Shown here piece by piece: positions 1 to 64,000 of a stretch of DNA of 64,000 bases. Location: contig JAUYNJ010000001.1 in assembly GCA_030696105.1 (NCBI GenBank), positions 66,747 through 130,746 on the forward strand, written 5' to 3'. Under the pieces are notes generated by a model. It searched no databases. It saw only the letters and a list, made by a program, of their open reading frames with translations, and was not told where the DNA came from. Both the position numbers and the translations under genes were made by a program. Position 1 is the first letter of the stretch. Every line of letters begins with the position of its first letter. The DNA is from a bacterium. Lineage in GTDB: Bacteria > Patescibacteriota > Patescibacteriia > Patescibacteriales > UBA12465.

Positions 1-1299
1 AAAGCTAGCAATGAAAGCAGCACTTGAATAGCTTTCAAAAACCAGTCCAGTCCTCCCGTCTCTTACCGTATCCTTTAAACCGCCGGTCGCGCGCACAAGT
101 GGCACTGAACCGTAGCGCATCGCAATCATCTGCGTTAAACCGCAAGGCTCAAACAAAGATGGCACAAGAAAATAATCACTAGCGGCGTAAAGATTACGTG
201 CCAGTGTTTCGTCAAAGGCGACGAGCGTACGTGCGTTATCACCAATATCAACACTAATATTACTCGCTAACTTTTCGAGCGGCTTTTCACCGCTGCCCAG
301 TAATATCATTTGAAAAGGATACTGTCTATTCAAATCAGACAAGGCCTTCGCATTGAGCAGTTCGAGCCCCTTCTGTCCAGAAAAACGGGCAATAAAAATA
401 AACAATGGTAAATCATTCGCTGTCATTTTAAAGTAAGCGAGAACTGCATCTTTGTTTACTTCTTTGCCACTCTTAACATTCTTCACGCCATAGGGCTGCG
501 CGAGTCGATCGTCAGTTTGAGGATTAAAGTCATTAACATCAATGCCATTTAAAATGCCAACGAGGTCTTTCTTGCGTGAACGCAATATTGTTTCTAACCC
601 GTAACCATATTCAGCGGTTAATATTTCTTTAGCGTAATTTGGGCTTACGGTTGTAATTTTATCCGCTCTCAAAATACTAGCAGCTAAAAGATTAACAATC
701 GTCTTATTATTTTTTGACGTAGAAGAATTTGGAAAATCACTTAACAAAAAGCCAAATTGAGCAAGAACTTCAGCGTCAACGTGTCCTTGATGTCGCAAGT
801 TGTGAATTGTTTGAATTAAGCCTGGACGTTTTTTGCGATTCACAGAACCTAATTCAGCTATAATTGGAGCAGCATGAAAATCATGCGCATGAATAAGGTC
901 GGGAACAAAACTTATATTTTTAATAGCCTCAATAGCGGCGCGACAAAAAAATAAATACTTAGCGGCATTATCGCCAATATAGACATCTTCACTGAAATAG
1001 TTTTTATTTTTTAAGAGATAAAAATGTGTGCCCGCAACTGAGGCCTCGTAAATATATACTCGCTCTTTCTTTCCTCTTGCCATAACATAAAAATCAGACA
1101 AAAGGCGAGCTTTTAAACGTTTAAGTGAAATTGTGCCGTGAGCCGGCATTAAAATTCGAGCCACAACACCCTCCTTTTTTAAGGCCGCTGGCAAGGAGCC
1201 AACAACATCAGCTAATCCCCCCACCTTCGCTAAGGGCACGCATTCCGCAGCACACATTAATACTTTAACTTTTTTACTTTGTTTTTTAATTTTGAGCAT
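1..1299 (-). CDS. glgA: glycogen/starch synthase (GT5 family), C-terminus cut by window edge
   Basis: My own minus-strand translation gives MLKIKKQSKKVKVLMCAAECVPLAKVGGLADVVGSLPAALKKEG..., containing the K-x-GGL-x-DV N-terminal motif of ADP-glucose glycogen synthases. It is absent from the ORF track because it runs off the window. An alternative ATG lies at 1257. Confidence 0.8.
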   Translation of the reverse strand, partial: MLKIKKQSKKVKVLMCAAECVPLAKVGGLADVVGSLPAALKKEGVVARILMPAHGTISLKRLKARLLSDFYVMARGKKERVYIYEASVAGTHFYLLKNKNYFSEDVYIGDNAAKYLFFCRAAIEAIKNISFVPDLIHAHDFHAAPIIAELGSVNRKKRPGLIQTIHNLRHQGHVDAEVLAQFGFLLSDFPNSSTSKNNKTIVNLLAASILRADKITTVSPNYAKEILTAEYGYGLETILRSRKKDLVGILNGIDVNDFNPQTDDRLAQPYGVKNVKSGKEVNKDAVLAYFKMTANDLPLFIFIARFSGQKGLELLNAKALSDLNRQYPFQMILLGSGEKPLEKLASNISVDIGDNARTLVAFDETLARNLYAASDYFLVPSLFEPCGLTQMIAMRYGSVPLVRATGGLKDTVRDGRTGLVFESYSSAAFIASF

Positions 1300-2329
1300 G
1301 GAAATTATTATGAAAATTTTCTTTAACTTTTTTAATTAACACTTCTGCTTTTGCTGTGTCGCAATTAAACTTCATTAAATAAAAGCCGGCAGTACGAATA
1401 GTTGTGAAGTTATAATACAAATCAATACGAGACTGCAATGATTCATCAAGATCGCGTCCAGACTCTTTTAAATAGGCTTCAAGGAATAAGCGTTTCATCT
1501 CGCGAGCGAAATCCTGGTCTTGCAGATAGTTACCAATTTTATACTCAATTTGTTGCATGAAGGCACCAAGATCACGAGCAAAGTCAGCTGGGCAGAAATC
1601 CGTAAAATCAATCATGCCAATTCTGTTGTCACCCACCGCAATGAAATTTTCTGGATGGGCATCACCGTGTATTAACCAGCGCTCATTGGACGTAGAAAAG
1701 TAATTGTCTTCTTGGGTAATAAACCGCTGATAAAAACTCGCCAAATCATCAGCGTATTCACCATTAAAGCGCGCTCTAATCTCACGAATAACAACTTCAC
1801 TCCCAGGCACAACTGATACTAAGCTTCGATTGTTATCAGAAAAAATTGAAGTATCATCAGGCAGAGGCAAAGCGTGAAGCCTCGCTAAAATTTGAGCTGC
1901 CCGTTCGGTGTTTAATGCGACCGCCTCTCGATTATTTTCCTTAATATAGTGCAGTAAATTATTTCCTTCAACGGCACGATAAAAAAATCCTTGGTAGTAC
2001 TCAGAGTAGAATAATGGTTGCGGTAAAATTACTCCGTTTCCACTTAAGCCGCTATCCCATAAAAATCTCAACACCTGATAGGCCTGAATGCGCGGCTCTT
2101 CACTGTGCGCTGAACAAATAATCTGAATTTTTTCTTCACTCCCGTCGGTCTTTAAAAATACAACGCGGTAAGAAATTACAACATGATAAGTCGTTTCCCA
2201 AACTAATCTTTTATATGGCTTAACAGCGACGCTAACAATCTTCGTAAACTCAGGGTATAAAGGCAACACTTCATGCTCTAACAGGGCTCTTACTTCCTCC
2301 TCCTGGAACAGAGCTAAGATCTTGTTCAT
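1286..2329 (-). CDS. kinase-fold phosphotransferase (APH/choline-kinase-like), possibly maltokinase-like given its neighbours
   Basis: Catalytic-loop motifs LIHGDAHPENF and IDFTDF are present. It sits between two glycogen synthase genes and a GH57 gene. Confidence 0.5.
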   Translation of the reverse strand: MNKILALFQEEEVRALLEHEVLPLYPEFTKIVSVAVKPYKRLVWETTYHVVISYRVVFLKTDGSEEKIQIICSAHSEEPRIQAYQVLRFLWDSGLSGNGVILPQPLFYSEYYQGFFYRAVEGNNLLHYIKENNREAVALNTERAAQILARLHALPLPDDTSIFSDNNRSLVSVVPGSEVVIREIRARFNGEYADDLASFYQRFITQEDNYFSTSNERWLIHGDAHPENFIAVGDNRIGMIDFTDFCPADFARDLGAFMQQIEYKIGNYLQDQDFAREMKRLFLEAYLKESGRDLDESLQSRIDLYYNFTTIRTAGFYLMKFNCDTAKAEVLIKKVKENFHNNFHAQN

Positions 2330-2371
2330 AAATTGATATCCGCGGTGCGCGGGTGTATGTATAATTGTAAA

Positions 2372-3523
2372 TTAAAAATTTTTTTGCCAATGTTTTTCCC
2401 AAACTTTTTGGCGAATGCGAGCGACTAGTTTTTCAGCCTTTATTTTTTCTTTTTTACTGCCCTTATCTTGAAGCGAGCGGACCGCGCGTGTTAAATCGTT
2501 TAAGCCATTCTCGATTTCATCTGGATTCCAGGCCACTGGGCCCATGTTGTGAAAAAAATCGCGCCCGCTGGCCCACCAAAACATACAACTCGCCAAACCT
2601 CTGTCGAGATGCCAACGGTAAGCGGCGTAGTTTGGGTCATTTGGGTAACGATTGCCGACGGCGATGACGTAATAGGCAAACTCCCATAAGTATCGCTGAA
2701 TTTTATTTCCCTTCTCATGCCAGACAGCGAAAGGCTGACCCTTGTCTGCCTCCCAATTAGTCTCCCAAGAAGCCGAGCGCAGTTGCACTTGTTCTTCACT
2801 AGTATAATCGGCAAGAAATTCAGAAACTGTTTTCGATTTCAACTCCCTGAGCGCCACCATTTTTTCCAGCTCCGCAGTAGGATCTTCGTGTCTTAAGCCA
2901 TATAACTCAGCGTCCGTGGCAGTGATAATAGTTTGTGGTGTTATTTCATGACTAATGAGTTCTTGAATTAAATCAGGAGCATAAGTATTAGAATAATCGC
3001 GGTGACGCACAATCACTTTGATACCGCTATTACTATCAACACATGTCCCGCTTCCATACTCAACACCTTCAGGCAAGGACGCCTCATCTATAATTAACCA
3101 GGAATAACCCAGACCTTTTATTATACGGGCAAGTTCAGGGGTATATGCTAGCTCAGGCAAAAAGAAACCACGACCCTTAAGATCAAGCCCCAAAATGTCG
3201 GCAGTAATTTCTTCTTGTCTCTTAATTTGATATAAAACTTCCTCTTCGGGTAGCAAAGGCAAAAAACCGTGATAAGCCGCTGAGCCCACAAGCTCCAAGC
3301 GTTCTTCCTTTATCAAGTTTCGCCAGCGATCGAGTAAATCTGTAAAGCCACCCTCAGCTAAACGCTCGAGTAAACAGCCACTGATGTTCGCCGTGAAGGA
3401 TAAATCACGGTTTTCTTCTAACAGCCGCGTTAAACGATAGTAGCTTTTATCAGCTGCTTCTTTAATACGTTCATTCGTACTATTTGCTGGTTGATATAAA
3501 TGTATGAAATTAATCCAAAGCAT
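2372..3523 (-). CDS. glycoside hydrolase family 57-like alpha-glucan-active enzyme
   Basis: The N-terminus INFIHLYQPANS, plus VGSAAYHGFLPLL and GFFLPELAY, resemble GH57 conserved regions. The gene lies in a glycogen-gene context. Confidence 0.65.
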   Translation of the reverse strand: MLWINFIHLYQPANSTNERIKEAADKSYYRLTRLLEENRDLSFTANISGCLLERLAEGGFTDLLDRWRNLIKEERLELVGSAAYHGFLPLLPEEEVLYQIKRQEEITADILGLDLKGRGFFLPELAYTPELARIIKGLGYSWLIIDEASLPEGVEYGSGTCVDSNSGIKVIVRHRDYSNTYAPDLIQELISHEITPQTIITATDAELYGLRHEDPTAELEKMVALRELKSKTVSEFLADYTSEEQVQLRSASWETNWEADKGQPFAVWHEKGNKIQRYLWEFAYYVIAVGNRYPNDPNYAAYRWHLDRGLASCMFWWASGRDFFHNMGPVAWNPDEIENGLNDLTRAVRSLQDKGSKKEKIKAEKLVARIRQKVWEKHWQKNF

Positions 3524-3528
3524 ATTTT

Positions 3529-4995
3529 TTATTTTTTTGCCCGGCGGTAAAGCTGGACATATTTTTTAGCGGGGATTTCCCAGCTATTAGACTGTCTCAT
3601 TGTCTGTCTAACAAGTGCTCCCCAGGCAGCACGATGTTGATAATTTTCCAGAGCGCGCATAATAGCGCCAAAAAAATCTAAACCATCTTCTCTCTCAAAG
3701 GTGAAACCATTACCTCTGCCGGTGGCAGGATTATAATCTTCAACTGTGTCGTAGAGCCCTCCAACCTCTCTCACAATAGGCACGCAGCCATAACGCATAG
3801 CGATTAACTGATTAATGCCGCATGGCTCATGATTTGAGGGTAATAAAAATAAATCTGAAGACGCATAAAGAGAGGTTTCCATTTTACCGTCAAAGGGTAG
3901 CCAGATAATTTTACGTCCATACTTCTTTTGCAGTTTTTGCAGTGGTTGAATATATTCTTTACTACCATCGCCCATAAATACTAATTGCACATCAAGGCGC
4001 AATAAAGCGGGCATGATTTCAAGGATGAGATTAAAGCCTTTCTGAAAGGTAACGCGTGAGGTTGTGCAAAGCATGGGCACGAGAGAATCTTTTGGCAGCC
4101 CCACCATTGCCTGTAAAGCAAGCTTATTCGCCTTTTTAGCAGATAATTTCTTATCTAAAGTATTAGCACTATAGCGCTGCGTTAAGCCCTCGTCTTTTTC
4201 TGGGTTATAAGCGTTATAATCAATGCCGTTAACAATGCCGAAAAGTCTATCGGAGCGATTACGTAAAATACGATGTAAATCCTGTCCGAATTTTTTTGTC
4301 ATTATCTCTGAGCGATACTGTTCACTGACAGTATTAATAATATCAGCCGATAAGATTGCCCTTTTCGCAAAGTTCACTGTTTCTAAGCGAGGATTATCAA
4401 GGTGAGGAATAGGGCCACGGCCGTAGTCTTTATGCTCCAACGGAATTTCCCACCAGTTACGCCCAAGTTGAAAAATAAGATTATGAATAGTGAAAATTGA
4501 TTTTGCGTTCTTTAAAGTTTTAGAATATCTGAAATCATGTTTTAAATAATGTGGAACAAGCCCCGTCTGCCAATCGTGACAATGAATAATATCAGCCGGA
4601 AATTTTATCATTGATAATAATTTCAAAGCCGCAACGCTAAAAACTAAGAAGCGCGCATTTTCATGACTAGAGCCATATAAACGTTTGTGTTTGGAAAAAT
4701 ATTTTTGACACTCAACAAAATAAACAGGTAAGCCGTCCATCAGTTGGCCCTGCCAAAAATTAACCATGATTTCATCAGTAGAATTCAGGCGTAAATTTAC
4801 ATCGGAAAATATAAGCTTTAAATTGTGCTCCTCCTTATTAATCACCTTTGTATAAAGAGGAGTAATAATACAAACCTCGTGCCCGAGACGTTTTAAGGCC
4901 TTAGGTAAACTTCGAGCCACGTCTCCTAGTCCCCCTGTCTTTGAGAAAGGCGCAACCTCGGAAGCGATGTGTACTATTTTTAATGCTTTTTTCAT
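3529..4995 (-). CDS. glgA: glycogen/starch synthase (GT5)
   Basis: N-terminus IVHIASEVAPFSKTGGLGDVARSLPKAL and C-terminal LLPSNHEPCGINQLIAMRYGCVPIV are typical of GlgA. Confidence 0.85.
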   Translation of the reverse strand: MKKALKIVHIASEVAPFSKTGGLGDVARSLPKALKRLGHEVCIITPLYTKVINKEEHNLKLIFSDVNLRLNSTDEIMVNFWQGQLMDGLPVYFVECQKYFSKHKRLYGSSHENARFLVFSVAALKLLSMIKFPADIIHCHDWQTGLVPHYLKHDFRYSKTLKNAKSIFTIHNLIFQLGRNWWEIPLEHKDYGRGPIPHLDNPRLETVNFAKRAILSADIINTVSEQYRSEIMTKKFGQDLHRILRNRSDRLFGIVNGIDYNAYNPEKDEGLTQRYSANTLDKKLSAKKANKLALQAMVGLPKDSLVPMLCTTSRVTFQKGFNLILEIMPALLRLDVQLVFMGDGSKEYIQPLQKLQKKYGRKIIWLPFDGKMETSLYASSDLFLLPSNHEPCGINQLIAMRYGCVPIVREVGGLYDTVEDYNPATGRGNGFTFEREDGLDFFGAIMRALENYQHRAAWGALVRQTMRQSNSWEIPAKKYVQLYRRAKK

Positions 4996-4997
4996 AC

Positions 4998-5483
4998 TTA
5001 TTTATTTAAAATCCGATAATTTGCTCCGCAGATAGCAGCAGCTAGTGCGTCGGCGGCATCATCGGGTTGTGGTAATTCAGACAGATTTAATATCATCTTC
5101 ACCATCTTCTGCACTTGCAACTTTGAAGCCTGACCATAGGCCGAAACGGCCTGCTTCACTTGTGCAGGAGTAAAGTCGAGTAAGGGTACTCCCGCCTCAC
5201 TGATAGCGAGTAGGGCCACACCTCGCGCCTGCCCGACAATTAAGGCGGTGCGCACATTCTTATTGAAGAATAATTGCTCAACAGCTGCCGCCCCCGGTTT
5301 ATGTTTCTTAATTAACTTTTGTAATTCTTTAAACAAGGTGTGTAGACGTAGAGGTAATTCTTGTCCGGCCGGAGTCTTAATTGAACCGTACTCAAGACAT
5401 TCAAGCTTGCTGCCATTCACTCGGATAAATCCGTAGCCAGTGTCAGCGATGCCTGGATCAATACCCATTATTATTTTTTCCAT
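4998..5483 (-). CDS. ruvC: crossover junction endodeoxyribonuclease RuvC
   Basis: N-terminus MGIDPGIADTGYGFI and the length (161 aa) fit the RuvC family. Confidence 0.85.
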   Translation of the reverse strand: MEKIIMGIDPGIADTGYGFIRVNGSKLECLEYGSIKTPAGQELPLRLHTLFKELQKLIKKHKPGAAAVEQLFFNKNVRTALIVGQARGVALLAISEAGVPLLDFTPAQVKQAVSAYGQASKLQVQKMVKMILNLSELPQPDDAADALAAAICGANYRILNK

Positions 5484-5494
5484 ATTGCCCTGTA

Positions 5495-6217
5495 TTAATC
5501 GGCGATGTTAGTATAATAATCAGTGACATCTTCATTATCTTCGAATTCTTCTAAGAATTTTTCAATTTTCGCCGTATCCTCCTCGTTGAAGCTAGTCTTC
5601 TCTTTAGCGACGTAACCGACTTCAGCTGACTCTGCCTTAATATCTTTAGACTTTAAATAATCTTGCATTTTTTGAAAGTCGGCTAAAGCAGTATAAACGG
5701 TCACGCCCTCTTCCGCCTTTTCAATATCGCTCGCTCCGCCATCAATGAGCTCAAGTTCAAATTCATCGAAATTAATCTGCTTGGCACTAAGTTCTTCCGA
5801 ATTAATCATAACAATTCCAGCCTGATCGAAATTCCACATCACAGCCCCGAAAGAACCACCATTCTTGGTGAAGTTGTGCCTAACCGTCGAGCCGCTACGA
5901 TTACGATTATCGGTTGTGCATTTAACAATCACTTGCACGCCAGCCGGACCAATACCTTCATAATATAACTCCTCAACCTGCTCACCACCCAATTCACCGG
6001 TTCCCTTTTTAATTGCTCTTTCAATATTATCTTTTGGCATGCTGGCGTCGCGGGCACGGTCAACTGCCGCTCTAAGCGAGGGGTTAGTGGCCGGATCGCC
6101 GCCAGTTTTTGCGGCGATAGCTATAATATTACCTAATTTTGTAAAGATGGCGCCACGTTTGGCATCAACGATTTCTTTCTGGCGATGAGTTGTCGCCCAT
6201 TTAGAATGTCCTGACAT
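5495..6217 (-). CDS. yebC: YebC/PmpR family DNA-binding transcriptional regulator
   Basis: N-terminus MSGHSKWATTHRQKEIVDAKRGAIFTKL is the hallmark of this family. Confidence 0.9.
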   Translation of the reverse strand: MSGHSKWATTHRQKEIVDAKRGAIFTKLGNIIAIAAKTGGDPATNPSLRAAVDRARDASMPKDNIERAIKKGTGELGGEQVEELYYEGIGPAGVQVIVKCTTDNRNRSGSTVRHNFTKNGGSFGAVMWNFDQAGIVMINSEELSAKQINFDEFELELIDGGASDIEKAEEGVTVYTALADFQKMQDYLKSKDIKAESAEVGYVAKEKTSFNEEDTAKIEKFLEEFEDNEDVTDYYTNIAD

Positions 6218-6325
6218 AGATTTCTAAACTTAGTTAATTACGCCCCCATTTTATCCTAAATTGAAATAAAAATCAATATCAGTTATAATGGAATCATCAA
6301 TAAAATTAGGCAAAATTTCAATTTT

Positions 6326-7246
6326 ATGGCTAAACAAGATTTTGAAACCTTAAACATTAGCGTCCTTAAGGCCTTGGTTTTTTTTCAGAAGGAAAAACCA
6401 ATACGTTTAAATGTGAAAAAATATACTTTTCCGATCGTCATTGGCAGTGGCAACGCCTATCATGCGGGGCAAATCATTTTTTCTCAGCAAAAAGCCTTAT
6501 TCGCAACTGAAACAAATCTAATTGAGGTATTTAAACGCTATAAGGATCTCATAAAATCAAAGGTTGTCACCCACGCTGTTGTTATTTCCGCTTCTGGCGA
6601 GAAAGATTCAGTCTGGGAAATAAAATTAGCGAAGAAAATTGGTCTTAAAACGGTTCTGCTGACCTGTTCGCCTAACTCTACTGCAGCCAAATTAGCAGAT
6701 GAGGTACACTCATTTAGAAAACTAGAGGAGCCATATACTTACAACGTTTCTACTTACCTCGGCATGATACTCGCCGCTGGCGGTGAAAAAGCGGCCGACA
6801 TCGCTGCCTCAATATTAAAACTTAAACTACCGAACAATTTCAAGAAGTTTAAAGCCTACGCCTTCATTCTTCCAGACGAAATGGCTTCTATCACGCCAAT
6901 GATTGAGATCAAGAAAAGTGAACTGTTTGGGCCCAACCTTTCTATTCGAGCCTTCTCCTACGGCGAAGCGAGACATGCTAAGTTCGTAATCAGAGAAAAG
7001 AGTGAGTTAGTTATTAGTTTTGGGGAAAATAAGTATTTTGGTAATTCCAATAACCGTCTCATAATTACTCCACCTAAGAATGCCGGCGCCGCCTGGATGA
7101 TGGCTGTAAATTACTTCCTCGTCGGTCTCATCCAAAGTGCTAAGCCAGATTATTTCAGCAAAAACATTAAGAAGTTCTGTGCTGATTACGGATACAAAGC
7201 TTATCCCGATGCGAAACCGTTTACTACTATAGTTCCGGGGAATTAA
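6326..7246 (+). CDS. hypothetical protein, possibly SIS-domain sugar-phosphate isomerase-like
   Basis: Segments IVIGSGNAYHAG and VVISASGEKDS give only a weak resemblance to SIS-type nucleotide/sugar-phosphate binding folds. Confidence 0.3.
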   Translation: MAKQDFETLNISVLKALVFFQKEKPIRLNVKKYTFPIVIGSGNAYHAGQIIFSQQKALFATETNLIEVFKRYKDLIKSKVVTHAVVISASGEKDSVWEIKLAKKIGLKTVLLTCSPNSTAAKLADEVHSFRKLEEPYTYNVSTYLGMILAAGGEKAADIAASILKLKLPNNFKKFKAYAFILPDEMASITPMIEIKKSELFGPNLSIRAFSYGEARHAKFVIREKSELVISFGENKYFGNSNNRLIITPPKNAGAAWMMAVNYFLVGLIQSAKPDYFSKNIKKFCADYGYKAYPDAKPFTTIVPGN

Positions 7247-7260
7247 ATAATGCTATAAAC

Positions 7261-7288
7261 AAAAAACCCTCCTAGTCGGAGGGTTTTT
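7261..7288. terminator. bidirectional intrinsic terminator between convergent genes
   Basis: Sequence aaaaaa-CCCTCC-tagtc-GGAGGG-ttttt: a GC stem flanked by an A-run and a T-run. Confidence 0.7.
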
Positions 7289-7300
7289 GATACGTCTGAT

Positions 7301-8041
7301 TTATTTTTTTATTTTACCCTGATTTGTAACTTTGGAGGTTGCCGCTTGCAGTTCTTTCTTACTTGCTAAGTAATACCTCTTTGTCGGTCTCATTTTTTTA
7401 TCAAACTCATAAACGAGAGGGATGGCCGTCGGGATGTTAAACTCTACAATCTCTTCTTCAGGCATATTCTCAATTAATTTAACGAGAGCGCGCAGACTGT
7501 TACCAGAGGCAGTAATTAGCAACTTGTTACCCTCTTTAACATAATGTGATATTTCATTTTCCCAGATGGGCGCCACCCTTGCCACCACATCTTTAAGACT
7601 TTCTCCTTCAGGCACTTTAATGCCTTGATATCTAGGATCACCTTTCTGATTGAATTTATTTTTACTATCAATTTTCGGCGGACGAACATCATAGCCACGA
7701 CGCCAAATCTTCACTTGCTCTTCACCAAACTTTTTAGCCATCTGTATTTTATTCAATCCTTGAAGATTGCCGTAGTGACGTTCGTTCAAACGCCAGTCTT
7801 TCGCGACCGGCAACCAGAGCTGCTCCATTTCCTCCAAAACAATATCTAACGTTTTCAAAGCTCTCTTTAAATATGAGCTATAAGCGGCATCAAAGCGAAA
7901 TCCTGCTTTTTTGAGCTTTTTTCCAGCATTTTTTGCTTCTATTAGACCATTTTCACTTAAATCAACGTCAGTCCAGCCGGTAAAGAGCCCTTTTTCGTTC
8001 CAAGTGCTCTCTCCGTGGCGCAAAAGTACGAGTTTATACAT
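7301..8041 (-). CDS. gpmA: 2,3-bisphosphoglycerate-dependent phosphoglycerate mutase
   Basis: LVLLRHGESTWNEKGLFTGWTDVDLSENG contains the histidine phosphatase RHGE motif. The length is 246 aa. Confidence 0.9.
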   Translation of the reverse strand: MYKLVLLRHGESTWNEKGLFTGWTDVDLSENGLIEAKNAGKKLKKAGFRFDAAYSSYLKRALKTLDIVLEEMEQLWLPVAKDWRLNERHYGNLQGLNKIQMAKKFGEEQVKIWRRGYDVRPPKIDSKNKFNQKGDPRYQGIKVPEGESLKDVVARVAPIWENEISHYVKEGNKLLITASGNSLRALVKLIENMPEEEIVEFNIPTAIPLVYEFDKKMRPTKRYYLASKKELQAATSKVTNQGKIKK

Positions 8042-8242
8042 AATTTTATTGCTTATTATCTTTGGCTAATTGTAACGCTTTTTATCATTATATCAGACTT
8101 CTTGCCTCGTCAGCAAATTGACGCCAAAAGCGCAAAGATGATAGTATAATTAAGCATAAAGCTTAATAATATTGCTCCCAATAATAATCGCAAATTAAAG
8201 AAAATAGCGATTGAATCTCTCCTTGTTGGCCTGAAAATTGTC

Positions 8243-9556
8243 ATGGGCATAAAGGAGGTAATCGTCAAAATAATACCGGCTGTATTCCAGCCCTTTTTTT
8301 GGTTGGGCAAGTTATTATTGTATCGCCCCTTTGTGCACTTATACTATTTAATTTTCCGTGTAAAGAAATATGATATAGGTAACCAGTCGAAGATGGAGCT
8401 GATTCGCAAGAAGTCTTTTCACGTTACCGCCCTCATCTTTATCGTCTTTGCCATCAGCCTTAATATCACCGACAAAAAGCAAGCAAGCGCCGCTGTTGGT
8501 AAACAAAAAAGAAGCGTCATGGCCGAGGTGGTGAAAAATGAATTCAGTCTTGTTGGACAAGATAACGATGAGTTAATTCAAGAAACAGCAATTGGCTTTA
8601 CACCGCAAACGAGCGAAAAATACTTCACTCGTCGCCCAGCCGTCACTGCCCCTAAAGGCATAACCCCGCAAACAGAAGATACTGATACCTCAGTCATCGC
8701 GCGCAACGGTAACATGATCACCAACCCTAAACAAATTATTCCTGGCGCCGGTGAAGTTGATGACACTCCAGTGAAAAGAACCGAGATTATCAACTATGCA
8801 GTTTTGCCTGGAGACACCATCAGCACAATTGCCCGCCGCTTCGAAATTAATGTGAATACTGTTTTGTGGGCGAACAACCTAACGGCTTTTAGTATTATTC
8901 GCGCCGGTGATAGTTTAAAAATTTTACCTAGCGACGGCTTCCTGTATACAGTTAAGCGCGGTGACACTATTGGTCGACTCGCGCAAAATTATGATACTAC
9001 GGCTGAAAAAATTGTTGAAAGCAATAATCTTAGTGGCGCCGGTATAATTGCAGCCGGACAACAACTAATTATTCCGGGCATTAAGAGAACCGTCACGGCT
9101 CCGGCAGTAGTTACTAAACCGGTCCAAACAAGCTATTCCGGTATTGATGTCATTAAAGATATTGTGTCATCAGACAAGCCAATTGTAAGTAGCAATAAGA
9201 TGGTTTGGCCAACCGAAGGATCTCGTATTACGCAATACTTCTCCTGGAAACATAATGGCGTTGACATCGGAAATAAAGTCGGCACTCCGATTTATGCGGC
9301 TGATTCCGGTGTGGTTGAATTATCCCAGGGAGGCTATAATGGTGGATATGGTAATACCATTGTCATTAACCACGGCGGCGGCAAAAAGACGCGCTATGGT
9401 CACGCCTCTAAACTATTAGTTAAGAAAGGCGCAGAGGTTGAGAAGGGTCAGCTCATTGCTTTAATGGGCTCAACCGGACGCTCGACCGGCTCTCACTTAC
9501 ACTTCGAGGTCATTATTAACGGCACGAGATATAATCCCCTAAACTATATTAAATAA
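8243..9556 (+). CDS. LysM-domain M23 family metallopeptidase (cell-wall hydrolase)
   Basis: Two LysM-like repeats are present (YAVLPGDTISTIARRF, YTVKRGDTIGRLAQNY). The C-terminal M23 motifs HNGVDI and GSTGRSTGSHLHFE are also present. The true start may lie downstream, for example at MELIRKK. Confidence 0.85.
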   Translation: MGIKEVIVKIIPAVFQPFFWLGKLLLYRPFVHLYYLIFRVKKYDIGNQSKMELIRKKSFHVTALIFIVFAISLNITDKKQASAAVGKQKRSVMAEVVKNEFSLVGQDNDELIQETAIGFTPQTSEKYFTRRPAVTAPKGITPQTEDTDTSVIARNGNMITNPKQIIPGAGEVDDTPVKRTEIINYAVLPGDTISTIARRFEINVNTVLWANNLTAFSIIRAGDSLKILPSDGFLYTVKRGDTIGRLAQNYDTTAEKIVESNNLSGAGIIAAGQQLIIPGIKRTVTAPAVVTKPVQTSYSGIDVIKDIVSSDKPIVSSNKMVWPTEGSRITQYFSWKHNGVDIGNKVGTPIYAADSGVVELSQGGYNGGYGNTIVINHGGGKKTRYGHASKLLVKKGAEVEKGQLIALMGSTGRSTGSHLHFEVIINGTRYNPLNYIK

Positions 9557-9560
9557 AGTT

Positions 9561-9803
9561 ATGATCATCCTTGGAATAGTCATCCTGGGCATTGGCGCTC
9601 TGTTAGTCGTTAAGACTGATTGGTTCCTAGAGAACTTCGGTCGCATTGCCTGGTTTGAAGACAAGCTCGGCACCGACGGCGGTTCACGCCTTGGCTATAA
9701 GTTGCTGGGTATTGGCGCCATCTTTGTTGGCATCGTCTTAATGAGCGGTAATGGCAGCAGCTTCTTTAACTGGCTACTCTCACCACTCTTTCCTAAGCAA
9801 TAA
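9561..9803 (+). CDS. small membrane protein, unknown function
   Basis: The 80-aa product has two hydrophobic helices and follows the M23 gene closely. Confidence 0.4.
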   Translation: MIILGIVILGIGALLVVKTDWFLENFGRIAWFEDKLGTDGGSRLGYKLLGIGAIFVGIVLMSGNGSSFFNWLLSPLFPKQ

Positions 9804-9885
9804 AGACAGCGCTTAAACAGTGTTAATAGATAGATATTGACGACTGCCCTAATTCCCGATAGAATAGTTTCCATTGGGAATAAAC

Positions 9886-9958
9886 GGGCCCTTAGCTCAT
9901 CTGGTAGAGCACCTGCTTTGCAAGCAGGGGGTGGCAGGTTCGAGTCCTGTAGGGTCCA
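9886..9958 (+). tRNA. tRNA-Ala (anticodon TGC)
   Basis: A manual cloverleaf fits: acceptor GGGCCCT/AGGGTCC with the G3:U70 identity pair, anticodon loop TTTGCAA, T-loop GGTTCGAGTCC. CCA is not encoded. Confidence 0.9.
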
Positions 9959-11447
9959 CCTTACGAGATTTGGCATTAGCCAAGTCTCTTTTTGTTTCTA
10001 ATATTGGCGATAATTTCGGAGTTTGAAATGTGTAAAAATTAAAAGAGGGCTTTTCTTTAAAAATCGAACTCTGAACTTTGAGTTTGGTGGCATAATCGGC
10101 CTTTTCATAAAAGTCCGGCAGATCACACATCAAATCAAAAACCTTATCAATATTCTTTTTAACGTCAAAACCATCGTCTTTACAATTCAAGAGTCTTTCC
10201 TGTTTATCGGATAGCATAATTTTTACTTTATCCATTTCTTCCCTAAAATCTTCATCGTCTAATAACTCCTTTTTCTTCATCTCAATTAATTTGTCTTTTT
10301 CCGCTTTCAGATTTTCCAATTGCGACTTGAGCAAACCGAAATTGCTATGTATCTCATTCTTTCTCTCATCATAAACCTCGATAATCGCTTTTTTAACGGC
10401 CTTGGCCATATAAGGCTGAAAACTAATCTTTTTTAAACCGAGTGAAAAATTATCTTCTACTTCTTTTTTAGTAATTGATTTTAACTGACCGCATTTTTTG
10501 TTATAACATTTATAATAGGGGTATTTAATACCCATTTTGCCGGTTGAAAAACAAGCGGTTAGCGGACTGCCACAATGCGGACAAACTACAAAATGCCTTA
10601 GAGGAAAACTTTCGTTAACTCGACCTAAAGAAATACAGTCGCCCTTATCGGCATTTCTAAATAATTTCTGACACTGCCAAAAAATTCGCTCATCAATAAA
10701 TTTTTCATGACTGCCGGCATATTCTTGACCCTTAACCGTCATAATCCCGATATAGAATTTTTCTCGGAGTAATTCGTGGAGCGTTTGCAAAGTTAACTCC
10801 CGGCCTTTATGCGTTCTAAACCCTTTATCATTTAACATCTTTCTGACTTGTTCAATTTGATATAAGCCGGTCGCAAATCGCTCAAAAGCTAATTTGATTA
10901 AAGGCATACGAACCTTATCAAAGATTATCATCGCTTTATTTTGAGCGTCTCGAGCGTTTAAATAGCCAAAGGGGGCTTTAAAACACCAAACGCCCTGTTT
11001 TATCCGTTCGTGCATACAAGAGGAGATTCTCTCACTCCTAACATCATTATCAAACTGGGCGACCGAGGCAACGATCGTCCCGACTAATCGACCGCTCGGC
11101 GTCTCATCAACCGTTTCCGTCGTCGATATAAACTTAATTTTAAGTTTATAGAGCGACGCCAGAATGCCAGTATAGTCATTAACATTACGAGACAAGCGGT
11201 CAATTTTATAAACAATCACACAATCAAGATTCTTGGTATTCTTTACACAGTATTTTAATAATTCTTTTAAGCCCGGCCGTTCAATAGTTTTTGCCGATAC
11301 GCCGTCATCGTGAAATAGTTCGACAATTTCAATATCATGCTTGAGAGCGTATTCCAAGCAAGCGTTTTTCTGTTGTTCTAAACTAACACCGGATTGAGCC
11401 TGATCTTCAGTCGAAACCCGGTAATAGATAATTCCTTTTTTAGTCAT
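9897..11447 (-). CDS. large serine recombinase (integrase) 1
   Basis: The product starts MTKKGIIYYRVSTEDQ (catalytic Ser region), then YKIDRLSRN, a recombinase domain, a Cys-rich zinc ribbon (CPHCGSPL...YYKCYNKKC) and a coiled coil. Start set at ATG 11447. The last ~20 codons run antisense through tRNA-Ala. Confidence 0.85.
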   Translation of the reverse strand: MTKKGIIYYRVSTEDQAQSGVSLEQQKNACLEYALKHDIEIVELFHDDGVSAKTIERPGLKELLKYCVKNTKNLDCVIVYKIDRLSRNVNDYTGILASLYKLKIKFISTTETVDETPSGRLVGTIVASVAQFDNDVRSERISSCMHERIKQGVWCFKAPFGYLNARDAQNKAMIIFDKVRMPLIKLAFERFATGLYQIEQVRKMLNDKGFRTHKGRELTLQTLHELLREKFYIGIMTVKGQEYAGSHEKFIDERIFWQCQKLFRNADKGDCISLGRVNESFPLRHFVVCPHCGSPLTACFSTGKMGIKYPYYKCYNKKCGQLKSITKKEVEDNFSLGLKKISFQPYMAKAVKKAIIEVYDERKNEIHSNFGLLKSQLENLKAEKDKLIEMKKKELLDDEDFREEMDKVKIMLSDKQERLLNCKDDGFDVKKNIDKVFDLMCDLPDFYEKADYATKLKVQSSIFKEKPSFNFYTFQTPKLSPILETKRDLANAKSRKVDPTGLEPATPCLQSRCSTR

Positions 11448-11637
11448 AAATTTAAAATTAATAAAAAGAGAGCAGTAAACTGTTGGACACAATTAAGCAA
11501 ATACTCAATTGAAACAGTCACTGCTCTCTTTATCTCAAAACGACATCTCGCCGTCATTATGACTTGAGTAAATATTTGCTATATTAATTGTGTCCATTAA
11601 GGATATTAGCATAAATTCTCTTTTTTACAAGATTAAG

Positions 11638-11790
11638 CTACATTAAGGTCGGATTAATATGGCGTTTATAATACTCAAAAGCCAAATAAGCTAATTGATA
11701 CAAATCACGGCTAACTTCCATTAATTGAGCGTCGGTATATTCAGAGGATTTCGGGCCGACCAACTCTTTCATTTTTTCTAGTGTTAACAT
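11638..11790 (-). CDS. small hypothetical protein (50 aa), paralog of 11816-11965
   Basis: My own translation gives MLTLEKMKELVGPKSSEYTDAQLMEVSRDLYQLAYLAFEYYKRHINPTLM. It falls below the ORF-track size cutoff and shares its pattern with the adjacent small ORF. Confidence 0.45.
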   Translation of the reverse strand: MLTLEKMKELVGPKSSEYTDAQLMEVSRDLYQLAYLAFEYYKRHINPTLM

Positions 11791-11815
11791 ATATTTTATT
11801 GATTATTTTTTATAT

Positions 11816-11965
11816 TTATTTAAATAAGTTAGGATTTTGTTGATGGATATCAAAGGCGAGATGAGCAAAGGCGTAAATATCGTGCCTTATTTCTTCAAGC
11901 TCTTCTTCGGAAAACCGCTTAGCACGACTTCCCAGCAGTTTTCGCAGAGCCTCTAAGCTCATCAT
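11816..11965 (-). CDS. small hypothetical protein (49 aa), paralog of 11638-11790
   Basis: My own translation gives MMSLEALRKLLGSRAKRFSEEELEEIRHDIYAFAHLAFDIHQQNPNLFK. It shares the L..L.G...S/T.E.L.E..D.Y.A.LAF pattern with its neighbour. Confidence 0.45.
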   Translation of the reverse strand: MMSLEALRKLLGSRAKRFSEEELEEIRHDIYAFAHLAFDIHQQNPNLFK

Positions 11966-12020
11966 TCAATTCCGAAAAATGTCTGCAGAACATTTTAATT
12001 AGTGAATTAAAATGTCTTTG

Positions 12021-12875
12021 TTAAAAGACAATATCATCTATATTCAGTTCTTTGTTTTTTGTTGTTTTTTCTGATTTATTATTTTTAATAATTTTATCTA
12101 ATTCTTCGTTGTTTATTTCGTTTATTTTATAAATGGTTTCTTTTATTTGACCTAAGCGGTCGCTGTAGAATTCCCGTTCTTTAATCAGATCTAAAGAATC
12201 GGGGCTAAAGAAGTCTAAGAAATTGTCCACCTCGTCTGGGTAGTCGATTATTTCCGGTTGATTAAGATTTTTTGAATAGAAAAATTTTCGTTTCTTGAAA
12301 TATCTCGGATCGAACATTTCCTTGCTTAAATATTTCGAGATATAAATACCGATATTCTTGGCGTTGTTAATAGGCCTAAAATTAATAAAACCATTTTTCC
12401 AGTATTTGTCGGCAAACCACCGTTCATATTCTTTTCGCTTATCACCAGTTTCAAATTCCGGCAGAGGGTAATTAGAGACTAAATGATAATGGACTCTTTT
12501 CGACTGCGGCTGAAATTCGGGAACGGCTAAATATTGAAAATCATTTTGGCCATAACTGATCCGCTTAATAAAGCGGTCAAAATATTTATTGGCTGTTTTT
12601 AAATCCAATATTTCGTCTTTGAACGTCAGCGTCAAAAAAGTTTTGAGTTGCGGATTAGAATTAATTAGACGAGTTATTTTCTGTCTGGCTCGCTTAACAT
12701 TATCTTCTCTAATTTTAATCTGCTCCGATTCTAAGCGAATATGCTTAAATTCAGGGCGATGAATTTTCCGATACTGTGGCCAACCGACCCAATATGATTT
12801 CTCATACTCAAATATCTCAATAATATTTCCAGACTTGATGATTTTTTTCTTGACCTCGTAAGGTAAACTATCCAT
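12021..12875 (-). CDS. HUH-superfamily rolling-circle replication initiator (Rep)-like protein
   Basis: Three RCR Rep motifs occur in the canonical order: FLTLTF (motif I), HYHLV (HUH, motif II) and YISKYLSKE (catalytic Tyr, motif III). Confidence 0.7.
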   Translation of the reverse strand: MDSLPYEVKKKIIKSGNIIEIFEYEKSYWVGWPQYRKIHRPEFKHIRLESEQIKIREDNVKRARQKITRLINSNPQLKTFLTLTFKDEILDLKTANKYFDRFIKRISYGQNDFQYLAVPEFQPQSKRVHYHLVSNYPLPEFETGDKRKEYERWFADKYWKNGFINFRPINNAKNIGIYISKYLSKEMFDPRYFKKRKFFYSKNLNQPEIIDYPDEVDNFLDFFSPDSLDLIKEREFYSDRLGQIKETIYKINEINNEELDKIIKNNKSEKTTKNKELNIDDIVF

Positions 12876-13023
12876 GCGCTTTTTATTATTGTCTTAGATT
12901 AATAACTTGTTTTTTCGACTCGTGTAATATGAGTGAATAATCAAGTTATTTATTAAGTTTTTAAAGTGCTGGCTCGGGCGTTAGCAGAACGCCCTCGCTT
13001 TTGTTTCTTTTATGCCTTATCCG

Positions 13024-13090
13024 GCCATTCCGTTTTTCGGCCCGGCTCCCCCACGGGGGATCCGCCGGGTCCGAAAAAACGGAAAATGGC
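13024..13090. repeat. nested hairpin/cruciform element, copy 1 (core GGCTCCCCCACGGGGGATCCGCC)
   Basis: Arms gccattccgtttttcggcccggc and gccgggtccgaaaaaacggaaaatggc pair around the inner palindrome TCCCCC-ac-GGGGGA. The core recurs at 20618-20641. Confidence 0.8.
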
Positions 13091-13183
13091 GAGAAAAGGG
13101 GCGATATAAACAAAAAACCATAAGCTTAGTGTTTATGGTCTTATGATAACGAATTGAGTTGTAGCAATATATACCCGCTAAAA

Positions 13184-13858
13184 TTATTTTGCTTGTCCGG
13201 TCAATTTCTTTGAATAATCGAGAAGTCTTTTAACAATTTTAGCAATATCTTGATAGCCGAGAATTTTGTCCGGGTATTTCTCGTTAATTATTGAGGCTAT
13301 TTCCTTATCTTTCTTGCCGTTTTGGCGTAATTGATATATTTCCAAGTCTCGACCAACATTAACTCGTGGCGAGGCTTTTAGGGGCTTAGAATCGGACAAT
13401 CTAACGACCGCCTGTCTTATTTCATTCCAGTTTTTTTGCAGTTCGGTTATGGTAGTTTCCGGGTTTAAACGGATAACCGTAAATTTTTCTTTGGGGTTAG
13501 ATGGATTTTCGATATTAAAAGGATAAAGCTCCTCAGACAAGCCGAAATAACTAATAATATCTCTCTGTTCAATAAAATCTTTTAGTGAAGTCTGATAAGC
13601 CGGCGACAAATGATATTTTAATCTCAAATCGGAAACGGCTTTATTGTAGTTATTCGTAAATTGATGAATATCGTCTAAACTTTTTATTTTGATTGTTGTT
13701 TTTATAGATTCAGACGAATTAATATGATCTTCCATTCCTTCGCCAGCAACATATAATTTAACTATCGGAACATTTTCTCGAATATATTGGATGTCGGCTC
13801 TAAAATTCTCATTAGTAATATAAATTATATAGAGATTTTGATAAAAATTAGAGGACAT
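13184..13858 (-). CDS. hypothetical protein with a possible C-terminal HTH, third gene of the ATPase/RloB operon
   Basis: There is an 8-nt gap after the RloB-like gene on the same strand. The C-terminus RDLEIYQLRQNGKKDKEIASIINEKY is HTH-like. A hairpin plus T-run terminator follows at 13112-13139 on the minus strand. Confidence 0.4.
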   Translation of the reverse strand: MSSNFYQNLYIIYITNENFRADIQYIRENVPIVKLYVAGEGMEDHINSSESIKTTIKIKSLDDIHQFTNNYNKAVSDLRLKYHLSPAYQTSLKDFIEQRDIISYFGLSEELYPFNIENPSNPKEKFTVIRLNPETTITELQKNWNEIRQAVVRLSDSKPLKASPRVNVGRDLEIYQLRQNGKKDKEIASIINEKYPDKILGYQDIAKIVKRLLDYSKKLTGQAK

Positions 13859-13865
13859 AAAAATT

Positions 13866-14510
13866 TTATTTTTTACTATCCCTAATTAATCTATTAATCT
13901 CTTCTACCAAAAAATGAATACTAGTTGACGGATTCCCTTTGGCACTCAAACTATTCTGCCAATTAATTTTTTCATAATCGGGCACTATGTCTTTAGCATT
14001 TTTAATTGCTTGTTCTTGGAATGGTAGTAATATTTGAAAAATTTCTTGATTTTTTTGAAATTTACCTAACTTATTTTTCTTAAAGGCCTCAATAATTTTC
14101 TTTTCAATATCTTCGCCCCTGCAAATTTGACAATTCGGTTTTTCAAAATGAAGCAAAATCCAAAGTTCGAAACATTCATTGACGTAAGCAATCTTAATAT
14201 TATTATTCACGGCATTTTTAATCGCCGCTAAAAGCTTCTCGCCATCATTCTTATAAAAATCATCAACATCAAAAATACACCACACCTGATCGCCGTCGTC
14301 TTCGGAAACTTTAACTTTTTTCCACTCTACAATTTTTTCTAATAATTCTTGCGGAGTCCAGTAAAGTTTTTTATCTGGCATCAATAAAGGAGTTTTCAAA
14401 TAATTCTTAAATTCTTGAAAATACTCTATCTCTGCCCGCATTGTATGCGACCAAACAAAAATTTTTGGGTGAGCTTCACGATGTTTAGTTTTACCTCTAT
14501 ATTGCGCCAT
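13866..14510 (-). CDS. RloB-like (Toprim-related) protein, AbiLii-like
   Basis: KIFVWSHTMRAEIEYF aligns with the RloB N-terminal (I/V)xCEGxxTExxYF block, though the CEG is degenerate. VWCIFDVDDF matches the DxD block. The gene abuts the upstream ATPase gene. Confidence 0.6.
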   Translation of the reverse strand: MAQYRGKTKHREAHPKIFVWSHTMRAEIEYFQEFKNYLKTPLLMPDKKLYWTPQELLEKIVEWKKVKVSEDDGDQVWCIFDVDDFYKNDGEKLLAAIKNAVNNNIKIAYVNECFELWILLHFEKPNCQICRGEDIEKKIIEAFKKNKLGKFQKNQEIFQILLPFQEQAIKNAKDIVPDYEKINWQNSLSAKGNPSTSIHFLVEEINRLIRDSKK

Positions 14511-14511
14511 A

Positions 14512-15810
14512 TTATTTTGAAAATTTTAAATCTTCAAAATCCGAAATATATGGCAAAGCATTATACCTACCCTCTAGATATCTTTTAGCAAAATCTACAC
14601 CCTTTCTTTCAGATATATCTGATAATGAGAATAATTCAGTTGCCCCTTTTTCGTTTTTCTCTGTAAAATAAATTTGATCACGGCGAAGAAAATCCTCACT
14701 CATAAGAGATGTATCGTGGGTAGCAAAAACTAATTGAGCATTATTTGGATTCTTGTCCTTCGAATTAAAAATTGAAATTAAGTACTGACAAAGTATCGGA
14801 TGGAGGCTTGCATCAATTTCATCAATAAATAAAATTTTTCCATTATCCAGTGTATCAATTAATGGGGCGGATAAAGCGAACATATGCTGAGTACCATTCG
14901 ATTCTTCATTAAAGAAATCAAACGGCTCACTCTTTAATTCTTCTTCATTATTGCCAAATTTTTTATGTAAAAACCTAATGCTACGCTCGGCTATTTTGGA
15001 ATCTTCTTTAAAGAATAACTCTTTAAATTTATCCGGCATATTCTGAATTTGCTTGGCGGAAACCATTTTTTCACTCGCCTCAATATTCATAACACCAAAA
15101 TCAGCTTTAACAATAAAATCTTTCATTTTTTTAGCCATACTGGGGTTATTCAAGAATTGACCGAATGAATAATTCAAAGTATCACCACTATTTGCATCCA
15201 GTATTAAATTTGTATTCTTCACAAATTCAACAATTTTTTTGGATATCGGTTGGTTATTACTAGAAAGGACTGACAGAAACAAAACTCGCTCGCCAGTATT
15301 ATTTTTTAAAGCCGCTGATGCCTCTTGAAAATAATTCTTATTACTTTCAATTTTTTGACCATCCCTTTCAAACAAGGTTTTCTTGCCCTTTTCTTGCTTT
15401 AACCATTCCGTGCATATTTTTTTCTTGTCCATTTCAAACCCATAACTAAAAACTTCGCCATCAAGCAAAAAGGTCATCTCAAAAAACGTGGGCTTATTTT
15501 CAGTTTCTGAACTTAACTTAAAATATTCATTAGGCAAATCAACTGCGACATTACTTCGAAGTAATGACTCTAAAACCATCATACGAAAAACAAAAAAGGA
15601 TTTAAGAATATTACTCTTGCCCGATGCATTTGGGCCATAAATAGCCACCGATTTTAACAATGATTTTTTACCACTTTCAAAAACTGCATTTGATTTCATT
15701 GTTTCGTCGCTTGTAGCACATAGATCAAGTATAATCTCATCTTTAATTGAACGAAAATTTTTAACCTTGAAAGTTAACAACATATTTTTATATATTGAAT
15801 TATTATTCAC
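14512..15810 (-). CDS. AAA_21/ABC-type P-loop ATPase, AbiLi-like defence ATPase
   Basis: Walker A (GPNASGKSN), Walker B (ILFIDEIDASLHP) and C-terminal ATHDTSLM are present. The gene is paired with the RloB-like gene. Confidence 0.7.
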   Translation of the reverse strand: MNNNSIYKNMLLTFKVKNFRSIKDEIILDLCATSDETMKSNAVFESGKKSLLKSVAIYGPNASGKSNILKSFFVFRMMVLESLLRSNVAVDLPNEYFKLSSETENKPTFFEMTFLLDGEVFSYGFEMDKKKICTEWLKQEKGKKTLFERDGQKIESNKNYFQEASAALKNNTGERVLFLSVLSSNNQPISKKIVEFVKNTNLILDANSGDTLNYSFGQFLNNPSMAKKMKDFIVKADFGVMNIEASEKMVSAKQIQNMPDKFKELFFKEDSKIAERSIRFLHKKFGNNEEELKSEPFDFFNEESNGTQHMFALSAPLIDTLDNGKILFIDEIDASLHPILCQYLISIFNSKDKNPNNAQLVFATHDTSLMSEDFLRRDQIYFTEKNEKGATELFSLSDISERKGVDFAKRYLEGRYNALPYISDFEDLKFSK

Positions 15811-15816
15811 AATTCA

Positions 15817-15845
15817 ATATTAGCAAACTATTTTCCAAAAGTCAA
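15817..15845 (-). promoter_or_regulatory. sigma70-like promoter for the ATPase operon (TTGACT-17-TAATAT), with a perfect 15-bp palindrome just upstream at 15853-15867
   Basis: On the minus strand, the -35 is at 15845-15840 and the -10 at 15822-15817. The palindrome TGACAAATATTGTCA lies directly upstream. Confidence 0.5.
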
Positions 15846-15975
15846 GACTTTATGACAAATATTGTCAAAAAAGAGATAAAAATGGAAATATTTACCTAAT
15901 TTAGTCATTTTTATTGAAATATTACCACAATGATTTCTTTCTAAATAGAGTCTAATTATAAAAAATAATAAAAAT

Positions 15976-17121
15976 TTAGTCCTTAATCTTTCTTGTTATT
16001 ATCACACCATTATCGATTGGCAATGTATAAGAGGTAACTCTTCTATCACTTTGAGAATTTGGCAATTTTGTGCCTAATACTTTATCAAGATAATCTTTCA
16101 TCATATGTCCGTAGTCAAAAACATTATCTGCTATAATAAAGCCGCCATTTTTTAACAAAGGCATAAATAACTCAAAATATTTTCCATAATTTTCTTTATC
16201 AGCGTCTAAAAAAATTAAATCTAATTTTTTTATTTTCCCTGACTTTAATATTTCCATAGCATCACCCTCCAACAAATCTATATTATTGAGTTTTGCTTTT
16301 TTAAAATTACTTTTAGCTAACTTTATTTTTGGTTTTAATTTTTCAATAGTATTTACTCTTCCTTTATTATAACGAGCTCCCATAGCCAAATACAGAGTAG
16401 AATAACCGGCCGAAGTGCCAATTTCTAATATATTTTTACTCTTTGTCGCAACGGCCATAAATTCTAAAAGTTCGGCGGTAGTCCTCGGCACAGACCATAA
16501 TTTAATCGTCTCACCAACAACTTTTTGTCCAAATTGTTTTTCATTGCCATTATATTTATATTCCCAATTGGTTTCTATTTTTTCAATTGATTCAGCTGTT
16601 AAAATTATACTCTTATTATCCCTTAAATTATTTATAATATTTAAGACCTGAGGATTGTATTTATAATTCAACTTCTCCAACACCTCTTTGGTGAATTCGA
16701 TTGCTTCGTTCGAGTTCCAATTCTCCATAAAAAAATCATAATAGTGCTTAAACAAAGCGATATTATTAATCTCAACTATAAACGGTTCCGGCCTCCAACC
16801 TAATTGCAATATTTTATTCTTTGTAATTACCAAGCCAACCGGAATATTAAAGTTTTTAAATTTTAATTTTAAATTGTTATTATCAGAATAAGTTTCGCCT
16901 GCTGTTATTTCTAATTTTTTATTGAAAATAGCTCGATCATCAATTTTTTTCTTAGCGAGGCTCAAATGAAATTGTTTAAAAAGTTTTTTAATTTCTGGGC
17001 TTTGATATTCATTCTGAAATGCAAAAGCATAATAAAAATCACCCGCCGTAAGTTCTTTTTCAAGCAAAGAATAATAATCAATAAACTGTTTTTTACCAGA
17101 AATGGTATTTATTGTTTTCAT
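15976..17121 (-). CDS. fusion protein: N-terminal TrmB-C-terminal-like domain plus class I SAM-dependent O-methyltransferase (family 3-like)
   Basis: OMT motifs ILEIGTSAGYSTLYLA and DLIFLDADKENY are present. The N-terminal ~140 aa is paralogous to the C-terminal ~110 aa of the upstream-encoded 593-aa protein. Confidence 0.7.
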   Translation of the reverse strand: MKTINTISGKKQFIDYYSLLEKELTAGDFYYAFAFQNEYQSPEIKKLFKQFHLSLAKKKIDDRAIFNKKLEITAGETYSDNNNLKLKFKNFNIPVGLVITKNKILQLGWRPEPFIVEINNIALFKHYYDFFMENWNSNEAIEFTKEVLEKLNYKYNPQVLNIINNLRDNKSIILTAESIEKIETNWEYKYNGNEKQFGQKVVGETIKLWSVPRTTAELLEFMAVATKSKNILEIGTSAGYSTLYLAMGARYNKGRVNTIEKLKPKIKLAKSNFKKAKLNNIDLLEGDAMEILKSGKIKKLDLIFLDADKENYGKYFELFMPLLKNGGFIIADNVFDYGHMMKDYLDKVLGTKLPNSQSDRRVTSYTLPIDNGVIITRKIKD

Positions 17122-17127
17122 AGATGT

Positions 17128-18909
17128 TTATTTATATTTTTTATCCCAAATTTCATTAAAGTAATTTTTGTAGCTCTCAACTATTTTAATATCCTTAATT
17201 TCAAATGCCGATGGCTTTGATCCCCACAAAAGATTAATAATCCTGTCATTTAGAATGATAACACCATTTGGGATTTCTTTTTTTGTTGCTTTAATTTGGA
17301 TATTCTTATTACTACTATAGGCAAGGTTTAAGGCCGACAAAGTTTCTTGACGACAAATTGCTCTATCCTCGATTGATTTATCGGCCAACTTTTTATGAAC
17401 ATCTGATAACAAATCACGAACTGCCGGATCTAAATATTCAGAATTAAAAGCAAAAGCCGAATAAATATCTTCTTTAGTTAAACTGTTTACAATATTTTCG
17501 AATAACTTTTTAAATTCTGTCGTCCCCTCATAAATAACTTCCGCCTCCCTATAAAAAAATGGATATTTTTCACCTTTCAAAAAAACCGGAATATATTTTC
17601 CACTACTTAACAATTCGCTCTCATAATGAACAGACACTTCGCCATTATTTTTTAATACGCCCACGCCCATCCATGGTAATAAATGTGTTTTTCTTTTAAC
17701 TAAGAAAATACCGATATGACCCTCCTTGGGATGAACTGTTAAGCGGATGCCTCCCGGTACTAGTAAATTAAAGAAATCAGCTTTCTCTAAAGCGTGTTGA
17801 ACGACCATATATTCAAAAGCGCATTTTTCCGCTCTTTCGTTAATTTCTTTTTTCTTTTCCTTTTCCACATCGCTTAAATCCCAATCTTCTAAAAAGTTAA
17901 TTCTATATAAAAACTTAAATGAAGCATCTGACAAATTAATATTTTGTTTTGCTGACTGGATTATCTTTTGAACTTTTTCATTGTTAAATTTTGTAGTTTG
18001 CCATAAATTAGTCATTTCTGCCCTCGCTTCATCATAAATTGTTGAAAAGTTTTTAATCTTTTTCAACTCTTCAAGAGCGTCTTTTAAAATAATCACTTCC
18101 CCAAGATTTAGTTTCCTAACAATATCTTTCAGAGATTTAAAATATCTTTCTGCGTCTTCTTTTTCATGTAAAAAATGCCGGTAGTAAAGGTGCCCGTCAT
18201 GAAAAATGGTAAATTTTGCTCCCGGTTTATAAATTATCTTAATTTGTAAATTGATTTCATTCAACTTACAAAATGAACCGATCTCGGCTAAGTCCGCATC
18301 CCTTCTTGATGATTTCAACGGATTAGCAATTTTAAAAGGAAAGGCCGGGAGCATAAAATTTATCGGCTCTTTTTTATCAATAAAATAATTAATCTTTTTT
18401 AAAATATCTTCTTTATATTTTTGCAAATTAATTGTTTCTAAAGAACCATTTCTGTATTTAGGAGAAGTAATTATATGCAATATTTTTTCTGCTAAATCTT
18501 TGCAACCATTAAAATCTTTTTCATTAAAATAATTAATTTGAGTATTAAATGTTCTTAAAAATTTTTGGTAATCAAATTTAATAATTTCTTCTCTTTGTAA
18601 ATTTTGATAATTATAATAATTTTCTTTTATATTCTCACTTATTTTTTCATAAATTGTTCCCGTCATGTCTATTCTGGTTAAATCATAGTCCGACGGTAAA
18701 ACTACATTTTCCACTTCTTGCTCATAGCCAGCTTTATTTAATAAATTCAAAATTTCCGTTTTTTGATATTTCCTATCTCTTCTTACGCCGAATCTAATAG
18801 CCTTTAAAAGGCCTTTTTGTTCCCAAAGTCTAAGCGTATTTGGATGACAATTTAATAATTCGCTCGCCTGCTTTAGGGTTAATAATTTGGACGTTATGTC
18901 TTTTTTCAT
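17128..18909 (-). CDS. three-domain protein: MerR/excisionase-type HTH, DIT1/PvcA-family (isonitrile-synthase-like) domain, TrmB-C-terminal-like domain
   Basis: The HTH is LTLKQASELLNCHPNTLRLWEQKGLL. The PvcA-like blocks are MLPAFPFKIANPLKSSRRDADLAEIGSF...YKPGAKFTIFHDG and GGIRLTVHPKEGHIGIFL...LLPWMGVGV. The tail ends NLLWGSKPSAFEIKDIKIVESYKNYFNEIW. Confidence 0.7.
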   Translation of the reverse strand: MKKDITSKLLTLKQASELLNCHPNTLRLWEQKGLLKAIRFGVRRDRKYQKTEILNLLNKAGYEQEVENVVLPSDYDLTRIDMTGTIYEKISENIKENYYNYQNLQREEIIKFDYQKFLRTFNTQINYFNEKDFNGCKDLAEKILHIITSPKYRNGSLETINLQKYKEDILKKINYFIDKKEPINFMLPAFPFKIANPLKSSRRDADLAEIGSFCKLNEINLQIKIIYKPGAKFTIFHDGHLYYRHFLHEKEDAERYFKSLKDIVRKLNLGEVIILKDALEELKKIKNFSTIYDEARAEMTNLWQTTKFNNEKVQKIIQSAKQNINLSDASFKFLYRINFLEDWDLSDVEKEKKKEINERAEKCAFEYMVVQHALEKADFFNLLVPGGIRLTVHPKEGHIGIFLVKRKTHLLPWMGVGVLKNNGEVSVHYESELLSSGKYIPVFLKGEKYPFFYREAEVIYEGTTEFKKLFENIVNSLTKEDIYSAFAFNSEYLDPAVRDLLSDVHKKLADKSIEDRAICRQETLSALNLAYSSNKNIQIKATKKEIPNGVIILNDRIINLLWGSKPSAFEIKDIKIVESYKNYFNEIWDKKYK

Positions 18910-18943
18910 AAAAATTGATATTTACTTAACAATACATACCAAT

Positions 18944-18972
18944 AGTATACAATACTTAATAACATTTGTCAA
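18944..18972 (-). promoter_or_regulatory. near-consensus sigma70-like promoter (TTGACA-17-TATACT) for the HTH-PvcA-like/OMT operon
   Basis: On the minus strand, the -35 is at 18972-18967 and the -10 at 18949-18944, about 35 nt upstream of the start at 18909. Confidence 0.55.
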
Positions 18973-19033
18973 GAACGAGAAAAATCATTATTTAAAAACC
19001 CCGCCCAATACTTAATTTCCTCAATAATTTCGT

Positions 19034-20542
19034 CTAAAGAGTTGGAAATCCGTTTTTTAACGACCACATTAAGTCAAGACTCCCATTTTGGGGGTCTTTT
19101 GCGAATAAGGAATAAGGCTCTTTAAATTTAATATTAGTTATTTTTCCGTCTTTAACTTCAGCGTTCCAAAGTATATTTTTTATTATTTCTCTTTGTCTAT
19201 TAGGTTTAGCTTCTAAAAACTTATTTTTCATTGCCTGTTGGGCTAAAAATAAGTTTTTGACTTGTTCCAAAGTGATTTTAGCTAGTGGCTGATTTTTGTT
19301 CTCTAATGATTTTAATTCCTCATTTAATAAGTTCAGCTCGTCAGCTATCGTCTTTCGCTTGGCCTCAAAATCGTCCTTGTTAATGGCTTTATCTAATAGC
19401 AGGTTAAATAGTTCAGCTTGTCTGTCCTCTCTAATTTTGAGCCGTTTTGAGAGTTCGTTTTTAGTTCTAAGATATTCTTGATTCTCTGATTCCTGTTTTA
19501 ATTTATCTAGGCTCGCCTCATACATTAAATTAATCATTTCTTCGGGAAAAGTTAATCGCTCAAAAACATCAGCCAACATTTTAATAGCCTCGTCTTCTTT
19601 TAAATAACTCTTATGCTCCTCGCATTTATTTCTGCCATTAGTACAGTAATAGTAAATATGTTTGCCCCTCTTTTTACTGGCGGTATATAGACAACCACAA
19701 CGAGCGCAAACCATTAATCCCCGGAAAATAAAGTCTAAGCGATTCTTTTTAACATGCTGTTTTTTGTGCGCCATTTCTTGCGCCTCTTCAAATAGCCTTT
19801 TAGTGATTATTGGTTTATGGCTCCCTTGATACTCCTCGCCATGAGATGTCATTACCCCATAATAGAATTTATTGTTTAGCAAAGTATATATTTGCGACTT
19901 ATGGTATTTATTACCGCCCCGGCTTTTTAACCCGGACAGATATATTTTATTTGCTATTTCTTTAATCGTATAATTACCGCCGATATACATAGTAAATATT
20001 TGCTTAACATAGGGCGCTCGTTCCTTATCTACTAAAATTCCGCCCTTACCATCATTTAAATAACCAATCGGAGCGATACAAGGCCAGCCGCCTTTTTCCA
20101 GTTTAGTCCTTAATCCTCGTTTAACATTTTTACTCAAATCTAAAATATACTGGTTAGCCATTGAGCCCTCAATGTTTAGCAGTAAAACATTATCACTCGG
20201 CAAATATTGTTTATCGCTCGTCTGAATCACTTTGATTTTAGACTGCTGTAATAGCCATTGAATTTTTCCGCTGTCTATCGGATTTCTAGAGAGCCTATCT
20301 ATTTTCCAACATAATATTCCATAGCCCTCGGCTTCATTATTATTTTCTAACAGTTTAAGCATCTCTAAAAACACAGGCCGATTATTTGGCAGTTTAGCCG
20401 ATTTACTTTCCGTATATATTTTAGCAATTTCCAAACCTAAACTATGAGCCAGTTTTTTCATCTCGTTTACTTGGCTTTCCAGGGATAGTATTTGTTTGCT
20501 CTTGTCTTCACTAGACTTACGAGCATAGAGAATATATTTCAT
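19034..20542 (-). CDS. large serine recombinase (integrase) 2
   Basis: The product has MKYILYARKSSEDK, WKIDRLSRN, a recombinase domain, a zinc ribbon (CARCGCLYTA...YYYCTNGRNKC) and a coiled-coil tail. It is highly divergent from recombinase 1. Confidence 0.85.
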   Translation of the reverse strand: MKYILYARKSSEDKSKQILSLESQVNEMKKLAHSLGLEIAKIYTESKSAKLPNNRPVFLEMLKLLENNNEAEGYGILCWKIDRLSRNPIDSGKIQWLLQQSKIKVIQTSDKQYLPSDNVLLLNIEGSMANQYILDLSKNVKRGLRTKLEKGGWPCIAPIGYLNDGKGGILVDKERAPYVKQIFTMYIGGNYTIKEIANKIYLSGLKSRGGNKYHKSQIYTLLNNKFYYGVMTSHGEEYQGSHKPIITKRLFEEAQEMAHKKQHVKKNRLDFIFRGLMVCARCGCLYTASKKRGKHIYYYCTNGRNKCEEHKSYLKEDEAIKMLADVFERLTFPEEMINLMYEASLDKLKQESENQEYLRTKNELSKRLKIREDRQAELFNLLLDKAINKDDFEAKRKTIADELNLLNEELKSLENKNQPLAKITLEQVKNLFLAQQAMKNKFLEAKPNRQREIIKNILWNAEVKDGKITNIKFKEPYSLFAKDPQNGSLDLMWSLKNGFPTL

Positions 20543-20603
20543 ATTGGTTAAATGATTAGCTATTCAGATTCCTGTCTAATTATAAGTTCTTTTAAACAAG
20601 GAT

Positions 20604-20657
20604 AACTTTTTCTTTTCGGCTCCCCCTCCGGGGGATCCGCCGAAAAGAAAAAAAGTT
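20604..20657. repeat. nested hairpin/cruciform element, copy 2 (core GGCTCCCCCTCCGGGGGATCCGCC)
   Basis: Arms aactttttcttttcggc and gccgaaaagaaaaaaagtt pair around the TCCCCC..GGGGGA palindrome. The core matches copy 1, but the outer arms differ and remain self-complementary. Confidence 0.8.
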
Positions 20658-20720
20658 TATTCCTTGGTTAATAGAGAAATCAGATAAAAAGAAAGAATCT
20701 TAATACTACTATTATATGGA

Positions 20721-20910
20721 AACGACTTGCACCATCTTGCATGCAAGACTGAATCCCATATTTTATTGTATTTATTGGCTTTTTTATTGGTTTAGCACCA
20801 TTACCTTATTAGTATAGAGAATCGGTCTTGTACTATCTTGTATACAAGATATAAATTAAAGTAATCCTGTTTTTATTGGTCTTTTTATGCTATTTTGTAC
20901 CATATTAGGC
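20721..20910. repeat. two diverged ~100-bp tandem units, each with a 12-bp palindrome (CTTGCATGCAAG / CTTGTATACAAG) and TTGyACyAT motifs; iteron- or operator-like
   Basis: By manual alignment, cgacttgcaccatcttgcatgcaagac matches cggtcttgtactatcttgtatacaagat. Each unit also has ttattggc(t)ttttttat and a terminal g(c/t)accat. The palindromes are at 20736-20747 and 20837-20848. Confidence 0.65.
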
Positions 20911-20915
20911 CGGGC

Positions 20916-20944
20916 TTGACATTAATTGACAAAAATGCTATAAT
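20916..20944 (+). promoter_or_regulatory. perfect consensus sigma70-type promoter TTGACA-17-TATAAT
   Basis: The -35 is at 20916-20921 and the -10 at 20939-20944. It reads into a ~115-nt leader with a 12-bp inverted repeat (20983-20994 / 21025-21036), then the ORF at 21065. Confidence 0.6.
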
Positions 20945-21064
20945 TTAGTCATTAAAATGGTTCGTTTACAAATAAGGTTAAATTTGATTAATTACCAAGT
21001 TCGTCTGAAATTAGGTGAATTTAGTAATTAATCAAATAATTATTAATCTTAAAAAAAGGAAGTC

Positions 21065-21592
21065 ATGAAAAAAGGAGTTATTATTATTTCGTTTGTTATC
21101 GCAATTCTTTGCGGTTCTATGGTGTATTTTTATCTTTCAACAAATAAAAATACGGAAATTAAAAAAAATCCAGAAAAGGTTGTTCTTACAAAAAATGTTG
21201 GTATGGAAAATCCTATTGTTATAAAATATTCTGAATACAATGGCCAGCCAATTGAAATTGTGTATGATTCAATCCAGAAAAGAATAAGCCTTCGTGTTCA
21301 CGAAGATTACGTATGCGGTGGCGATAAAGAGTTGCAGGTATTAAAAACAAAAGTATCCGAAATCTGTACCAGTGAAAAAATTATTACCATAGGTAATAGC
21401 GGGTATAGTTTATGCTTTTTGGGCGGGTTTCCAGAATGGAGCCCATATCACTCCCTTGGACCTAATTATTCTAACGCCTGTTTGCTTTTCTCTAGCAAAA
21501 CAACCCTAAAAAACAAAGTTTTTTATATTACAGGCGAAAATAATAAAAGAGGGTATTATCCTTATGCCGATTCAGTGGGAACGACATTATAG
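21065..21592 (+). CDS. membrane-anchored or secreted hypothetical protein (island cargo)
   Basis: N-terminal hydrophobic helix MKKGVIIISFVIAILCGSMVYFYL, an AGGAAG ribosome-binding site upstream, and AT-rich composition like the island. Confidence 0.5.
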   Translation: MKKGVIIISFVIAILCGSMVYFYLSTNKNTEIKKNPEKVVLTKNVGMENPIVIKYSEYNGQPIEIVYDSIQKRISLRVHEDYVCGGDKELQVLKTKVSEICTSEKIITIGNSGYSLCFLGGFPEWSPYHSLGPNYSNACLLFSSKTTLKNKVFYITGENNKRGYYPYADSVGTTL

Positions 21593-21605
21593 TTTAAAAG
21601 AGCTA

Positions 21606-21636
21606 AAGGAAGTCTATCAACGACTTCCTTTTTTAT
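21606..21636 (+). terminator. intrinsic terminator
   Basis: Stem AGGAAGTC / GACTTCCT followed by a T-run. Confidence 0.6.
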
Positions 21637-21800
21637 TTGTCTAAAGCTATAATATCAACATATCTATTATTAACGAGCCATGTTCCTAAATCGTACCAGG
21701 CTCCCCACGTAATAAAAATAACTCCACCTGCGTGGAGTTGTTTGTTAACAGCATTAGATTCAGCCTTTTAAAAAAGCCGTAATAATTTTACGGCTTAAAA

Positions 21801-22730
21801 TTACTTGAAAAACAACTCCGGACGCAGGTCGCACTCGAATAAATCGACGCCCTCCAGCTGCTTATATAGCTCCACCCAGGGCTGCTGCAAAACGGCACTT
21901 AACTCCTTTTCTCTTGGCTCGAGTGCAAGTTTTGCCATAGTACGTACCTCATTATTGTCCATAATCACCAAGGCTGTTAAGGGGTCAACCTGCAGATAGT
22001 CTCGGTGCTCCCTCAAAAACTTCTCAACTGCACACATTTCTTTATACGCCTGCTCTCGCTCTGGGCCGAGATCGATTTGAGTATATAAATTTATATACAA
22101 CCAAGAGCGCAAGTCAGCAAATTGCCGAGCAGTTTCACACTGACTGAAACTTATTCGTCCTTCCTTCTTGCTTTCTTTCACTAGTTCACTAATGCAAGTA
22201 GAAAGATCTAAATAAAGATATTCAGCAGGTAGATTTTGCGGCTGAAGGTATCCAATTGATAAAGCATCCTCAATATCTTTAAAGACATAAGACAATTTAT
22301 CAGCAAACATCACGGCGTCATATTCTAAAACAACGTCACCATTAGTTACCATTTTACCCATGCCACGCGAATGCAGCATAATACCGACAAGCGTTTCGTA
22401 GGCAGCGTTGATATCGACTTTAGCAATATTTACGCTCATAATCTCATGCTTGAACGTTTTGCCACTTAGAGCCGAAGCACACCTTTCGCCTAAATGGCCG
22501 AAGGGAGTGTGCCCAATGTCATGCAGTAATGCAATCGCCTGCACAAGCGAAACATTTAACCCGGTCTCTTGGGCAATTCTTGTTGCTACCGAGAAAACCA
22601 TCATCGAATGCTTGAGTCGGTTCGCTACCGGCAGTGATGGGTCAAACACTTGGGTTTTATTCGCCAAGCGTTTAAAAAAAGGACTTTGGGTGGCAGACAC
22701 CAGATCGTTTAAATATGGATCGTTCCCCAC
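21801..22730 (-). CDS. HD-domain dNTP triphosphohydrolase-like protein (dGTPase family); N-terminus possibly frameshifted
   Basis: The sequence FKRLANKTQVF...RLKHSMMV...ALLHDIGHTPFGHLGE is typical of Dgt-like HD hydrolases. The ORF begins at GTG, and a 33-codon ORF in another frame upstream looks like the missing N-terminus. Confidence 0.7.
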   Translation of the reverse strand: MGNDPYLNDLVSATQSPFFKRLANKTQVFDPSLPVANRLKHSMMVFSVATRIAQETGLNVSLVQAIALLHDIGHTPFGHLGERCASALSGKTFKHEIMSVNIAKVDINAAYETLVGIMLHSRGMGKMVTNGDVVLEYDAVMFADKLSYVFKDIEDALSIGYLQPQNLPAEYLYLDLSTCISELVKESKKEGRISFSQCETARQFADLRSWLYINLYTQIDLGPEREQAYKEMCAVEKFLREHRDYLQVDPLTALVIMDNNEVRTMAKLALEPREKELSAVLQQPWVELYKQLEGVDLFECDLRPELFFK

Positions 22731-22936
22731 TTCTGACTCGTCAAACGGCTACGGCCGCGAGAGTGCGAATAATCAAAGGCACGCAGGCCAGAAATTATTG
22801 TTGTTTTCATGATTTATGTTTTTTTTCTTGTTTACTTGTGAAGAACTAATTAATGTAAAATATTATAATCATTACAAACAATTGTCAACATAAAATCCGC
22901 CTAACTAGGCGGACCTATGAGGAGCAAGGAAGAAAA

Positions 22937-23917
22937 TTAGTACAATTCGTAAGCAATAAACAATAAGTATAAGGCGATAAGAACAGCCCCCTCCCAACGC
23001 TCAAAACGACGTTTGGTAACGTAAAACCAGGAAATACATGCTAAGGTCAAACCAATAAATAGCATTAAAACGTAATAGCGCCAATTTACATTTACCGTTA
23101 GAGGTGCAATAAAGGTGAGAATTGAAAGAACCAGGATATTGCTAACAGCGGACCCTACCAGGTGTCCAAAGGATAAGTCGCCACTTTTGTTTTTAACTGA
23201 GCGCAGCATGACGGTAATTTCTGGTAGGTTCGTACCAATCGCAAAAACTAGCAAGCCGATTAAAAATGGTGGCACAGATAACCTCGTGAGCGCGATGTCG
23301 GCAATTTCCATAATGACGTAAGATGAGATGCTCACTAGTGCTAGGCCGGCGAGCGCCCAAATAAATTCCCGTTGCAAGTTTTTTCGCCACTGCATCGCCC
23401 TCTGCCAGCGACCACCAACCTTCTCCTGCTCTAATACTATTTTCTCCGTTGATTCGTCTTTGTGATACTGACCACCAGTCTTCAAATCTAAATATATCAA
23501 AACAAAATAGGCAATCATCAACAAGGCGCCATCATAATAATGAAGAGTGCCGCGGAGACCTAAAAAAAGTGACAAGATGATAAGAATGAAGCTAGGTAAA
23601 ATCACCACTAAGCGTCCGTCCGTTTTAATTTCTCTTTGCAAATAAATTGAAGAGCCAAGAATTAAGGCCAGAATAACCATAATCCCTCCCCAGATATTTC
23701 CTAAAGACAAGCCGGGTAAGCCGCGACTGACGGCATTAAGCCCAACCATAAACTCAGGGATTGTCGTCAAAAAACCTAGCAGTGTGCCAAGCAGCACTGG
23801 ATGTATTTTGGTATGATCTGCAATGGCGCGTAGGTTGCCGACGAGTAAATCAGCCCCGCGTCCGAGGATAATAAAAAAGACAGCGGCTAAAAAAATAAGA
23901 GCAATAGTCGTTGCCAT
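22937..23917 (-). CDS. Ca2+/Na+ antiporter (CaCA family) membrane protein
   Basis: The product is polytopic and hydrophobic, with two alpha-repeat-like motifs (GNIWGGIMV; GTNLPEITV). Confidence 0.75.
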   Translation of the reverse strand: MATTIALIFLAAVFFIILGRGADLLVGNLRAIADHTKIHPVLLGTLLGFLTTIPEFMVGLNAVSRGLPGLSLGNIWGGIMVILALILGSSIYLQREIKTDGRLVVILPSFILIILSLFLGLRGTLHYYDGALLMIAYFVLIYLDLKTGGQYHKDESTEKIVLEQEKVGGRWQRAMQWRKNLQREFIWALAGLALVSISSYVIMEIADIALTRLSVPPFLIGLLVFAIGTNLPEITVMLRSVKNKSGDLSFGHLVGSAVSNILVLSILTFIAPLTVNVNWRYYVLMLFIGLTLACISWFYVTKRRFERWEGAVLIALYLLFIAYELY

Positions 23918-24342
23918 AAATAAGTAAAATTAATATATATCTATTCTAACAAATACTAAGAGAAGCGTAAAACATCGATAAATATCTAAGCCTTGACTAT
24001 TCTGATACTATGGTTTAGTATACTAATAACCAACAAATAAAGCGATGGAAGACGCAACAATTTCTGAACTTTTACCATCCGCAATCGCGCTGATAGGACT
24101 CTTAATAGCTATCATGCCCGAGCCGATGATGTATGAACAACTCTTTGTTTGTAAAGAAATTTGGGTCACAGAACTTTTTTGTAGGTGTGTAACTACGACG
24201 CGACAGGGTTATCCGAGTCAAATCGAACACATCCCGAAAAGTCTGGGCCAGAACTGCATCCACACTTACCTCTCCAAGGTAAGTGTTTTTCTTTATATGT
24301 CCCTTTTTGCCTATTCACTTCCGCCCGTGCTAAAATATAGAC

Positions 24343-27138
24343 ATGAAGAAAACAACTCCAAAATTTGTAATAATCGATGGAAACGCCCTAATTCACCGCA
24401 GTTTTCACGCCATTCCACCCTCTTTAACCACGAAAGATGGGACCTTAGTGAACGCGGTTTATGGCTTTACTTCTTTCATATTAAAGGCTTTTTTGGAAAT
24501 ACGTCCTGAATTCGCAGTTTTAACCTTTGATCGCGCCGCTCCCACCTTCCGTCACGTCGAATATGCCGAATATAAGGCGACAAGAACTAAGGCGCCTGAT
24601 GAATTATTTGCCCAATTCCCCATCGCTCGCCAAGTGGCTGAAGCGCTAGACATGCCTATTTTTGAACTTGACGGCTTTGAAGCCGACGACCTTATTGGCA
24701 CCATTGTGCGCCAAGCTGCGGCTGACACGCATTGGCACAGCATTATCATTACCGGCGATATGGACGCCCTACAACTCGTCGATGATCGCACCAGCGTCTA
24801 TGCGATGAGCCGTGGTCTAAGTGACAGCGTTCTTTATACTGCGAAAGAAGTTCAGGCTAAATATGGCTTAAGCCCCGATCAAATTGTAGACTACAAGGCC
24901 ATTCGCGGTGACGCAAGTGATAATATTCCTGGTGTTAAAGGCATTGGTGAAAAAGGGGCGACTGAATTATTGCAAAAATTTAAAACTTTAGACGGCGTCT
25001 ACGCGGCTGTAGAAAAAAAGGACGCAAGCATTAAGCTGCGCACCCTGGAACTTCTTATTAACGATAAAGAGAGCGCTTATCTAAGTCGTAGTCTTGCAAC
25101 TATCGATTGTAAGGCCCCTATCACTATCACTTGGCCGGACCTGCGCCTGGACTCTTTTGACGAACAAAAAGCAATTACTTTATTTCACGAACTTGAATTC
25201 AAATCACTGCTCGGCAAACTTGAACAAGTTAAAAATATGCATCGCGGTGTTGCGATAGATGCATCCGAGATGATTGAGTCCCCAGACAAATTTGAAAGAA
25301 ATAGAAGCGAGCGGAAATATAATTTAATAAGTGACGAAAAAAGTTTCAATTCATATTTAAAAATACTGTCACAGCAAAGCGCGCTTGCTTTTAACTTAGA
25401 AACTGAAGGACAAGACCCGCTCACCGCTAAGCTGCTCGGCATTTCTTTTGCCTTCAAAGACGGCGAGGCGGCGTATCTACATCTCTCTGCACCGACCGAG
25501 ACAAAAGCTAATTTGTTTAGTTACAAAAATGGCGAAGAACAAGCTCACGCGTGGCTCGAAAAACTAAAACCAATTTTAGAGTCCGAGACAATTAAAAAAT
25601 ACGGACACAATTTGAAATTTAGTCGCCGTCTCTTAAAACAAAGTGGCATCAATCTAAAAGGTCCCTTTAATGACACCTTGTTAGCTTCGTATATATTACA
25701 CCCCGATAACCGTCAGCACAGCCTTGAAGCCCTTGCCTTCCGTGAACTTGACTGGGAAAAAATTAGTGAAGCAGAACTGCTTGGTAAAGGTAAAGAGGCG
25801 ACGAGTATGTCGCAAGTACCGTCGGATAAATTAACGCAGTTCGCTGGTGAAAATGCAGATTGTATCTGGCGCTTGCAAAACAAGCTAAGTAAAGAGCTGA
25901 AGAAAACTAAACTTGAGAATTTACTTTCTGACATTGAGCTGCCACTGACAGCCGTGTTATCAGACATGGAGGACCATGGTATTTTGCTTGACGCTAAAGA
26001 ATTAGGGAAGCTCGCCAAGAAACTTGAAAAAAGACTTGAGACCTTAACTGCCGACGCTTATCGCCTCGCCGGCGAGGAGTTTAATTTGAATTCTCCCAAG
26101 CAATTGCAAGTAATTTTATTTGATAAACTTGCTCTTAATACAAAAGGTTTAAAGAAAACCAAGACGGGTGTTTCAACGGCTGATGATGAACTAGAAAAAT
26201 TAATTGGTTCTCACGATATTATTCCTATCATTCAGCAGTATCGAGAATTAAACAAACTACAAACTACTTATGTCACTGCGCTGCCGAACATGATTAACCC
26301 CCGCGACGGCCGCGTGCACACAACCTATAATCAGACGATTGCCGCAACCGGTCGTTTATCATCAACCGATCCTAATTTGCAAAATATTCCTACTCGCACC
26401 GAAGAAGGTCGCGAAATTCGTGCCGCCTTTGTAGCCGAAAAAGGTTATAAATTACTCGGGCTTGATTATTCACAAATTGAACTCCGTCTCGCCGCCCATT
26501 ATTCCAAAGACAAAAGAATGACTGCCGCCTTTAAAAATGGCGAAGACATTCATACCATCACCGCCGCTGCCATTCATAACATAAAGCCAGAAGAAGTAAC
26601 GAAAGATATGCGTCGAGCCGCGAAAGCCACGAACTTCGGCATCATCTACGGACAAGGCCCACACGGTCTCAGTCAGGCTGCCGGTATTAGCTACGCCGAA
26701 GCGCATGAATTCATCGATAAATATTTGAAAGTATATCCGGGTGTCAAAAAGATGATGGATGAGTTTATCGAGTCAGCCCGAGAGTTGGGATACGCGGAAA
26801 CACTATTCAAACGGCGCCGTCCTTTACCGGATTTAGACTCGACGATGATTCAAGTTCAGCGCGCGGGCGAGAGAATGGCGATTAATACCCCCCTGCAGGG
26901 AACAGCGGCGGATATGATAAAGCAAGCAATGCTCGACATCGCCAAGTATCTGCAAGGCAAAGAAGATGAAATTAGAATGCTCCTGCAGGTGCATGATGAG
27001 TTGATTTTTGAAGTTAAAGCGGATAAGCTTGATGAACATATCGACATTCTCAAAAAATTAATGGAATCAGCCCTTCCCTTGTCAGTTCCGGTAATCGTTG
27101 AGGCGGCTTCTGGCGATAATTGGGGAGAACTTAAATAA
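24343..27138 (+). CDS. polA: DNA polymerase I
   Basis: The 931-aa product has a 5'-nuclease N-terminus (IDGNALIHRSFHA), a 3'-5' exonuclease-like middle region and a family A polymerase C-terminus (DYSQIELRLAAH, QVHDELIFE). Confidence 0.95.
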   Translation: MKKTTPKFVIIDGNALIHRSFHAIPPSLTTKDGTLVNAVYGFTSFILKAFLEIRPEFAVLTFDRAAPTFRHVEYAEYKATRTKAPDELFAQFPIARQVAEALDMPIFELDGFEADDLIGTIVRQAAADTHWHSIIITGDMDALQLVDDRTSVYAMSRGLSDSVLYTAKEVQAKYGLSPDQIVDYKAIRGDASDNIPGVKGIGEKGATELLQKFKTLDGVYAAVEKKDASIKLRTLELLINDKESAYLSRSLATIDCKAPITITWPDLRLDSFDEQKAITLFHELEFKSLLGKLEQVKNMHRGVAIDASEMIESPDKFERNRSERKYNLISDEKSFNSYLKILSQQSALAFNLETEGQDPLTAKLLGISFAFKDGEAAYLHLSAPTETKANLFSYKNGEEQAHAWLEKLKPILESETIKKYGHNLKFSRRLLKQSGINLKGPFNDTLLASYILHPDNRQHSLEALAFRELDWEKISEAELLGKGKEATSMSQVPSDKLTQFAGENADCIWRLQNKLSKELKKTKLENLLSDIELPLTAVLSDMEDHGILLDAKELGKLAKKLEKRLETLTADAYRLAGEEFNLNSPKQLQVILFDKLALNTKGLKKTKTGVSTADDELEKLIGSHDIIPIIQQYRELNKLQTTYVTALPNMINPRDGRVHTTYNQTIAATGRLSSTDPNLQNIPTRTEEGREIRAAFVAEKGYKLLGLDYSQIELRLAAHYSKDKRMTAAFKNGEDIHTITAAAIHNIKPEEVTKDMRRAAKATNFGIIYGQGPHGLSQAAGISYAEAHEFIDKYLKVYPGVKKMMDEFIESARELGYAETLFKRRRPLPDLDSTMIQVQRAGERMAINTPLQGTAADMIKQAMLDIAKYLQGKEDEIRMLLQVHDELIFEVKADKLDEHIDILKKLMESALPLSVPVIVEAASGDNWGELK

Positions 27139-27140
27139 GT

Positions 27141-28451
27141 ATGATGATTGAATCACAAAATATTGCCTTGCTCGGTTTGGGCAAAGATAACCTGGCGCTA
27201 CTCAGCTGGCTTTTTAAGCACGGCTACAGAGGAAAGGTCGCGATTTGTGATCGCCGGACAAAAAAAATTCTCGAAGGCGTATTAAAAGAAGCTGGGATTA
27301 ATAAACGTATAAAACTAGAATGGCGAACAGAGAGAAAGTTCAATCAGAAACTGAGTGATTTTGAATTATTATTCCGTTCTCCAGGCTGGCCCCTGGCCTG
27401 CCCCGGAGTTCAAGAAGCACTCGCCAATAATGTTTTAGTAACAAGTGCCATGGAATTATTCTATGCCGTTTGTCCGAGCAAAAATACTATTGGTGTGACC
27501 GGCAGCAAGGGCAAAGGCACAACCGCTACGCTTATTGCTACGATTTTAAAAAAAGCTGGAAAAAAAGTTTGGCTCGGTGGCAACATAGGTATCGCCCCAT
27601 TCACTTTCTTCGATAAAATAAAAAAAACAGACTGGGTGGTAATGGAATTATCTAGCTTTCAGCTTGAAGATCTTGTTGTTGGGCCTAAGTATTCAGTGAT
27701 CACAAATTTATTTCATGAACATCTGTCCCCTGCCGACCCCAATAACCCAAACTATCACCACAGCTTTAAAGATTACTTTCAGGCAAAATTAAACATTGCT
27801 AATCATCCTGACAATAAGCTTTTAGTCATCAACAAAAATCTTAAAGTTAAAATAAGCAAAGAAAGCTTGCCTGGCAAAACTATTTTCTTCACTGATAAAA
27901 AATTAGAAACAAAATTGCGCGGTGATTATAACAATGAAAATATTGGCGCTGCCTATGCGCTTTGTGCATATTTAAAAATACCTGAACGCACCATTAAACT
28001 AGCAATTAAAAATTTCGGTAATCTTGAACACCGCCTTGAATTTGTAATTGAGAAAAAAGGCGTAAAATATTTTGATAATAGTTTTGCGACCACTCCCGAG
28101 AGCACTGCGCTAGACCTACTATCATTCTCAGAACCTATAATCCAAATTGCCGGCGGTGCAGATAAAGGAGCCGACTTTAAGCCCCTAGCAAAAGTGATAA
28201 CAAAAAAAACTAAGTGCTTGATTTTACTTCCAGGTGAAGCAACAAAACGTCTCGGCAATGAAGTTAGAAAAGCAGGACTAAAAAAAGAAAAAATCTTTGC
28301 GGCCACCAGCATGGCTGAAGCTGTTACCATCGCCCGCGGTCAATCAAAACCTGGTGATGTTATTTTACTCTCCACTGCCTGCGCCAGTTTCGGAATTTTT
28401 AAGAATTACAAAGACCGTGGCGATCAGTTTAAACTATATGCCAAAAAGTAA
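27141..28451 (+). CDS. murD: UDP-N-acetylmuramoylalanine--D-glutamate ligase
   Basis: The Mur ligase P-loop GVTGSKGKGTT is present, the length is 436 aa, and the gene neighbours murI. Confidence 0.85.
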   Translation: MMIESQNIALLGLGKDNLALLSWLFKHGYRGKVAICDRRTKKILEGVLKEAGINKRIKLEWRTERKFNQKLSDFELLFRSPGWPLACPGVQEALANNVLVTSAMELFYAVCPSKNTIGVTGSKGKGTTATLIATILKKAGKKVWLGGNIGIAPFTFFDKIKKTDWVVMELSSFQLEDLVVGPKYSVITNLFHEHLSPADPNNPNYHHSFKDYFQAKLNIANHPDNKLLVINKNLKVKISKESLPGKTIFFTDKKLETKLRGDYNNENIGAAYALCAYLKIPERTIKLAIKNFGNLEHRLEFVIEKKGVKYFDNSFATTPESTALDLLSFSEPIIQIAGGADKGADFKPLAKVITKKTKCLILLPGEATKRLGNEVRKAGLKKEKIFAATSMAEAVTIARGQSKPGDVILLSTACASFGIFKNYKDRGDQFKLYAKK

Positions 28452-29259
28452 ACAAACAATTAAAATCGGCGTTTTCGATTCTGGGCTTGGTGGCCTGACT
28501 GTTTTAAAGCATCTTCTCAAAGAATTACCGGCCTACGATTATCTATATCTCGGTGACACCGCCCGCGTCCCTTATGGCAGCCGCTCGGCCGATGTAATAT
28601 ATCGGTATACGGAAGAGGCGGTTGATTTCTTGTTCTCTAAAGGTTGCCAACTTATTATTCTGGCTTGTAATACCTCTTCGTCACAGGCTCTGCGCCGTTT
28701 GCAGCAAGAATATCTGCCCAAGAGATATCCTGACCGCCGTATTCTCGGTGTTATCATCCCCCTCGCCCAAGCCGCCGCTCATAACAACAACATTAGTGTT
28801 ATCGGTACAAAAGCTACAATTTCTTCGGGAGCATATAAGGAGGAGATTTTAAAGATTAATAAAAAAGCCGCGGTGCACAGCAATAGTGCCCCCTTACTTG
28901 TGCCCCTGATTGAGGAAGGTTTAGCTGGTAAAACAGCGACCAACATGATACTCAAAAAGTATCTGCAGCCCTTAAAATTAAAAAGGATTAAGACTCTAAT
29001 TCTTGGTTGCACTCACTACCCTTTTGTTATTAACGATGTGCGCCGCATTATGGGCAAAAACTGTGAGGTGCCCGATCCTGGAAAAATAATCGCCACCAGT
29101 CTTGCTGAATATTTACAAAGACATCCTGAGTTTAATACAGATAATAAATCAGCTGGTAAACGCGAATTTTATTTAACCGATGAACCAAAAAGCTTTAAAG
29201 TTATAGCAGAAAAATTTCTAGGTTCTAAAATTGAGCACATTGATCTCATTGAATTATGA
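28438..29259 (+). CDS. murI: glutamate racemase
   Basis: IGVFDSGLGGLTV and ILACNTSS...LGCTHYP contain the two catalytic Cys motifs. Start set at ATG 28438 (MPKSKQ) rather than the track's 28297, which lies inside murD. Confidence 0.9.
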   Translation: MPKSKQTIKIGVFDSGLGGLTVLKHLLKELPAYDYLYLGDTARVPYGSRSADVIYRYTEEAVDFLFSKGCQLIILACNTSSSQALRRLQQEYLPKRYPDRRILGVIIPLAQAAAHNNNISVIGTKATISSGAYKEEILKINKKAAVHSNSAPLLVPLIEEGLAGKTATNMILKKYLQPLKLKRIKTLILGCTHYPFVINDVRRIMGKNCEVPDPGKIIATSLAEYLQRHPEFNTDNKSAGKREFYLTDEPKSFKVIAEKFLGSKIEHIDLIEL

Positions 29260-30224
29260 TATTCCTCCTCCATGGCGCAGACTCTTTTCGTCGCCGACAA
29301 AAACTGAATGAACTGAAAAGTCGTTTTATGGCCGCGGTTGATAGCCTCGGTCAGAGTTTGATTGTTATCGATGGTAAAACGACTGATGCGCGGGAACTGC
29401 AAGACAAAATTAGTGCCGGTTCTTTGTTCACTAAGAAAAGAATGATTGTGATTGAAGATATTTTTCAGAACAAAAGTGAAACCGTTTTCACCTCCCTTCT
29501 TACACTCTGTGAAAAGCATGCCGGCGCTGAAGATAACGCCATTATTTTTAACGAAGGTGAAATTGCACCAACGAAAATAAAAGCGGACGCTAAAAAACTT
29601 TTTGCCTGGTTACAGAAACAACCCTTCGTTCAAGAATTTAAACCCCTTAACAACAGTCAAGTTATTGATTACGCCAAGAAAGCTATCACTGCGAAGGGTG
29701 GACAAATTAGTCCTGGCGCCTTATCGTTACTCATTACTAGAACCGGCAATGATCTGTGGCGACTTGATAATGAAATCTCAAAACTGGTGGCCGCCAGCTC
29801 TGGAAAAATAATCGACAACGCCCTGGTGCTTGATTTAGTGAAAGGTGAAGTTGAAGATAATATCTTTGCTCTCACTGATGCGCTTGGCAGTAAAAACAGT
29901 AATACTGCTCTCCAGCTACTCGAAGAACAGTTTGCTGCTGGTTTAAGTGCTGAATATTTACTTGCGATGTTTCAAAGGCAGTTTAAAATAATGCTGCAGA
30001 TAAAAACAATTCAGGCAGCAGAACGTCTTAGTGAAGCGCAAATTGCTACTAAACTAAAGCTCCATCCATTTGTCGTTAAGAAGAGTCTATCCCAAAGCAG
30101 TCGCTTCACACTCGTTGAGCTGCAAAACGGCCTTGAACGACTCCTCAAGCTTGATTATCTCAATAAGCAAGGACGAGCTGATATTAAAAGCGAACTTTAC
30201 GTGATAGTGGCTTCACTGCGCTAA
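29256..30224 (+). CDS. holA: DNA polymerase III delta subunit
   Basis: The N-terminus MIFLLHGADSFRRRQKL and overall HolA-like layout fit. The ATGA start overlaps the murI stop. Confidence 0.75.
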   Translation: MIFLLHGADSFRRRQKLNELKSRFMAAVDSLGQSLIVIDGKTTDARELQDKISAGSLFTKKRMIVIEDIFQNKSETVFTSLLTLCEKHAGAEDNAIIFNEGEIAPTKIKADAKKLFAWLQKQPFVQEFKPLNNSQVIDYAKKAITAKGGQISPGALSLLITRTGNDLWRLDNEISKLVAASSGKIIDNALVLDLVKGEVEDNIFALTDALGSKNSNTALQLLEEQFAAGLSAEYLLAMFQRQFKIMLQIKTIQAAERLSEAQIATKLKLHPFVVKKSLSQSSRFTLVELQNGLERLLKLDYLNKQGRADIKSELYVIVASLR

Positions 30225-30327
30225 ATAAATGGCCTAAAATAACTCTTGCTTTTTTGTTTGCCTTCTGTTATATTTTAGCAAGAAGTTGCCGAAAACTTAT
30301 TTTTTAGTGTTACTTTTGGAAAATAAA

Positions 30328-30401
30328 GGGCAATTAGCTCAGTTGGTTAGAGCGCAACACTGATAATGTTGAGGTCGGAGGTTCGAATCCTCCATTGCCC
30401 A
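30328..30401 (+). tRNA. tRNA-Ile (anticodon GAT)
   Basis: A manual cloverleaf fits: GGGCAAT...ATTGCCC acceptor, anticodon loop CTGATAA, T-loop GGTTCGAATCC. Confidence 0.9.
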
Positions 30402-30426
30402 CCTCATAATTAAAATCTTAAATGAT

Positions 30427-30499
30427 CGCGGGATAGAGCAGTTGGCAGCTCGCCAGGCCCATAACCTGGAGGTCGCTGGTTCGAATCCAGCTCCCGCAA
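30427..30499 (+). tRNA. initiator tRNA-fMet (anticodon CAT)
   Basis: The gene starts CGCGGG and ends CCCGCAA, giving the C1:A72 mismatch typical of bacterial initiators. The anticodon loop is CCCATAA. Confidence 0.8.
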
Positions 30500-30512
30500 C
30501 TAGTTAGAGAGA

Positions 30513-30831
30513 GCCTCGGTAGCTCAGTGGTAGAGCAAAGGACTGAATTTCGGTCCGCCCATTGGAAACGGTGGGATGAAAATCGGGTGAATTCGGGGAA
30601 GCCTTAAGCTATTAGCAAAGGTAATCCCGAGCCAAGTTTTGGTCGGGTTTAAGACCAAAAAAGGTGTAGAGACTAGCGGGTGAGCCCAACAATAACCCCG
30701 CCGCGAGCGCCCGACTCCGCCCTTTATTCAATCAGAATAAAACGGAGATGATATAGTCCAATCCTTAGGGAAACCTAAGCTCTGATATAGGAAAATCCTT
30801 GTGTCGTCAGTTCGATTCTGACCCGGGGCAC
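30513..30831 (+). tRNA. tRNA-Phe (anticodon GAA) interrupted by a group I intron between positions 33 and 34
   Basis: Exon 1 (30513-30544, GCCTCGGTAGCTCAGTGGTAGAGCAAAGGACT) and exon 2 (30792-30831, GAAAATCCTTGTGTCGTCAGTTCGATTCTGACCCGGGGCA) join into a canonical tRNA-Phe cloverleaf. Confidence 0.85.
30545..30791 (+). ncRNA. group I intron (IC3-like) in the tRNA-Phe anticodon loop
   Basis: The 5' exon ends in U, which pairs as G.U in P1 (exon GGACU with internal guide GGUCC). The intron ends in G. Core blocks AAUUCGGGGAAGCCUUAAGC, GAGCCAAG and AAGGUGUAGAGACUAG resemble the Azoarcus/cyanobacterial tRNA introns as I recall them. Confidence 0.8.
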
Positions 30832-31173
30832 AAAAGCGTTAGACAAAAGAATGAACCCATGATAAATTGACTACGTAGGGTTCATTTTTTTACGAGAAGC
30901 GATAAATTAGAGGCAATTGAATTAAGGAAAAGGGGGTTCACTTACAGTCAAATAAGCGACAAGCTTGGCGTAGCCAAAAGCACGCTCAGCGTTTGGCTAA
31001 AAGATCTTATCATCGACGAGTCGTCAGCAAATAAGATAAGAAGTCATATTTTTTCAACGCGAATTTCAAAGTTAATAGAAAGAAATAAAGAGCGCTCATT
31101 AATTACGAAAGAAGGACACGCTAGAATTCGCTCTCAAGCATTCCTAGAAGCCAGCAAATACTATAAAGACCCC

Positions 31174-31578
31174 TTGTTTATAACCGGATTAGCATTGTAC
31201 TGGGGAGAAGGTTACAAAAAGGGCGCACTCGGCAGCAAATGGAAGAGCATCGATTTTACTAATGCTGATCCGTCGATGATAGTAGTAATATTAAAATTCT
31301 TTCGCAAGTACCTACCAATTCAGAATTCTGACATAACAATACAAGTAATGCTGCATAGCCCTAAGGTCGAGAAAGCGTGTATTGAATACTGGAAATCAGT
31401 CACCGGCTTAGACAGAACAAGCTTTATTAAAACTTGTTTTGTTATTAGCAAGTCTAGTAAAAAAATTGTAAAGAGCAAGCTTGCAAATGGAACCATTCAT
31501 GTTAGAATAAATAACGTTAAGCACTTTTTTAGATTAATAGGATGGATTGACTTTCTAAAGAAAAAGATGGAAGATTAA
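31174..31578 (+). CDS. LAGLIDADG-like/HTH homing-endonuclease-like protein, possibly a pseudogene or using a non-canonical start
   Basis: The ORF contains GLALYWGEGYKKG. The same frame is open upstream from about 30869 and encodes an HTH (RKRGFTYSQISDKLGVAKSTLSVWLKD), but no ATG/GTG/TTG occurs before TTG 31174. Confidence 0.45.
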   Translation: MFITGLALYWGEGYKKGALGSKWKSIDFTNADPSMIVVILKFFRKYLPIQNSDITIQVMLHSPKVEKACIEYWKSVTGLDRTSFIKTCFVISKSSKKIVKSKLANGTIHVRINNVKHFFRLIGWIDFLKKKMED

Positions 31579-31585
31579 ATATTAT

Positions 31586-31659
31586 CGGGGTATGGCCTAA
31601 TTGGCTAGGGCGCCTGCTTTGGGAGCAGGAGATTCTGGGTTCAAGTCCCAGTACCCCGA
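31586..31659 (+). tRNA. tRNA-Pro (anticodon TGG)
   Basis: A manual cloverleaf fits: CGGGGTA...TACCCCG acceptor, anticodon loop TTTGGGA, T-loop GGTTCAAGTCC. Confidence 0.9.
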
Positions 31660-31677
31660 CGAGTGAAACGAGGAGAG
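31642..31677 (+). repeat. 36-bp direct repeat, copy 1 (3' end of tRNA-Pro plus 18 nt downstream)
   Basis: caagtcccagtaccccgacGagtgaaacgaggagag recurs at 31829-31864 with one mismatch. Confidence 0.9.
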
Positions 31678-31828
31678 GTAAGCAAGCCACCTGCGTGGCT
31701 TGCGTCTGGGATTTGAAAGCCGGAGCGATATGCGGAACGAAAGTGACGCATCGCGAGGCCGGGTCGGGGCGCTTAGTGAGCGAAGTTCGCGATTTTAGCG
31801 AACAAGCGAGACCTCTAGCGACCGTGAC

Positions 31829-31864
31829 CAAGTCCCAGTACCCCGACAAGTGAAACGAGGAGAG
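31829..31864 (+). repeat. 36-bp direct repeat, copy 2 (orphan tRNA-Pro 3' fragment)
   Basis: caagtcccagtaccccgacAagtgaaacgaggagag lacks the 5' half of the T stem, so this is a fragment and not a tRNA. Confidence 0.9.
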
Positions 31865-32057
31865 CCCCGTATAGCTACTTCGCAGCCACGGGGATCTAGC
31901 GCCGTGTCACGTGCCGCAGGCGCGGGACTATACGGTGAAGCCACATTTTTTATAATATTACCATAAATCTGGCATGAAATCGGCCTTGATTTTTATTTAG
32001 TTTTGTGCTAACATAAGATTACTTTTAATAATTTACCCAATATATAATTAATTTCGT

Positions 32058-32318
32058 ATGCCTAATAAGAAATCGGCTAAAAAAGAACTCAGAAAGAGCA
32101 TTAAGCGTGAAACCGCTAACGTTAAAGTAAAAAATATCATGAAGACGGCTGTAAAGAAGTCTCTCAAGAAAATCGAGGCCGCTGACAAGAGCGTCAAGGA
32201 TGATTTTGCTTTGATTATGAAGAATATTGATAAGGCTGCTAAAAAAGGCGTTATCAAGAAGGAAGCTGCTAGCCGCAAAAAATCACGTTTAGCTAAAAAA
32301 ATAAACGCGCTGAAATAA
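32058..32318 (+). CDS. rpsT: 30S ribosomal protein S20
   Basis: MPNKKSAKKELRKSIKRETANVKVKN is a basic 86-aa S20-like N-terminus. Confidence 0.85.
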   Translation: MPNKKSAKKELRKSIKRETANVKVKNIMKTAVKKSLKKIEAADKSVKDDFALIMKNIDKAAKKGVIKKEAASRKKSRLAKKINALK

Positions 32319-32390
32319 GCGCAAACTAATCGTCACTTTTGCTGGGATGAGGGTGAAATTCCCTGTTCTCGGGAAAAGCGCAATAAAAGT

Positions 32391-32771
32391 ATGTTGGACA
32401 AAAAAAGTAAGGAGAAAATCATCAAGAAATACCGTGTTCACGATACTGATACTGGTTCCCCTCAGGTGCAGATTGCCATCTTAACTGAGGAAATTAAAGA
32501 ATTAACCGAACACCTTAAGCTTCACAAGCATGATTATTCCTCACGTCGCGGTTTACTAAAAAAAGTCGGTGAACGTCGCAAACTCCTCAAGTACTTACAG
32601 AAAGAAAGTTTCGAACAATTTAAGGCCTTGGCTGAAAAGCTAAAACTGAAAATTGCCACCAAACTTCAGGCCGAAGAGGAAGAGGAAAAGCTCAAAGAAA
32701 AGAAGTATGGCGTAGTGGATGAAACTGAAGATACTGAGCTAATTGCGGATGCAACCGAAGACAACGCATAA
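32391..32771 (+). CDS. rpsO: 30S ribosomal protein S15 with an acidic C-terminal extension
   Basis: The core is [50 protein letters not shown], followed by a ~40-aa E/K-rich tail. Confidence 0.9.
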
Positions 32772-32777
32772 TTTAGT

Positions 32778-33302
32778 ATGATAAAACATGAAGAACAACG
32801 CGTCGGCGTCCTGATAGATGTCGCAAACATGTACCACTCCGCCAAGAACCTTTACGGCAGACGCGTTAACTTTAAAGAAATACTTACAAGAGCAGTGGCT
32901 GGTCGGAAACTTATCCGAGCCACTGCTTATGTTATCCGGGCAGAAAGCGAGGAGGAGACCGCTTTCTTTGAGGCTCTGAGCCAACAAGGTTTTGAAGTGC
33001 GCATGAAGGACTTACAAATCTTCGCGGGTGGCGCCAAAAAAGCCGACTGGGATGTTGGCATTGCTATCGACGCTATCAAACTTGCCGATAAACTTGATGT
33101 GATTGTTTTAGTCTCCGGTGATGGTGATTACTTACCGCTAGTTTCTTATTTGCAGAATAATAAGGGTTGCCTGGTTGAGGTGCTCGCCTTCCGCAAGACC
33201 TGCTCTTCAAGATTAGTTGAGGAAGCCGATGATTTCATTGACCTCGGTGGCGATCGTAAATTTTTAATCGGCTCCGCTAAGCCGCGTTTAAATGTAAAAT
33301 AA
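32778..33302 (+). CDS. NYN-domain (LabA/DUF88-like) putative RNase
   Basis: VGVLIDVANMYHS and VLVSGDGDYLPLV are typical of NYN/LabA domains. Confidence 0.7.
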   Translation: MIKHEEQRVGVLIDVANMYHSAKNLYGRRVNFKEILTRAVAGRKLIRATAYVIRAESEEETAFFEALSQQGFEVRMKDLQIFAGGAKKADWDVGIAIDAIKLADKLDVIVLVSGDGDYLPLVSYLQNNKGCLVEVLAFRKTCSSRLVEEADDFIDLGGDRKFLIGSAKPRLNVK

Positions 33303-33401
33303 TGAATAATAAAAAAAGTTAAATAATATAATGTCCTGACCTTTAAATAGATAGTACTGTAGTGATACAGTCCTGTAATTTAGAGGCCAGGCACAAAAAG
33401 T

Positions 33402-35660
33402 ATGGAAAAAATCGTAAGTACTGACTGGCTTGGCCGCCAGCTCACGATTAAGACCGGTAAGTTAGCCTTGCAGGCTGACGCCGCTGTCTTAGTTCAATAC
33501 GGCGAAACTGTCGTCATGGCAACCGTCGTTCAAAATAAGTCTCTCCGCGAAGGGGTAGACTTTTTTCCGTTAATGGTCGAATTTCAGGAGAAGCTTTACG
33601 CCGCCGGGATCATTAAGGGTTCTCGCTGGATTAAACGTGAAGGTCGCCCTACTGACGATTCAGTCTTAACTGGTCGCATGATTGACCGCACTATTCGCCC
33701 GCTCTTTAACCAAGATGATCGTCGCGATATCCAAGTCATTATTACCGCCCTCTCAGTTGACCAAGAAAATGATCATGACGTCCCTTCCCTTATCGCCGCC
33801 TCCGCTGCTTTAGCGATTTCTGGAGCTGATTGGCGCGGTCCAATTGGTGGTGTTCGTGTTGGTATGATTGAAAATGAATTTATTTTCAACCCAACTTATG
33901 TAGAACAGGCAAAAAGTAGTCTTGACCTCATCGTCGCTGGCACTAAGAACAAGACCATCATGATTGAAGCAGCTGGCAATGATGTTTCCGAAGAAATAAT
34001 GTTGAAGGCGATTATTGCTGGACAAGAAAAAATGCAACCAGCCATCGACTTAATTGAAAAATTACAAAAAGAAGTACCTGCTAAACAATTCCGCACCCGT
34101 CAGGTTTTAAAGAGTGAAGACGAGCTTAAAGCTGAACAGGATAAAAAGGCCATGCTCGAATTAAGTTCTGCTTGGCTAAAAGAGAATGTTAAGAACTTCT
34201 TATTTGATCAAGAATACTACACTAAGGGCGAAAGAAAGGGTGCAGTTGTTGCTATTAAGGAACAATTAGACGCGCACTTATTTGAAAAAGGATATTCTCC
34301 TGCTAACCGCTCCTACGCTGTTAAGTCCTTAGTTGAAAAAGCAGTTGATGAAGAAATTACCCGCGCCTTATTAGAAGACGGACGTCGCGTTGATGGTCGT
34401 GCTTTAAATCAAATTCGTGAATTAAATGCTGAAGTTGCCCTCATTCCTCGTGACCACGGCACATCACTTTTCTCTCGTGGTGAAACCCAGGTAATGTCTA
34501 TTGTTACTCTCGGTGCTCCTGGCATGGAACAAACCCTTGAAGGCATGGAAGGACAAAGCAAGAAGCGTTACATGCATCATTACAACTTCCCGCCATACAG
34601 TGTCGGTGAAGCTGCCCCCTTAAGAGGTACTGGGCGTCGCGAAATTGGTCATGGTGCTTTAGCTGAAAAAGCTTTAATGCCAGTTGTCCCTACTCGTGAA
34701 GATTTTCCCTACACTGTGCGTGTAGTTAGCGAAACTCTTGGCTCCAATGGTTCATCTTCAATGGCTTCTACCTGTGCTTCTACTTTAGCCTTAATGGATG
34801 CCGGTGTTCCAATTAAAAGCCCAGTTGTCGGTATCGCCATGGGCCTCGCCTCTTACCCTGACTTAAGTAAATGGAAAGTATTAACTGATATTCAAGACCT
34901 TGAAGACGGTAACGGTGGCATGGACTTCAAAATGACTGGTACTGCTACCGGTTTAACAGCTATTCAGCTCGATACAAAGACTGAAGGTATTACTGCGGAG
35001 ATTATTGAGCAAACACTTAAACAAGGTCGTGAAGCTTTAAACGAAATCTTAAAAGTAATCACCGACGCTATCCCTGCTCCGCGCGCCGAGCTATCCAAAT
35101 ATGCACCTCGCATTATCAGCTTCTATGTCAATCCTGAAAAGATTGGCGCCATCATTGGACCGGGCGGAAAAGTTATTAATAAGATTATTGAAGAAACTGG
35201 TGTCAGCATTGATATCGAAGATGACGGGCTCGTTATGGTCTGCGGTGTCGAAAAAGAAAAAGTCGATGAAGCCGTCGGTAAGGTTAAAGAGATTGTTCAC
35301 GTCTTTGAAGTCGGTGAAATTATTGCTGGCAAAGTCGTACGCATTCTTGACTTCGGCGCTTTCGTTCAATTAAACGCTAGCCAGGACGGCATGGTACACG
35401 TGAGCGAACTTGCTCCCTATCGTGTGGAAAAACCAAGTGACTTCCTCGATGTAGGAGATATCGTCACTGTCCGCATCAAGGAAATTGATGACCAAGGCCG
35501 CGTTAATCTCACCATGAAGAGCTTATTAGAAAACGAAGCGCTTTGGAAAGATGAAAAAGGTAAGTCTACAGGAGAATCAAGACCAAGCAGTGGCGGTTTC
35601 CGTCGCCCAGCACCAGGCGGTCATGGTAACAGCAGTGGTCCTCGAAGACCACGCTTCTAA
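33402..35660 (+). CDS. pnp: polyribonucleotide nucleotidyltransferase (PNPase)
   Basis: The 752-aa product has two RNase PH domains, then KH and S1 domains (GKVVRILDFGAFVQL). It ends in an Arg/Gly/Pro-rich tail. Confidence 0.95.
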   Translation: MEKIVSTDWLGRQLTIKTGKLALQADAAVLVQYGETVVMATVVQNKSLREGVDFFPLMVEFQEKLYAAGIIKGSRWIKREGRPTDDSVLTGRMIDRTIRPLFNQDDRRDIQVIITALSVDQENDHDVPSLIAASAALAISGADWRGPIGGVRVGMIENEFIFNPTYVEQAKSSLDLIVAGTKNKTIMIEAAGNDVSEEIMLKAIIAGQEKMQPAIDLIEKLQKEVPAKQFRTRQVLKSEDELKAEQDKKAMLELSSAWLKENVKNFLFDQEYYTKGERKGAVVAIKEQLDAHLFEKGYSPANRSYAVKSLVEKAVDEEITRALLEDGRRVDGRALNQIRELNAEVALIPRDHGTSLFSRGETQVMSIVTLGAPGMEQTLEGMEGQSKKRYMHHYNFPPYSVGEAAPLRGTGRREIGHGALAEKALMPVVPTREDFPYTVRVVSETLGSNGSSSMASTCASTLALMDAGVPIKSPVVGIAMGLASYPDLSKWKVLTDIQDLEDGNGGMDFKMTGTATGLTAIQLDTKTEGITAEIIEQTLKQGREALNEILKVITDAIPAPRAELSKYAPRIISFYVNPEKIGAIIGPGGKVINKIIEETGVSIDIEDDGLVMVCGVEKEKVDEAVGKVKEIVHVFEVGEIIAGKVVRILDFGAFVQLNASQDGMVHVSELAPYRVEKPSDFLDVGDIVTVRIKEIDDQGRVNLTMKSLLENEALWKDEKGKSTGESRPSSGGFRRPAPGGHGNSSGPRRPRF

Positions 35661-35760
35661 CTTGACTTTTCCCAAGCATTAAGCTAACATTTGTCAATAA
35701 AGAATACAAAAGCGTTATTCGTCTGGAGTTTAACCGATCGGATGCGCCTCACAAACACCT

Positions 35761-36183
35761 ATGTTAATGATAAAATTATCGAAGATTGGTAAAACAAACA
35801 AGAAAGTCTTCCGTTTGATTATCTCTGAAAAGGGACGTGATACCTACGGCAACAACCTTGAAATCCTTGGTTCATACAATCCGTATTCAAAGGAATTGCA
35901 GGTTAAAGGCGACCGCGTTAAGTACTGGCTCAGTAAGGGCGCAGGCATGACTCCAACCATCAATAACCTCCTTGTTTCTAAGGGTATTATTGAAGGCAAG
36001 AAGGTTACCGTCTCCAAAAAAGGTACTGAAAATGAAAAACGCACCGCTCAGTTAAAGAGCAAAGCTGATAAACGCGATGCTGCTGAACAAGCTGCTGCGC
36101 CTGCCCCTGTTGAGGATGTAAAGGCTGAAGCTAGCGAAGTAGCCGAGACTCCCGCCGTCGAAACTCCTGAGGCTCAGGCTTAA
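35761..36183 (+). CDS. rpsP: 30S ribosomal protein S16 with a C-terminal extension
   Basis: The core is MIKLSKIGKTNKKVFRLIISEKGRDTYGNNLEILGSYNP, followed by an Ala/Glu-rich tail. Confidence 0.9.
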   Translation: MLMIKLSKIGKTNKKVFRLIISEKGRDTYGNNLEILGSYNPYSKELQVKGDRVKYWLSKGAGMTPTINNLLVSKGIIEGKKVTVSKKGTENEKRTAQLKSKADKRDAAEQAAAPAPVEDVKAEASEVAETPAVETPEAQA

Positions 36184-36184
36184 A

Positions 36185-36212
36185 TTGACAAACCGGGTGT
36201 AAACGTTATAAT
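36185..36212 (+). promoter_or_regulatory. sigma70-like promoter TTGACA-16-TATAAT upstream of the KH-domain gene
   Basis: Both hexamers match the consensus exactly. A leader of about 100 nt follows. Confidence 0.5.
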
Positions 36213-36317
36213 ATTAGTATAAATCTTGCGAGAGCAGGGTAATATAATTTAAGTCTAGGATCTTTCAAGTTTGGCGAACATCAGTTTGGCTCATTTGAAA
36301 GCCCAGCAACAACAAAT

Positions 36318-36653
36318 ATGGAAGCAGACAAACAGTTCCTCGAGATGATCGTAAAGAACATCGTCAGCAATCCGAACGACGTTTCTGTAGACCGCACCGT
36401 CGATGAAATGGGAGTTCTCTTAACTCTCAAAATCAATCCAGCGGATATGGGCTACGTAATCGGACGCAAAGGTCAGACCGCACAAGCGATCCGCACTCTG
36501 CTCAAGATTGTAGGCGCAAAGAATAATTCCCGCGTTAACCTCAAGATTTTTGACCCAGAAGGCGGCGCACGTCGCACCTCTCGTCCAACTGAGGAACGTG
36601 CTAACGAACTGGCTGAAGTTGATACCTCTGCCCTCGACGACTTAAACATCTAA
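36318..36653 (+). CDS. KH-domain RNA-binding protein (YlqC/UPF0109-like)
   Basis: VIGRKGQTAQAIRTLLK contains the KH GxxG motif. The position between rpsP and trmD is conserved. Confidence 0.8.
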   Translation: MEADKQFLEMIVKNIVSNPNDVSVDRTVDEMGVLLTLKINPADMGYVIGRKGQTAQAIRTLLKIVGAKNNSRVNLKIFDPEGGARRTSRPTEERANELAEVDTSALDDLNI

Positions 36654-36719
36654 TTTCACATCGAAAATAGCGAAAGGGCCGGATTTCCCAATCCGGCTTT
36701 TTTGTTATAAGATATTGTT

Positions 36720-37391
36720 ATGAAATTCAAACTACTTACAATCTTCCCCGACATTCTCGACTCCTATCTTAATGACAGCATCATCAACCGCGCTGTTTTT
36801 AAGAAAGCGATTAAACTCGAGAAATATAATCTACGTGATTGGACCACAGACCGTCATCGAACGGTTGACGACACTCCCTATGGTGGTGGGGCTGGGATGT
36901 TAATGAAAATTGAGCCGCTATATAAGGCGCTCAAAGACATTAACAAAAAGAGCAAAACTAATCCAAAGAAGCGTAAGATTGTCTTACTCTCAGCGAGTGG
37001 AAAAACGTGGACACAGAAATTAGCAAGGCAGTACTCTAAGCTCGATGAAGTTGTTTTTGTTTGTGGTCGCTATGAAGGTGTAGATGCACGTATTAAAAAA
37101 TTTATTGACGCTGAGATTTCTATTGGCGATTATGTTTTAACTGGGGGCGAATTACCGGCAATGGTAATGATTGATTCGATTACCCGTCTACTCCCCGGAG
37201 TGTTGGGTAACGCCGCGAGTATCGAGGAGGAGTCACATTCCGATGTTAACGTGCTTGAATACCCTCAATACACTCGCCCTGCCGTCTTTGAAGCGGAAGG
37301 TAAGAAATATAAAGTGCCAACCGTCCTCATGGAGGGTAACCACGCAAAGATTAAAGCCTGGCGTGATAAACAATTAAAAGCAAAGAAATAG
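36720..37391 (+). CDS. trmD: tRNA (guanine37-N1)-methyltransferase
   Basis: The product has FKLLTIFPD, DDTPYGGGAGMLM and GRYEGVDAR, and ends in a TAG stop. Confidence 0.9.
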   Translation: MKFKLLTIFPDILDSYLNDSIINRAVFKKAIKLEKYNLRDWTTDRHRTVDDTPYGGGAGMLMKIEPLYKALKDINKKSKTNPKKRKIVLLSASGKTWTQKLARQYSKLDEVVFVCGRYEGVDARIKKFIDAEISIGDYVLTGGELPAMVMIDSITRLLPGVLGNAASIEEESHSDVNVLEYPQYTRPAVFEAEGKKYKVPTVLMEGNHAKIKAWRDKQLKAKK

Positions 37392-37396
37392 ATATG

Positions 37397-37426
37397 AAAA
37401 AGACCTGTATTTACAGGCCTTTTTTA
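37397..37426. terminator. bidirectional intrinsic terminator
   Basis: aaaaaGACCTGTAtttACAGGCCtttttt lies between convergent genes. Confidence 0.6.
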
Positions 37427-37440
37427 AAAATCTTTTACGA

Positions 37441-37734
37441 CTACTTGGGCCTTGTCATCTTACGCCGCCCTTCGCCAAACTTCCATTCGTAAGCAGCACC
37501 ATTTTTGCCCTGCTGACGATACACGTTAAACTGATAACTAACCGAGTCGTTATACAGCATCGCTACCGTGTGGTAGTCGGGCACAAGGTATAAGTTGGTG
37601 ACAATTTTATCGCCAACTTTTAATTGCATAACTTCCTCACAATTACTCAACTTTGACAATTCACTTGCCAAGGCTTGGTTTGTGGGCCCACTGAGCGGCT
37701 GGACATACCAGCGCGTCTTTCTCTCCTTTTCCAT
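37441..37734 (-). CDS. hypothetical protein
   Basis: A 97-aa ORF with no motif I recognise. Confidence 0.35.
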   Translation of the reverse strand: MEKERKTRWYVQPLSGPTNQALASELSKLSNCEEVMQLKVGDKIVTNLYLVPDYHTVAMLYNDSVSYQFNVYRQQGKNGAAYEWKFGEGRRKMTRPK

Positions 37735-37752
37735 TTTTTCTCTCTTTCTTTT

Positions 37753-38778
37753 TTAATTAACAATAATAAATTTTTTTCCTTTTTTTATCAACTTACCCGG
37801 AAAGGCAAAGCCGGAAGCACGTTCGTGTCCGCCCCCACCGAGGGCTCTCGCGAGCTTATCGACGTTCACTCCATTTGCCGTACTGCGCAAACCGCCGCGA
37901 ATCATGCCATTACGGTCTTCGTGTAAAAGTAACACTGCTTTAGCGCCGGCCATGCTACTTAAAAAACCGGCAAGCCCGCTAAACAATTCACTTTCAGCGG
38001 CGACGTCAATGTCGGCAGTACCCAAAATTGCATCAATGTCTTCTCTTGAAATCACGCTCACAGCAATTTGATAGCGCGTGTTTAACTGCAGTCTTTCGAG
38101 GGCCAACCCCCACATCTTCACCATCGCCATATCCTTGTTACCAAGGGTGTAGCTGACAATTTTTGAATATCGAGCGCCGGCCTCAAGGGCGGCCGAGGCT
38201 ACTTTCATGGTCGAGTCCGTAGCAGAAGGATACAGGAAATTGCCGGTATCTGTCAAGATTCCAGTTAAGACACAATCCGCCATCTCCCGAGTAAATGGAA
38301 TTTTGTTCGCCATGATAAAATCATAGACTAGTTCAGCGGTCGATGATTTTGAGGGCTCTCTAATTTCTAAATCAGCGTAATCATCAATGTGGGGATGATG
38401 ATCGAATTCAATAATCTTGCCACCAGCCTCACGAAAAGCAAGGAGTTCTGACGACAAGGCGGTGCGACTAAAGGCACCACAGTCAGCGACAATCACGAGA
38501 TCAAAACGATCAATTAAGCCACCATCAAACTTACCTCTTTCACGTAAGGCTTCAATATTGTCATCAATTTCAGCAAAACCTGGAAGATAATCAAACAACT
38601 CGCTATTCTTACTTTGACTGAAAGCGAGACTGTCCTTCTCTAGCTGCTTAGCCACCAGCCGCAAGGCACACAACGAGGATAAGGCGTCACCATCGGGTCG
38701 CAGATGCGTCACAAAGAGCAGGCGCGAGGAGGCCTGCATCATTTGATACGCTTGTTTGAATTTATCATTAGTCAACAT
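37753..38778 (-). CDS. DHH-family phosphoesterase (NrnA-like oligoribonuclease / pAp phosphatase)
   Basis: The motifs HLRPDGDALSS, ADCG, DHH and a C-terminal GGGH (DHHA1) are present. Confidence 0.8.
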   Translation of the reverse strand: MLTNDKFKQAYQMMQASSRLLFVTHLRPDGDALSSLCALRLVAKQLEKDSLAFSQSKNSELFDYLPGFAEIDDNIEALRERGKFDGGLIDRFDLVIVADCGAFSRTALSSELLAFREAGGKIIEFDHHPHIDDYADLEIREPSKSSTAELVYDFIMANKIPFTREMADCVLTGILTDTGNFLYPSATDSTMKVASAALEAGARYSKIVSYTLGNKDMAMVKMWGLALERLQLNTRYQIAVSVISREDIDAILGTADIDVAAESELFSGLAGFLSSMAGAKAVLLLHEDRNGMIRGGLRSTANGVNVDKLARALGGGGHERASGFAFPGKLIKKGKKFIIVN

Positions 38779-38830
38779 AACTCCTTATTTTATCGGTAAT
38801 TACTGAAAAAGTCAAAACTATCACATAACA

Positions 38831-38860
38831 AAAAAACGACCTATTACATTGGGTCGTTTT
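38831..38860 (-). terminator. intrinsic terminator after rbfA
   Basis: On the minus strand, the AACGACC...GGTCGTT stem is followed by a T7 run. Confidence 0.6.
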
Positions 38861-38874
38861 CTATTTATTGGAAC

Positions 38875-39249
38875 TTATTTATCTTCAAGCGGTGTCTCGT
38901 CTAGGAAATTTTCATCATCCTCCTCGTCAATCTTATGAAAATACTCTTCTAGCACAGCGGCTTTTCTTTCAGTCGGATCAAAGTCCCAAAGTAACCTCGG
39001 CACTTTACGTAGTCTCGTCTTCTTAACAATTGCTGAAGCTAAACGACCAGAGGCGGCTTTCAATTTCTTAATGGCTGTTCCCGCTAATTTATCGGGCAAA
39101 ACAGAAACTGTCACCTTAGCAAACTGAAGATCAGGAGTAACTGAAACAAAAGCAACAGTAATTAAGCCATCCGGAAAATCTACCTCCTGGCCGATGGCGG
39201 CCGCTAACTCGCGGTGCAGTAATTCATTTAATTGATCAACTTTAGACAT
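38875..39249 (-). CDS. rbfA: ribosome-binding factor A
   Basis: The size fits, the gene sits immediately downstream of infB, and it carries the motif ITVAFVSVTPDLQFAKV. Confidence 0.8.
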   Translation of the reverse strand: MSKVDQLNELLHRELAAAIGQEVDFPDGLITVAFVSVTPDLQFAKVTVSVLPDKLAGTAIKKLKAASGRLASAIVKKTRLRKVPRLLWDFDPTERKAAVLEEYFHKIDEEDDENFLDETPLEDK

Positions 39250-39261
39250 TAATATTTTAAA

Positions 39262-41244
39262 TTATATTTTTACAATCTTCTTTTCTTCGCGGTAGAATTC
39301 AAGAATATCACCCTCAAGAATGAGCGGTCGGCCCTCGAACTTCATGCCACACTCTTCGCCCTCCTCGACAAATTTTACCTCTTGTTTAGCGGATTGTAGG
39401 CTACTAATTTTACCAGTAGTAATAAACTCTTCACCTCGCCACACATTGACCGTCGCATTATTCTCCGGAGAACCAGAAATAACTTTACCCCCGACAATCT
39501 GATGCTGTTTGTCGGTGCGGAAAATTGCGAGCACCTTTAATTTACCTAAATCAATACGTGTAATCTCAACCGGCACCATCTTCTGCATCTCTTCCTTTAC
39601 GTACTTAATCAAATCGTAGATGATAGTAAATGATTTAACCGTTATATTCTGGGTACGAGCGACGTTTTCGACTGGAGCGGGCATTTTAGTGTTAAAGCAG
39701 ATAATTTGTGCGCCTGAATCTTGCGCGCGCTTAATGTCGCCCTCAGTAACGTTACCGAGTCCTTTATAGATAATCTTTACTTTAACTATTTCCGTATTAA
39801 TTTTCATTAAAGATTCCTCAATTGCTTCAGCTGAACCTAAGAAATCGCTTTTAATTAAAACATTCACTTTCGGGATATTCTCGTCAGCATTATCCTGTTG
39901 TGCGATGGACATGATTTTTTCCTTCTTGATATCCGCGCTTTTTATTTTACGCATTTTTACCTTCTTGCCCTCACCAACATAAAGAATATCGCCGACAGAG
40001 GGTGAGATTTTAAGGCCTAAAATCTTTACCGGCACCGATGGTCCGGCCAACAAAATGCTTTCACCTTTATGATTCTTCAAGGCTTTCACTTTGCCGTAAA
40101 CAATATCTTCAAAGCAAAGCTGATCACCTACTCTTAAGGTACCATTTTGAATTAAGATAGTAGCTACCGGCCCAGCGGTCTTATCGACATTTGACTCAAC
40201 CACGGTGCCAGCCGCTTCGGCATTCGGATTTGCGCGCAAAGAATCGCCCAACTCAGTATCAGCCGTAAGCAAAACCATATCAAGTAAATCTTCAATGCCG
40301 GTGCCTTCTTTCGCTGAAATCGGAGCACAAATTGTTTTTCCACCCCATTCTTCTGGAGTAATATTTAATTGTGTCGCCAAGTCTTGCAGGGTGCGAGTAA
40401 CGTCGGCATCTTCTTTATCAATTTTATTAATCGCCACGAGAAATGGTAATTTTGCGGCTTCGATAATACGGAAGGCTTCAACTGTCTGTGGCTTTACACC
40501 ATCATCAGCGGCAACAACTAAAATAGCGACGTCCGCGACCTTAGCGCCACGACTTCTCATCGCAGTAAAAGCTTCGTGTCCGGGAGTATCAATGAAAGTG
40601 AGGCGACGATCCTTACGGGTCACCTGATAAGCACCAATATGCTGAGTAATGCCACCTGCTTCCCCGGCAACAACGTCGGTTAAACGAATCGAGTCGAGTA
40701 GTTTCGTCTTACCATGGTCAACGTGCCCCATGACAACTATTACGGGAGAGCGAACCTCCATGTCTTCCGGTTTTTCTAAATCTAAAATATCCTGGAGCTT
40801 CTTTTCTTCAACCTCACCGTCATCTTCCTCTTCCGCCATTAATTGGACATCAAGATTTAGGTCAGTACCAATAATTGAAGCCGTATCAAAGTCAATTTTT
40901 TCATTAATAGAGGCAAATACACCATTTTTAATTAATTCTGTCAAAAGACGATTCACTGGAATTTGTGAAACTTCCGCTAATGCCCTAACGGTAATGACTG
41001 AAGGGATATGAATGGTCTTTCTTTCTTTAGGCAAAATAGCCTCGTCACGCATTTTTGCGCGCTCAACTGCCTTGCGTTGTTCCCATTGACGTCTAAAAGC
41101 GGGCCAATTTTTAATGATTTTCTTGGCAGTATTATTATCAACCTTAATTGCCTTCTGACCGATAGCAAAACCTAGTTCAGGCAACAGGTCGCGCAATTCC
41201 TGAGGGGAAATGCGTAATATTCGTGCTAATTCTGTTATATTCAT
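39262..41244 (-). CDS. infB: translation initiation factor IF-2
   Basis: The GTPase motifs VVVMGHVDHGKTKLLD, DTPGH and NKID are present, along with C-terminal IF-2 domains. Confidence 0.95.
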   Translation of the reverse strand: MNITELARILRISPQELRDLLPELGFAIGQKAIKVDNNTAKKIIKNWPAFRRQWEQRKAVERAKMRDEAILPKERKTIHIPSVITVRALAEVSQIPVNRLLTELIKNGVFASINEKIDFDTASIIGTDLNLDVQLMAEEEDDGEVEEKKLQDILDLEKPEDMEVRSPVIVVMGHVDHGKTKLLDSIRLTDVVAGEAGGITQHIGAYQVTRKDRRLTFIDTPGHEAFTAMRSRGAKVADVAILVVAADDGVKPQTVEAFRIIEAAKLPFLVAINKIDKEDADVTRTLQDLATQLNITPEEWGGKTICAPISAKEGTGIEDLLDMVLLTADTELGDSLRANPNAEAAGTVVESNVDKTAGPVATILIQNGTLRVGDQLCFEDIVYGKVKALKNHKGESILLAGPSVPVKILGLKISPSVGDILYVGEGKKVKMRKIKSADIKKEKIMSIAQQDNADENIPKVNVLIKSDFLGSAEAIEESLMKINTEIVKVKIIYKGLGNVTEGDIKRAQDSGAQIICFNTKMPAPVENVARTQNITVKSFTIIYDLIKYVKEEMQKMVPVEITRIDLGKLKVLAIFRTDKQHQIVGGKVISGSPENNATVNVWRGEEFITTGKISSLQSAKQEVKFVEEGEECGMKFEGRPLILEGDILEFYREEKKIVKI

Positions 41245-41622
41245 AGAAAATTTAAAAAAAGGCTTTATTTGTGAGACTTTTTATTGATTATTTTTTAATA
41301 TTACTTTATTTTTTTCCTTTAGTCAACAAATTAATGGCATTTTTTACTTTACAAACCAAAAATTACTTGCTAAAATAATTACTAATATTACTAAAGCAAT
41401 TATTTAATAAACTGTAATTCAAGCCGAGCGCGGTTGCCAGCGGATAGAATTCGTACCGCATAAGACACCGCCCCACTGATTCAATATTTATCTTATATTA
41501 CAACACTACCGATGACCCACAGTAAAACATCACATTTACACACATATCACCCAAAATCCTTAATATAAGGGAACTTTTTGAATTAATGCCGCCCGCTTAC
41601 TTGTCTTCCAGTATTCACTTGT

Positions 41623-43137
41623 ATGGAATACGTAATCGCCGCTATCCTCGCCGTGGGTGCTTTTTTTGGAGGTGCTTGGTACCGACAGAAAAAAACCAGC
41701 CAACAGGCGAGCAACGCACAGAGTAAAGCCGAATCGATCTTAAATGACGCTAAGAGCAAAGAGAAAGAGTTACTTTTGAAAGCTCAGGATAAGGCCCTTA
41801 AAATCATCGACGAAGCCAAGAATGAAGAAAGTCAACGCCGTAAGGAAATTAATGGCCTACAAAGCCGATTAGAGCAGAGAGAGAATTCATTTTCTCAAAA
41901 GTTAATCGACTTACAAGAGAAACAGCAGAAATTATACGATAAGGTTAATGAAGTTCAAGAAATCAAGGAACGCATCAAGGCTATTAAAGAAGAGCAGATG
42001 CAAAAACTGGAAGAAGTCGCAAAGATGAATCAAGATGACGCGAAGAACCTACTTCTTAAAAACGTTGAAGAAAAAGCTGAAGAAGATTTACTTATACGCA
42101 TCAAGAAGTTAGAAAACGATACTAGTGATACTTTACAAGAGAAAGCAAAGGATATCATGGCGCTCGCTATGCAGCGCATGGTTTCCTCATATACAGTTGA
42201 ACTGACAACTACTACCATCGATTTACCCAACGATGAAATGAAAGGACGCATTATTGGTCGCGAAGGACGTAATATTAAAGCAATTGAACAATTGACTGGC
42301 ATTGAAATCATTGTTGATGACACGCCAAACGCAATTACCGTCTCCGGCTTCTCACTTATCCGCCGCCACATCGCCAAAAAGACTCTTGATTATTTAATTA
42401 AAGACGGACGCATCCACCCCACCAAAATTGAAGATGCTGTCGAGATGGCCAAGAAAGAATTAGCTGTTGATATCAAGAAGGCTGGTGAAGAGGCAATGTA
42501 CGAAGTTGGTGTTACTGGCTTCGATCCTAAATTAGTTCAGATTCTCGGTAGATTAAAATATCGTACTAGCTACGGACAAAATACCCTCAGTCACTCCATT
42601 GAAGTTGCCCACCTCGCCGCAATGCTCGCAGAAGAGTTAGGTGCCGACGTTACCCTGGCGAAGAAAGGCGGCCTCCTCCATGATATTGGCAAAGCCGTTG
42701 ACCACGAAGTTCAAGGTAATCACACTGAAATCGGTCGCGACATCGCTAAGAAGTTCAATTTACCACCAGAAATTATCGCTCCTATTGAAACTCATCACGA
42801 GGATCAACCATCTGGCCTCATCGCCGTCATCGTCAAAGTCGCCGATGCCATTTCCTCTGCTCGACCAGGCGCCCGTAGCGATAGTCATGAAAATTATATT
42901 CAGCGCTTACAGGAACTTGAAAAAATCGCCACCGGCTTTGAAGGCATCGAAAGAGCCTACGCCATTCAGGCGGGTCGTGAAGTACGTGTCTTCGTTAAAC
43001 CAGATGCAATTGACGACATCAAGGCTCATAATTTAGCTAGGGATATTGCTAAAAAGATTGAAACAGAGTTAAAATATCCTGGAGAGATTAAGATCAACGT
43101 TATCCGGGAAACCAGGGTAACTGAATACGCCAGATAA
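41623..43137 (+). CDS. rny: ribonuclease Y
   Basis: The layout is an N-terminal TM helix, a coiled coil, a KH domain (GRIIGREGRNIKA) and an HD domain (LLHDIGKAV). Confidence 0.9.
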   Translation: MEYVIAAILAVGAFFGGAWYRQKKTSQQASNAQSKAESILNDAKSKEKELLLKAQDKALKIIDEAKNEESQRRKEINGLQSRLEQRENSFSQKLIDLQEKQQKLYDKVNEVQEIKERIKAIKEEQMQKLEEVAKMNQDDAKNLLLKNVEEKAEEDLLIRIKKLENDTSDTLQEKAKDIMALAMQRMVSSYTVELTTTTIDLPNDEMKGRIIGREGRNIKAIEQLTGIEIIVDDTPNAITVSGFSLIRRHIAKKTLDYLIKDGRIHPTKIEDAVEMAKKELAVDIKKAGEEAMYEVGVTGFDPKLVQILGRLKYRTSYGQNTLSHSIEVAHLAAMLAEELGADVTLAKKGGLLHDIGKAVDHEVQGNHTEIGRDIAKKFNLPPEIIAPIETHHEDQPSGLIAVIVKVADAISSARPGARSDSHENYIQRLQELEKIATGFEGIERAYAIQAGREVRVFVKPDAIDDIKAHNLARDIAKKIETELKYPGEIKINVIRETRVTEYAR

Positions 43138-43183
43138 TTATAATTAACGTCCCCCGCTTCCTTGAAGCAGTGACGCCAAATAT

Positions 43184-43471
43184 ATGAATAAAGCGCAACT
43201 CATCGACAAGCTCTATCGCGAAGTAGAGGGCTTGAACAAAAGACAAGCAGAGAAAATGATTGATGTTCTTACCGACACGATTATCGAAGAGCTTAAGAAT
43301 GACCGCGAAGTCACAATCACCGGCTTCGGTACCTTTCTCTCTCGAGTGCGGTACTCCCGCGGCGGTGTAAATCCTCAGAATCCGAAGGAGAGGATTACTA
43401 TTCCGGCTGTGAAAGTGGCTAAGTTCAAGACTGGCTACAATCTTAAGCAGGCGCTTAAAGGAAAGCGATAA
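43184..43471 (+). CDS. hup: HU family DNA-binding protein
   Basis: MNKAQLIDKL...ITGFGTF...R.GVNPQNPKERITIPA matches the HU/IHF signature. Confidence 0.9.
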   Translation: MNKAQLIDKLYREVEGLNKRQAEKMIDVLTDTIIEELKNDREVTITGFGTFLSRVRYSRGGVNPQNPKERITIPAVKVAKFKTGYNLKQALKGKR

Positions 43472-43543
43472 ACAACATATATACATTTTTACTTGGCTTG
43501 CTCGGGTGACGGCATCCGAGCAAGCCTTGTGACTTTGTAAAGA

Positions 43544-43617
43544 GCTCCGGTAGCTCAATTGGATAGAGCGTGTGGCTTCGGACCACAAGGTTAGAGGTTC
43601 GAGTCCTCTCCGGAGCA
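43544..43617 (+). tRNA. tRNA-Arg (anticodon TCG)
   Basis: A manual cloverleaf fits: GCTCCGG...CCGGAGC acceptor, anticodon loop CTTCGGA. Confidence 0.85.
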
Positions 43618-43658
43618 CTGCGTAAAACGCGCTTTTTTATTATATTTACGCCGCACCC

Positions 43659-43687
43659 TTGACTCTTCTCACTTAGATAAATATAAT
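43659..43687 (+). promoter_or_regulatory. sigma70-like promoter TTGACT-17-TATAAT upstream of tRNA-Met/tRNA-Lys/adk
   Basis: Both hexamers and the spacing were read directly from the sequence. Confidence 0.5.
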
Positions 43688-43773
43688 AGATTTTGTGTGA
43701 CTCGCGGCTGGGTAGCCGTTAAAAAAATGGCTGGGTATCCGCCCTAGGCGGAGTAGCACCCGATTTACAAAAT

Positions 43774-43847
43774 GGCTGGGTAGCTCAGCTGGTTAGAGCG
43801 TAGCACTCATAACGCTAAGGTCGAGGGTTCGAGCCCCTCCCCAGCCA
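43774..43847 (+). tRNA. tRNA with CAT anticodon (elongator Met, or Ile2 if lysidine-modified)
   Basis: GGCTGGG...CCCAGCC acceptor, anticodon loop CTCATAA. There is no C1:A72 mismatch, so it is not an initiator. Confidence 0.8.
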
Positions 43848-43877
43848 CATTTTAACAACTTGTTGTTAGCATTTATT

Positions 43878-43950
43878 GCGCCTATAGCTCAGCTGGTAGA
43901 GCAGCTCCCTCTTAAGGAGACGGTCGTGGGTTCGAATCCCTCTGGGCGCA
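43878..43950 (+). tRNA. tRNA-Lys (anticodon CTT)
   Basis: The acceptor GCGCCTA/TGGGCGC has one G.U pair and the anticodon loop is CTCTTAA. The T stem has one mismatch. Confidence 0.8.
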
Positions 43951-43982
43951 CTTTGTCTGTCGTTCATTCTTTAATACATTCT

Positions 43983-44537
43983 ATGCTTAATTATATTATT
44001 TTCGGACCGCCGGGAGCCGGCAAAGGCACGCAAGCCCAAAAACTTGCTGCTAAACTAAATTTAACGCACATCTCTACTGGAGCGCTGTTGCGGGAAGAAA
44101 TTTCCCAAGGAACAGAAATTGGTCAAAGGGTGCACGAGGTGATAGCACGAGGAGAACTGGTCGACGATGAAATCGTTGATTCGTTAATTAAAGATAAAGT
44201 ACAACACGGTAATGAGGCCGGTTTTATTTTTGATGGCTATCCTCGCACTATCAATCAAGCAAAAAGTCTTGATGCACTCCTTGCCGCAAAGGCTCTCCCG
44301 TTGACATTAAACTTGGAGGTAAGTGCAGATGAGTTAGCAAAGCGTTTAGCTTTGCGTGGACTTCAATCCGGACGTTCTGATGATAATGAAGCAACGATAA
44401 AAAATCGTTTGTTGGCTTACGCGCGACAGACCGAACCATTGCTCGATTTTTATGCCGACCATAAACGCTTGATCAGCGTTCCCGGCGAAGGAACAATGGA
44501 CGATGTCTATATGCGCCTCGAAAAAGAAGTCAGTTAA
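43983..44537 (+). CDS. adk: adenylate kinase (short-lid form)
   Basis: The product starts MLNYIIFGPPGAGKGTQAQKLA. Start set at ATG 43983, because the track ORF start at 43860 reads through tRNA-Lys. Confidence 0.9.
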   Translation: MLNYIIFGPPGAGKGTQAQKLAAKLNLTHISTGALLREEISQGTEIGQRVHEVIARGELVDDEIVDSLIKDKVQHGNEAGFIFDGYPRTINQAKSLDALLAAKALPLTLNLEVSADELAKRLALRGLQSGRSDDNEATIKNRLLAYARQTEPLLDFYADHKRLISVPGEGTMDDVYMRLEKEVS

Positions 44538-44552
44538 ATAAGCATATATACT

Positions 44553-44582
44553 AAAAAGCCCGCTAAAAAGCGGGCTTTTTGG
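44553..44582. terminator. bidirectional intrinsic terminator
   Basis: aaaaAGCCCGCtaaaaaGCGGGCTttttt. Confidence 0.7.
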
Positions 44583-44596
44583 TTATTGAAGTTTTG

Positions 44597-44821
44597 TTAT
44601 TTCTTTAATGCTCTTCGTCCCTTCATTAAATAAGCTGTAAAGGCGATGGGAAATACTAACCAAGCGAGAATGAAGAAGAAGCTTGGAATAAGTTGAATTA
44701 ATTTGATATTAAACCAATTAACATCGTAAACTAAGCCAACGACGATAAAGTAAACGTAAAAAGTTAAAGGAATATAGGCAAAGATAACAATGCCAATTAA
44801 GGCAGCTCGCGCTATTTTCAT
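44597..44821 (-). CDS. small membrane protein, unknown function
   Basis: A 74-aa product with two hydrophobic helices, located downstream of recA. Confidence 0.4.
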   Translation of the reverse strand: MKIARAALIGIVIFAYIPLTFYVYFIVVGLVYDVNWFNIKLIQLIPSFFFILAWLVFPIAFTAYLMKGRRALKK

Positions 44822-44834
44822 AAAAACTTATTAA

Positions 44835-45980
44835 TTACTTCTTACCTCCGCCAGCCGTTTCTACCTCTTTGCTTTTTACTTCCGTAATAATTGCTTTACG
44901 AATTTCTGCCGTCAACTTCTTATCTTCCTTAATCATCTTCTTCGCGGTTTCACGGCCAACACCAAGCTTGAGGTCGCCAAATGAATAAGAATTACCGTTC
45001 TTCTTAATGACATCGTAAGTAATACCGGTATCAATTAAATCGCCGGCAACGGAAATGCCTTCATTATACATAATATCAAATTCGCAAGTGCGGAAAGGAG
45101 CAGCAACTTTATTTTTAACAATTTTTACCTTCACACGGTTGCCGATAATACCTTCACCCTGCTTAATTTGAGCGGCGCGACGAACTTCGACACGAACTGA
45201 GCAATAGAATTTTAAAGCATTACCACCTGAAGTTGTTTCCGGGTTGCCGAAGAAAACTCCAATCTTATTTCTAATTTGATTAATGAAAATAACACTGGTC
45301 TTCGTCTTCGCAATAATACCGGTCAATTTACGAAGAGCCTGACTCATTAAACGCGCCTGCAGACCCATGTGCTGATCGCCCATGTCGCCTTCAATTTCTT
45401 TCTGTGGCACAAGCGCGGCCACGCTGTCAACGACGATTACGTCAACCGCGTTAGAGCGAACGAGAGTTTCAACAATTTCTAAAGCTTGCTCACCAGAATC
45501 AGGTTGGGAAATCAATAATTCATTAACGTTAACACCGATTTTCGCAGCGTAGTCAGGATCAAGGGCGTGCTCAGCGTCAACGAAGGCGGCGATGCCACCA
45601 ATTTTTTGCACTTCAGCCACAATGTGCTGTGCGAGTGTTGTTTTACCAGAGGATTCCGGTCCATAAATTTCAATGACACGTCCGCGAGGAACACCGCCAA
45701 TACCAAAAGCAATATCAAGTGAAAGACAACCAGTGGAAATCGCGTCAACATTTGTTTTACGCACGTCACCGAATTTCATAATTGCGCCATCACCGAATTT
45801 TGATTTAATTTGCGCGATAGCATCTTGTGCTGCGCCAGCCTTATGCTCGTGAGCAGCGGCGGCGGCAGTAGCGGCCAAGGACTTTGTAGTCTCGTCCTTA
45901 ACCTCTACAATCTTTTTTTCTTTAGACATAAGTATAGCGCCGGGAGCGGCAGATTCTTCAGCCAATCGCACGACGCGCAT
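44835..45980 (-). CDS. recA: recombinase RecA (with N-terminal extension; alternative start at 45929)
   Basis: Walker A ([11 protein letters not shown]), FVDAEHALD and [12 protein letters not shown] are present. Confidence 0.95.
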
Positions 45981-46105
45981 TATTTATTAATAAGTTTAGC
46001 TTAGCACATCGCTCCTAAATTATATTTAACCGACGGCTAAACAATTACTAGCGACTATCTGATTATACTATAAAAACACTGTTATTAACAGTAAACATGG
46101 GCTGA

Positions 46106-46576
46106 TTATTGATTATTGCTCTTGACCTGTAGCCAGTAAAATGAGAAAAAATCCTTTAAGCCCCGATTATAGAGCTTAGCGTCAAGATATCGCTCCGGCG
46201 CCTCCGCAAAGATGCCGCTCACAAAGCCCATAAAGCCCTCACTTGGCGCTGACGACTGTATTGGGGCTGCTGTTTGCTTAATGGTGTTGATGGCTTCACC
46301 GGCCATCGCCTGCGCAACTGCCCTATCGGCAAAAATGTCTACATTATCAACAGCAATTATAGCCACCTCCTCACGCACGCCCGCGGCCATCGAGCTGGAA
46401 GAGGGTGATGCTAAGCGAGCAATAGCCTCAATTAAACTCCAGGCCTTACCCGCTGTGTTCGCGGTGGCAACGAATGGCTCAGGCTTTTCCTCCTCACCCG
46501 AAAACCAGACCGCAGAGAAAGCAGCCAGAAATAGAAATATGGCGAGTGTTAGAATTTGCGTAATCGCGCGGCGCAT
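46106..46576 (-). CDS. membrane-anchored hypothetical protein
   Basis: It has an N-terminal TM helix and lies downstream of the EndoQ-like gene on the same strand. Confidence 0.4.
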   Translation of the reverse strand: MRRAITQILTLAIFLFLAAFSAVWFSGEEEKPEPFVATANTAGKAWSLIEAIARLASPSSSSMAAGVREEVAIIAVDNVDIFADRAVAQAMAGEAINTIKQTAAPIQSSAPSEGFMGFVSGIFAEAPERYLDAKLYNRGLKDFFSFYWLQVKSNNQ

Positions 46577-46580
46577 AATG

Positions 46581-47840
46581 TTATACTTTGACAGCTGACT
46601 TAGCAGCAGTCTTATTTAGCAAGTGAACTTGGCCATATTGGCCATCGTAGCCAGAAATTAAGTGGACCTTCCCCGCCAGCATCCTTTCAATTAAAGGGGC
46701 AATCTTGGGATATTCAACTTTTAGCTGCGAAGTATCGGCTTCAGTTAGGATATATAACTCATTTCCAAGCTCCTTAATCATCTTATCATAAATACGCGTC
46801 ACTGTGAGCGCCCGACGATTCTTCACGCCTAGCGCTTCGGCGATAATTTTACTTAAACCAACAAGACTAATATAAGGCGCTGCGTTTTTTAGCTGATAGC
46901 CTTCAGGTCTGTCAGATAATTCATCAACTCTACTCGCCACTCCAATTACTAGTGGTCGCTTACAACGCGGACAAATGCCATTATTTTTTTTGCTTTGCTC
47001 GGGGGTGCAACCGTAACCGCAATCGCGATGACCATCAAAATGATAAGTGCCCTCCTCTGGAAAAAATTCAATCGTTGAAACAAGTCCATTTTTATCATCA
47101 CCGCTTGAAAGTTTATTATTCTTAATGACACGATAAATACTCGAGTAATCTGTTTTAGCGAGTGACATCACCGTCGCTTCACGACCAATATTACTTAGTC
47201 CGTGCGCATCTGAACTGGAAAGACGCGTAAACTTATCAAGCGAACTTACCCGCCAATTCATAGGCGGGTCGCTGGAGAGGCCGGTTTCATAGGCGTAGAT
47301 ATTTATTGTCTGTTCTTTAAAACACTCCTCCAAAGAATTGAAGCCTGATTTCGAGCCCAACACCGAATACCAAGGCGTCCAGATATGCGCCGGATAAATA
47401 ATAAAGCAGGGGTCAATATCGAGGCAAAATCTCACAAAATCCGGAGCACTAATTCCTAGAATTGGTCGCCCGTCGGCACGCAAATTATACTTTGTGCCTA
47501 GCTTTTTATTCAATTTATTGACGGCCGCGATATTAGGTGCGTGAATAACCAAGTGAATACGACGTGCTTTGTCGTCATCACGATAAACTAAAGAAACTTC
47601 AGCGCTCAATATAAAAAGTGCCGCCGACGGCACTTTTTTATGTCGATATAATCCTGAGCTTTCCACTTCCTCCAACTCGCTTACAATTGACTTGAACCAG
47701 GCCGGATGAGTAAAGTCGCCGGTGCCAACAATGTCTACCCCTTTACGCTTCGCTGTTATTGCGATGTTCTCAAGAGTTAGCTCTGGCGAACAAGCACGCG
47801 CAAAGCGGGAGTGAATGTGGAGGTCAAGTGTAAAACGCAT
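46581..47840 (-). CDS. PHP-domain endonuclease Q-like protein (TIGR00375-type)
   Basis: The PHP N-terminus is DLHIHSRFARACSP...GTGDFTHPAW. It also has PAHIWTPW, SSSDAHG and a zinc-ribbon CPRCKRPL. The layout matches archaeal EndoQ as I recall it. Confidence 0.65.
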   Translation of the reverse strand: MRFTLDLHIHSRFARACSPELTLENIAITAKRKGVDIVGTGDFTHPAWFKSIVSELEEVESSGLYRHKKVPSAALFILSAEVSLVYRDDDKARRIHLVIHAPNIAAVNKLNKKLGTKYNLRADGRPILGISAPDFVRFCLDIDPCFIIYPAHIWTPWYSVLGSKSGFNSLEECFKEQTINIYAYETGLSSDPPMNWRVSSLDKFTRLSSSDAHGLSNIGREATVMSLAKTDYSSIYRVIKNNKLSSGDDKNGLVSTIEFFPEEGTYHFDGHRDCGYGCTPEQSKKNNGICPRCKRPLVIGVASRVDELSDRPEGYQLKNAAPYISLVGLSKIIAEALGVKNRRALTVTRIYDKMIKELGNELYILTEADTSQLKVEYPKIAPLIERMLAGKVHLISGYDGQYGQVHLLNKTAAKSAVKV

Positions 47841-47842
47841 AG

Positions 47843-48613
47843 TTAAGCGCTTAATTCCGATGACTTATCAATCAGGGCCGTTAAGCCTTCAGCTATTTTT
47901 AATTCGTCTAAACTATTTATACCCATTGCCTCGTGGGTCTCAATCACTATAGTGCCCACACTAAAGCCTTGATTAAAGGCAATTTTTACCATATCAGTTA
48001 AATAAAACTCGTGCGCCTTATTATTGTCTTGCAATTTATCAATGTTTGAAAAAAGCCATTCCTTGTTTAAACACATGAAGCCTGGATTTACTTCTGTCAC
48101 AGCTATTTCCGCAGGACTTGCATCTTTAAATTCCACAATTCTTTCTACCGCACCTTGTGCGTTGCGAATTATCCTGCCCCAGTGATAAAAATTTTGACGC
48201 CAACCTTCAAAATCATCAAGCATTGCTGGCATTATCGTCACCGACTCTGTCTCCATTTCCGCAAAAGATCTAATTGATGATGGTTTTATAAAGGGATGGT
48301 CGCAATATAATACTACGATATTATCTGTATCTTCTGGTACCATACTTCTCGCGCTGGAAACAGCATGTCCGGTACCAAGTTGTTGGTCTTGCACAGCGTA
48401 TAACCAATCATGCTGCACTAGCGAGGACTTAATTTCATCATGATTTGCCGCGGAGACAACAACGATCGGTTGAAGGTCAACGCCTGCAGCAACTACTGAA
48501 TCTGCTAAGTATTGGATCATTGGGCGACCATTTAGTGGTACCAAGGCCTTCGGTAAATCCGACCCCATGCGCGTACCCTTACCAGCTGCTAATATCACAA
48601 TTTTTGTCTTCAT
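47843..48613 (-). CDS. sugar-1-phosphate nucleotidyltransferase (GlmU N-terminal-domain-like)
   Basis: The N-terminus VILAAGKGTRMGSDLPKALVPLNGRPMI is present. There is no acetyltransferase hexapeptide domain. Confidence 0.75.
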   Translation of the reverse strand: MKTKIVILAAGKGTRMGSDLPKALVPLNGRPMIQYLADSVVAAGVDLQPIVVVSAANHDEIKSSLVQHDWLYAVQDQQLGTGHAVSSARSMVPEDTDNIVVLYCDHPFIKPSSIRSFAEMETESVTIMPAMLDDFEGWRQNFYHWGRIIRNAQGAVERIVEFKDASPAEIAVTEVNPGFMCLNKEWLFSNIDKLQDNNKAHEFYLTDMVKIAFNQGFSVGTIVIETHEAMGINSLDELKIAEGLTALIDKSSELSA

Positions 48614-48780
48614 ATAAGTATGATTGCATTACTCATCAATTAACCTCTATTTTAGCATATTTTAAGAAAAAATTCCACCCCAGCCAGCATCGTAATAATT
48701 GACTTTCACCCTTAAATATTATATAAATAAATATCGTTCTTTAAAATATTAACCAAAAAGCAGCACACATAAAAAATTCA

Positions 48781-49281
48781 TTGGATTTCGAATTTGGCAA
48801 TGTTCTGGCTTATCTTGTTGCCACCCTTGCCTTTATGTATTTTGTGTACGGCTTTTCGCCCGCGCACATAATCGTCGCCCTGAGCACAGCCCTGTTACTA
48901 TCGGTAAAGTCACAGAGTGATGTTGGCGAAAGAAAAATCGGCATAATTGCCGGCACGCTGCTCGCAGCCATTCCTCTCAGCTTCTGGTTTGAGTCCAATG
49001 AGGAGTTAAGCTTGCTGATCATTTACATCACAGCCTGCAGCGCAGCTCTGATTTATGTTCTCAGCCACTACCGCAAAGAACAGTTAGGCTCAATTCTTTG
49101 GTTGTTCTATTTTCTGATCAGCTTTAGTTTCGCCTCGTCAGCCGTTAATAGCTTGACTCTGTTTGCTGAACTAATTTTTTGGACAATCGCTAGTGCTGTT
49201 ATTTTAGCACTCGTCGTTACAAAAATTCGCAAAAAAGTCAGAGCACATCGTCGTGCGCGTCCGATTAGCAAGAATCGCTAA
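48781..49281 (+). CDS. polytopic membrane protein, unknown function (TTG start)
   Basis: Hydrophobic helices run throughout, and the tail is basic. Confidence 0.4.
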   Translation: MDFEFGNVLAYLVATLAFMYFVYGFSPAHIIVALSTALLLSVKSQSDVGERKIGIIAGTLLAAIPLSFWFESNEELSLLIIYITACSAALIYVLSHYRKEQLGSILWLFYFLISFSFASSAVNSLTLFAELIFWTIASAVILALVVTKIRKKVRAHRRARPISKNR

Positions 49282-49315
49282 TATATTTGCTCGCCCCTCA
49301 CTGGTGCGAGCTTTT

Positions 49316-50713
49316 TTATTTTCCAATTACTCCTTTTATGTCATCTGCGCGTGCCTGGGCAGTTTTCAAATCGGCTGCTTCAGCATATATTCTAATAATC
49401 GGCTCGGTATTTGAGGCACGTAAATGAACCCAAGAATCTGGCCAGTCAATTTTAACACCATCAATATCGGTAATTGTTTCATGCTTGTAATTAGCTTTCA
49501 CTTTTTCTAAAATTTCTTTGATATCAATGTCGGTGCTCAATTCAATTTTATCCTTCACCATCCGGTACCGTGGATACTGCTGTTTCAGCTCGGAAACCGT
49601 TAGCCCACTGTCCACTAGCGCCGACAAGAACAAGGCGATGCCCACAAGCGCGTCGCGGCCGTAGTGCAGTTCAGGATAAATAATTCCCCCATTACCCTCG
49701 CCACCAATAACGGCGCCCGTTTCTTTCATTCTTGATACGACGTTAACTTCGCCGACAGCGGCAGCGTAATAGCCACCACCACGTTTCTCAGTGATATCTT
49801 TAAGAGCGCGCGAAGATGAAAGATTGGAAACAGAAATCTTTTGGTGAAAGCAGGGGCAATATTCACGCAAGACATAATCGGCGACTGCAACCAGCGTATA
49901 CTCTTCACCAAACATTTCCCCCTTCTCATCAATAAAGGCGAGACGGTCGACGTCTGGATCAACCACAATACCTAAGTCCGCTCTACTCTCTATTACCTGC
50001 CTTTTTATCTCACTTAAATGCTCATCGAGTGGCTCGGGATTATGCGCAAATTCACCGTTTATTTCGGCATTGATTATTTCTATCTTCGTTACGCCCAGGG
50101 CGCGTAGCATAGCAGGCACCGCCAGAGCGCCAACCGAATTAATACCGTCAACTATAATTTTAAAGTCACGCTTAGCGATGGCTGCTTGATCAACTAATTT
50201 TAATTTAAGAATGGCTTCAATATGAGACTCTAAAGCATCTGAAACAATAAGGTGCTTGCCTAGCTCATCCACTTTAGCAAAAGTGAAATCAGAGCTAGCG
50301 GCTAGAGCCAATAATTCTTGGCCATCAGCTGCGCTCATAAATTCACCGTTTTCGTCCAGGAGCTTGAGAGCATTCCACTGCTTAGGGTTGTGTGAGGCGC
50401 TCAAAATGATGCCGCCCTGCGCTTTTTCGCTAATTACCGACATCTCGACCGTCGGCGTTGTTGCCAGACCAACATCAAGGACGGTGAGGCCATTAAATCT
50501 AAGCAGCGCGCTCACGAAATCATGTAAAGCCGGACCGCTAGCGCGCCCATCGCGACCGAGCACAATCGTTGGACTTTTCAGCTCAGAAAATTTATCACGT
50601 CGCTGCTTCGCAAAGGCTGAAATGAAGTCGACCAAATCTGTTGGTGTTAAATTATCGCCGGCTTTGCCGCCGATAGTACCACGAATACCGGAAATTGATT
50701 TAATTAAGGCCAT
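49316..50713 (-). CDS. alpha-D-phosphohexomutase (GlmM/ManB-like)
   Basis: The active-site loop SASHNPKQWNALK is present, as are the metal-binding DPDVDR and GGEGNGG. Confidence 0.85.
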   Translation of the reverse strand: MALIKSISGIRGTIGGKAGDNLTPTDLVDFISAFAKQRRDKFSELKSPTIVLGRDGRASGPALHDFVSALLRFNGLTVLDVGLATTPTVEMSVISEKAQGGIILSASHNPKQWNALKLLDENGEFMSAADGQELLALAASSDFTFAKVDELGKHLIVSDALESHIEAILKLKLVDQAAIAKRDFKIIVDGINSVGALAVPAMLRALGVTKIEIINAEINGEFAHNPEPLDEHLSEIKRQVIESRADLGIVVDPDVDRLAFIDEKGEMFGEEYTLVAVADYVLREYCPCFHQKISVSNLSSSRALKDITEKRGGGYYAAAVGEVNVVSRMKETGAVIGGEGNGGIIYPELHYGRDALVGIALFLSALVDSGLTVSELKQQYPRYRMVKDKIELSTDIDIKEILEKVKANYKHETITDIDGVKIDWPDSWVHLRASNTEPIIRIYAEAADLKTAQARADDIKGVIGK

Positions 50714-50848
50714 ATAGTTATAATTATTCTCTATATTTTACATTATAATCACCTATTTTTCAAACCCCAGCTGTCCTTTACACTTAGCGCTACTTTATAT
50801 AATATTACTGGAAATAGTTATAGTTAATTACCAACGAACAACTTAGTC

Positions 50849-51220
50849 ATGGAAAATCAAAAAGAAGCAACGTTAGGTACCGACAAGGGCCTTCAAGGTG
50901 TAGACGCCGAAATAAAACGACATCAAGATGCCTTAGAAATTGTGATGGAAAACTAGAAGTTCTCTGATGCCGAAATTAGCAGCTTACGCCGCTTTGCATC
51001 TGACAAGGAGGCGGAGCTTAGGGCGAGAATTAAAGTCTCACATGACTTTCATGTCAACAAGTTAGCAATCTTAAATTCTCATGCTAATCATGAAGATGAG
51101 TCTGCCTTGCAACTGCGGACCAGAAGAGAATTAATCTCGCAGTTCAATACTTTACTTGGAGCCGAAGTGTATCATTATAAAATGAGCATCGGCCACTTCA
51201 TGTTGATGTTGGATACCTAG
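50849..51220 (+). pseudogene. 123-codon reading frame interrupted by one in-frame TAG (50954-50956); pseudogene or two small ORFs
   Basis: My own translation gives MENQKEATLGTDKGLQGVDAEIKRHQDALEIVMEN*KFSDAEISSLRRFASDKEAELRARIKV...HFMLMLDT*. A hairpin plus T-run terminator follows at about 51246-51275. Confidence 0.4.
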
Positions 51221-51356
51221 CGTGCAAAATTACGACAAATATTTTAAAGGAAGCAAAGCTTCCTTTTTTTTAATGCAAAAAAGAAGTCCTTGTTAGGACT
51301 CCCTCTTATGCGGCATTCTCACTAACCCTATTTTAGGGTATCAAAAAACACCATTG

Positions 51357-51473
51357 TTCTGGCGGCGACCTACTTTCCCAGGGCTCAGGCCCAAGTATCA
51401 TCGGCGCTGGAAGGCTTAACTTCTGAGTTCGGGATGGGATCAGGTGTGACCCCTCCGCTTTAACCACCAGAAC
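51357..51473 (-). rRNA. rrf: 5S rRNA
   Basis: The reverse complement reads ...CTGGTGGTTAAAGCGGAGGGGTCACACCTGATCCCATCCCGAACTCAGAAGTTAAGCC...GGGAAAGTAGGTCGCCGCCAGAA. The flanks pair (caccattgttctgg / ccagaacaatggtg). Confidence 0.9.
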
Positions 51474-51662
51474 AATGGTGTCTTTTGGTTCCACCCCAAT
51501 TTATATTAAGGTGGATATTTTGTTGTGTCTTTGAAAGACAAAAGTGTGGGAAAATCAAACGACTTATTAGTACTGCTCCGCTCAATCCATTACTGGACTT
51601 ACACGTACAGCCTATCAAGGTCATATTCTGTAACCAGTCTGTGAAACCTAATCTTAGAGACA

Positions 51663-51693
<31 letters not shown>

Positions 51694-51840
51694 TTAACCG
51701 AAGGTAGCTACCCTGCAATGCCCTTGGTAGAACAGCAGGTACACTAGAGCTTCGTCCTTCCCGGTCCTCTCGTACTAAGGAAGGGCCTCTTCAAGTTTCC
51801 ACGACCACAGTGGATAGGAGACCGACCTGTCTTACGACGG

Positions 51841-51893
<53 letters not shown>

Positions 51894-51903
51894 GCTTCTC
51901 CAC

Positions 51904-51936
<33 letters not shown>

Positions 51937-52424
51937 GAACCAGGTCGTCGATGTGGACTCTTGGACCTGACTAGCCTGTTATCCCCGGAGTAGCTTTTAT
52001 CCGATGAGCTTCCACCATCCTATATTGAATGGTCGGATCACTAAGTTCCGCTTTCGCGACTGCTTGACCGGTAAGTCTCGCAGTAAAGCTGGCTTGTGCC
52101 TTTACACTATCTCCCGGGTTTCCATTCCGGGATAGCCAACCTTTGTAAACGCCTCCGTTACATTTTGGGAGGCATCCGCCCCAGACAAACTACCCACCAG
52201 ACACTGTCCCTCGTAAAAACGAGGTTAGAATTAAAAATATACAAGGGTGGTATCTCACTGGCGCCCGAAGGCTCCCACCTATTCTGAACATGCATATCCC
52301 TAATTCAATATCAAGCTGTAGTAAAGCTTCACGGGGTCTTTTCGTCCGACTGTGGTTAACGAGCATCTTTACTCGTCTTGCAATTTCACCGAGTCCTTCG
52401 CTGAGACAGTGCTCAAGTGGTTAA

Positions 52425-52467
<43 letters not shown>

Positions 52468-53204
52468 CTTCACTTACTTAATATTTCTATTAAGAATGGA
52501 CTTTATCTTACTCGTGACATGAATCTAACGCCCGCAAGACTGATTGAGCGCAAATTTTATTTTGCCTGTTCATTCTCGAAGCGATAGCGATAATGTCTTT
52601 AATACCTTCAGCAGAAAGATGCTTGCCGGCATTCATTATCTGTATAATCTCCTTAAATTTGAAATAATCAAATTTCTTTTGAGTTAAAAGCGGATATTTG
52701 TCGAAATGAGGAATGACAAATTTATTCATATGCTCTAACGATCTTATTCTAAGCTCCTGACGTGTATCATGATTAATCCTGACAACGCCAGCGCCGAAAT
52801 ATGTTTTAAGCGCATACAACACTTTAATATCCTTCTCATGCTGGACAACTCTAAATTCTGGTAATACTTGATAACCGGACTTCATTGAATCATTATGATT
52901 AATTCCAACATAGAAAGTTCCCTCACCATCTACAAATCCACTTACCCAATAGGGATTCATTTGCATATTTTAGAGTCTCAGTTTTTAAGTCTCTGAGGAT
53001 TATTAATCCTGCGCGTTTGCCCCGTGTATTGATAGATTTTTACTGGGGTCGACACCCCGAGTACTATCAATCTTTTGAGGATTTTCACGCATTTTACTGA
53101 GTATTTTAGACAACCATGGCTTTCGCCATAGCTAGGCAACGAACTTTGTTATTTATCAATTTATAATCGTCCCAGTCTTTTGCGGTCTAGTAATAAACCA
53201 CAAA
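52468..53204 (-). mobile_element. group I-like intron in 23S rRNA carrying a homing endonuclease gene
   Basis: The insertion splits the universally conserved ...ACTATAATCGTCCTAAGGT | AGCGAAATTCCTTGTCGGGTAAGTTCCGACC... The 5' exon ends in U and the intron ends in G. A CAGAGACTT J8/7-like block precedes the ORF. Confidence 0.8.
52508..52966 (-). CDS. single-motif LAGLIDADG homing endonuclease (intron-encoded)
   Basis: WVSGFVDGEGTFYVGI is a LAGLIDADG motif. The 152-aa ORF lies wholly inside the 23S intron. Confidence 0.85.
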   Translation of the reverse strand: MQMNPYWVSGFVDGEGTFYVGINHNDSMKSGYQVLPEFRVVQHEKDIKVLYALKTYFGAGVVRINHDTRQELRIRSLEHMNKFVIPHFDKYPLLTQKKFDYFKFKEIIQIMNAGKHLSAEGIKDIIAIASRMNRQNKICAQSVLRALDSCHE

Positions 53205-55594
53205 ACCTTAGGACGATTATAGTTATCGCCGGCGTTCATCCGCGCTTGGATTCAAAGCTTCGCACCGAAGTGCTAACCTCTCCTCTTAACGTTCGGACAC
53301 TGGCCAGGCTTCACCCTCTATACATCCTCTTGCGAGTTAGCAGAGAGCTGTGTTTTTGATAAACAGTCCCTTGAGCTCTTTAGCTGCGGCCCTGCTTGCG
53401 CAGGGCAGGCCTTATCTCGAAATTACGGCCGCTGTTTTGCCGAGTTCCTTAGCGAAGGTTCTCTCGTACACCTTAGGCTTCTCGCCTCGTCTACCTGTGT
53501 CGGTTTACGGTACGGTTACTGTGCCCTTAGCCCTAGAAGTTTTTCTCGTCGATTCCGCTACTTGATTGAATCCGTCTTGCGACTTCATCTTTAGGCTGAA
53601 TCTTGAAGCTGTTGGCCCGGATTTGCCTAGGCCGCTTCTTGAAACCACCAGCGGACATACCATAGCCCGCTCAAACTTTGGAACCGCGTCCCTCCTTCGG
53701 AAAAACACAGTAGTACTGGAATATTAACCAGCTCTTCCATCGGTTACACTAACACTACATTAGTTACACCTTAGGACCGACTAACCCTGGGTCGATTCTC
53801 GTTGCCCAGGAAACCTTAGACTTTCGGTGGGCGGGATTTTTACCCGCCTTTTTGCTACTCATGCCAACATTCTCACTTCTCTCCGCTCCACCGGGCCTCA
53901 CGGCACGACTTCAACGCTGAAGAGAATGCTCCTCTACCACTCTCCAGATTTTTAGTTTCTATCGGTACTGCACTTCGAGCTCCCTAACGTAAATTTAGGG
54001 CTCGGTTACTGCGATAAAAAACAAAAATCTGGAGAGTTCACATCTTCGGTACTATACTTAGCCCCGGTAAATTTTCGGCGCGAAACAACTTGATTAGTGA
54101 GCTATTACGCTATCTTTAAAGGATGGCTGCTTCTAAGCCAACCTCCTAACTGTCGTAGTCACAACACCACCTTTTACACTTAGTATAGATTTGGGGACCT
54201 TAGATTGTGATCTGGGCTGTTTCCCTTTAGACCAATGAACCTTAGCGCCCATGGTCTGACTCCCGAGCTACACCAATGGGTATTCGGAGTTTGATTGAAG
54301 ACGGTATCTTGCGACCCGCCCTCATCCAGTGCTCTACCCCCCACTGTCAGCGCTCGAGGCTAGTCCAAAAACTATTTCGAGGAGAACCAGCTATTGCCGA
54401 GTTCGATTACAATTTCTGCGCTAACCACATCTCATCCCCGAGTGTTGCACGGCTCGTGGGTTCGGTCCTTCCTTTATCTTTCGACAAAGTTCAACCTGGA
54501 CATGGTTAGATCACCCGGCTTCGGGTCTTGTCCATGCGACGTGTACTTCACCTTAACGCACTAAATAAATTTAATGCGTAAAAGTGAAGCACAATGCGGG
54601 CTATTAACCCTCGCTTTCACTACACATACTCTCCGGAGGAGATTATGTAAGCCACATAGAACAAACTCGTTGGCTCATTCTTCAATAGGCACGCCGTCAC
54701 CCAATAAATTGGGCTCCGACTCTTTGTAAGTATATGGTTTCAGGTACTATTTCACCTCCCTCTCGGGATGCTTTTCACCTTTCCCTCACGGTACTGGTTC
54801 ACTATCGATCATAAGAAATATTTAGCCTTGGGTCATAGTCGACCCTGATTCATACGGGATTTCACGAGGCCCGCACTACTTAAGAACAACGCTGCAGAGA
54901 CTTAATTCTTTTCGCTTACAGGGCTATCACCTTCTCTGGCAGAGCTTTCCAGCTCGCTTTTGCTAAGAATTAAATTTTATGACTCTACTCCGTCCAATCT
55001 AGAGGACAGACACGTTGCCTTGCAACCCCTGCGGAACATATAGCTCTAGAACTTTCTGATTTCTCCCTAGTAAACTAGTTCGAAATCTCAGTTCGGCAGG
55101 TTTAGGCTCTTCCCCGTTCGCTCGCCACTACTAGGAGAATCACTATTGTTTTCTTTTCCTCCGGCTACTAAGATGTTTCAGTTCGCCGGGTCTTCCACCG
55201 AGTCCAAAAGAGGTCTCGGTTACCGCGTTATCGACGCGGCGGGTTTCCCCATTCGGAGATCTGCGGGTCAAAGGTTGCTTGCCACCTCACCGCAGCTTAT
55301 CGCAGGCTGCTACGTCCTTCATCGGTTTCTTATGTCTAGGCATCCGCCATATACTCTTTACGAGATTTTCCCACACTCTTGCTTTCAAAAGTGTCACGCA
55401 TTCCTTCGCGAATGCGATTTTTTTTGTCTTCGCCCGGAAATTGCAAAATAAACCGGCGACAGACAGTTCGCTTTTTCGAAAAAAAAGCGACAAAAAGATA
55501 TTTAAGTGTTAACGAGCAATTAAACATTCGTTGCCATTACCAGCGAACTGATAAGGGCGAGTAAATATTTAATTCGTATATTTATTTTAGAGGT

Positions 55595-55620
55595 TCAAAA
55601 AACCGCGGGACCGCGGTTCA
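55595..55620 (-). terminator. terminator-like hairpin inside the 23S leader (possible attenuator)
   Basis: In RNA sense, AACCGCGG-uc-CCGCGGUU is followed by UUUU. It sits about 90 nt downstream of the consensus promoter and about 230 nt upstream of the 23S 5' end. Confidence 0.5.
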
Positions 55621-55713
55621 AAATAATCGCAAAATAGGCAAATTATTTTATAACCGCTTAAGTTTGAACCTTCTAAGATAATTACGCATAGGCATTTTTT
55701 AAAACTGTTTACA

Positions 55714-55741
55714 ATTATAGGGTATTTAAAAATAATGTCAA
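55714..55741 (-). promoter_or_regulatory. consensus sigma70-type promoter TTGACA-16-TATAAT upstream of the 23S-5S operon
   Basis: On the minus strand, the -35 is at 55741-55736 and the -10 at 55719-55714. It shares the extended GGCTTGACATTA with the island promoter at 20914. Confidence 0.6.
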
Positions 55742-55819
55742 GCCCTTTAAATACCACTTATTTTAACGATTTTCAGCCCAAATTATCGGCTCTACTCTTT
55801 TGTTTTTTGTAAATCGTCC

Positions 55820-56872
55820 TTATGACTCCAAAAATCCGCTTTCTTCCATATATTGCAGCGCGGTATCCTTATTAATCTCGCCAGCCTGGTAGAGCTGTAT
55901 AAGATGTCTATCAAGCGTTGTCATGCCGTTTTGAATATTGGTTTCTAGCACTGTTTTAATTTGAGCAACTTTATTTTCCCTGATCAAATTTGAAATCGCA
56001 CTATTTCTAAGCAGTATTTCGCGGGCAGCAATGCGTCCGCCTGACACTCTCGGTAACAGGCGCTGGGAAATAACGGCCGTGAGAATTGTCGATAATTGAG
56101 AGCGAATCTGACCTTGTTGGTGGGCGGGGAAAATATCAATGATACGATCAATCGTTTGCGCCGCACTATACGTATGTAGAGTTGCTAAAACTAAGTGTCC
56201 TGTTTCCGCTAAAGTAATGGCGGTGGCAATGGTTTCTAGGTCACGCATTTCACCAACCATAATAACATTTGGGTCCTGACGCAAGGAATGTTTTAAGCCT
56301 TCAGCAAACGAAAGCATGTCATCTCCGAGTTGACGTTGCGAAATAATACTTTTTTCTGAGGTAAATAAATATTCAATGGGATCTTCAAGGGTGATAATAT
56401 GCGCAGCACGAGTAGAATTAATGTGATTAACCATAGCCGCTAAAGTCGTTGACTTACCGCAGCCAGTTGGCCCTGTTACCAAAATCAAACCTTGAGGCAC
56501 ATCTAATAATTCAGCAACAATTGCAGGCATACCTATTTCTTCAAGTGTCGGCTTGCTGTCGTCTACAACTCTCGCCGCGACTTTTAAGTGCCCCCTGTCG
56601 TAGGCAAAGTTTACACGGTAGCGATAAGGTTCAACCGAGGCAGCTGCATCTAAGTCTCTATCTTCTGCTAAGCGCTGACGTTGTGGTGCGTCGAGCAGAG
56701 CCTTAACGGCTTGATCTAAATCAATATCAGCGATTGGGGGCAAGATAACGCCATCCAGACCAAAAGGTGTTAGCTCGCCATCATGCCGAACCATCGGCGG
56801 TAAACCAAAAACCAGATGAATATCTGAGGCTTTTTGCTTAGCGGCTTCACTTAATATTTTTTTGATGTCCAT
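55820..56872 (-). CDS. pilT: type IV pilus retraction ATPase PilT
   Basis: The Walker A is GPTGCGKSTT. The motifs IITLEDPIEY, MVGEMRD and the PilT-type AHxxGH-like region LATLHT are also present. The length is 350 aa. Confidence 0.85.
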   Translation of the reverse strand: MDIKKILSEAAKQKASDIHLVFGLPPMVRHDGELTPFGLDGVILPPIADIDLDQAVKALLDAPQRQRLAEDRDLDAAASVEPYRYRVNFAYDRGHLKVAARVVDDSKPTLEEIGMPAIVAELLDVPQGLILVTGPTGCGKSTTLAAMVNHINSTRAAHIITLEDPIEYLFTSEKSIISQRQLGDDMLSFAEGLKHSLRQDPNVIMVGEMRDLETIATAITLAETGHLVLATLHTYSAAQTIDRIIDIFPAHQQGQIRSQLSTILTAVISQRLLPRVSGGRIAAREILLRNSAISNLIRENKVAQIKTVLETNIQNGMTTLDRHLIQLYQAGEINKDTALQYMEESGFLES

Positions 56873-56878
56873 ATTATT

Positions 56879-57571
56879 CTACCAATTAAGTAGCTTTAAA
56901 CCTTTGGCGGCAGCATCGACTTGTGCTTCTTGCTTAGAAGAGCCTTGGCCAGTAGCAATTAGCTCATCAGTTAAGTATAGCCCGACGGTGAAAAGTTTAG
57001 CGTGGTCGGGTCCCTCTTCAGCTAGAATATCGTAGCGCGGAGTAACACCTTTTTTTTCTTGTGCTTGCTCTTGAAAACGAGACTTTGGATCAAGATAAGC
57101 CTCTGTCTTTAATATTTCTGGCAACTTAATAATAATGCGCTCACTGATAAATTGCTTGGCTTTTTCTAAGCCCTGATCAAGATAAATAGCGCCAATCAGT
57201 GACTCCACAGCATTTGCCAAAATATAATGCCTTGATTTCTTATCCTTATCTTTAGCCTCGCCACGAGACAAATATAAATATTCCTCAAGACCTGTCTCCA
57301 TGGCAATGACGTAAAGCATTTTTGCATTAACGAGGGCGGCGCGCCAATTAGTTAAATCCCCTTCGGGCATGTCAGGGTAATTCAAGTACAAGTGTTCGGT
57401 AACGACAATTTCTAAAACAGCATCACCAAGAAACTCTAAGCGTTCGTTGTGACCGCCAGCAAACTCTGGGTGTTCGTTGAGATATGAGCGGTGCACCATC
57501 GCCTGACGTAAGATGTCGACATTCTTAAATTTAATTCCTAAAAATTTTTGTAAATTTGCCAACTCGGGCAT
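56879..57571 (-). CDS. rnc: ribonuclease III
   Basis: The signature NERLEFLGDAVLE is present, with a C-terminal dsRBD. Confidence 0.9.
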   Translation of the reverse strand: MPELANLQKFLGIKFKNVDILRQAMVHRSYLNEHPEFAGGHNERLEFLGDAVLEIVVTEHLYLNYPDMPEGDLTNWRAALVNAKMLYVIAMETGLEEYLYLSRGEAKDKDKKSRHYILANAVESLIGAIYLDQGLEKAKQFISERIIIKLPEILKTEAYLDPKSRFQEQAQEKKGVTPRYDILAEEGPDHAKLFTVGLYLTDELIATGQGSSKQEAQVDAAAKGLKLLNW

Positions 57572-57687
57572 ATATTTTTTTACGGAACGATATCGTAACG
57601 ACTCCAGAAAAAGGAGGCGCTACCAGGTCGTCTCGCAACTGTTAAATAAAGCCCGCGTCAAAACGCGGGCGATATATCTATTTTGTA

Positions 57688-58245
57688 TTACTCCTTATTA
57701 ATCGTTGACGCTTCAGATGTTTCAGACACATCAGCGGTCGAAGTTTCATCTTCCACCTTAGTTTCATCAGCAACAGCCTCGCCAGCTGACTCAAGCTTCT
57801 TGTCCCAGTGGTTATCGCGTTTACGTTTTTCTTCTTCTGGCCAGTCGTTATAGATAGCGCCTAAGACACCGTTTACAAACTTGCCTGACGCATCGCCACC
57901 AAAACTCTTGGCCACTTCAATTGCCTCATTAATAGCGACGCGCGGTGGGATTTCAGTGTAGACGAGTTCAAAAATGCCGAGTCTCAATATATTGCGGTCA
58001 ATTGTCGTAATTTGATCAAGTGGCCATTCAGTCGCAAAACGTACAATCGAGGCATCAATTTCAGCGAGATTATCGGTAACACCTTTTACTAGGTCACTAA
58101 CAAAACCGCCGTCATCAAAATTGGGCGCGAAATTTTCAAAATTATCGTGCATTAATGACTCGGTGCTATCTCCGCTCTTACCGTTAAAGTCCCAGGCAAA
58201 TAAAGTCTGCAGGGCGATTGTTCGGGCTAAGTGACGGTTTGACAT
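57688..58245 (-). CDS. nusB: transcription antitermination factor NusB with an acidic C-terminal extension
   Basis: The product starts [20 protein letters not shown]. Start moved to 58245 to avoid overlap with rpmF. Confidence 0.85.
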
Positions 58246-58252
58246 AGGGGTT

Positions 58253-58453
58253 TTATTTTTTTGCTTTAGCGGCCACAGTTGCAACCTTCAAGACCTGACG
58301 TCCGCGGTAAGTTCCGCAGAAAGTACAAACAGTGTGAGGCAATTTTGCCTTGCCACACTGAGCGCATTTATTTAAAGAGGTCTTCTTTAAGGCTTGATGA
58401 GCGCGATTAGTTCTGACGGCGCTGCTAGATTTCCTTTTTTTGGGGTTAGCCAT
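58253..58453 (-). CDS. rpmF: 50S ribosomal protein L32
   Basis: [19 protein letters not shown]...[20 protein letters not shown] is the L32 zinc-ribbon form. Confidence 0.9.
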
Positions 58454-58559
58454 ATTATTAGTTTATGTATGATGTAGAGAATTTAGATTCAATTCCTCTA
58501 TTATTAAGTTTATCTGCTTTTAGTATAGCCAAAAAACGATAATAGTCAAATATTCGTTA

Positions 58560-60395
58560 TTAGGCAAGGGTAGGAGTGACGCTAGCTGGGCCAACAATGG
58601 CCTCAAACTCTTCCTTTTCTAAGGTCTCCTTGTCTAAAAGGGCAGCAACAACCTTCTCTAGTTTGTCGCGCTGAGCCTTCAGGATGGCTGAGGCTTTATC
58701 TGATGCTTGGCTTATATATGAATAAATTTCGTGATCGATTTGCTCAGCGATCTTTTCACTATAATCGCGTTGTTCGTGTATTTCACGACCAAGGAAGATC
58801 ATTTCCTCCTTATGACCAAAAGTACGTGGTCCGAGCACATCGCTCATACCGTAATCAGTGATTAGACTGCGAGCGACACTAGTGGCTCTTCGCAAATCGG
58901 AAGTAGCACCAGTTGTCACTTCGCCAAATACTTCCTTTTCAATTAAATGGCCCGCAAGCAGTATGGCAATATCATTTACAAAATCAGATTTTGACTGGAA
59001 ATAACGATCTTCGGTTGGAACTTTAAGAGTATAGCCACCAGCTTGTCCGCGGGCAATAATGGAGACCTTCTGAACTGGGTCGCTGTTTGGTAAAAAGTGA
59101 GCAACAACAGCATGTCCAGCTTCATGGTAGGCGGTAATCTTCTTTTCCTTATCATTAATGATTCGGCTCTTGCGCTCCGGACCAATCATTACTTTTTCAA
59201 TCGCTGAAAATAGTTCTGTCATACCAATCACCTTCTTATCTTCACGCGCCGTTAAAATAGCAGCTTCGTTTAATAGGTTAGCTAAGTCGGCACCCGAAAA
59301 TCCAGGAGTTCTTTCCGCTATACGTTTTAAATCAACCTCTTTCGCTAACGGTTTTTTCTTAACGTGCACCTTTAATATCTCTTCGCGATCCTTTAAGTCA
59401 GGTCTATCAATGACGACCTGTCTGTCAAAGCGTCCTGGACGGAGCAAGGCTGGGTCAAGCACGTCGGGGCGATTAGTGGCGGCGATGACAATAACATTTT
59501 GTGTTACTTCAAAGCCGTCCATCTCAACTAATATTTGATTTAAAGTCTGTTCTCTTTCGTCATGTGAGCCACCAAGACCGGCGCCACGGCGACGACCAAC
59601 CGCATCAATTTCATCAATAAAGACAATGCAAGGTGATTGTTTTTTTGCTTTTTGGAATAAGGAGCGCACACGTGAAGCACCAACGCCCACAAACATTTCC
59701 ACAAATTCAGAGCCTGACATATGGAAAAATGGCACACCGGCTTCACCGGCTACTGCTCGCGCTAATAGAGTTTTGCCCATGCCCGGACCACCGAGCAATA
59801 AAACACCGCGAGGAATACGCGCACCGAGTTCAATAAACTTGCGCGGAAAACGGAGGAACTCCACAACTTCATGCAACTCTTCTTTTGCCTCCTTGGCACC
59901 AGCGACATCAGCGAAGGTAATTTTTTCCTTGTTACCAAGATCAAACTCCTTAGCATTCGATTGACCAAAACTCATTGCCTTCGAATTCATGCCCTGCGCG
60001 CTGCGCATCATAAAGAAAAAAAGTAAGCCAATTAGAATGAGAGGTAAAGCAAAAGGTAAAATTGCACCCGCCCAATAAGCAAAGCCTGACGGCTCTTCAA
60101 TATTGATAGCGACACCCTGCAACTTTTCAGGGGCAATCTGGAAATTGCTTAATAATGAGGAGAGGCTTTCGCCCGCTTCCTTCTGTACCGTCTGTGTTGT
60201 TCCGTCTTTTAGAGTCACGTCGATTTCATTACCACTGACCGACATGGAGGCAACTTGTTCCTGATCAATTTGTGAAATCAAAGTCTCAATTCCAGCCTTG
60301 CTCGTTCCGTTCATCTGGGAAAAAGCGGAAAATATCGCTGCAATTACCAAAAAAACAAGGAAAAACAGGGCAAAATTCTTGAATAAACTTTTCAT
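58560..60395 (-). CDS. ftsH: ATP-dependent zinc metalloprotease FtsH
   Basis: The AAA motifs [10 protein letters not shown] and IVFIDEIDA are present, with the HEAGH zinc site and two N-terminal TM helices. Confidence 0.95.
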
Positions 60396-60524
60396 ATTTT
60401 TTCTAAAATAGGCTAATATTTATCTAGTATCGTAAACACTATTATATAACGTAATGATGGTTTTGGCAAGACTAAAACGCTCCCCCGAATGGAGGAGCGT
60501 TTTATATGTAGAGACAGTATTTTC

Positions 60525-61769
60525 TTATTCTTTAGTTTCCTCAGCTACCGCTTCCTCAGTCTTTTCTTCCTTATTTTTAGCTTTCTTTGTTTCCTTTTCA
60601 GTCATTTCTTCAGCTTCAACCGTTTCTTCCTTTTCCGCCTTAGCCTTAGAAGCACGCTTCTTCGGAGCAGCCTTTTCTTCACCCTCGGCGCCAGCCAACT
60701 TCAGGCCGAGACGATGTTCAGATGGAGAAATACTAACAATTTCGAAATCGCGAGTTTCACCAGCAGCAAACATTTCACCAATCTTATCTTTAGCGGCAAT
60801 ACTTAGCTGACTGATATGAGCGAGACCGTGAATTTCTTCATCAAGCTTAACAAATAGACCAAATGGGTTAATTTTTACAATCAAACCAGAAACAGTCTGG
60901 CCAATGCTGTATTTTGCACTAGCTTCCTGCCATGGATCTTTCTGTAATTTCTTTGAACTTAAGAAAATCTTACTACCATCAATGCTAACGATTTCAGCCT
61001 TAATGTGATCACCAACCTTGAAGAGTTCGCTTGGAGAATCAATACGCTGCCAAGCAATTTCAGAGATGTGAATTAAACCTTCCATACCTTCATCAAAGTT
61101 TAAGAAGACACCAAAGCTAGTAATAGCGGTCACGCGACCATCAACCACCATGCCGACGCTATAACGATCAAGCGCTGGCTTCTGCTTCTTATTCCAAACA
61201 TCCTTTTCACTGAAAATGATTTTATTCTCATCTTCATTCAAAGTGATAACGTTAACCTCAAAATCCTGACCAACAAAGGTTTTTAATTTTTCCAAGATTT
61301 TGCTCTTGTCGCCACCGCTGATGCGAGGATAGTTTTCTGGTGCGAGCTGAGATACTGGCAAGAAACCATTAATCTGACAATAACGAGCAAGTAAACCGCC
61401 CTTATTAGCATCAATGATGCGAATTTTAACGGTTGTTCTTTCCTTAAATGATTCACGTAATTGATTCCAGGCTTTTTCCTGACCAACTTGGCGGAAAGAC
61501 AATTCGAGACGACCTGTTTCATTTTCAGCCTCAATAACAGCTGCCTCTGCTTGGTCTCCTGGTTTTAAGTGAGCATACTCTTCTACTTCAACGTATAACT
61601 CTGGACCACGCACAACGCCCATTAAAACACCATCGATATCAATAATTACTTCAGACTTAGAAGCAGTGATAATAGTGCCCTTAACAATATCTCCAACTTG
61701 GGGGATATTTACTCCGTCTTTTTCAAGTAAATCTGCGAAAGTACTTGATTGTGGTTGATTATTAGACAT
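60525..61769 (-). CDS. rpsA: 30S ribosomal protein S1 (multi-S1-domain) with a Lys/Glu-rich tail
   Basis: It contains repeated S1 domains (for example GMVVDGRVTAITSFGVFLNF, GQTVSGLIVKINPFGLFVKL). Start set at ATG 61769 (MSNNQPQ). Confidence 0.85.
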   Translation of the reverse strand: MSNNQPQSSTFADLLEKDGVNIPQVGDIVKGTIITASKSEVIIDIDGVLMGVVRGPELYVEVEEYAHLKPGDQAEAAVIEAENETGRLELSFRQVGQEKAWNQLRESFKERTTVKIRIIDANKGGLLARYCQINGFLPVSQLAPENYPRISGGDKSKILEKLKTFVGQDFEVNVITLNEDENKIIFSEKDVWNKKQKPALDRYSVGMVVDGRVTAITSFGVFLNFDEGMEGLIHISEIAWQRIDSPSELFKVGDHIKAEIVSIDGSKIFLSSKKLQKDPWQEASAKYSIGQTVSGLIVKINPFGLFVKLDEEIHGLAHISQLSIAAKDKIGEMFAAGETRDFEIVSISPSEHRLGLKLAGAEGEEKAAPKKRASKAKAEKEETVEAEEMTEKETKKAKNKEEKTEEAVAEETKE

Positions 61770-61967
61770 ATAACAAAAAAGATACTTAACCACCCCTTGC
61801 AGGACAGCCCCTTAGCCACCTCCGGTCTGCCCACTGGGAAAGACCATATATCTAAGAGAATTAATAACAGGTGAGTATTTATTTTTTAAACTGCATTCAT
61901 CTTATAACAAAAACGGGAAAGAGTCAAGATTGACCCTTCCCGTTTATTTCTATATTTTTGGTAATTT

Positions 61968-63800
61968 TTAGACCTTAATAACTACCGGCAAAACCATCGG
62001 TCGGCGCTTAGTAGCAGTGAACAAGAACTGTCCCACGTCATTTCTGATTTTATTCTTAATAAAATCATCATCGGCGGGAGTCATTGGATTCTTATCTTTC
62101 ACAATACTCTTCACGCGTGAACGAGTTTTTTCAATTAAGTCACGACTTTCTTTCATATAAATGAAACCGCGGGAAATAATATCAGGATTACCAATAATGT
62201 TGCCAGTCTTAGCATCGATTGTGGCGATGATAACAATCATGCCGTCCCCGGCCATCATCAAGCGATCGCGCAGCACAACCTCAGAAACATCCCCAACACC
62301 GAGACCGTCAACCATAACGTAATCGGTCGGCACTTTCTCTTTAGTTAAAGTTCCAACAGATTGTCCTTGAGCATTTTTCTCAAACAAGACAACTTGTCCG
62401 TTATCAGCAACGAAAATTTTATCTTTAGTAATACCAACCTGTTCTGCTAACTCGGCGTGAGCGCGCAGCATATAATGATTCGCTTCAATGGGCATGAAGA
62501 ATTCAGGCTTGATAAGACGCATCATTAATTTCAGGTCTTCCGCCTTAGCGTGTCCGCCGGCGTGGATATCAAGCATTCGATAATGTATGACTTTTGCGCC
62601 TTGGCGCACAACCATATCCATTAAATTCTGAATTGATCTTTCATTACCAGGAATAACGGATGATGAAAACAATACTGTATCACCCTGCTTCAGGCTAACT
62701 GACCGATGCTCACCATTTACAACACGGCTCAGGAAAGCGTTATCTTCGCCTTGAGCACCAGTACCGATAATCATTACTTTATTGTCCGGCAAACTGTTGA
62801 GCTCGCGGTCATCAATTAATATTTTGGGGTCAAATTTTAAATAACCGACCTGCTGTGCAATTTCAACATTCGAATTCATGCTTCTGCCTTGCAGGCTGAC
62901 GCGTCGTCCATAGTGTTTTGCTAAATCGAGAATCTTTTGTACGCGGGAAATCTGTGAGGCAAAGGTGCCAATAATAATGCGGCCCTCAATTTTCTCAAAA
63001 ATGCGGCCCATCTCTTCACCAATCGCAGACTCCGAAACCTGATAACCAGGATGAGTCGCGTCGGTAGAATCAGACATCAACATTAAAATGCCTCGATTAC
63101 CAATCTGAGCAATGCGTTGTAAATCTGCCGGTTTATCATTAACCGGAGTGAAGTCGATTTTGAAGTCGCCCGTGTGAATAATTGTACCGAGAGGCGTGTT
63201 TGCAATAACCGCGAAACAATCCGGGATAGAATGATTCACGCGGAAGAATTCTAAACGGAAAGAAGCCCCAAGTTGCGTCACTGTATTCTCATCAATTTCT
63301 TTAATCTTTAGAACTGGAGCAGTTTTATATTCCATGTGGCGCTTGCGCACGAGACCGGCGGTAAGTTTACCCATAAACATCGGCGGATTACCGATTTCGC
63401 CCATGATGTGCGGGATGCCACCGATATGATCGTAGTGGCCGTGAGTAATTACGACGCCCTTAATCCAATCGATTTTATCACGAAGATAAGTAACGTTAGG
63501 AATAATGTAATCGATGCCGGGCATATCTTCTTCCGGAAACTGTAAGCCCATGTCAATAATGATAATTTCGCGATTACATTCAATGAGAGTCATGTTGCGG
63601 CCAACTTCTTCAAGCCCACCTAAAACCATGATTTTGACGTAATCGCCTTTATCATTTTTAACAAATTTCTCACTCTTTACGAATGAGTTGGGACGCGTTG
63701 GCGACCCGAAGCGTCGCCTTTTAGGCGCGCTTGAAGAAGGAGCTGCCGCAGGGCGAACGCCTTCTTTGCCGGTAACACCGGACTTAAAACGAGTAATCAT
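61968..63800 (-). CDS. rnj: ribonuclease J (metallo-beta-lactamase/beta-CASP) with a basic N-terminal extension
   Basis: VVITHGHYDHIGG is present along with the beta-CASP layout. The length is 610 aa. Confidence 0.9.
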   Translation of the reverse strand: MITRFKSGVTGKEGVRPAAAPSSSAPKRRRFGSPTRPNSFVKSEKFVKNDKGDYVKIMVLGGLEEVGRNMTLIECNREIIIIDMGLQFPEEDMPGIDYIIPNVTYLRDKIDWIKGVVITHGHYDHIGGIPHIMGEIGNPPMFMGKLTAGLVRKRHMEYKTAPVLKIKEIDENTVTQLGASFRLEFFRVNHSIPDCFAVIANTPLGTIIHTGDFKIDFTPVNDKPADLQRIAQIGNRGILMLMSDSTDATHPGYQVSESAIGEEMGRIFEKIEGRIIIGTFASQISRVQKILDLAKHYGRRVSLQGRSMNSNVEIAQQVGYLKFDPKILIDDRELNSLPDNKVMIIGTGAQGEDNAFLSRVVNGEHRSVSLKQGDTVLFSSSVIPGNERSIQNLMDMVVRQGAKVIHYRMLDIHAGGHAKAEDLKLMMRLIKPEFFMPIEANHYMLRAHAELAEQVGITKDKIFVADNGQVVLFEKNAQGQSVGTLTKEKVPTDYVMVDGLGVGDVSEVVLRDRLMMAGDGMIVIIATIDAKTGNIIGNPDIISRGFIYMKESRDLIEKTRSRVKSIVKDKNPMTPADDDFIKNKIRNDVGQFLFTATKRRPMVLPVVIKV

Positions 63801-63900
63801 AGATGATTGAAAACTAAAAATTCACAGATAGGAAGATCCTCGAGCGAGGGCCTATACCTAATAAATTTTCAATCGAGTTATTATGTAGAGTGGGCAACCT

Positions 63901-64000
63901 TTACCAGGCAATCCTTTTTTTTGTTTTGAGATACCAATCAGCGATGCCGGCAAAACGGTCATAAGGCTCACTGACGGCTGTGCCGCTAAAACCGCGAACG
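63901..64000 (-). CDS. C-terminal fragment of an unidentified protein (gene continues beyond the window)
   Basis: My own translation gives ...VRGFSGTAVSEPYDRFAGIADWYLKTKKRIAW*. This is too short to assign. Confidence 0.3.
   Translation of the reverse strand, partial: VRGFSGTAVSEPYDRFAGIADWYLKTKKRIAW

Follow-up and report, generated by a model that had tools for sequence, protein, structure and literature searches.

The locus reported here shares gene families with filamentous (inovirus-like) phages. Complete Zot-bearing phages and prophages of this kind carry the same families of replication protein (Rep) and large serine recombinase (LSR) as the larger element described below, element A. 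The Rep of A is 46–48% identical to those of L097 and L098, circular 5.5-kb contigs with Zot, and in L064 and L099, integrated elements with Zot, Rep and an LSR at a tRNA, the module Rep–small ORF–recombinase is arranged as in A. Zot was not detected in the window (the whole stretch of 64,000 nucleotides analyzed, from a chromosome of the Patescibacteria, or CPR) or in the loci of the A clade, and no virion genes (Zot, coat) are present in A.

The island studied here lies at the 3' end of tRNA-Ala(tgc). GC content drops from 0.41–0.43 in the flanks to 0.32 (9961–19067) and 0.335 (19068–21708), and the host level is regained in an HD-hydrolase gene (0.44), in agreement with a preliminary description of this DNA that had reported a shift toward AT after the tRNA and a return near that gene. 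All features listed in that description were recovered at or near the positions it gave. The island likely represents two mobile elements in tandem, each driven by an LSR with a split-gene design, with A being of inovirus descent. Of the two arrangements envisaged previously for elements with an LSR each, the tandem one held and the nested one was excluded. The target tRNA and the features of A are as follows.

9886–9960, plus strand: tRNA-Ala(tgc), integration target, gene intact, G3:U70 (ARAGORN)
9960–19067, minus strand: element A, 9.1 kb, all genes on the minus strand, CCAC at 9956–9959 and 19064–19067
9965–9998, plus strand: terminator-like hairpin and T-run (terminator scan; RNA fold −15.9 kcal/mol, z = −6.3)
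9897–11447, minus strand: SR1, LSR, 516 aa in its integrated form (Pfam Resolvase 2.8e-35, Recombinase, Zn_ribbon_recom)
11638–11790, minus strand: s50, small ORF, paralog of s49
11816–11965, minus strand: s49, small ORF, paralog of s50
12021–12875, minus strand: HUH rolling-circle Rep of inovirus/plasmid type (PF23343, E = 4.6e-18; phrog_3419)
12899–12957, minus strand: candidate double-strand origin, inverted repeat with ATAACTTGATTAT on the Rep strand (fold z = −4.3)
13024–13090, no strand: hairpin 1, large and GC-rich (DNA fold z = −4.8), apex GGCTCCCCCACGGGGGATCCGCC at 13044–13066
13184–13858, minus strand: p224, core gene confined to the element clade of A
13866–14510, minus strand: AbiLii/RloB of the AbiL pair, cargo 1 (PADLOC AbiLii 1.5e-19; Pfam)
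14512–15810, minus strand: AbiLi/AAA_21 of the AbiL pair, cargo 1 (PADLOC AbiLi 1.2e-94; Pfam)
15976–17121, minus strand: O-methyltransferase, cargo 2 (Pfam)
17128–18909, minus strand: MerR-HTH/PvcA-DIT1-like fusion, cargo 2 (Pfam; NCBIfam PvcA 2.7e-24, below cutoff)
18969–19067, minus strand: SR1 tail exon and right end of A

Element A comprises SR1, the two small ORFs, Rep, an origin-like region with hairpins, p224 and cargo. Its core and a right-end block of 75 bp (18994–19067) are kept in L003, L007, L009, L018, L020, L021 and L022, while cargo and host flanks vary. Past these differing cargoes the block is 82–99% identical (96–99% in L018, L020, L021 and L022), and in the five relatives read at this point (L003, L007, L018, L020 and L021) its last bases are GACCAC, behind which come an A-rich stretch and a terminator of the type found in tRNA 3' flanks. 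Alignment of the junctions placed the attL core, CCAC, at 9956–9959, inside the end of tRNA-Ala. These four base pairs are the sole sequence common to all three junctions of the island, and no long direct repeat of the tRNA was found at its ends, as already noted for the right side. These comparisons demonstrated the anatomy and the boundaries of A. The hairpin at 9965–9998 starts 5 nt past the tRNA, within the SR1 coding region but on the opposite strand, and is nearly invariant among elements, with one variable loop base. It probably serves tRNA-Ala as a replacement terminator, brought in with the left end of A, and also belongs to the P' arm of the att site.

The core gene p224 is 84–92% identical in related elements generally and 67% in the more distant L007, and has only 33 homologs, every one at least 56% identical. 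It had no match in Pfam, PHROG, PADLOC, NCBIfam or PDB, and a Foldseek search with its AF2 model (pLDDT 68 overall, 83–93 at residues 165–220) returned nothing; the C-terminus of the model forms three helices resembling a helix-turn-helix. The two groups of cargo genes correspond to what had been called defence-like and enzyme operons. Among related elements, the AbiL abortive-infection pair is common to the window and L021 only, and the O-methyltransferase and the PvcA-like fusion share a 128-aa domain (34% identity, E = 2e-20).

SR1 had been described as abutting the tRNA. It does adjoin it, but the contact goes further, the last 21 codons of SR1 being the antisense strand of the tRNA-Ala gene: residues past ...AKSRK come from antisense tRNA-Ala (VDPTGLEPATPCLQSRCSTR). 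When the right end of A was joined to its left end at CCAC, an in-frame extension of SR1 was obtained in 7/7 copies (the window, L003, L007, L018, L020, L021 and L022). In the window the circular form continues as VVVKKRISNSLDEIIEEIKYWAGFLNNDFSRS* and, across copies, the joined tail reads VV[VF]KK[RK]ISNSLDEIIE[ED]IK[YQ]W.. before a stop, for 26–32 residues. About 100 of the 120 SR1 homologs listed terminate in antisense-tRNA peptides (..GIEP.., ..GFEP..), and homologs of the predicted tail form a contiguous part of P0128, P0161, P0174 and P0194. In a clade of elements at tRNA-Glu, the contiguous gene of L011 and the integrated gene of L034 diverge exactly at the 3' end of tRNA-Glu, and the detached tail exon lies 5–8 kb upstream on the same strand as the recombinase; a profile of this exon gave 34 matches in 26 loci, all of them on the strand of the recombinase and 0 on the other. 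Antisense tRNA, mostly Glu or Ala, was present at the recombinase 3' end in 66/79 loci of the family. Combined, these results demonstrated the split-gene design and the targeting of tRNAs by this family. In P0128, residues 1–470 were modelled with confidence by AF2; the crossover maps to a linker of low confidence, and the tail forms a terminal helix with a pLDDT of 37–57.

In the mechanism proposed, each element would be inserted by its own LSR with the crossover within the 4-bp core CCAC, made up of the last acceptor-stem bases of the tRNA, the discriminator and the next base. In both recombinase families attP would be contained in the 3' part of the gene for the recombinase, and the full-length enzyme would be encoded by the circular form. 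Since the gene spans the attachment site, integration swaps the last ~25–30 amino acids of the enzyme: the catalytic, recombinase, zinc-ribbon and coiled-coil parts would be left whole, and a terminal exon of about 25–32 codons would be split off to the opposite end of the element, with antisense-tRNA residues taking its place, an exchange that may be of consequence to the enzyme.

Element and host were compared for signs of mobility. Core proteins of A are 82–95% identical to those of L003–L007 versus 43–63% for flanking host proteins, and at the nucleotide level L018–L022 are 85–93% identical to A in the core versus 65–70% in the flanks. SR1 is present at 75% identity or more in nine species-representative genomes, at tRNA-Ala(tgc) in all of them, and genomes with A hold further family members at other tRNAs. 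An identical gene order in related genomes had been named as an argument against an island; in the relatives the core was found at the same tRNA, but the cargo was another one and the elements were far more alike than their hosts, demonstrating horizontal spread. Present activity is plausible. All A-clade copies seen are integrated, and no excised circle of either element was observed; a search for the predicted attP junction gave no match in a viral collection and one in metagenomes (L010), a chance match in an unrelated ORF. No empty tRNA-Ala site was retrieved, attB being a reconstruction, and occupancy is biased by the retrieval of related loci via element genes.

The Rep of A, assigned previously to the HUH type of ssDNA replicons from the motifs FLTLTF, HYHLV and YISKYLSKE, all present in its translation, also matches the PHROG family 'rolling circle DNA replication initiation'. 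Upstream of it, the inverted repeat at 12899–12957 is almost invariant in the four elements compared and its 13-mer ATAACTTGATTAT contains the nick motif CTTG|AT; L097, a free circle, has the same 13-mer 27 nt upstream of its Rep. In several lineages CTTGAT precedes Rep by 25–72 nt; many Reps of the tRNA-Glu clade do not have it upstream. The apex of hairpin 1 recurs in 15 loci, including diverged elements of the tRNA-Glu clade, and, in loci with a mapped Rep start, its distance upstream of Rep is 110–190 nt and its relative strand is constant; L007 retains the outer stem with a different apex. Motif resemblance and conservation suggest a candidate Rep nick site in the inverted repeat and point to hairpin 1 as a conserved cis-element upstream of Rep, a candidate minus-strand origin or packaging signal. 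The small ORFs had been correctly identified as paralogs (32% identity, E = 9e-13). A homolog of s50 likewise sits between Rep and recombinase in the inovirus-like provirus L099, and s50 may be an accessory or directionality factor. A would descend from integrative filamentous phages of CPR bacteria, retaining the phage Rep–small ORF–recombinase module and the origin region (CTTG|AT in an inverted repeat; GC-rich hairpin), with virion genes replaced by the orphan p224 and by exchangeable cargo, which in this copy consists of AbiL and two enzymes. The excised circle would presumably be replicated by Rep in rolling-circle mode and transferred between cells by helper-phage packaging or DNA uptake.

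Between A and the HD gene lies a second element, B, with the following features.

19068–21708, minus strand: element B, 2.64 kb, Rep-less, CCAC at 19064–19067 and 21705–21708 (right end predicted)
19034–20542, minus strand: SR2, second LSR, full length with all three Pfam domains
20593–20670, no strand: hairpin 2 (DNA fold z = −7.0)
20712–20913, no strand: two imperfect direct units of ~101 bp, about 62% identical, each with a 12-bp palindrome (CTTGCATGCAAG / CTTGTATACAAG)
20916–20944, plus strand: consensus promoter, 12/12 match with TG extension
21065–21592, plus strand: ORF for a 175-aa protein with a hydrophobic N-terminus
21605–21631, plus strand: terminator downstream of the 175-aa ORF
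21633–21708, minus strand: predicted SR2 tail exon and right end of B
21709–21750, plus strand: displaced native downstream region of tRNA-Ala, B' arm (RNA fold z = −5.7)

SR2 is 32% identical to SR1, and its last 9 codons (SLKNGFPTL) come from the right-end block of A past CCAC, in a different frame. Tails of the SR2 family are mostly coded by antisense tRNA (..DSNP.., antisense T-arm in another frame) and otherwise free (e.g. ..LREVRT..). The predicted circle junction of B, ..GGCTCCCCAC|ATTAAGTCAAG.., would make SR2 end in ...DLMW|GAWYDLGTWLVNNRYVDIIALDK*, in register with the free tails of P0258, P0246 and P0250, a motif too short for BLAST to score. Beyond it, 21709–21750 consists of an A-rich stretch, a hairpin (AACTCCAC-CTGC-GTGGAGTT) and a T-rich tail, the layout that follows GACCAC in L003, L007, L018, L020 and L021. 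The 4-bp core, the short in-register motif and the terminator signature predict a right end at 21708, within 52 bp of the limit near 21760 proposed earlier. Hairpin 2 had been noted as a second copy of hairpin 1: its apex equals that of hairpin 1 plus one loop base, and its outer stem (T-run/A-run) resembles that of tRNA-Glu-clade elements. B would be a minimal, Rep-less relative with a recombinase of a different clade and the same hairpin apex, probably the first to arrive and displaced inward once A entered the regenerated tRNA end.

Other readings of the island were weighed against these data. The preliminary description had divided it near 13100 into a 3-kb integrase and Rep element (9959–13100) and an 8.7-kb cargo and integrase element (13100–21760) using recombinase 2. 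There are indeed two recombinases, and the hairpin region at ~13.0–13.1 kb looks like a junction, but this region is the conserved origin region upstream of Rep, p224 just to its right accompanies the core in all related elements, stretches of high nucleotide identity cross 13100 (9878–15902 in L021; 9886–13860 in L020), and the conserved block past the cargo encodes the SR1 tail, leaving the division virtually untenable. Eight related genomes show one 9.1-kb element through 19067, and, A being one unit that includes the cargo, the latter moves together with recombinase 1 and Rep rather than with recombinase 2, whose element measures only 2.6 kb. It is also very improbable that the island is old, vertically inherited and immobilised, its core conserved only through strong purifying selection. 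The relatives retrieved all have the core at the same tRNA-Ala beside the same M23-peptidase gene, and neither empty site nor circle was seen; however, retrieval by element genes biases occupancy, the 85–93% nucleotide identity covers intergenic DNA too, cargo is not the same between genomes, these genomes also carry family members at other tRNAs, and the tail exon has a coding signature meaningful only in the circular form.

That signature also bears on whether the right-end block owes its conservation solely to a role as the P arm of attP that the recombinase binds, with an incidental reading frame. Arms of serine integrase attP sites, ~25 bp per half-site, must be conserved, and the block terminates at the crossover. 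Nevertheless, conservation extends over ~75 bp, the frame stays open for 26–32 codons before a stop in each of the 7 copies, variable columns are concentrated at third codon positions (4/2/12 at positions 1/2/3), homologous tails are contiguous in intact genes (P0128, L051, L070), and tail peptides are conserved as protein across clades with diverged DNA. A P arm alone is quite unlikely to explain this, and the two roles are compatible, one adding to the other. Somewhat less remote, but still unlikely, is that A represents a filamentous prophage in decay, stripped of its virion genes, and not a functional cargo-carrying element or satellite. Its inovirus-type Rep, the gene module shared with L064 and L099 and the absence of Zot and coat genes fit such an origin; decay, however, is not expected to keep SR1, Rep, p224, both att ends and the tail exon intact in a virion-less layout in at least 8 genomes, to let this architecture spread horizontally with modular exchange of cargo, or to conserve a clade-specific p224. 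More room, albeit as a doubtful alternative, is left for B being a remnant of an older insertion, or having its right end elsewhere, e.g. beyond the HD gene: it has two genes and no Rep, its right end was drawn from short motifs, and in L022 both B and the HD gene are missing from the interval that separates A from a Na/Ca exchanger. Against this, SR2 is complete, the HD gene is back at host GC, and three features come together at 21705–21750, namely the CCAC core, a tail exon that is open and bears the family motif, and the displaced terminator of the tRNA. A separate, intact B remains the preferred reading.

The 175-aa protein of B matched no family in searches that included PADLOC, PHROG and NCBIfam. 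The consensus promoter and membrane protein of the preliminary description were recovered, and its iteron-like repeats proved to be the two ~101-bp units, which are weaker than true iterons.

The GC content of the window falls from 0.41 in the left flank to 0.32 in 9961–19067 and 0.335 in 19068–21708, and is 0.43 to the right of 21709 (0.44 at the HD-hydrolase gene), as expected from the AT shift after tRNA-Ala and the recovery at the HD-hydrolase gene noted in the preliminary description. ARAGORN called a tRNA-Ala(tgc) at the start of the island, and searches of Pfam, PHROGs and PADLOC upheld the proposed list of genes: the HUH Rep was assigned to family PF23343, and the defence-like and enzyme operons were found to consist of an AbiLi/AbiLii pair, an O-methyltransferase and a MerR-HTH/PvcA-like fusion. 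Sequence comparison bore out the paralogy of the two small ORFs (s49 and s50), and the two serine recombinases (SR1 and SR2) are indeed very different, with 32% identity. The consensus promoter matches at 12 of 12 positions ahead of a 175-aa membrane protein with a hydrophobic N-terminus, and the hairpin is present twice, with the same apex and fold z-scores of −4.8 and −7.0 against shuffled sequence. The repeats described as iteron-like do exist, as two units of ~101 bp, albeit as imperfect copies. The internal boundary placed at ~13.1 kb had to be abandoned, that position being within the conserved Rep-upstream region of the first of two elements, A and B, arranged as follows:

9886–9960, tRNA-Ala(tgc)
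9897–11447, minus strand, SR1, large serine recombinase of element A
9960–19067, element A (SR1, s50, s49, Rep, the 224-aa orphan gene p224 and cargo)
18994–19067, right-end block of element A
19034–20542, SR2, large serine recombinase of element B
19068–21708, probable extent of element B (SR2, second hairpin, membrane-protein gene)

Both A and B are site-specific integrative elements driven by a large serine recombinase, of a variant with three unusual features that are family-wide: targeting of tRNA 3′ ends, an attP within the recombinase ORF that leaves a detachable exon for the C-terminal tail, and an ancestry among filamentous phages, the virion genes having given way to cargo. The resolvase domain PF00239 was detected in SR1 (2.8e-35) and SR2 (3.7e-20), and PF07508 and PF13408 were found in both; a YRVS motif is invariant in the family alignment, and SR2 carries YARKSSED.

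Homologs of the element proteins came nearly all from Patescibacteria MAGs. In L003–L007, loci related to A, SR1, both small ORFs, Rep and the 224-aa ORF adjoin the same M23-peptidase gene and tRNA-Ala, and the segment between this core and DNA polymerase I differs in each. Between the window and these loci the core proteins are 82–95% identical (84–92% for p224, down to 67% in the more distant L007), whereas the flanking host proteins are only 43–63% identical. Likewise, in the species representatives L018, L020, L021 and L022 the core showed 85–93% nucleotide identity versus 65–70% for the flanks. High identity takes in intergenic DNA, and the cargo is modular, the AbiL genes being also present in L021. 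Such a pattern is what a site-specific element leaves when it spreads horizontally, and an inherited region under purifying selection would not show it. Many of the MAG records with these loci (L022–L024, L027, L028 and others) are titled 'uncultured Gammaproteobacteria bacterium'; the flanks of L022–L024 are syntenic with the window, like those of Patescibacteria-titled MAGs, and these titles look mislabelled.

Nucleotide comparison showed that 18994–19067 recurs in every related element at 82–99% identity, always past the variable cargo, and terminates in GACCAC. In the five relatives whose junctions were read (L003, L007, L018, L020 and L021), GACCAC is followed by an A-rich stretch and then a terminator hairpin, which is what would be expected downstream of a tRNA gene. 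At the left junction the tRNA ends in GGTCCAC with element sequence directly after, and the only bases common to attL, the A/B junction and attR are CCAC. The conserved right-end block and the CCAC junctions thus delimit A to 9960–19067. Ends that share only CCAC fit serine-recombinase chemistry and account for the lack of a long direct repeat of the tRNA on the right, which had been correctly reported. The attP of A is predicted as GGAAATCCGTTTTTTAACGACCAC/CTTACGAGATTTGGCATTAGCC and the empty attB as CCTGTAGGGTCCAC/GTAATAAAAATAACTCCACC, the slash marking the junction. An exact search for the predicted circular junction, GACCACNTTACGAGATTTGG, retrieved no genuine junction from JGI metagenomes and no match from a viral collection; the single metagenomic match (L010) was rejected as an excised circle, being a chance match in an unrelated ORF. 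No empty tRNA-Ala site was retrieved.

The left boundary of A lies within the coding sequence of SR1. The SR1 frame runs on past the end of the element for 64 nt into tRNA-Ala, on the opposite strand, and its last 21 residues are coded by antisense tRNA. When the right end was joined to the left end at CCAC, the frame was prolonged by 26–32 codons in seven of seven copies (window, L003, L007, L018, L020, L021 and L022), yielding the tail VV[VF]KK[RK]ISNSLDEIIE[ED]IK[YQ]W[AT][GE]FL.., then a stop. Of the variable columns in the right-end block, 12 fall at the third codon position, 4 at the first and 2 at the second; this third-position bias is a coding signature, in a frame predicted to exist only in the circle. 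The full-length SR1 encoded by the circle would comprise 528 aa, versus 516 aa for the integrated form with its tRNA-coded tail. Database proteins exhibited both forms: of the 120 best SR1 homologs, about 100 have C-terminal peptides like ..VVPRGIEPLLPG or ..VAPTGFEPV, in which GIEP/GFEP is the tRNA T-arm read antisense, and P0128, P0161, P0174 and P0194 have contiguous tails (e.g. KISKRFNEIIGEIKRWARFL) clearly homologous to that predicted for SR1.

The AF2 model of P0128 (mean pLDDT 82) is confident up to about residue 470, comprising the catalytic, recombinase, zinc-ribbon and coiled-coil parts, with helices 344–391 and 397–416 following the zinc ribbon. The crossover corresponds to a low-confidence linker (491–502) and the tail to a low-confidence terminal helix (503–522). 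Integration exchanges the last ~6% of the SR1 ORF (~25–32 codons) and, since the crossover lies beyond the confidently modelled domains, it would swap the terminal helix only and leave the enzymatic core intact. The tRNA-Ala is fully regenerated by integration, its native terminator being moved to the far end of the island. The left end of A bears a strong hairpin and T-run 5 nt past the tRNA, within the SR1 coding region but on the other strand; the stretch is nearly invariant, with one loop base varying between elements, probably because it serves as terminator for the tRNA. A search for a recombination directionality factor in Pfam, PADLOC, PHROGs and NCBIfam gave no family match for s49, s50 or p224; by their position, s49/s50 and p224 are candidates for this role.

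The SR1 family was detected at 498 loci in species-representative genomes, nearly all Patescibacteria, and 79 of these loci were fetched. An antisense tRNA was found at the recombinase 3′ end in 66 of the 79. It is always tRNA-Ala(tgc) in the clade at least 75% identical to SR1, and mostly tRNA-Glu, occasionally that for Arg, Lys, Asn or Leu, in the 40–60% clade. When the contiguous gene of L011 was compared with the 84%-identical integrated gene of L034, divergence began exactly at the 3′ end of tRNA-Glu, and the tail exon missing from the L034 gene was found 6.6 kb upstream on the same strand. A profile of the tail peptide had 34 matches in 26 of the 79 loci, all of them on the strand of the recombinase; three of the 34 fall in intact genes. 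Several loci have two or three tail exons, which read as traces of successive insertions and may be likened to the partial tRNA copies of tyrosine-integrase islands.

SR2 is severed from its true end as well, since its last nine codons (SLKNGFPTL) come from the right-end block of A past the CCAC core, in a different frame. Tails in the SR2 family are of two kinds, either ..M[LW]G.RDSNP.., which is antisense T-arm in another frame, or free, e.g. ..MLACLREVRTCIL... With A removed in silico, SR2 reads ..DLMWTLQDSNLPPP.., like P0252, a database recombinase. Another CCAC is found at 21705–21708, followed by GTAATAAAAATAAC, a hairpin (AACTCCAC-CTGC-GTGGAGTT) and a T-rich tail, the same architecture as that past the right end of A in other genomes. 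Joining SR2 at 21708 provides it with the tail MW/GAWYDLGTWLVNNRYVDIIALDK and a stop, in register with the free tails of the family and with M, G, W, D and T in common with P0258. A right end at 21724 (..AACTCCAC/C) was also considered; it falls in the stem of the host terminator and would give SR2 a tail that matches the family badly, so 21708 was preferred. Hence B probably corresponds to 19068–21708, with the HD gene outside the island. Its attP is predicted as CGTACCAGGCTCCCCAC/ATTAAGTCAAGACTCCC, and the tRNA/B junction once A is excised as CCTGTAGGGTCCAC/ATTAAGTCAAGACTCCC. Among the targets of A the tRNA half is conserved and the downstream half varies between genomes; because the conserved half is that of the tRNA, we infer that B most likely arrived first and that A later entered the regenerated tRNA end. 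Inspection by eye of the left end of B (19068–19100, AAGACTCCCATTTTGGGGGTCTTTTGCG) revealed a hairpin and T-run-like sequence just past the predicted tRNA abutment, an indication that B, like A, brings a new terminator to the tRNA.

Evidence for the origin of A came from its Rep. This protein matched PF23343 at 4.6e-18, above the cutoff, as well as phrog_3419, and its translation contains the motifs FLTLTF, HYHLV and YISKYLSKE. Distant relatives are the replication proteins of small rolling-circle plasmids and of microviruses and inoviruses. Closer relatives, 46–48% identical, are found on two circular contigs of 5.5 kb (L097 and L098, with terminal overlaps of 30 and 121 nt), which have several small ORFs and a gene for a Zot-type morphogenesis ATPase but no recombinase; Zot and the small ORFs mark these circles as filamentous-phage-like genomes. 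Integrated counterparts are found in L064 and in L099, an IMG/VR provirus; both have the gene order Zot, Rep, small ORF, recombinase, tRNA, and the small ORF between Rep and recombinase in L099 is homologous to s50. The module Rep–small ORF–recombinase is thus common to A and these Zot-bearing prophages, and L097 and L098 share the Rep family with A and Zot with the prophages. The possibility that A is itself an inovirus prophage was rejected because neither Zot nor coat genes were found in it: the Zot sequences of L097 and L098 had no tblastn match in the window or in A-clade loci, no Zot was found among the element ORFs with Pfam, s49 and s50 are, judged from sequence, hydrophilic helical proteins without the hydrophobic span of a coat protein, and no large unannotated ORF that might encode an adsorption protein is conserved with the A core. 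Given the absence of detectable Zot from the A clade, A retains the part of an integrative CPR inovirus that serves replication and integration, and p224 and cargo stand where the virion genes would be.

The region upstream of Rep is 87% identical across four elements. At 71 nt upstream of Rep, inside an inverted repeat that is itself conserved, the Rep strand carries the 13-mer ATAACTTGATTAT; the free circle L097 has this 13-mer too, at a distance of 27 nt upstream of its Rep. CTTGAT is found 25–72 nt upstream of Rep in several diverged lineages, and many Reps of the tRNA-Glu clade are without it. CTTG/AT is the nick motif of the phiX174/pC194 Rep group, and ATAACTTG/ATTAT is a candidate nick site for the Rep of A. 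The apex of the large GC-rich hairpin, GGCTCCCCCACGGGGGATCCGCC, recurs in 15 loci, including tRNA-Glu-clade elements whose Rep is only ~40% identical, and lies 110–190 nt upstream of Rep where the Rep start was mapped; no match was found in viral contigs. Element B has the hairpin apex of A but no Rep. It is plausible that the conserved hairpin is a minus-strand origin or packaging signal and that B relies on Rep in trans. A smaller GC-rich hairpin (12972–13000) separates the nick-motif repeat from the large hairpin; L003 and L009 also have it, L007 does not, and its fold is not significant (z = −1.6).

With regard to the cargo of A, PADLOC detected adjacent AbiLi (1.2e-94) and AbiLii (1.5e-19) genes, corresponding to Pfam AAA_21 and RloB; the pair has the gene content of an AbiL abortive-infection system, and defence activity is predicted for it. 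The 33 homologs of p224 are all at least 56% identical and confined to the A clade; searches for its function in Pfam, PHROGs, PADLOC, NCBIfam and PDB sequences, together with AF2 and Foldseek, revealed only a helix-turn-helix-like C-terminus. The PvcA-like protein has a MerR/excisionase-type HTH at its N-terminus. The N-terminal ~136 aa of the O-methyltransferase and the C-terminal ~128 aa of the PvcA/DIT1-like protein have an unassigned domain in common (34% identity, E = 2e-20; 15976–18909). Assignment of this gene pair to the MADS defence system was dismissed, the matches to mad1 and mad2 being weak and partial.

A and B were compared with several known systems. Integrative filamentous phages that use serine recombinases, CPR-associated inoviruses included (Roux et al. 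2019, PMC6813254), resemble A in Rep family PF23343, unidirectional gene order and GC-rich hairpins upstream of Rep; no description of tRNA 3′-end targeting with attP inside the recombinase ORF was found in that work. Unlike them, A has neither Zot/pI ATPase nor coat-like small membrane proteins, and in their place bears p224 and defence/enzyme cargo. In archaeal viruses and plasmids, tyrosine integrases of the SSV type ('suicidal') have the att site within the integrase ORF and a tRNA target, and their gene is split (Badel et al. 2020, PMC7253208). A and B are similar in these three respects; however, the SSV-type genes encode archaeal tyrosine enzymes and are cut into two inactive parts, whereas here the enzymes are bacterial serine recombinases whose catalytic and DNA-binding domains remain intact. 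In the integration-dependent immunity of mycobacteriophage BPs and its relatives, attP is located in the repressor gene and integration by a tyrosine integrase alters the C-terminus of the protein (PMC4557955). The resemblance lies in an attP within coding sequence and a protein form that depends on the integration state, and the difference in that the affected gene is here the serine recombinase itself, with a regulatory consequence that is only hypothesised.

The tycheposons of Prochlorococcus form tandem arrays in which newcomers push older elements inward, and in a minority of them (27 of 937) the integrase is a large serine recombinase, at tRNAs (Hackl et al., 10.1101/2020.12.28.424599). 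Like A and B they have the integrase at the tRNA-proximal end, cargo and tandem arrays; they differ in host phylum, in their mostly tyrosine recombinases, in the partial tRNA repeats at their ends, in that no split recombinase gene has been reported, and in replication genes of the primase/helicase/polymerase type, that of A being an HUH Rep. The serine integrases of phiC31, Bxb1, A118 and SPbeta share with SR1 and SR2 the domain architecture, short att sites and small common core; unlike SR1 and SR2, they have attP outside the integrase ORF and target protein-coding genes. RS1 and TLC of Vibrio cholerae carry an inovirus-type Rep and origin without virion genes, are packaged by a helper filamentous phage, form tandem arrays and integrate at dif by means of the host XerCD. 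A is like them in having a Rep and a candidate origin but no virion genes, and unlike them in integrating by its own serine recombinase at a tRNA. In a 2020 survey, serine integrases were described as not previously reported to use t(m)RNA genes, and 14 candidates were listed among 297 elements (PMC7192596). In the literature covered, which was incomplete, neither this CPR element family nor any serine recombinase whose own ORF contains attP was found to be described.

With 498 loci, the SR1 family is a large one that departs from what is usually described for serine integrases, as it targets tRNA 3′ ends and has attP in its own frame. Its tail exons mark the far end of an element, which conventional direct-repeat searches miss, and constitute countable traces of past insertions. 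The predicted attB/attP pairs could be of use for tool building in a phylum with almost no genetic tools, and defence and metabolic genes travel between CPR species on derivatives of filamentous phages. A more speculative reading, which we consider rather unlikely, is that the swap of the terminal helix acts as a sensor of the integration state and that, in addition, A and B are virion-less satellites of CPR filamentous phages. Activity, stability or partner binding would then not be the same for the full-length enzyme encoded by the circle and for the tRNA-tailed chromosomal enzyme, so that control of directionality would be encoded by the position of the att site itself; if this were true, it would represent a new way of controlling recombination direction. 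As satellites, A and B would be replicated by an inovirus-type Rep, the conserved hairpin would serve packaging, and B would borrow the Rep of A or of a helper.

The window is identical to contigs of a single sequencing run in Logan, and an exact-protein look-up returned no record for the membrane protein or Rep. The Logan contigs of that run stop near window positions 20642, inside the second hairpin, and 21627, at the terminator past the membrane-protein gene, the 1-kb stretch between these ends being missing from both contigs retrieved. These ends were dropped as evidence of excision, as they do not match att sites; the gap may be an assembly effect of the hairpins, or result from low coverage.

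Other loci of the SR1 family showed further particularities. Two or three copies of the tail exon, on the recombinase strand upstream of one recombinase gene, are found in L043 (114–3276) and L048 (170–3967), with further such loci in L027 (2368–6463), L036 (184–2793) and L041 (2285–4106). Single genomes may hold two or three family members at different tRNAs (tRNA-Ala, tRNA-Glu), as is the case for L020 and L030 (chromosome OW818634.1), for L018 and L041, and for L039, L046 and L054. L011 (1461–6026), and likewise L012–L015, has cargo resembling a diversity-generating retroelement beside a Rep–recombinase array, namely bAvd (PF22296) and an RVT_1 reverse transcriptase after two N_methyl/Fib_succ_major proteins; the intact-tail recombinase P0128 lies inside the L011 array, and after it come another Rep and, at tRNA-Arg, another recombinase. 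In L016 (409–3433), a contig of 3.6 kb, the intact-tail recombinase P0174 is found directly downstream of a tyrosine-type Phage_integrase gene, an unusual pairing of serine and tyrosine recombinase classes.

Follow-up and report, generated by a model that had tools for sequence, protein, structure and literature searches.

Two hairpins in a 64-kb stretch of Patescibacteria DNA, which we refer to as a whole as the window, are real copies of a widespread, covarying hairpin that occurs beside the origins of small serine-recombinase elements in Patescibacteria. Each is the origin-associated hairpin of its own mobile element. The function we favour, tentatively and with slightly less than even confidence, is that of a lagging-strand origin of a new sso-like type that acts as folded ssDNA. 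We found no description of the hairpin in the literature on Patescibacteria with serine recombinases, rolling-circle replication or inoviruses, and to our knowledge almost nothing is known of the plasmid, phage and island biology of these bacteria (Candidate Phyla Radiation).

The two hairpins and their family

Two matches to the apex core, GGCTCCCCC(N)GGGGGATCCGCC, lie in the window, where none is expected from shuffled sequences, and each caps an imperfect hairpin of 70–95 nt. The core of hairpin 1, GGCTCCCCCACGGGGGATCCGCC, lies at 13044–13066 and that of hairpin 2, GGCTCCCCCTCCGGGGGATCCGCC, at 20618–20641, both on the plus strand. When the window was scanned with a covariance model built from the wider family, it recovered these two copies and no others, with 84 bits for hairpin 1 and 82 bits for hairpin 2. 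The full structures span approximately 13009–13105 (hairpin 1, arm class A) and 20583–20679 (hairpin 2, arm class B), wider than the preliminary description had given, and fold with z-scores of −4.9 to −7.6, with no shuffled sequence folding equally well. Hairpin 1 belongs to an element that we call E1, where it has the terminator-like end of a gene designated ORF224 on one side and the Rep origin on the other, and it lies about 135 nt 5' of the start codon (ATG) of Rep. Hairpin 2 belongs to a Rep-less mini-element, E2, and lies about 60 nt 5' of the recombinase-2 ATG. Both placements, upstream of Rep and of recombinase 2 respectively, agree with the preliminary description. Hairpin 1 recurs with the same neighbours in L004, L005, L037, L040, L079 and other loci, and hairpin 2 is the most conserved non-coding stretch across 14 distinct E2-type elements.

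The same apex was found in approximately 88 low-GC loci from Patescibacteria metagenome-assembled genomes and metagenomes, representing 65 distinct variants. Because these loci were fetched with an exact-core pattern, the near invariance of the core is partly built in; variants found independently differ slightly, in that the bulge reads ACC or TGCC and the apical stem is 5 bp long. The apex is GC-rich and bulged (CGGC / TCCCCC-loop-GGGGGA / TCC bulge / GCCG), with a central loop that varies from 2 to 4 nt, and it is carried on at least six unrelated arm classes whose arms are complementary in each. The earlier observation of a shared apex on differing, self-complementary arms was confirmed in both window copies, and the covariation holds over 32 family variants. 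Paired cells made up 96.6% of the alignment, compared with 83.5% in shuffles and 50%–72% when partners were slid against each other. Double, compensatory changes occurred at 12 of the 25 pairs, and the covariation score was 0.351 versus 0.138. Rep-less class B elements carry matched insertions in both arms, T with A or C with G. Judged by these sequence comparisons, the pairing of the arms is under selection.

The hairpin is also strongly asymmetric. Of the bulged nucleotides, 303 fall on one arm and 26 on its partner. The A-run exceeds the T-run by 1–3 nt, and the 3-nt bulge stays on a constant side, the arm that also carries the extra A's. Outgroup hairpins (L159 and L163) and the variant cores identified by the covariance model have the same polarity, and the outgroup hairpins score better against the model on the same relative strand. 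Orientation relative to genes is fixed: wherever a locus extends far enough, the first gene met in one direction is Rep, with the serine recombinase after it, or else the recombinase on its own. Rep-less loci, among them that of window copy 2, make up more than half of the total.

These associations bear on whether the hairpins belong to mobile elements at all. That they are a generic intergenic repeat (REP- or MITE-like) or an unusual terminator, unlinked to mobile elements, can hardly be maintained. They are palindromic, intergenic and multi-copy in some genomes, but only two copies occur in 64 kb, both within mobile elements, and a search for the core in related genomes, as had been proposed, gave a 100% association with Rep or recombinase genes, in fixed orientation, across the ~88 loci. 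The tie to the mobile island was thus borne out. The terminator reading lacks a T-tail, though canonical terminators occur nearby: no T-run follows either hairpin, and the terminator scan was blank at both copies, as expected from the earlier remark that they are not ordinary terminators. On both strands a T-run precedes the stem and an A-run follows it, so the hairpins do not fit the definition of an intrinsic terminator.

Two tandem elements and the origin region of E1

The island in the window consists of two independent elements, arranged in tandem and inserted behind the CCAC found at the 3' end of a tRNA-Ala. E1 spans 9960–19067 (9.1 kb) and E2 spans 19068–21708 (2.6 kb), with CCAC junction sites at 9956–9959, 19064–19067 and 21705–21708. 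The tRNA-Ala(TGC) gene is at 9886–9960 on the plus strand, and the left junction of E1 directly follows its CCAC, which is where homology to L037 and L040 begins; in L130 the E1 left end follows an E2 right end. At the E1/E2 junction (19060–19069), the E1 right end (..AACGACCAC) meets the E2 left end (ATTAAGTCAAGACTCC..), and both ends are known from relatives. The same E1 right end is followed by host flank in L079 and L005, and the same E2 left end follows tRNA 3' ends in L056, L083, L098 and L116. The E2 right junction (21696–21709), CCAGGCTCCCCAC followed by G, corresponds to the right end ..CCAGGCTCCCCAC conserved ahead of host sequence in 20 related loci, and the host flank beyond it matches the flank after E1 in L005. 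We defined the junctions expected in excised circles as GGCTCCCCAC joined to ATTAAGTC for E2 and AACGACCAC joined to CTTACGAG for E1; the E2 circle junction was absent from the fetched loci. A tRNA-like duplication at the element ends was considered and rejected, as 9860–9990, 18965–19095 and 21620–21750 align only at CCAC.

E1 contains a serine recombinase, two small ORFs, a rolling-circle Rep, the origin region, ORF224, and AbiL with other cargo. Its large serine recombinase 1 is encoded at 9897–11492 on the minus strand, in an ORF that runs antisense through the tRNA-Ala. E2 comprises a serine recombinase, the hairpin, a regulatory region and a small cargo gene. Large serine recombinase 2 occupies 19034–20542 on the minus strand, its ORF spanning the E2 left junction, and the regulatory region (20708–20851, minus strand) holds two 26-nt units of the form CTTG-N4-CAAGAT-N3-RCAAG, at 20826–20851 and 20727–20752, each followed by TATACT or TATAAT. 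Oriented toward hairpin 2 and recombinase 2, they are putative operator/promoter units, and unit 2 with its −10 box is kept in E2 relatives.

This architecture does not accommodate the earlier proposal that the hairpins serve as nick sites or origins for Rep and jointly delimit a Rep-mobilisable segment of 7.6 kb, which we regard as very improbable. Copy 1 does lie near Rep, and the copies are direct repeats flanking cargo. However, the element ends are the CCAC junctions, the stretch between the hairpins crosses the E1/E2 junction, each hairpin type occurs singly elsewhere, and the short, variable loop and the position of the nick motif of this Rep family (described below) also count against it. 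The suggestion that the hairpins are recombinase sites failed as well: each is internal to its integrated element, intact and unsplit by integration, with a central loop of variable length, and lies away from the element ends without the fixed half-site spacing of an attachment site. A partial copy of the hairpin had been noted at 21699–21709; the sequence GGCTCCCCACG is indeed present there, but it is part of the E2 right junction rather than a hairpin fragment. We likewise discarded this position as a third hairpin copy, the 9-mer having 10 matches with at most one mismatch where 4.9 are expected, which is within chance.

The Rep of E1 (12021–12875, minus strand) belongs to the Pfam family REP_ORF2-G2P and carries the motifs FLTLTF, HYH and YISKY. 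It is 30%–34% identical to Reps of pHT926, pGTG5 and Microviridae/inoviruses and 46%–54% identical to Reps of Zot-bearing inovirus-like contigs; a sequence search against PDB returned no match. A putative double-strand origin, the Rep nick region TAACTTGATTATTCACTCATATTACACG, lies at 12922–12948 on the minus strand, in the 5' arm of a third hairpin. Within this region, a phiX174/pC194-type nick motif (AACTTGATTAT, 12937–12948, minus strand), the sole exact match in the window, is located about 100 nt from hairpin 1, and the only exact match to TAACTTGAYTAT in the window falls here as well. The origin aligns with those of pHT926, pGTG5 and the inovirus-like L155, L156 and L160, as well as L159 and L163. 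In pHT926, pGTG5, L155, L156 and L160, the same nick motif has a long hairpin just 5' of it, and in hairpin classes A, C, D, E and F a motif aaCTTGAttat..cacacatctaac lies 35–100 nt 3' of the hairpin. The kinship of these elements with RCR plasmids and inoviruses is shown, and an origin link for the hairpins, as first suggested, is plausible. The more specific claim that the hairpins are themselves the Rep nick sites was not upheld, as they contain no CTTGAT and the motif lies elsewhere. Class B elements, including the one with window copy 2, have no clear AACTTGA motif; their leader CCTTGTT..ACATCTAA (CCTTGTTAAAAAGAACATCTAA) might, speculatively, be a diverged dso.

Two further structures flank hairpin 1. 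A small, terminator-like hairpin (GGGCGTT-AGCAG-AACGCCC, loop TTAGCAGA, T-rich tail) is at 12976–13005 on the plus strand, between hairpin 1 and the nick motif, and class C and F elements have an analogous small hairpin with the loop TTAGCAGT. On the other side, a terminator-like stem (ACCATAA..TTATGGT) followed by T6 lies after ORF224 at 13111–13140 on the minus strand, ending about 10 nt before hairpin 1. This stem was read directly from the sequence, is kept in all class A loci, and falls under the GC-pair threshold of the scan tool. Hairpin 1 is thus flanked by convergent terminator-like hairpins that leave no room for a promoter, and transcription seems to be kept out of it. A scan for sigma-70 promoters in and around hairpin 1 found none, and −35/−10 hexamers were absent from the stems by eye. 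ORF224, the conserved neighbour of the hairpin in class A and in Rep-bearing class B elements, had no Pfam, PADLOC or PHROG match. Its AlphaFold model has a mean pLDDT of 64, with only the C-terminal three-helix (HTH-like) part confident, and a Foldseek search of the model against PDB returned nothing.

Possible functions of the hairpin

Several generic features of an sso are present: the hairpin belongs to an RCR replicon, lies 35–100 nt 5' of the nick motif (AACTTGAYTAT) in classes A, C, D, E and F, has an imperfect fold and is fixed in orientation. The element backbone descends from replicons of the inovirus/RCR-plasmid type, in which Rep would nick at AACTTG^ATTAT with the long hairpin 5' of the nick motif. 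Since the hairpin is asymmetric, we infer that it acts in folded form. We propose that this form is ssDNA, on which host RNA polymerase or primase may start complementary-strand synthesis. The bulged GC apex would be the recognition determinant read by a host factor, and the T-run/A-run and basal arms would need only to pair. One apex is common to elements whose Reps and recombinases are only ~31% identical, and this independence from the element's own proteins fits the target of a host factor.

The main puzzle for the lagging-strand origin is the very strong conservation of the hairpin in mini-elements that lack Rep, E2 among them. This retention counts against the sso reading, because an sso without an ssDNA stage has no obvious use. 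Rep-less elements may keep the hairpin because of replication in trans, which is speculative, or because it is as ssDNA that they enter cells. In E2, moreover, conserved −10-like boxes upstream of the hairpin suggest that it may be transcribed there as a 5' leader.

A more general form of that idea is that the hairpin acts as a 5'-leader RNA of the Rep or recombinase mRNA, affecting stability, processing (for example, as an RNase III-type duplex) or translation, and keeping the recombinase low when the element is integrated. It would explain why the hairpin is always 60–200 nt 5' of the first backbone gene in sense orientation, why E2-type elements have conserved TATAAT/TATACT boxes with palindromic units upstream, and why the hairpin is kept where the recombinase is the sole backbone gene. 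We nonetheless consider it unlikely. The class A terminator-like hairpin with its T6 leaves no promoter space, class C and F elements also have a strong hairpin just upstream, and in classes A, C, D, E and F the origin motif intervenes between hairpin and gene. Homologous plasmids that do not integrate place the hairpin likewise relative to the nick site. A wobble count based on minimum free energy structures favoured the plus orientation (G:U 101 versus 59), but an unbiased arm aligner gave 16 G:T and 16 A:C mismatches. No Rfam 15 family matched at the gathering threshold, and permissive E-values returned generic miRNA-hairpin noise (15–24 bits versus cut-offs of 70–107). With neither a family match nor a G:U excess, the earlier suggestion of a structured RNA motif went unsupported.

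A DNA-level alternative is a binding site for the recombinase, a directionality factor or a regulator, as duplex or cruciform, for instance an accessory site, or a switch that responds to supercoiling once the element is an excised circle. No protein gene other than that of the recombinase is present in every element, and the apex sequence shows strong conservation instead of covariation. Cruciform extrusion is helped by AT-rich flanks, and we infer that those of the hairpin would have this effect here. Yet one apex serves two recombinase types with ~31% identity, the one-sided bulges and the 2–4 nt centre break the dyad spacing that a dimer needs, and the hairpin is away from the element ends and unsplit by integration. 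We find this alternative distinctly improbable.

Strand asymmetry and Rep-less retention could also be explained by a signal for packaging or transfer, comparable to hairpin A of the Ff phages; the elements would then be satellites that a filamentous helper phage of Patescibacteria packages as ssDNA. The intergenic region is kept by Ff miniphages, much as the Rep-less derivatives keep the hairpin. The place of the hairpin relative to origin and Rep suits such a signal. The nearest Rep relatives (46%–54% identity) are in Zot-bearing inovirus-like prophages and in 5.5-kb genomes arranged as hairpin, origin and Rep. In keeping with satellites, the core-bearing elements are without Zot and coat genes: when all core-bearing loci were searched by tblastn and phmmer, no Zot, coat or other inovirus protein of L156 had a match. 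However, the apex is absent from the Zot-bearing relatives examined, whose hairpin sequences differ, and the exact core had no match in a collection of viral contigs. A hairpin also occupies this position in RCR plasmids that have a homologous Rep but are not phages, and class B Rep-less elements have no recognisable nick motif with which to make ssDNA. Overall, we judge packaging to be improbable.

A broader possibility, which we think speculative and rather unlikely, is that a Patescibacteria-specific ssDNA signal marks an unrecognised class of minimal satellites. These would be 2.5-kb elements of recombinase, hairpin and relic origin that insert after the CCAC of many tRNAs, stack in tandem, and depend on help in trans for their replication, packaging or expression. 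That help might come from a filamentous phage or a co-resident Rep element; alternatively, the hairpin might be an ssDNA promoter that fires the recombinase only when the element enters as ssDNA.

The hairpin provides a compact, searchable marker for a large family of tRNA-targeting serine-recombinase elements that carry defence cargo (AbiL, restriction-modification) and descend from inovirus/RCR-plasmid replicons. If it is a lagging-strand origin, the invariant apex points to the recognition site of a host priming factor, and the hairpin could become a building block of vectors that replicate or integrate in these uncultivated bacteria. That mini-elements without Rep keep it suggests a dependence between co-resident elements like that of satellites.

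Comparison with known replication systems

Close parallels in layout are the plasmids pHT926 (Brevibacillus) and pGTG5 (Geobacillus), which have a homologous Rep (31%–32% identity) and the same AACTTGATTATAG nick motif, 50–85 nt 5' of rep. In both, a long hairpin with a GC apex abuts the 5' side of the nick motif; the apex in pHT926 is GCCCCCC-GCA-GGGGGC. The gap from hairpin to nick motif is nil in pHT926 and 35–100 nt elsewhere. The two plasmids differ from the elements described here in hairpin sequence, which lacks the T-run/A-run frame, and in being free plasmids of Bacillota without a recombinase.

In the Ff intergenic region, hairpin A serves packaging, hairpins B and C form the minus-strand origin and hairpins D and E the plus-strand origin, followed by gene II. 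The E1 Rep is in the Pfam family that includes gene II proteins, its close relatives are in Zot-bearing inovirus-like genomes, and the layout of hairpin or hairpins, nick site and Rep is alike. In contrast, the nick motif here is phiX174/pC194-like (CTTG^AT), and the elements are without morphogenesis genes. The Frpo and ssi sites of conjugative plasmids are bulged hairpins that are active only as ssDNA and have a set orientation relative to the downstream genes. Compared with these, the hairpins here have no recognisable −35/−10 hexamers in the stem, and the elements no conjugation genes.

In most RCR plasmids, the sso lies upstream of the dso, is orientation-specific and uses host enzymes only (PMC4595007, PMC5714925, PMC5703833). 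The hairpin described here resembles ssoA, ssoU, ssoT, ssoW, ssoL and the sso1 of ICEBs1 in being a long, imperfect, oriented hairpin upstream of the dso in an RCR replicon. It also shares with known sso the conservation of patches across replicons with unrelated or divergent Reps, and modular cassette shuffling (PMC4595007, PMC5703833). An ssoA-type origin has a conserved RSB (TTATGCCGAGAAAATTT) and a CS-6 (TAGCGT) in the terminal loop (PMC4598088); in our hairpins, the RSB is resembled at only 7–8 of 10 positions (GCCGA plus an A/purine run, 3' arm), and the CS-6 TAGCGT is absent. Further differences from known sso are the bulged GC apex between a T-run and an A-run, the Patescibacteria hosts, and retention also by Rep-less, recombinase-only elements. 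A precedent for an sso in an integrative element is the functional sso1 of ICEBs1 (PMC4595007).

Two hairpins in two tandem elements

The preliminary description reported two hairpins with a shared core, and we found the core GGCTCCCCC(A|TC)CGGGGGATCCGCC (23-24 nt) at exactly two sites in the window, 13044-13066 and 20618-20641 on the + strand, with 0 matches expected by chance in shuffled sequence. A covariance model of the hairpin family returned the same two copies only. The hairpins thus stand where they had been placed, but their extent had been set too short: hairpin 1 (arm class A) spans ~13009-13105 and hairpin 2 (class B) ~20583-20679. Folding z-scores for both were -4.9 to -7.6 against shuffles, on either strand and as DNA or RNA. 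Neither copy has a T-run on its 3' side and a terminator scan was empty at both, in keeping with the earlier view that they are not ordinary terminators.

Comparison with related loci (L-numbers, fetched from other genomes and metagenomes) delimited two tandem elements. The Rep-bearing element E1 (9960-19067) begins after tRNA-Ala (9886-9960; ..GGGTCCAC) and ends ..AACGACCAC; in L079 and L005, host flank comes after this same right end. The Rep-less mini-element E2 (19068-21708) runs from ATTAAGTCAAGACTCC.. to ..CCAGGCTCCCCAC, and the flank past it, GTAATAAAAATAACTCCACCTGCGTGGAGTT, is the flank after E1 in L005. Elsewhere, E2 ends adjoin the 3' ends of tRNA-Val, tRNA-Tyr, or tRNA-Ala, or the end of another element, and L130 has the order tRNA-E2-E1. 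With these ends mapped, each hairpin falls inside a single element. The ~7.6 kb from one hairpin to the other span the E1/E2 junction and are not, as had been suggested, a mobilisable segment defined by the two copies; the supposed partial hairpin copy near the island end is the right junction of E2. E2-type mini-elements (E2 itself and elements at 14 related loci) are ~2.5 kb long and contain, besides recombinase and hairpin, another 0.8-1.1 kb of sequence. They insert after the ..CCAC of these different tRNAs or after an element end, and form tandem arrays in either order.

Both recombinase ORFs cross the left junction of their own element (9897-9960 and 19034-19067). Large serine recombinase 1 (SR1; 9897-11492, - strand) runs antisense through the whole tRNA-Ala gene, and SR2 (19034-20542, - strand) stops 33 nt inside the right end of E1, so the C-terminus differs between the integrated and excised states. 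A related recombinase in L156 (6374-8098) ends in antisense tRNA sequence (..RDSNPRR..).

GC content falls to 0.30-0.35 over ~10-22 kb of the window. Between SR1 and the rolling-circle Rep gene (12021-12875, - strand; Pfam REP_ORF2-G2P; motifs FLTLTF, HYH, and YISKY) lie two paralogous 49/50-aa helical ORFs (11638-11790 and 11816-11965, - strand), which had no family match and could encode a directionality factor or regulator. ORF224 (13184-13858, - strand) is next after hairpin 1, followed by the E1 cargo of AbiLii, AbiLi, a methyltransferase, and a MerR-DIT1_PvcA protein (13866-18909, - strand). AbiLi and AbiLii are a defence pair, and the MerR-DIT1_PvcA fusion, with the methyltransferase cargo, gave weak matches to mad1-3 (methylation-associated defence) models. 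The E2 cargo gene ORF175 (+ strand) lies after hairpin 2 and is faced by a perfect TTGACA-17-TATAAT promoter (20916-20944, + strand).

Elsewhere in the window are two features typical for Patescibacteria, an overlong 23S rRNA and a tRNA group I intron. The 23S rRNA match (51547-55371, - strand) is 3825 nt long against a 2925-nt model and contains a 152-aa ORF (52508-52966, minus strand); an insertion, an intervening sequence, or an ORF-containing intron could account for the ~900-nt excess. At 30514-30832 (+ strand), a tRNA-Phe(GAA)-like gene not called by ARAGORN is split into exons at ~30514-30546 and 30793-30832 by a group I intron (Rfam Intron_gpI match, 30536-30780), and a recent paper describes such introns for Patescibacteria (PMC13011429).

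A hairpin family with variable arms

Core-pattern scans of genomes and metagenomes recovered ~88 low-GC loci, plus chance matches in high-GC genomes. The low-GC loci came from Patescibacteria MAGs, Gammaproteobacteria-labelled MAGs, an 895-kb closed chromosome, and groundwater and bioreactor metagenomes, and held 65 distinct hairpin variants. These make up six or more arm classes; between classes the basal stems show no relationship in sequence, yet each is self-complementary. We note that apex invariance in this set is by construction, as loci were fetched by the exact core. Three more members, found in tandem neighbours by covariance model and thus independently of the pattern, have an ACC or TGCC bulge rather than TCC and an apical stem of 5 bp rather than 6 bp, and the outgroup hairpins of L159 and L163 share the family architecture but not its apex.

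That the arms differ between copies while remaining self-complementary, as noted earlier, was upheld in a 32-sequence alignment. Standard pairs filled 96.6% of cells (83.5% in shuffles and 50-72% with slid partners), 12 of 25 pairs had changes on both sides, and the covariation score was 0.351 versus 0.138. Rep-less class B hairpins have matched insertions in the two arms, either T opposite A or C opposite G.

Read in window + orientation, all members have a basal stem that varies, followed by a T-run, C, and a T-run or GC; CGGC and TCCCCC come next, ahead of a loop of 2-4 nt. Beyond the loop are GGGGGA, the TCC bulge, GCCG, a run of purines, an A-run exceeding the T-run by 1-3 nt, and again the basal stem. 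Using an arm aligner that scored every non-Watson-Crick pair alike, we found that the 3' arm has 303 bulged nucleotides in total and the 5' arm 26. These one-sided bulges and the free loop length argue that the hairpin acts folded as a single strand, not as a symmetric duplex operator. A strand bias suggested by an MFE-based pair count was lost in the unbiased count. No Rfam family matches the hairpin, and our literature search found no paper describing it or its elements. Contigs begin or end inside the hairpin at 12 loci, most simply through assembly breaks at a palindrome or repeat, so public assemblies often hold the elements in fragments.

Gene neighbourhood and kinship with filamentous phages

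The reported placement of copy 1 by the HUH Rep and copy 2 by recombinase 2 extends to the ~88-locus family. At every locus with enough sequence, the hairpin points in one fixed direction, toward Rep and then a large serine recombinase or toward the recombinase directly, and the core read this way is GCGGATCCCCC..GGGGGAGC. Between classes with the same apex, identity is only ~31% for Rep and for the two types of recombinase, and more than half of the hairpin loci are Rep-less. Genes upstream of the hairpin are variable cargo, save that classes A and B-Rep have ORF224-like genes there; ORF224 adjoins the hairpin and is conserved in these classes and in L159. It had no Pfam, PADLOC, PHROG, or fold match, and its structure model is of low confidence except for a C-terminal HTH-like three-helix bundle.

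Rep homologues with 46-54% identity occur in integrated elements and in 5.5-kb Zot-bearing contigs. The integrated elements carry small coat-like ORFs, a 551-aa protein, Zot, and a reverse 105-aa gene. Past an intergenic region they continue with Rep, small ORFs, and a serine recombinase that ends in a tRNA. The intergenic regions of these relatives contain a hairpin followed by AACTTGATTAT..CACATCTAACG. Five loci (L155-L157, L160, and L161), with apparently Patescibacteria-type hosts, are inovirus-like prophages and 5.5-kb genomes that carry Zot and small coat-like ORFs together with a nick motif of phiX174 type and a large serine recombinase targeting tRNA. For the more distant homologues (38-45% identical; L159 and L163), the setting is a recombinase element whose cargo is restriction-modification, and their hairpins have the T-run, GC clamp, bulged apex, and A-run design in the polarity of the core family. 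Given the kinship with inoviruses, the hairpin could possibly be a packaging signal, by analogy with Ff hairpin A, but we found no helper phage with the same apex. Zot and other L156 phage proteins were absent from all core-bearing loci examined, and the exact core had no match in the viral contig collection.

A candidate second-strand origin

The Rep is 30-34% identical to Reps of pHT926 and pGTG5, both small rolling-circle plasmids, and of Fusobacterium and Bacillus plasmids, Microviridae, and one inovirus. The numbering of pHT926 starts at AACTTGATTATAGCGACAC, 85 nt before rep, and pGTG5 has TTTACTTGATTATAGTG 50 nt before rep5. The putative nick region of E1 is ATAACTTGATTATTCACTCATATTACACG (12922-12948, minus strand), the sole place in the window with exact TAACTTGAYTAT. 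In classes C and F, an 11-bp hairpin holds TTAACTTGACTATAGGCACAC in its loop. One or two copies of the motif persist in the Rep-less classes D and E; the C/F motif is nearly identical to them, and class C/F Reps could therefore replicate D and E elements in trans. The class B leader, CCTTGTT-N7-ACATCTAA, also present in Rep-bearing class B elements, may, speculatively, be a diverged origin.

As ssDNA, the E1 intergenic region is predicted to fold into three hairpins. Besides the large one, there is a small hairpin with loop TCTGCTAA and a third that bears the nick motif. The small hairpin (12976-12994, + strand) has a conserved TTAGCAG(A/T) loop that also occurs in class C/F loci such as L053 and L058, on the opposite side of the big hairpin from class A and with flanking TTTTGTTT inverted.

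The hairpin is kept in Rep-less elements such as E2. Across 14 distinct E2-type elements, hairpin and adjacent leader were the most conserved non-coding stretch, exceeding third-codon positions of the recombinase start. A 5'-leader RNA element is a serious rival explanation in E2, where the hairpin has conserved TATAAT/TATACT boxes and palindromic units upstream of it. Across the family, the arm aligner counted 16 each of G:T and A:C mismatches, and this lack of a G:U excess lends an RNA role no support. The two similar 26-nt palindrome-containing units (20708-20851, - strand; ATCTTGTATACAAGATAGTACAAGAC and GTCTTGCATGCAAGATGGTGCAAGTC) face hairpin 2 and SR2, each followed at equal distance by TATACT or TATAAT.

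We tentatively favour the reading, at somewhat under even odds, that the hairpin is a second-strand (lagging-strand) origin of a new type, which as folded ssDNA would start second-strand synthesis. This reading draws on its location a short way 5' of the nick site, the presence of a common apex in elements with very different proteins, and the setting of hairpin 1 between convergent terminator-like hairpins on both sides, which leaves no space for a promoter. If it holds, the hairpin would be a new sequence and structure type of a known kind of element. To our knowledge, Patescibacteria replicon biology is essentially unexplored, and the large family of recombinase elements that target tRNA, Rep-less mini-derivatives included, can conveniently be recognised by this hairpin.

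The E1-family nick motif resembles the phiX174 gpA site, CAACTTG^ATA, and the two tyrosines of Rep (YISKY) fit the phiX174 gpA superfamily. In plasmids pHT926 and pGTG5 a long GC-apex hairpin closely precedes the motif on its 5' side; in pHT926 the two abut. Single-strand origins are orientation-specific, usually lie upstream of the double-strand origin, are recognised only by enzymes of the host, and restrict host range (PMC4595007, PMC5714925, PMC5703833), and a functional one is on record in an integrative element (PMC4595007). We rejected identity with ssoA, whose RSB and CS-6 signatures (PMC4598088) are absent from the hairpin; its GCCGA and A-run resemble the RSB core at 7-8 of 10 positions. 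In its placement, fixed orientation, extensive asymmetric structure, and cassette-like shuffling, the hairpin is like the lagging-strand origins of rolling-circle replicons.

Follow-up and report, generated by a model that had tools for sequence, protein, structure and literature searches.

Computational evidence for an ORF-less group I intron of the Phe.2Ug class in a Patescibacteria tRNA-Phe(GAA) gene

The four classical classes of bacterial tRNA introns have been expanded to 21 (Williams, 2020; bioRxiv 10.1101/2020.01.27.920355), and the seed alignment of that preprint includes a Phe intron class under the name 'Mba55.Phe.2Ug'. Subsequently, an intron between positions 33 and 34 of tRNA-Phe(GAA) was listed for the Doudnabacteria genome GCA_016699995.1 in the available portion of the tables of Nakagawa et al. 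(2026; PMC13011429). Among the 95 complete Patescibacteria genomes surveyed there it was the single case at Phe 33/34, and none of the Patescibacteria tRNA introns was classified as IC in that work (Nakagawa et al., 2026; PMC13011429). Phe goes unmentioned in the preprint version of that paper from 2025. The portion of Table S5 that was available also holds an Elusimicrobiota tRNA-Phe(GAA) intron at 31/32, labelled IA3 (PMC13011429). Among related introns, those residing in tRNA-Asn and in tRNA-Asp underwent precise self-splicing in vitro, including a Patescibacteria tRNA-Asn homologue whose P7.1 hairpin loop is the same as in the intron described here (PMC13011429). The initial annotation of the present locus regarded both the Phe host and this lineage as unusual, a view that is outdated, since host, site and lineage are already documented by Williams (2020) and Nakagawa et al. 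(2026), and our own scan recovered the arrangement in at least 49 genomes.

The + strand of the window, a stretch of DNA of 64 kb, contains a group of tRNA genes (all intron coordinates below refer to this strand), in which tRNA-Ile(GAU) at 30328-30403 and tRNA-Met(CAU) at 30427-30500 are followed by a split tRNA-Phe(GAA) at 30513-30831. The split gene was called by ARAGORN with the intron search on, giving an intron of 246 nt, and was missed by default ARAGORN without intron search. The search with the Rfam model RF00028 (Intron_gpI) that had been proposed earlier gave a match at 30536-30780 (+) that spans the full model (1-253) and scores 82.7 bits, well over the gathering score of 50, with an E-value of 1.6e-19. 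Together with the ARAGORN call, the conserved site and the wobble pair in P1, this match bears out the original proposal of a group I intron in tRNA-Phe(GAA) between U33 and G34. Taking the evidence below as a whole, we consider that 30513-30831 is a Patescibacteria (CPR) tRNA-Phe(GAA) gene with a 246-nt ORF-less group I intron of the Phe.2Ug class, spliced as proposed here and inherited vertically, with a probability of about 0.9. A chance match or an ARAGORN 'ghost exon' was ruled out by the Rfam E-value, by covariation and by the existence of intron-less homologues. No other tRNA-Phe was found within the 64-kb window, and a promoter and terminator consensus scan of 30100-31700 gave nothing above shuffled expectation, the loop of the hairpin after the tRNA exceeding the range of the scanner.

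The 5' exon (30513-30544) comprises the acceptor and D arms, the 5' half of the anticodon stem, C32 and U33, as supported by the ARAGORN split call and the spliced product, and its last base, U30544, is paired with G30552. The intron extends over 30545-30790, its boundaries being set by ARAGORN together with the requirement that a U precede the 5' splice site and that the intron end in G, and the 3' exon (30791-30831) runs from G34, A35 and A36 to the discriminator A73 (30830) plus one C; the CCA end is not encoded in the gene. Because a G is repeated, the placement of the splice sites is ambiguous by 1 nt, and the sites 30544|30545 and 30790|30791 were chosen on the basis of the U before the 5' site and the G at the intron end. 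The alternative of a splice site after G34 (intron 30546-30791) was ruled out by four relatives (L019, L039, L070 and L073) whose introns start with A and are compatible with the U33|G34 placement only. Excision of 30545-30790 yields a canonical tRNA-Phe(GAA) cloverleaf with the anticodon loop CUGAAAA and the variable loop GUGUC, and the predicted ligated exons read ...GGACU|GAAAAUCC... at the junction. The earlier statement that removing 30545-30791 restores tRNA-Phe was thus right about the canonical product and its GUGUC variable loop, but placed the end one base too far: with that excision the anticodon loop shrinks to 6 nt and ARAGORN no longer calls a tRNA-Phe. The claim that the intron ends in G stands, and this terminal G (omega G, G30790) is invariant in the 51 homologues aligned. 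No ORF of at least 60 aa lies inside the intron, and none of the listed ORFs falls within 30225-31173.

The secondary structure was examined on an alignment of 51 sequences, namely the window, 49 loci recovered by our scan and the published Doudnabacteria intron. RNAalifold recovered P1, P2, P3, P4, P6a, an extra hairpin, P8 and P9, with compensatory changes in 38 of 50 pairs, and the full structure was then drawn from the window sequence, adding P5, P5a, P6, P8a and the P7 pseudoknot. Standard pairs occupied 91.0% of the helix cells (P1-P9), vs. 32-48% when the 3' partners were slid by 1-3 columns, a control that favours the structure, since this was drawn from the window sequence, and that was run on an alignment partly shaped by sequence conservation. 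Compensatory change was present in 54 of 73 pairs, and the observed values were reached by none of 500 shuffles; P3, P4, P6, P6a and P8 are among the helices with such changes across the 51 sequences. The core helices P3-P8 that define group I introns, including the P3/P7 pseudoknot, are all present. Folded alone, the window intron reached -86.2 kcal/mol (z = -3.4), with a minimum free energy (MFE) structure that reproduces the helices; every helix of this copy is intact with standard pairs and all invariant core positions are kept.

P1 (30540-30556) joins the exon segment GGACU (30540-30544) to the internal guide GGUCC (30552-30556), with the U30544.G30552 wobble at the splice site, exactly as first described. 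The U.G pair is invariant across the 51 sequences, two other P1 pairs covary (A-U/C-G, 38:13; C-G/U-A, 50:1), and the guide tracks the exon in the combinations GGACU/GGUCC, CGCCU or GGCCU/GGGCC, and GGAUU/GAUCC. The P10 guide AAUUUC (30546-30551) pairs with GAAAAU (30791-30796), the bases with which the 3' exon opens. It forms 4-6 pairs in the 50 sequences with G34 and changes with tRNA position 37 (UUUUC/GAAAA vs. UCUUC/GAAGA), so that the guide of P1 and P10 covaries with both exons, including tRNA positions 31, 32 and 37. The remaining sequence is L108, in which the first P10 pair is lost; here an A replaces G34 after the terminal G, giving the anticodon AAA and a damaged junction.

Downstream of P1, the P2 hairpin (30558-30575) has 7 bp, all with compensatory changes, and a GAAA tetraloop (30565-30568), and is also found in the MFE fold. 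The 5' strand of P3, UCGGGUG (30583-30589), pairs with CGCCCGA (30708-30714), this 3' strand being placed by the 51-sequence structure test, with 98.9% of cells paired and compensatory changes in 4 of 7 pairs. The region 30593-30630 contains P4 (30593-98/30625-30), P5 (30601-05/30618-22) and P5a (30608-10/30614-16); P4-P5 agrees with the Rfam alignment, and all three helices also appear in the single-sequence fold. P6 (30631-33/30663-65) and P6a (30637-44/30653-60) occupy 30631-30665, with compensatory changes in all 8 pairs of P6a, whose loop (30645-52) reads GGGUUUAA. The 5' strand of P7, GAGACUA (30669-30675, with A30670 bulged), pairs with UAGUCC (30754-30759), in agreement with the Rfam consensus AGACUA...UAGUC; all 6 pairs are invariant in the 51 sequences, and P7 therefore offers no covariation evidence of its own. 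This helix would constitute the guanosine-binding site. J8/7 (AUGAUA) and the P7 3' strand together span 30748-30759, within the conserved block GAUGAUAUAGUCC. P8 (30715-19/30743-47) and its extension P8a (30723-29/30735-41) cover 30715-30747, show compensatory changes in 4 of 5 and 7 of 7 pairs, respectively, and are present in the MFE fold, whereas the last helix, P9 (30764-30779), is a 6-bp hairpin with a GAAA tetraloop (30770-30773), compensatory changes in all 6 pairs and 98% of cells paired. The four internal sequence blocks quoted in the initial annotation are present by direct reading, and motif searches agree.

The extra hairpin, here called P7.1, lies between P7 and P3' at 30676-30701 (26 nt), with the stem GCGGG/CCCGC and the 16-nt loop UGAGCCCAACAAUAAC; in the Rfam alignment it corresponds to a 30-nt insertion between the P7 5' strand and P3'. 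The additional sequence of about 90 nt previously described as an insertion after the core is therefore inside it, and consists of this one extra hairpin, then P3', and a standard helix, P8, that is longer than usual. The P7.1 stem covaries (GCGGG/CCCGC, GCAGG/CCUGC and UAGG/CCUA; at one pair, A-U in 25 sequences and G-C in 15, and similarly elsewhere). Of the 51 Phe introns, 42 retain the 16-nt loop, (G)UGAG(U)CCCAACAAUAA, the sequence of which also occurs in Patescibacteria tRNA-Asn introns of other genomes. In the other nine Phe introns this position is taken up by a different and longer insert, which, read by eye, may form two hairpins.

Relatives were sought by a pattern scan of a species-representative genome collection, which detected at least 119 loci. 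In at least 49 loci, each from a species-representative genome, ARAGORN called a tRNA-Phe gene interrupted by an intron of 213-266 nt, so that the survey of tRNA-Phe genes in related genomes advised at the outset gave at least 49 loci with an intron at Phe 33/34. The anticodon of the 49 listed loci is GAA in 48 and AAA in one (L108), and all of them, as well as the published Doudnabacteria sequence, share the 33/34 site, the U before the 5' splice site and the terminal G. Patescibacteria lineage names are attached to 36 of the 49, mostly metagenome-assembled genomes (MAGs), and cover Moran-, Falkow-, Magasanik-, Paceibacterota, Saccharibacteria, Gracili-, Peregrini-, Berkel-, Lipton-, Vogel- and Taylorbacteria. 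Seven others are third-party MAGs labelled Gammaproteobacteria or Bdellovibrionales, labels that we doubt because two of these loci (L014 and L101) are 82% identical to the split tRNA-Phe gene of the window and L014 also shares its flanking sequence.

Among the matches listed, the closest precursor tRNAs are those of L084 (87.9%) and L013 (86.7%), both with several kilobases of flank in common with the window at 70-75% identity. Synteny with the window extends to L014, to three loci labelled 'Patescibacteria group' (L059, L090 and L075) and to two from Falkowbacteria (L100 and L065). Since the closest relatives share flanking genes, a Patescibacteria origin and vertical inheritance of the intron within the clade are indicated, and active mobility is unlikely given that the intron holds no ORF; it has no homing endonuclease. 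Moreover, two Moraniibacteriota MAGs (L005 and L057) have an intron-less tRNA-Phe that is identical to the spliced product at 64 of 73 positions (88%), and the anticodon arm of L057 is identical to that of the window. These intron-less genes support the junction and show that some members of the phylum have the intron and others do not. In the same window, but on the - strand, the 23S rRNA gene (51547-55371) is about 900 nt longer than its model and holds an ORF for a 152-aa LAGLIDADG endonuclease at 52508-52966 (PF00961, E-value 6.8e-28), around which two sub-threshold group I signals of 24 bits each were observed.

By sequence, the window intron is a member of the published class, named 'Phe.2Ug' or 'Phe (GAA) 33/34', as indicated by its tRNA-Phe(GAA) host, its insertion at 33/34 and the canonical tRNA-Phe obtained on splicing. 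The Mba55.Phe.2Ug sequence of the seed alignment has the same motifs and hairpin as the window intron. The intron of Doudnabacteria GCA_016699995.1 shares the host, the U33|G34 site, the U before the site, the terminal G, the P1 loop and guide, the core blocks, the hairpin loop GUGAGCCCAACAAUAA and the P3' strand AGCGCCCGAC, and aligns end to end with a score of 208, the highest in our comparison. The two differ in length, the window intron (246 nt) having an extended P8 and a complete hairpin at P9 whereas the Doudnabacteria intron (211 nt) has a shorter P8 and ends in a short 3' tail, and also in the anticodon stem and at position 37 (A37 in the window, G37 in Doudnabacteria), with matching changes in the guide. 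The Patescibacteria tRNA-Asn(GUU) 35/36 intron of GCA_016700035.1, for which self-splicing in vitro has been demonstrated (PMC13011429), has the same overall architecture and P7.1 loop, with 149 matching bases in a global alignment; its host and site (35/36) are different, and consequently so is its guide sequence. The Elusimicrobiota Phe intron, with the same host and another site, is clearly a different intron and scored 107, vs. 166-208 for the hairpin-bearing introns labelled IA1/IA2 and those of Patescibacteria, within the part of the supplement available.

The assignment to a structural subgroup is less straightforward. The locus had been described as IC3-like, and in this reading it would belong to subgroup IC3, as the tRNA-Ile intron of Azoarcus and the cyanobacterial tRNA-Leu intron do, with a lineage-specific peripheral insertion. 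There is indeed a considerable likeness to the IC3 introns of Azoarcus tRNA-Ile(CAU), cyanobacterial tRNA-Leu(UAA) (34/35) and tRNA-fMet (33/34), including the position in the anticodon loop, the lack of an ORF, a small P2-P9 architecture and very similar P3-P4-P6-P7 sequences. In the available part of the labelled sequences from the PMC13011429 supplement, to which the window intron was aligned, the P3-P4-P6-P7 segments AAUUCGGGGAAGCC, GAGCCAAG and AAGGUGUAGAGACU are nearly identical in IC3-labelled introns of Acidobacteriota, Bacteroidota and Cyanobacteriota. For the 5' part up to P7, the scores against these IC3-labelled sequences (83-110) were in the same range as those against hairpin-bearing IA1/IA2-labelled and Patescibacteria introns (92-123). 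After P7, however, similarity to the five IC3-labelled sequences of that set fell to 30-42, against 65-86 for those hairpin-bearing introns.

In the Michel-Westhof scheme, P3' follows P7 directly in IC3 introns, without P7.1 or P7.2. The IC3 tRNA introns compared here pass straight from P7 into P3', whereas the window intron has a conserved, covarying 26-nt hairpin at that point, and P8 differs as well. Besides, the 3' domain is dissimilar: four of the five IC3 examples compared from the accessible sequences have a tail of the GUCCAGACCACAAAC type, which is absent from the window intron, where a simple GAAA-capped P9 is found instead. The presence of one or more extra helices between P7 and P3' is the mark of IA introns, and the hairpin at 30676-30701 corresponds to it; moreover, no Patescibacteria tRNA intron was placed in IC by Nakagawa et al. 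(2026; PMC13011429). Membership of IC3 is thus decidedly unlikely. Judged by these alignments, the description as IC3-like holds for the 5' core only (P3-P7), and beyond P7 the likeness is confined to tRNA introns with an IA1/IA2 label and to those of Patescibacteria.

The conservation of the P7.1 loop may be related to a tertiary contact. Triplet counts were taken from the alignment columns, and in all 38 sequences that have CCC in the P7.1 loop, the P6a loop has GGG on its 5' side. Only three P6a loops lacking GGG were found opposite a P7.1 triplet, in the combinations GAU/AUC (L042), GAG/CUC (L061) and GGU/GCC (L093); they account for three of the four sequences with a hairpin triplet other than CCC, and each combination still pairs. 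Among the nine Phe introns with the different insert, GGG is missing from the P6a loop in eight and present in L106. Other hosts gave pairs of P6a and hairpin loops such as UUAGG/CCUAA (Saccharimonadia Asn), AAGGGC/GCCCUU (Bipolaricaulota Asn) and GGUC/GACC (Bacteroidota Ile2), although the extraction of these loops was crude and noisy. Altogether, the covariation suggests that GGG at 30645-47 in the P6a loop and CCC at 30685-87 in the P7.1 loop probably form a 3-bp loop-loop contact bracing the fold, with moderate support from the three variant Phe sequences and a few sequences from other hosts.

A literature search for a tertiary contact between P6a and P7.1 found nothing relevant, and the contact is possibly undescribed so far; in the Williams (2020) seed alignment (bioRxiv 10.1101/2020.01.27.920355), the hairpin is placed in unaligned insert columns. 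We tentatively suggest, rating the chance as somewhat below even, that P7.1 may be no passive insertion and that the kissing contact may set apart a Patescibacteria-enriched clade of tRNA introns, combining an IC3-like 5' core with an IA-like 3' domain. If true, this contact would explain the conservation of the 16-nt loop across tRNA introns of Phe, Asn and Ile2.

The splicing pathway that we infer from standard group I chemistry, set on the observed sequence, boundaries, conserved structure and class membership, would begin with transcription of the split tRNA-Phe together with the upstream tRNA-Ile and tRNA-Met genes. The intron would fold into P1-P9, and the GAAA tetraloops of P2 and P9 would probably help to brace this fold. 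In P1, GGACU would be held by the guide GGUCC, and the position of the 5' splice site would be given by the U33.G wobble. Attack at this splice site (U33|G34) would come from a free guanosine that occupies the G-C pair of P7 beside the bulged A. The guide (A)AUUUC and the 3' exon GAAAAU would then form P10 while G30790 takes over the G site, and the freed 3'-OH of U33 would attack the 3' splice site, giving the ligated 72-nt tRNA-Phe body, to which CCA would be added afterwards.

Two other views of the function of this intron were considered. Decay can occur in this family, as in L108 with its damaged junction and anticodon AAA, and our view of the genome is limited to 64 kb; the intron could accordingly be a non-splicing relic in a pseudogene copy, with a second intact tRNA-Phe elsewhere doing the work. 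We consider this highly improbable, since all helices of the window copy are intact and its invariant core positions kept, the family is under purifying selection with many compensatory changes, and P1 and P10 track the exon sequence. In addition, the complete Doudnabacteria genome has a single tRNA-Phe gene by each of two tools in the part of the published tables available, and no second copy of the split gene is said to exist for the Asn and Asp introns that were tested (PMC13011429).

The other view accepts a genuine group I intron that would need a host protein, either a chaperone or an aminoacyl-tRNA-synthetase-like cofactor, for efficient splicing in vivo. Many group I introns are protein-assisted. 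Nevertheless, such dependence seems rather unlikely here, considering that the intron keeps two GNRA tetraloops and a putative extra tertiary contact, which are typical of self-sufficient small introns, and that GTP alone is enough for self-splicing in vitro of related Patescibacteria tRNA introns and of the cyanobacterial tRNA-Leu intron (PMC13011429). We infer that the window copy splices, and does so without the help of proteins.

With at least 49 species-level genomes, compared with one case in 95 complete genomes, the Phe 33/34 class is much commoner than the published count suggests. Annotation tools that are blind to introns would make small genomes of this kind seem to be without tRNA-Phe and distort estimates of their completeness, the same point having been made for Asn and Asp by Nakagawa et al. 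(2026; PMC13011429). Besides, the covarying contact between P6a and P7.1 provides a small, testable structural hypothesis for this intron clade. Finally, should this bacterium have no tRNA-Phe gene other than the split one, the ribozyme would be essential to the cell.

In many of the homologues of the split tRNA-Phe(GAA) gene collected in A1, an alignment of 51 sequences comprising the window, 49 loci with a split tRNA-Phe and the published Doudnabacteria intron, P5 reads CCUAAG...UAUGG (columns 76-115), which we take to be a candidate for the classical 11-nt GAAA-tetraloop receptor, and the window carries the variant CCUUAAG...CAAAGG in its place (30601-30622). This receptor-like motif would be compatible with the docking of a GAAA loop from P9 or P2. 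Between P7 and P3' (columns 199-240 of A1), nine Phe 33/34 introns (L007, L016, L018, L019, L067, L073, L091, L105, and L106) carry an insert different from the P7.1 hairpin, beginning with CCCGAAAGGGAGUA, which apparently consists of two hairpins and resembles the insert found in some Asn introns of Paceibacteria. The GGG of the P6a loop, proposed to pair with the P7.1 loop, is absent from eight of these nine introns and is retained in L106.

Downstream of the tRNA-Phe gene, an inverted repeat formed by AAUGAACCC (30850-58) and GGGUUCAUU (30878-86) and followed by a T-run (30850-30891 in all) could represent a terminator, although its 19-nt loop would be unusually long for one; this repeat was not among the calls of the consensus terminator scan. 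Elsewhere in the window, the 23S rRNA gene (51547-55371, minus strand) measures 3825 nt against a model length of 2925 nt. It encloses an ORF of 152 aa for a LAGLIDADG homing endonuclease (52508-52966; PF00961, E 6.8e-28) and two sub-threshold matches to RF00028, the Rfam group I intron model; these span 52841-53164 and 52477-52679 and score about 24 bits, with E-values of 0.003-0.006. The extra length probably corresponds to a divergent group I intron carrying the homing endonuclease, together with smaller expansion segments.

The Phe 33/34 intron was also detected in at least seven third-party MAGs labelled as Gammaproteobacteria or Bdellovibrionales (L014, L020, L026, L076, L101, L102, and L108). 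The split gene of the window is 82% identical to those of at least L014 and L101, and flanking sequence is common to the window and L014; on these sequence comparisons, the taxonomic labels, or the binning of those MAGs, look doubtful. In the homologous split tRNA-Phe of L108 (CAYRJF010000007.1, 400-713), the terminal G is followed by A rather than G, so that splicing would yield the anticodon AAA, and P10 loses its first pair. This change may stem from an error in the assembly or from decay of the gene, or may be some other oddity.

Within the Moraniibacteriota, two MAGs harbor a tRNA-Phe gene devoid of the intron (L005, 5203-5275; L057, 1379-1451), while the intron is present in other MAGs of this group among the matches listed (L009, L010, L061, L063, and L118). 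Therefore, intron presence is variable inside one candidate lineage.
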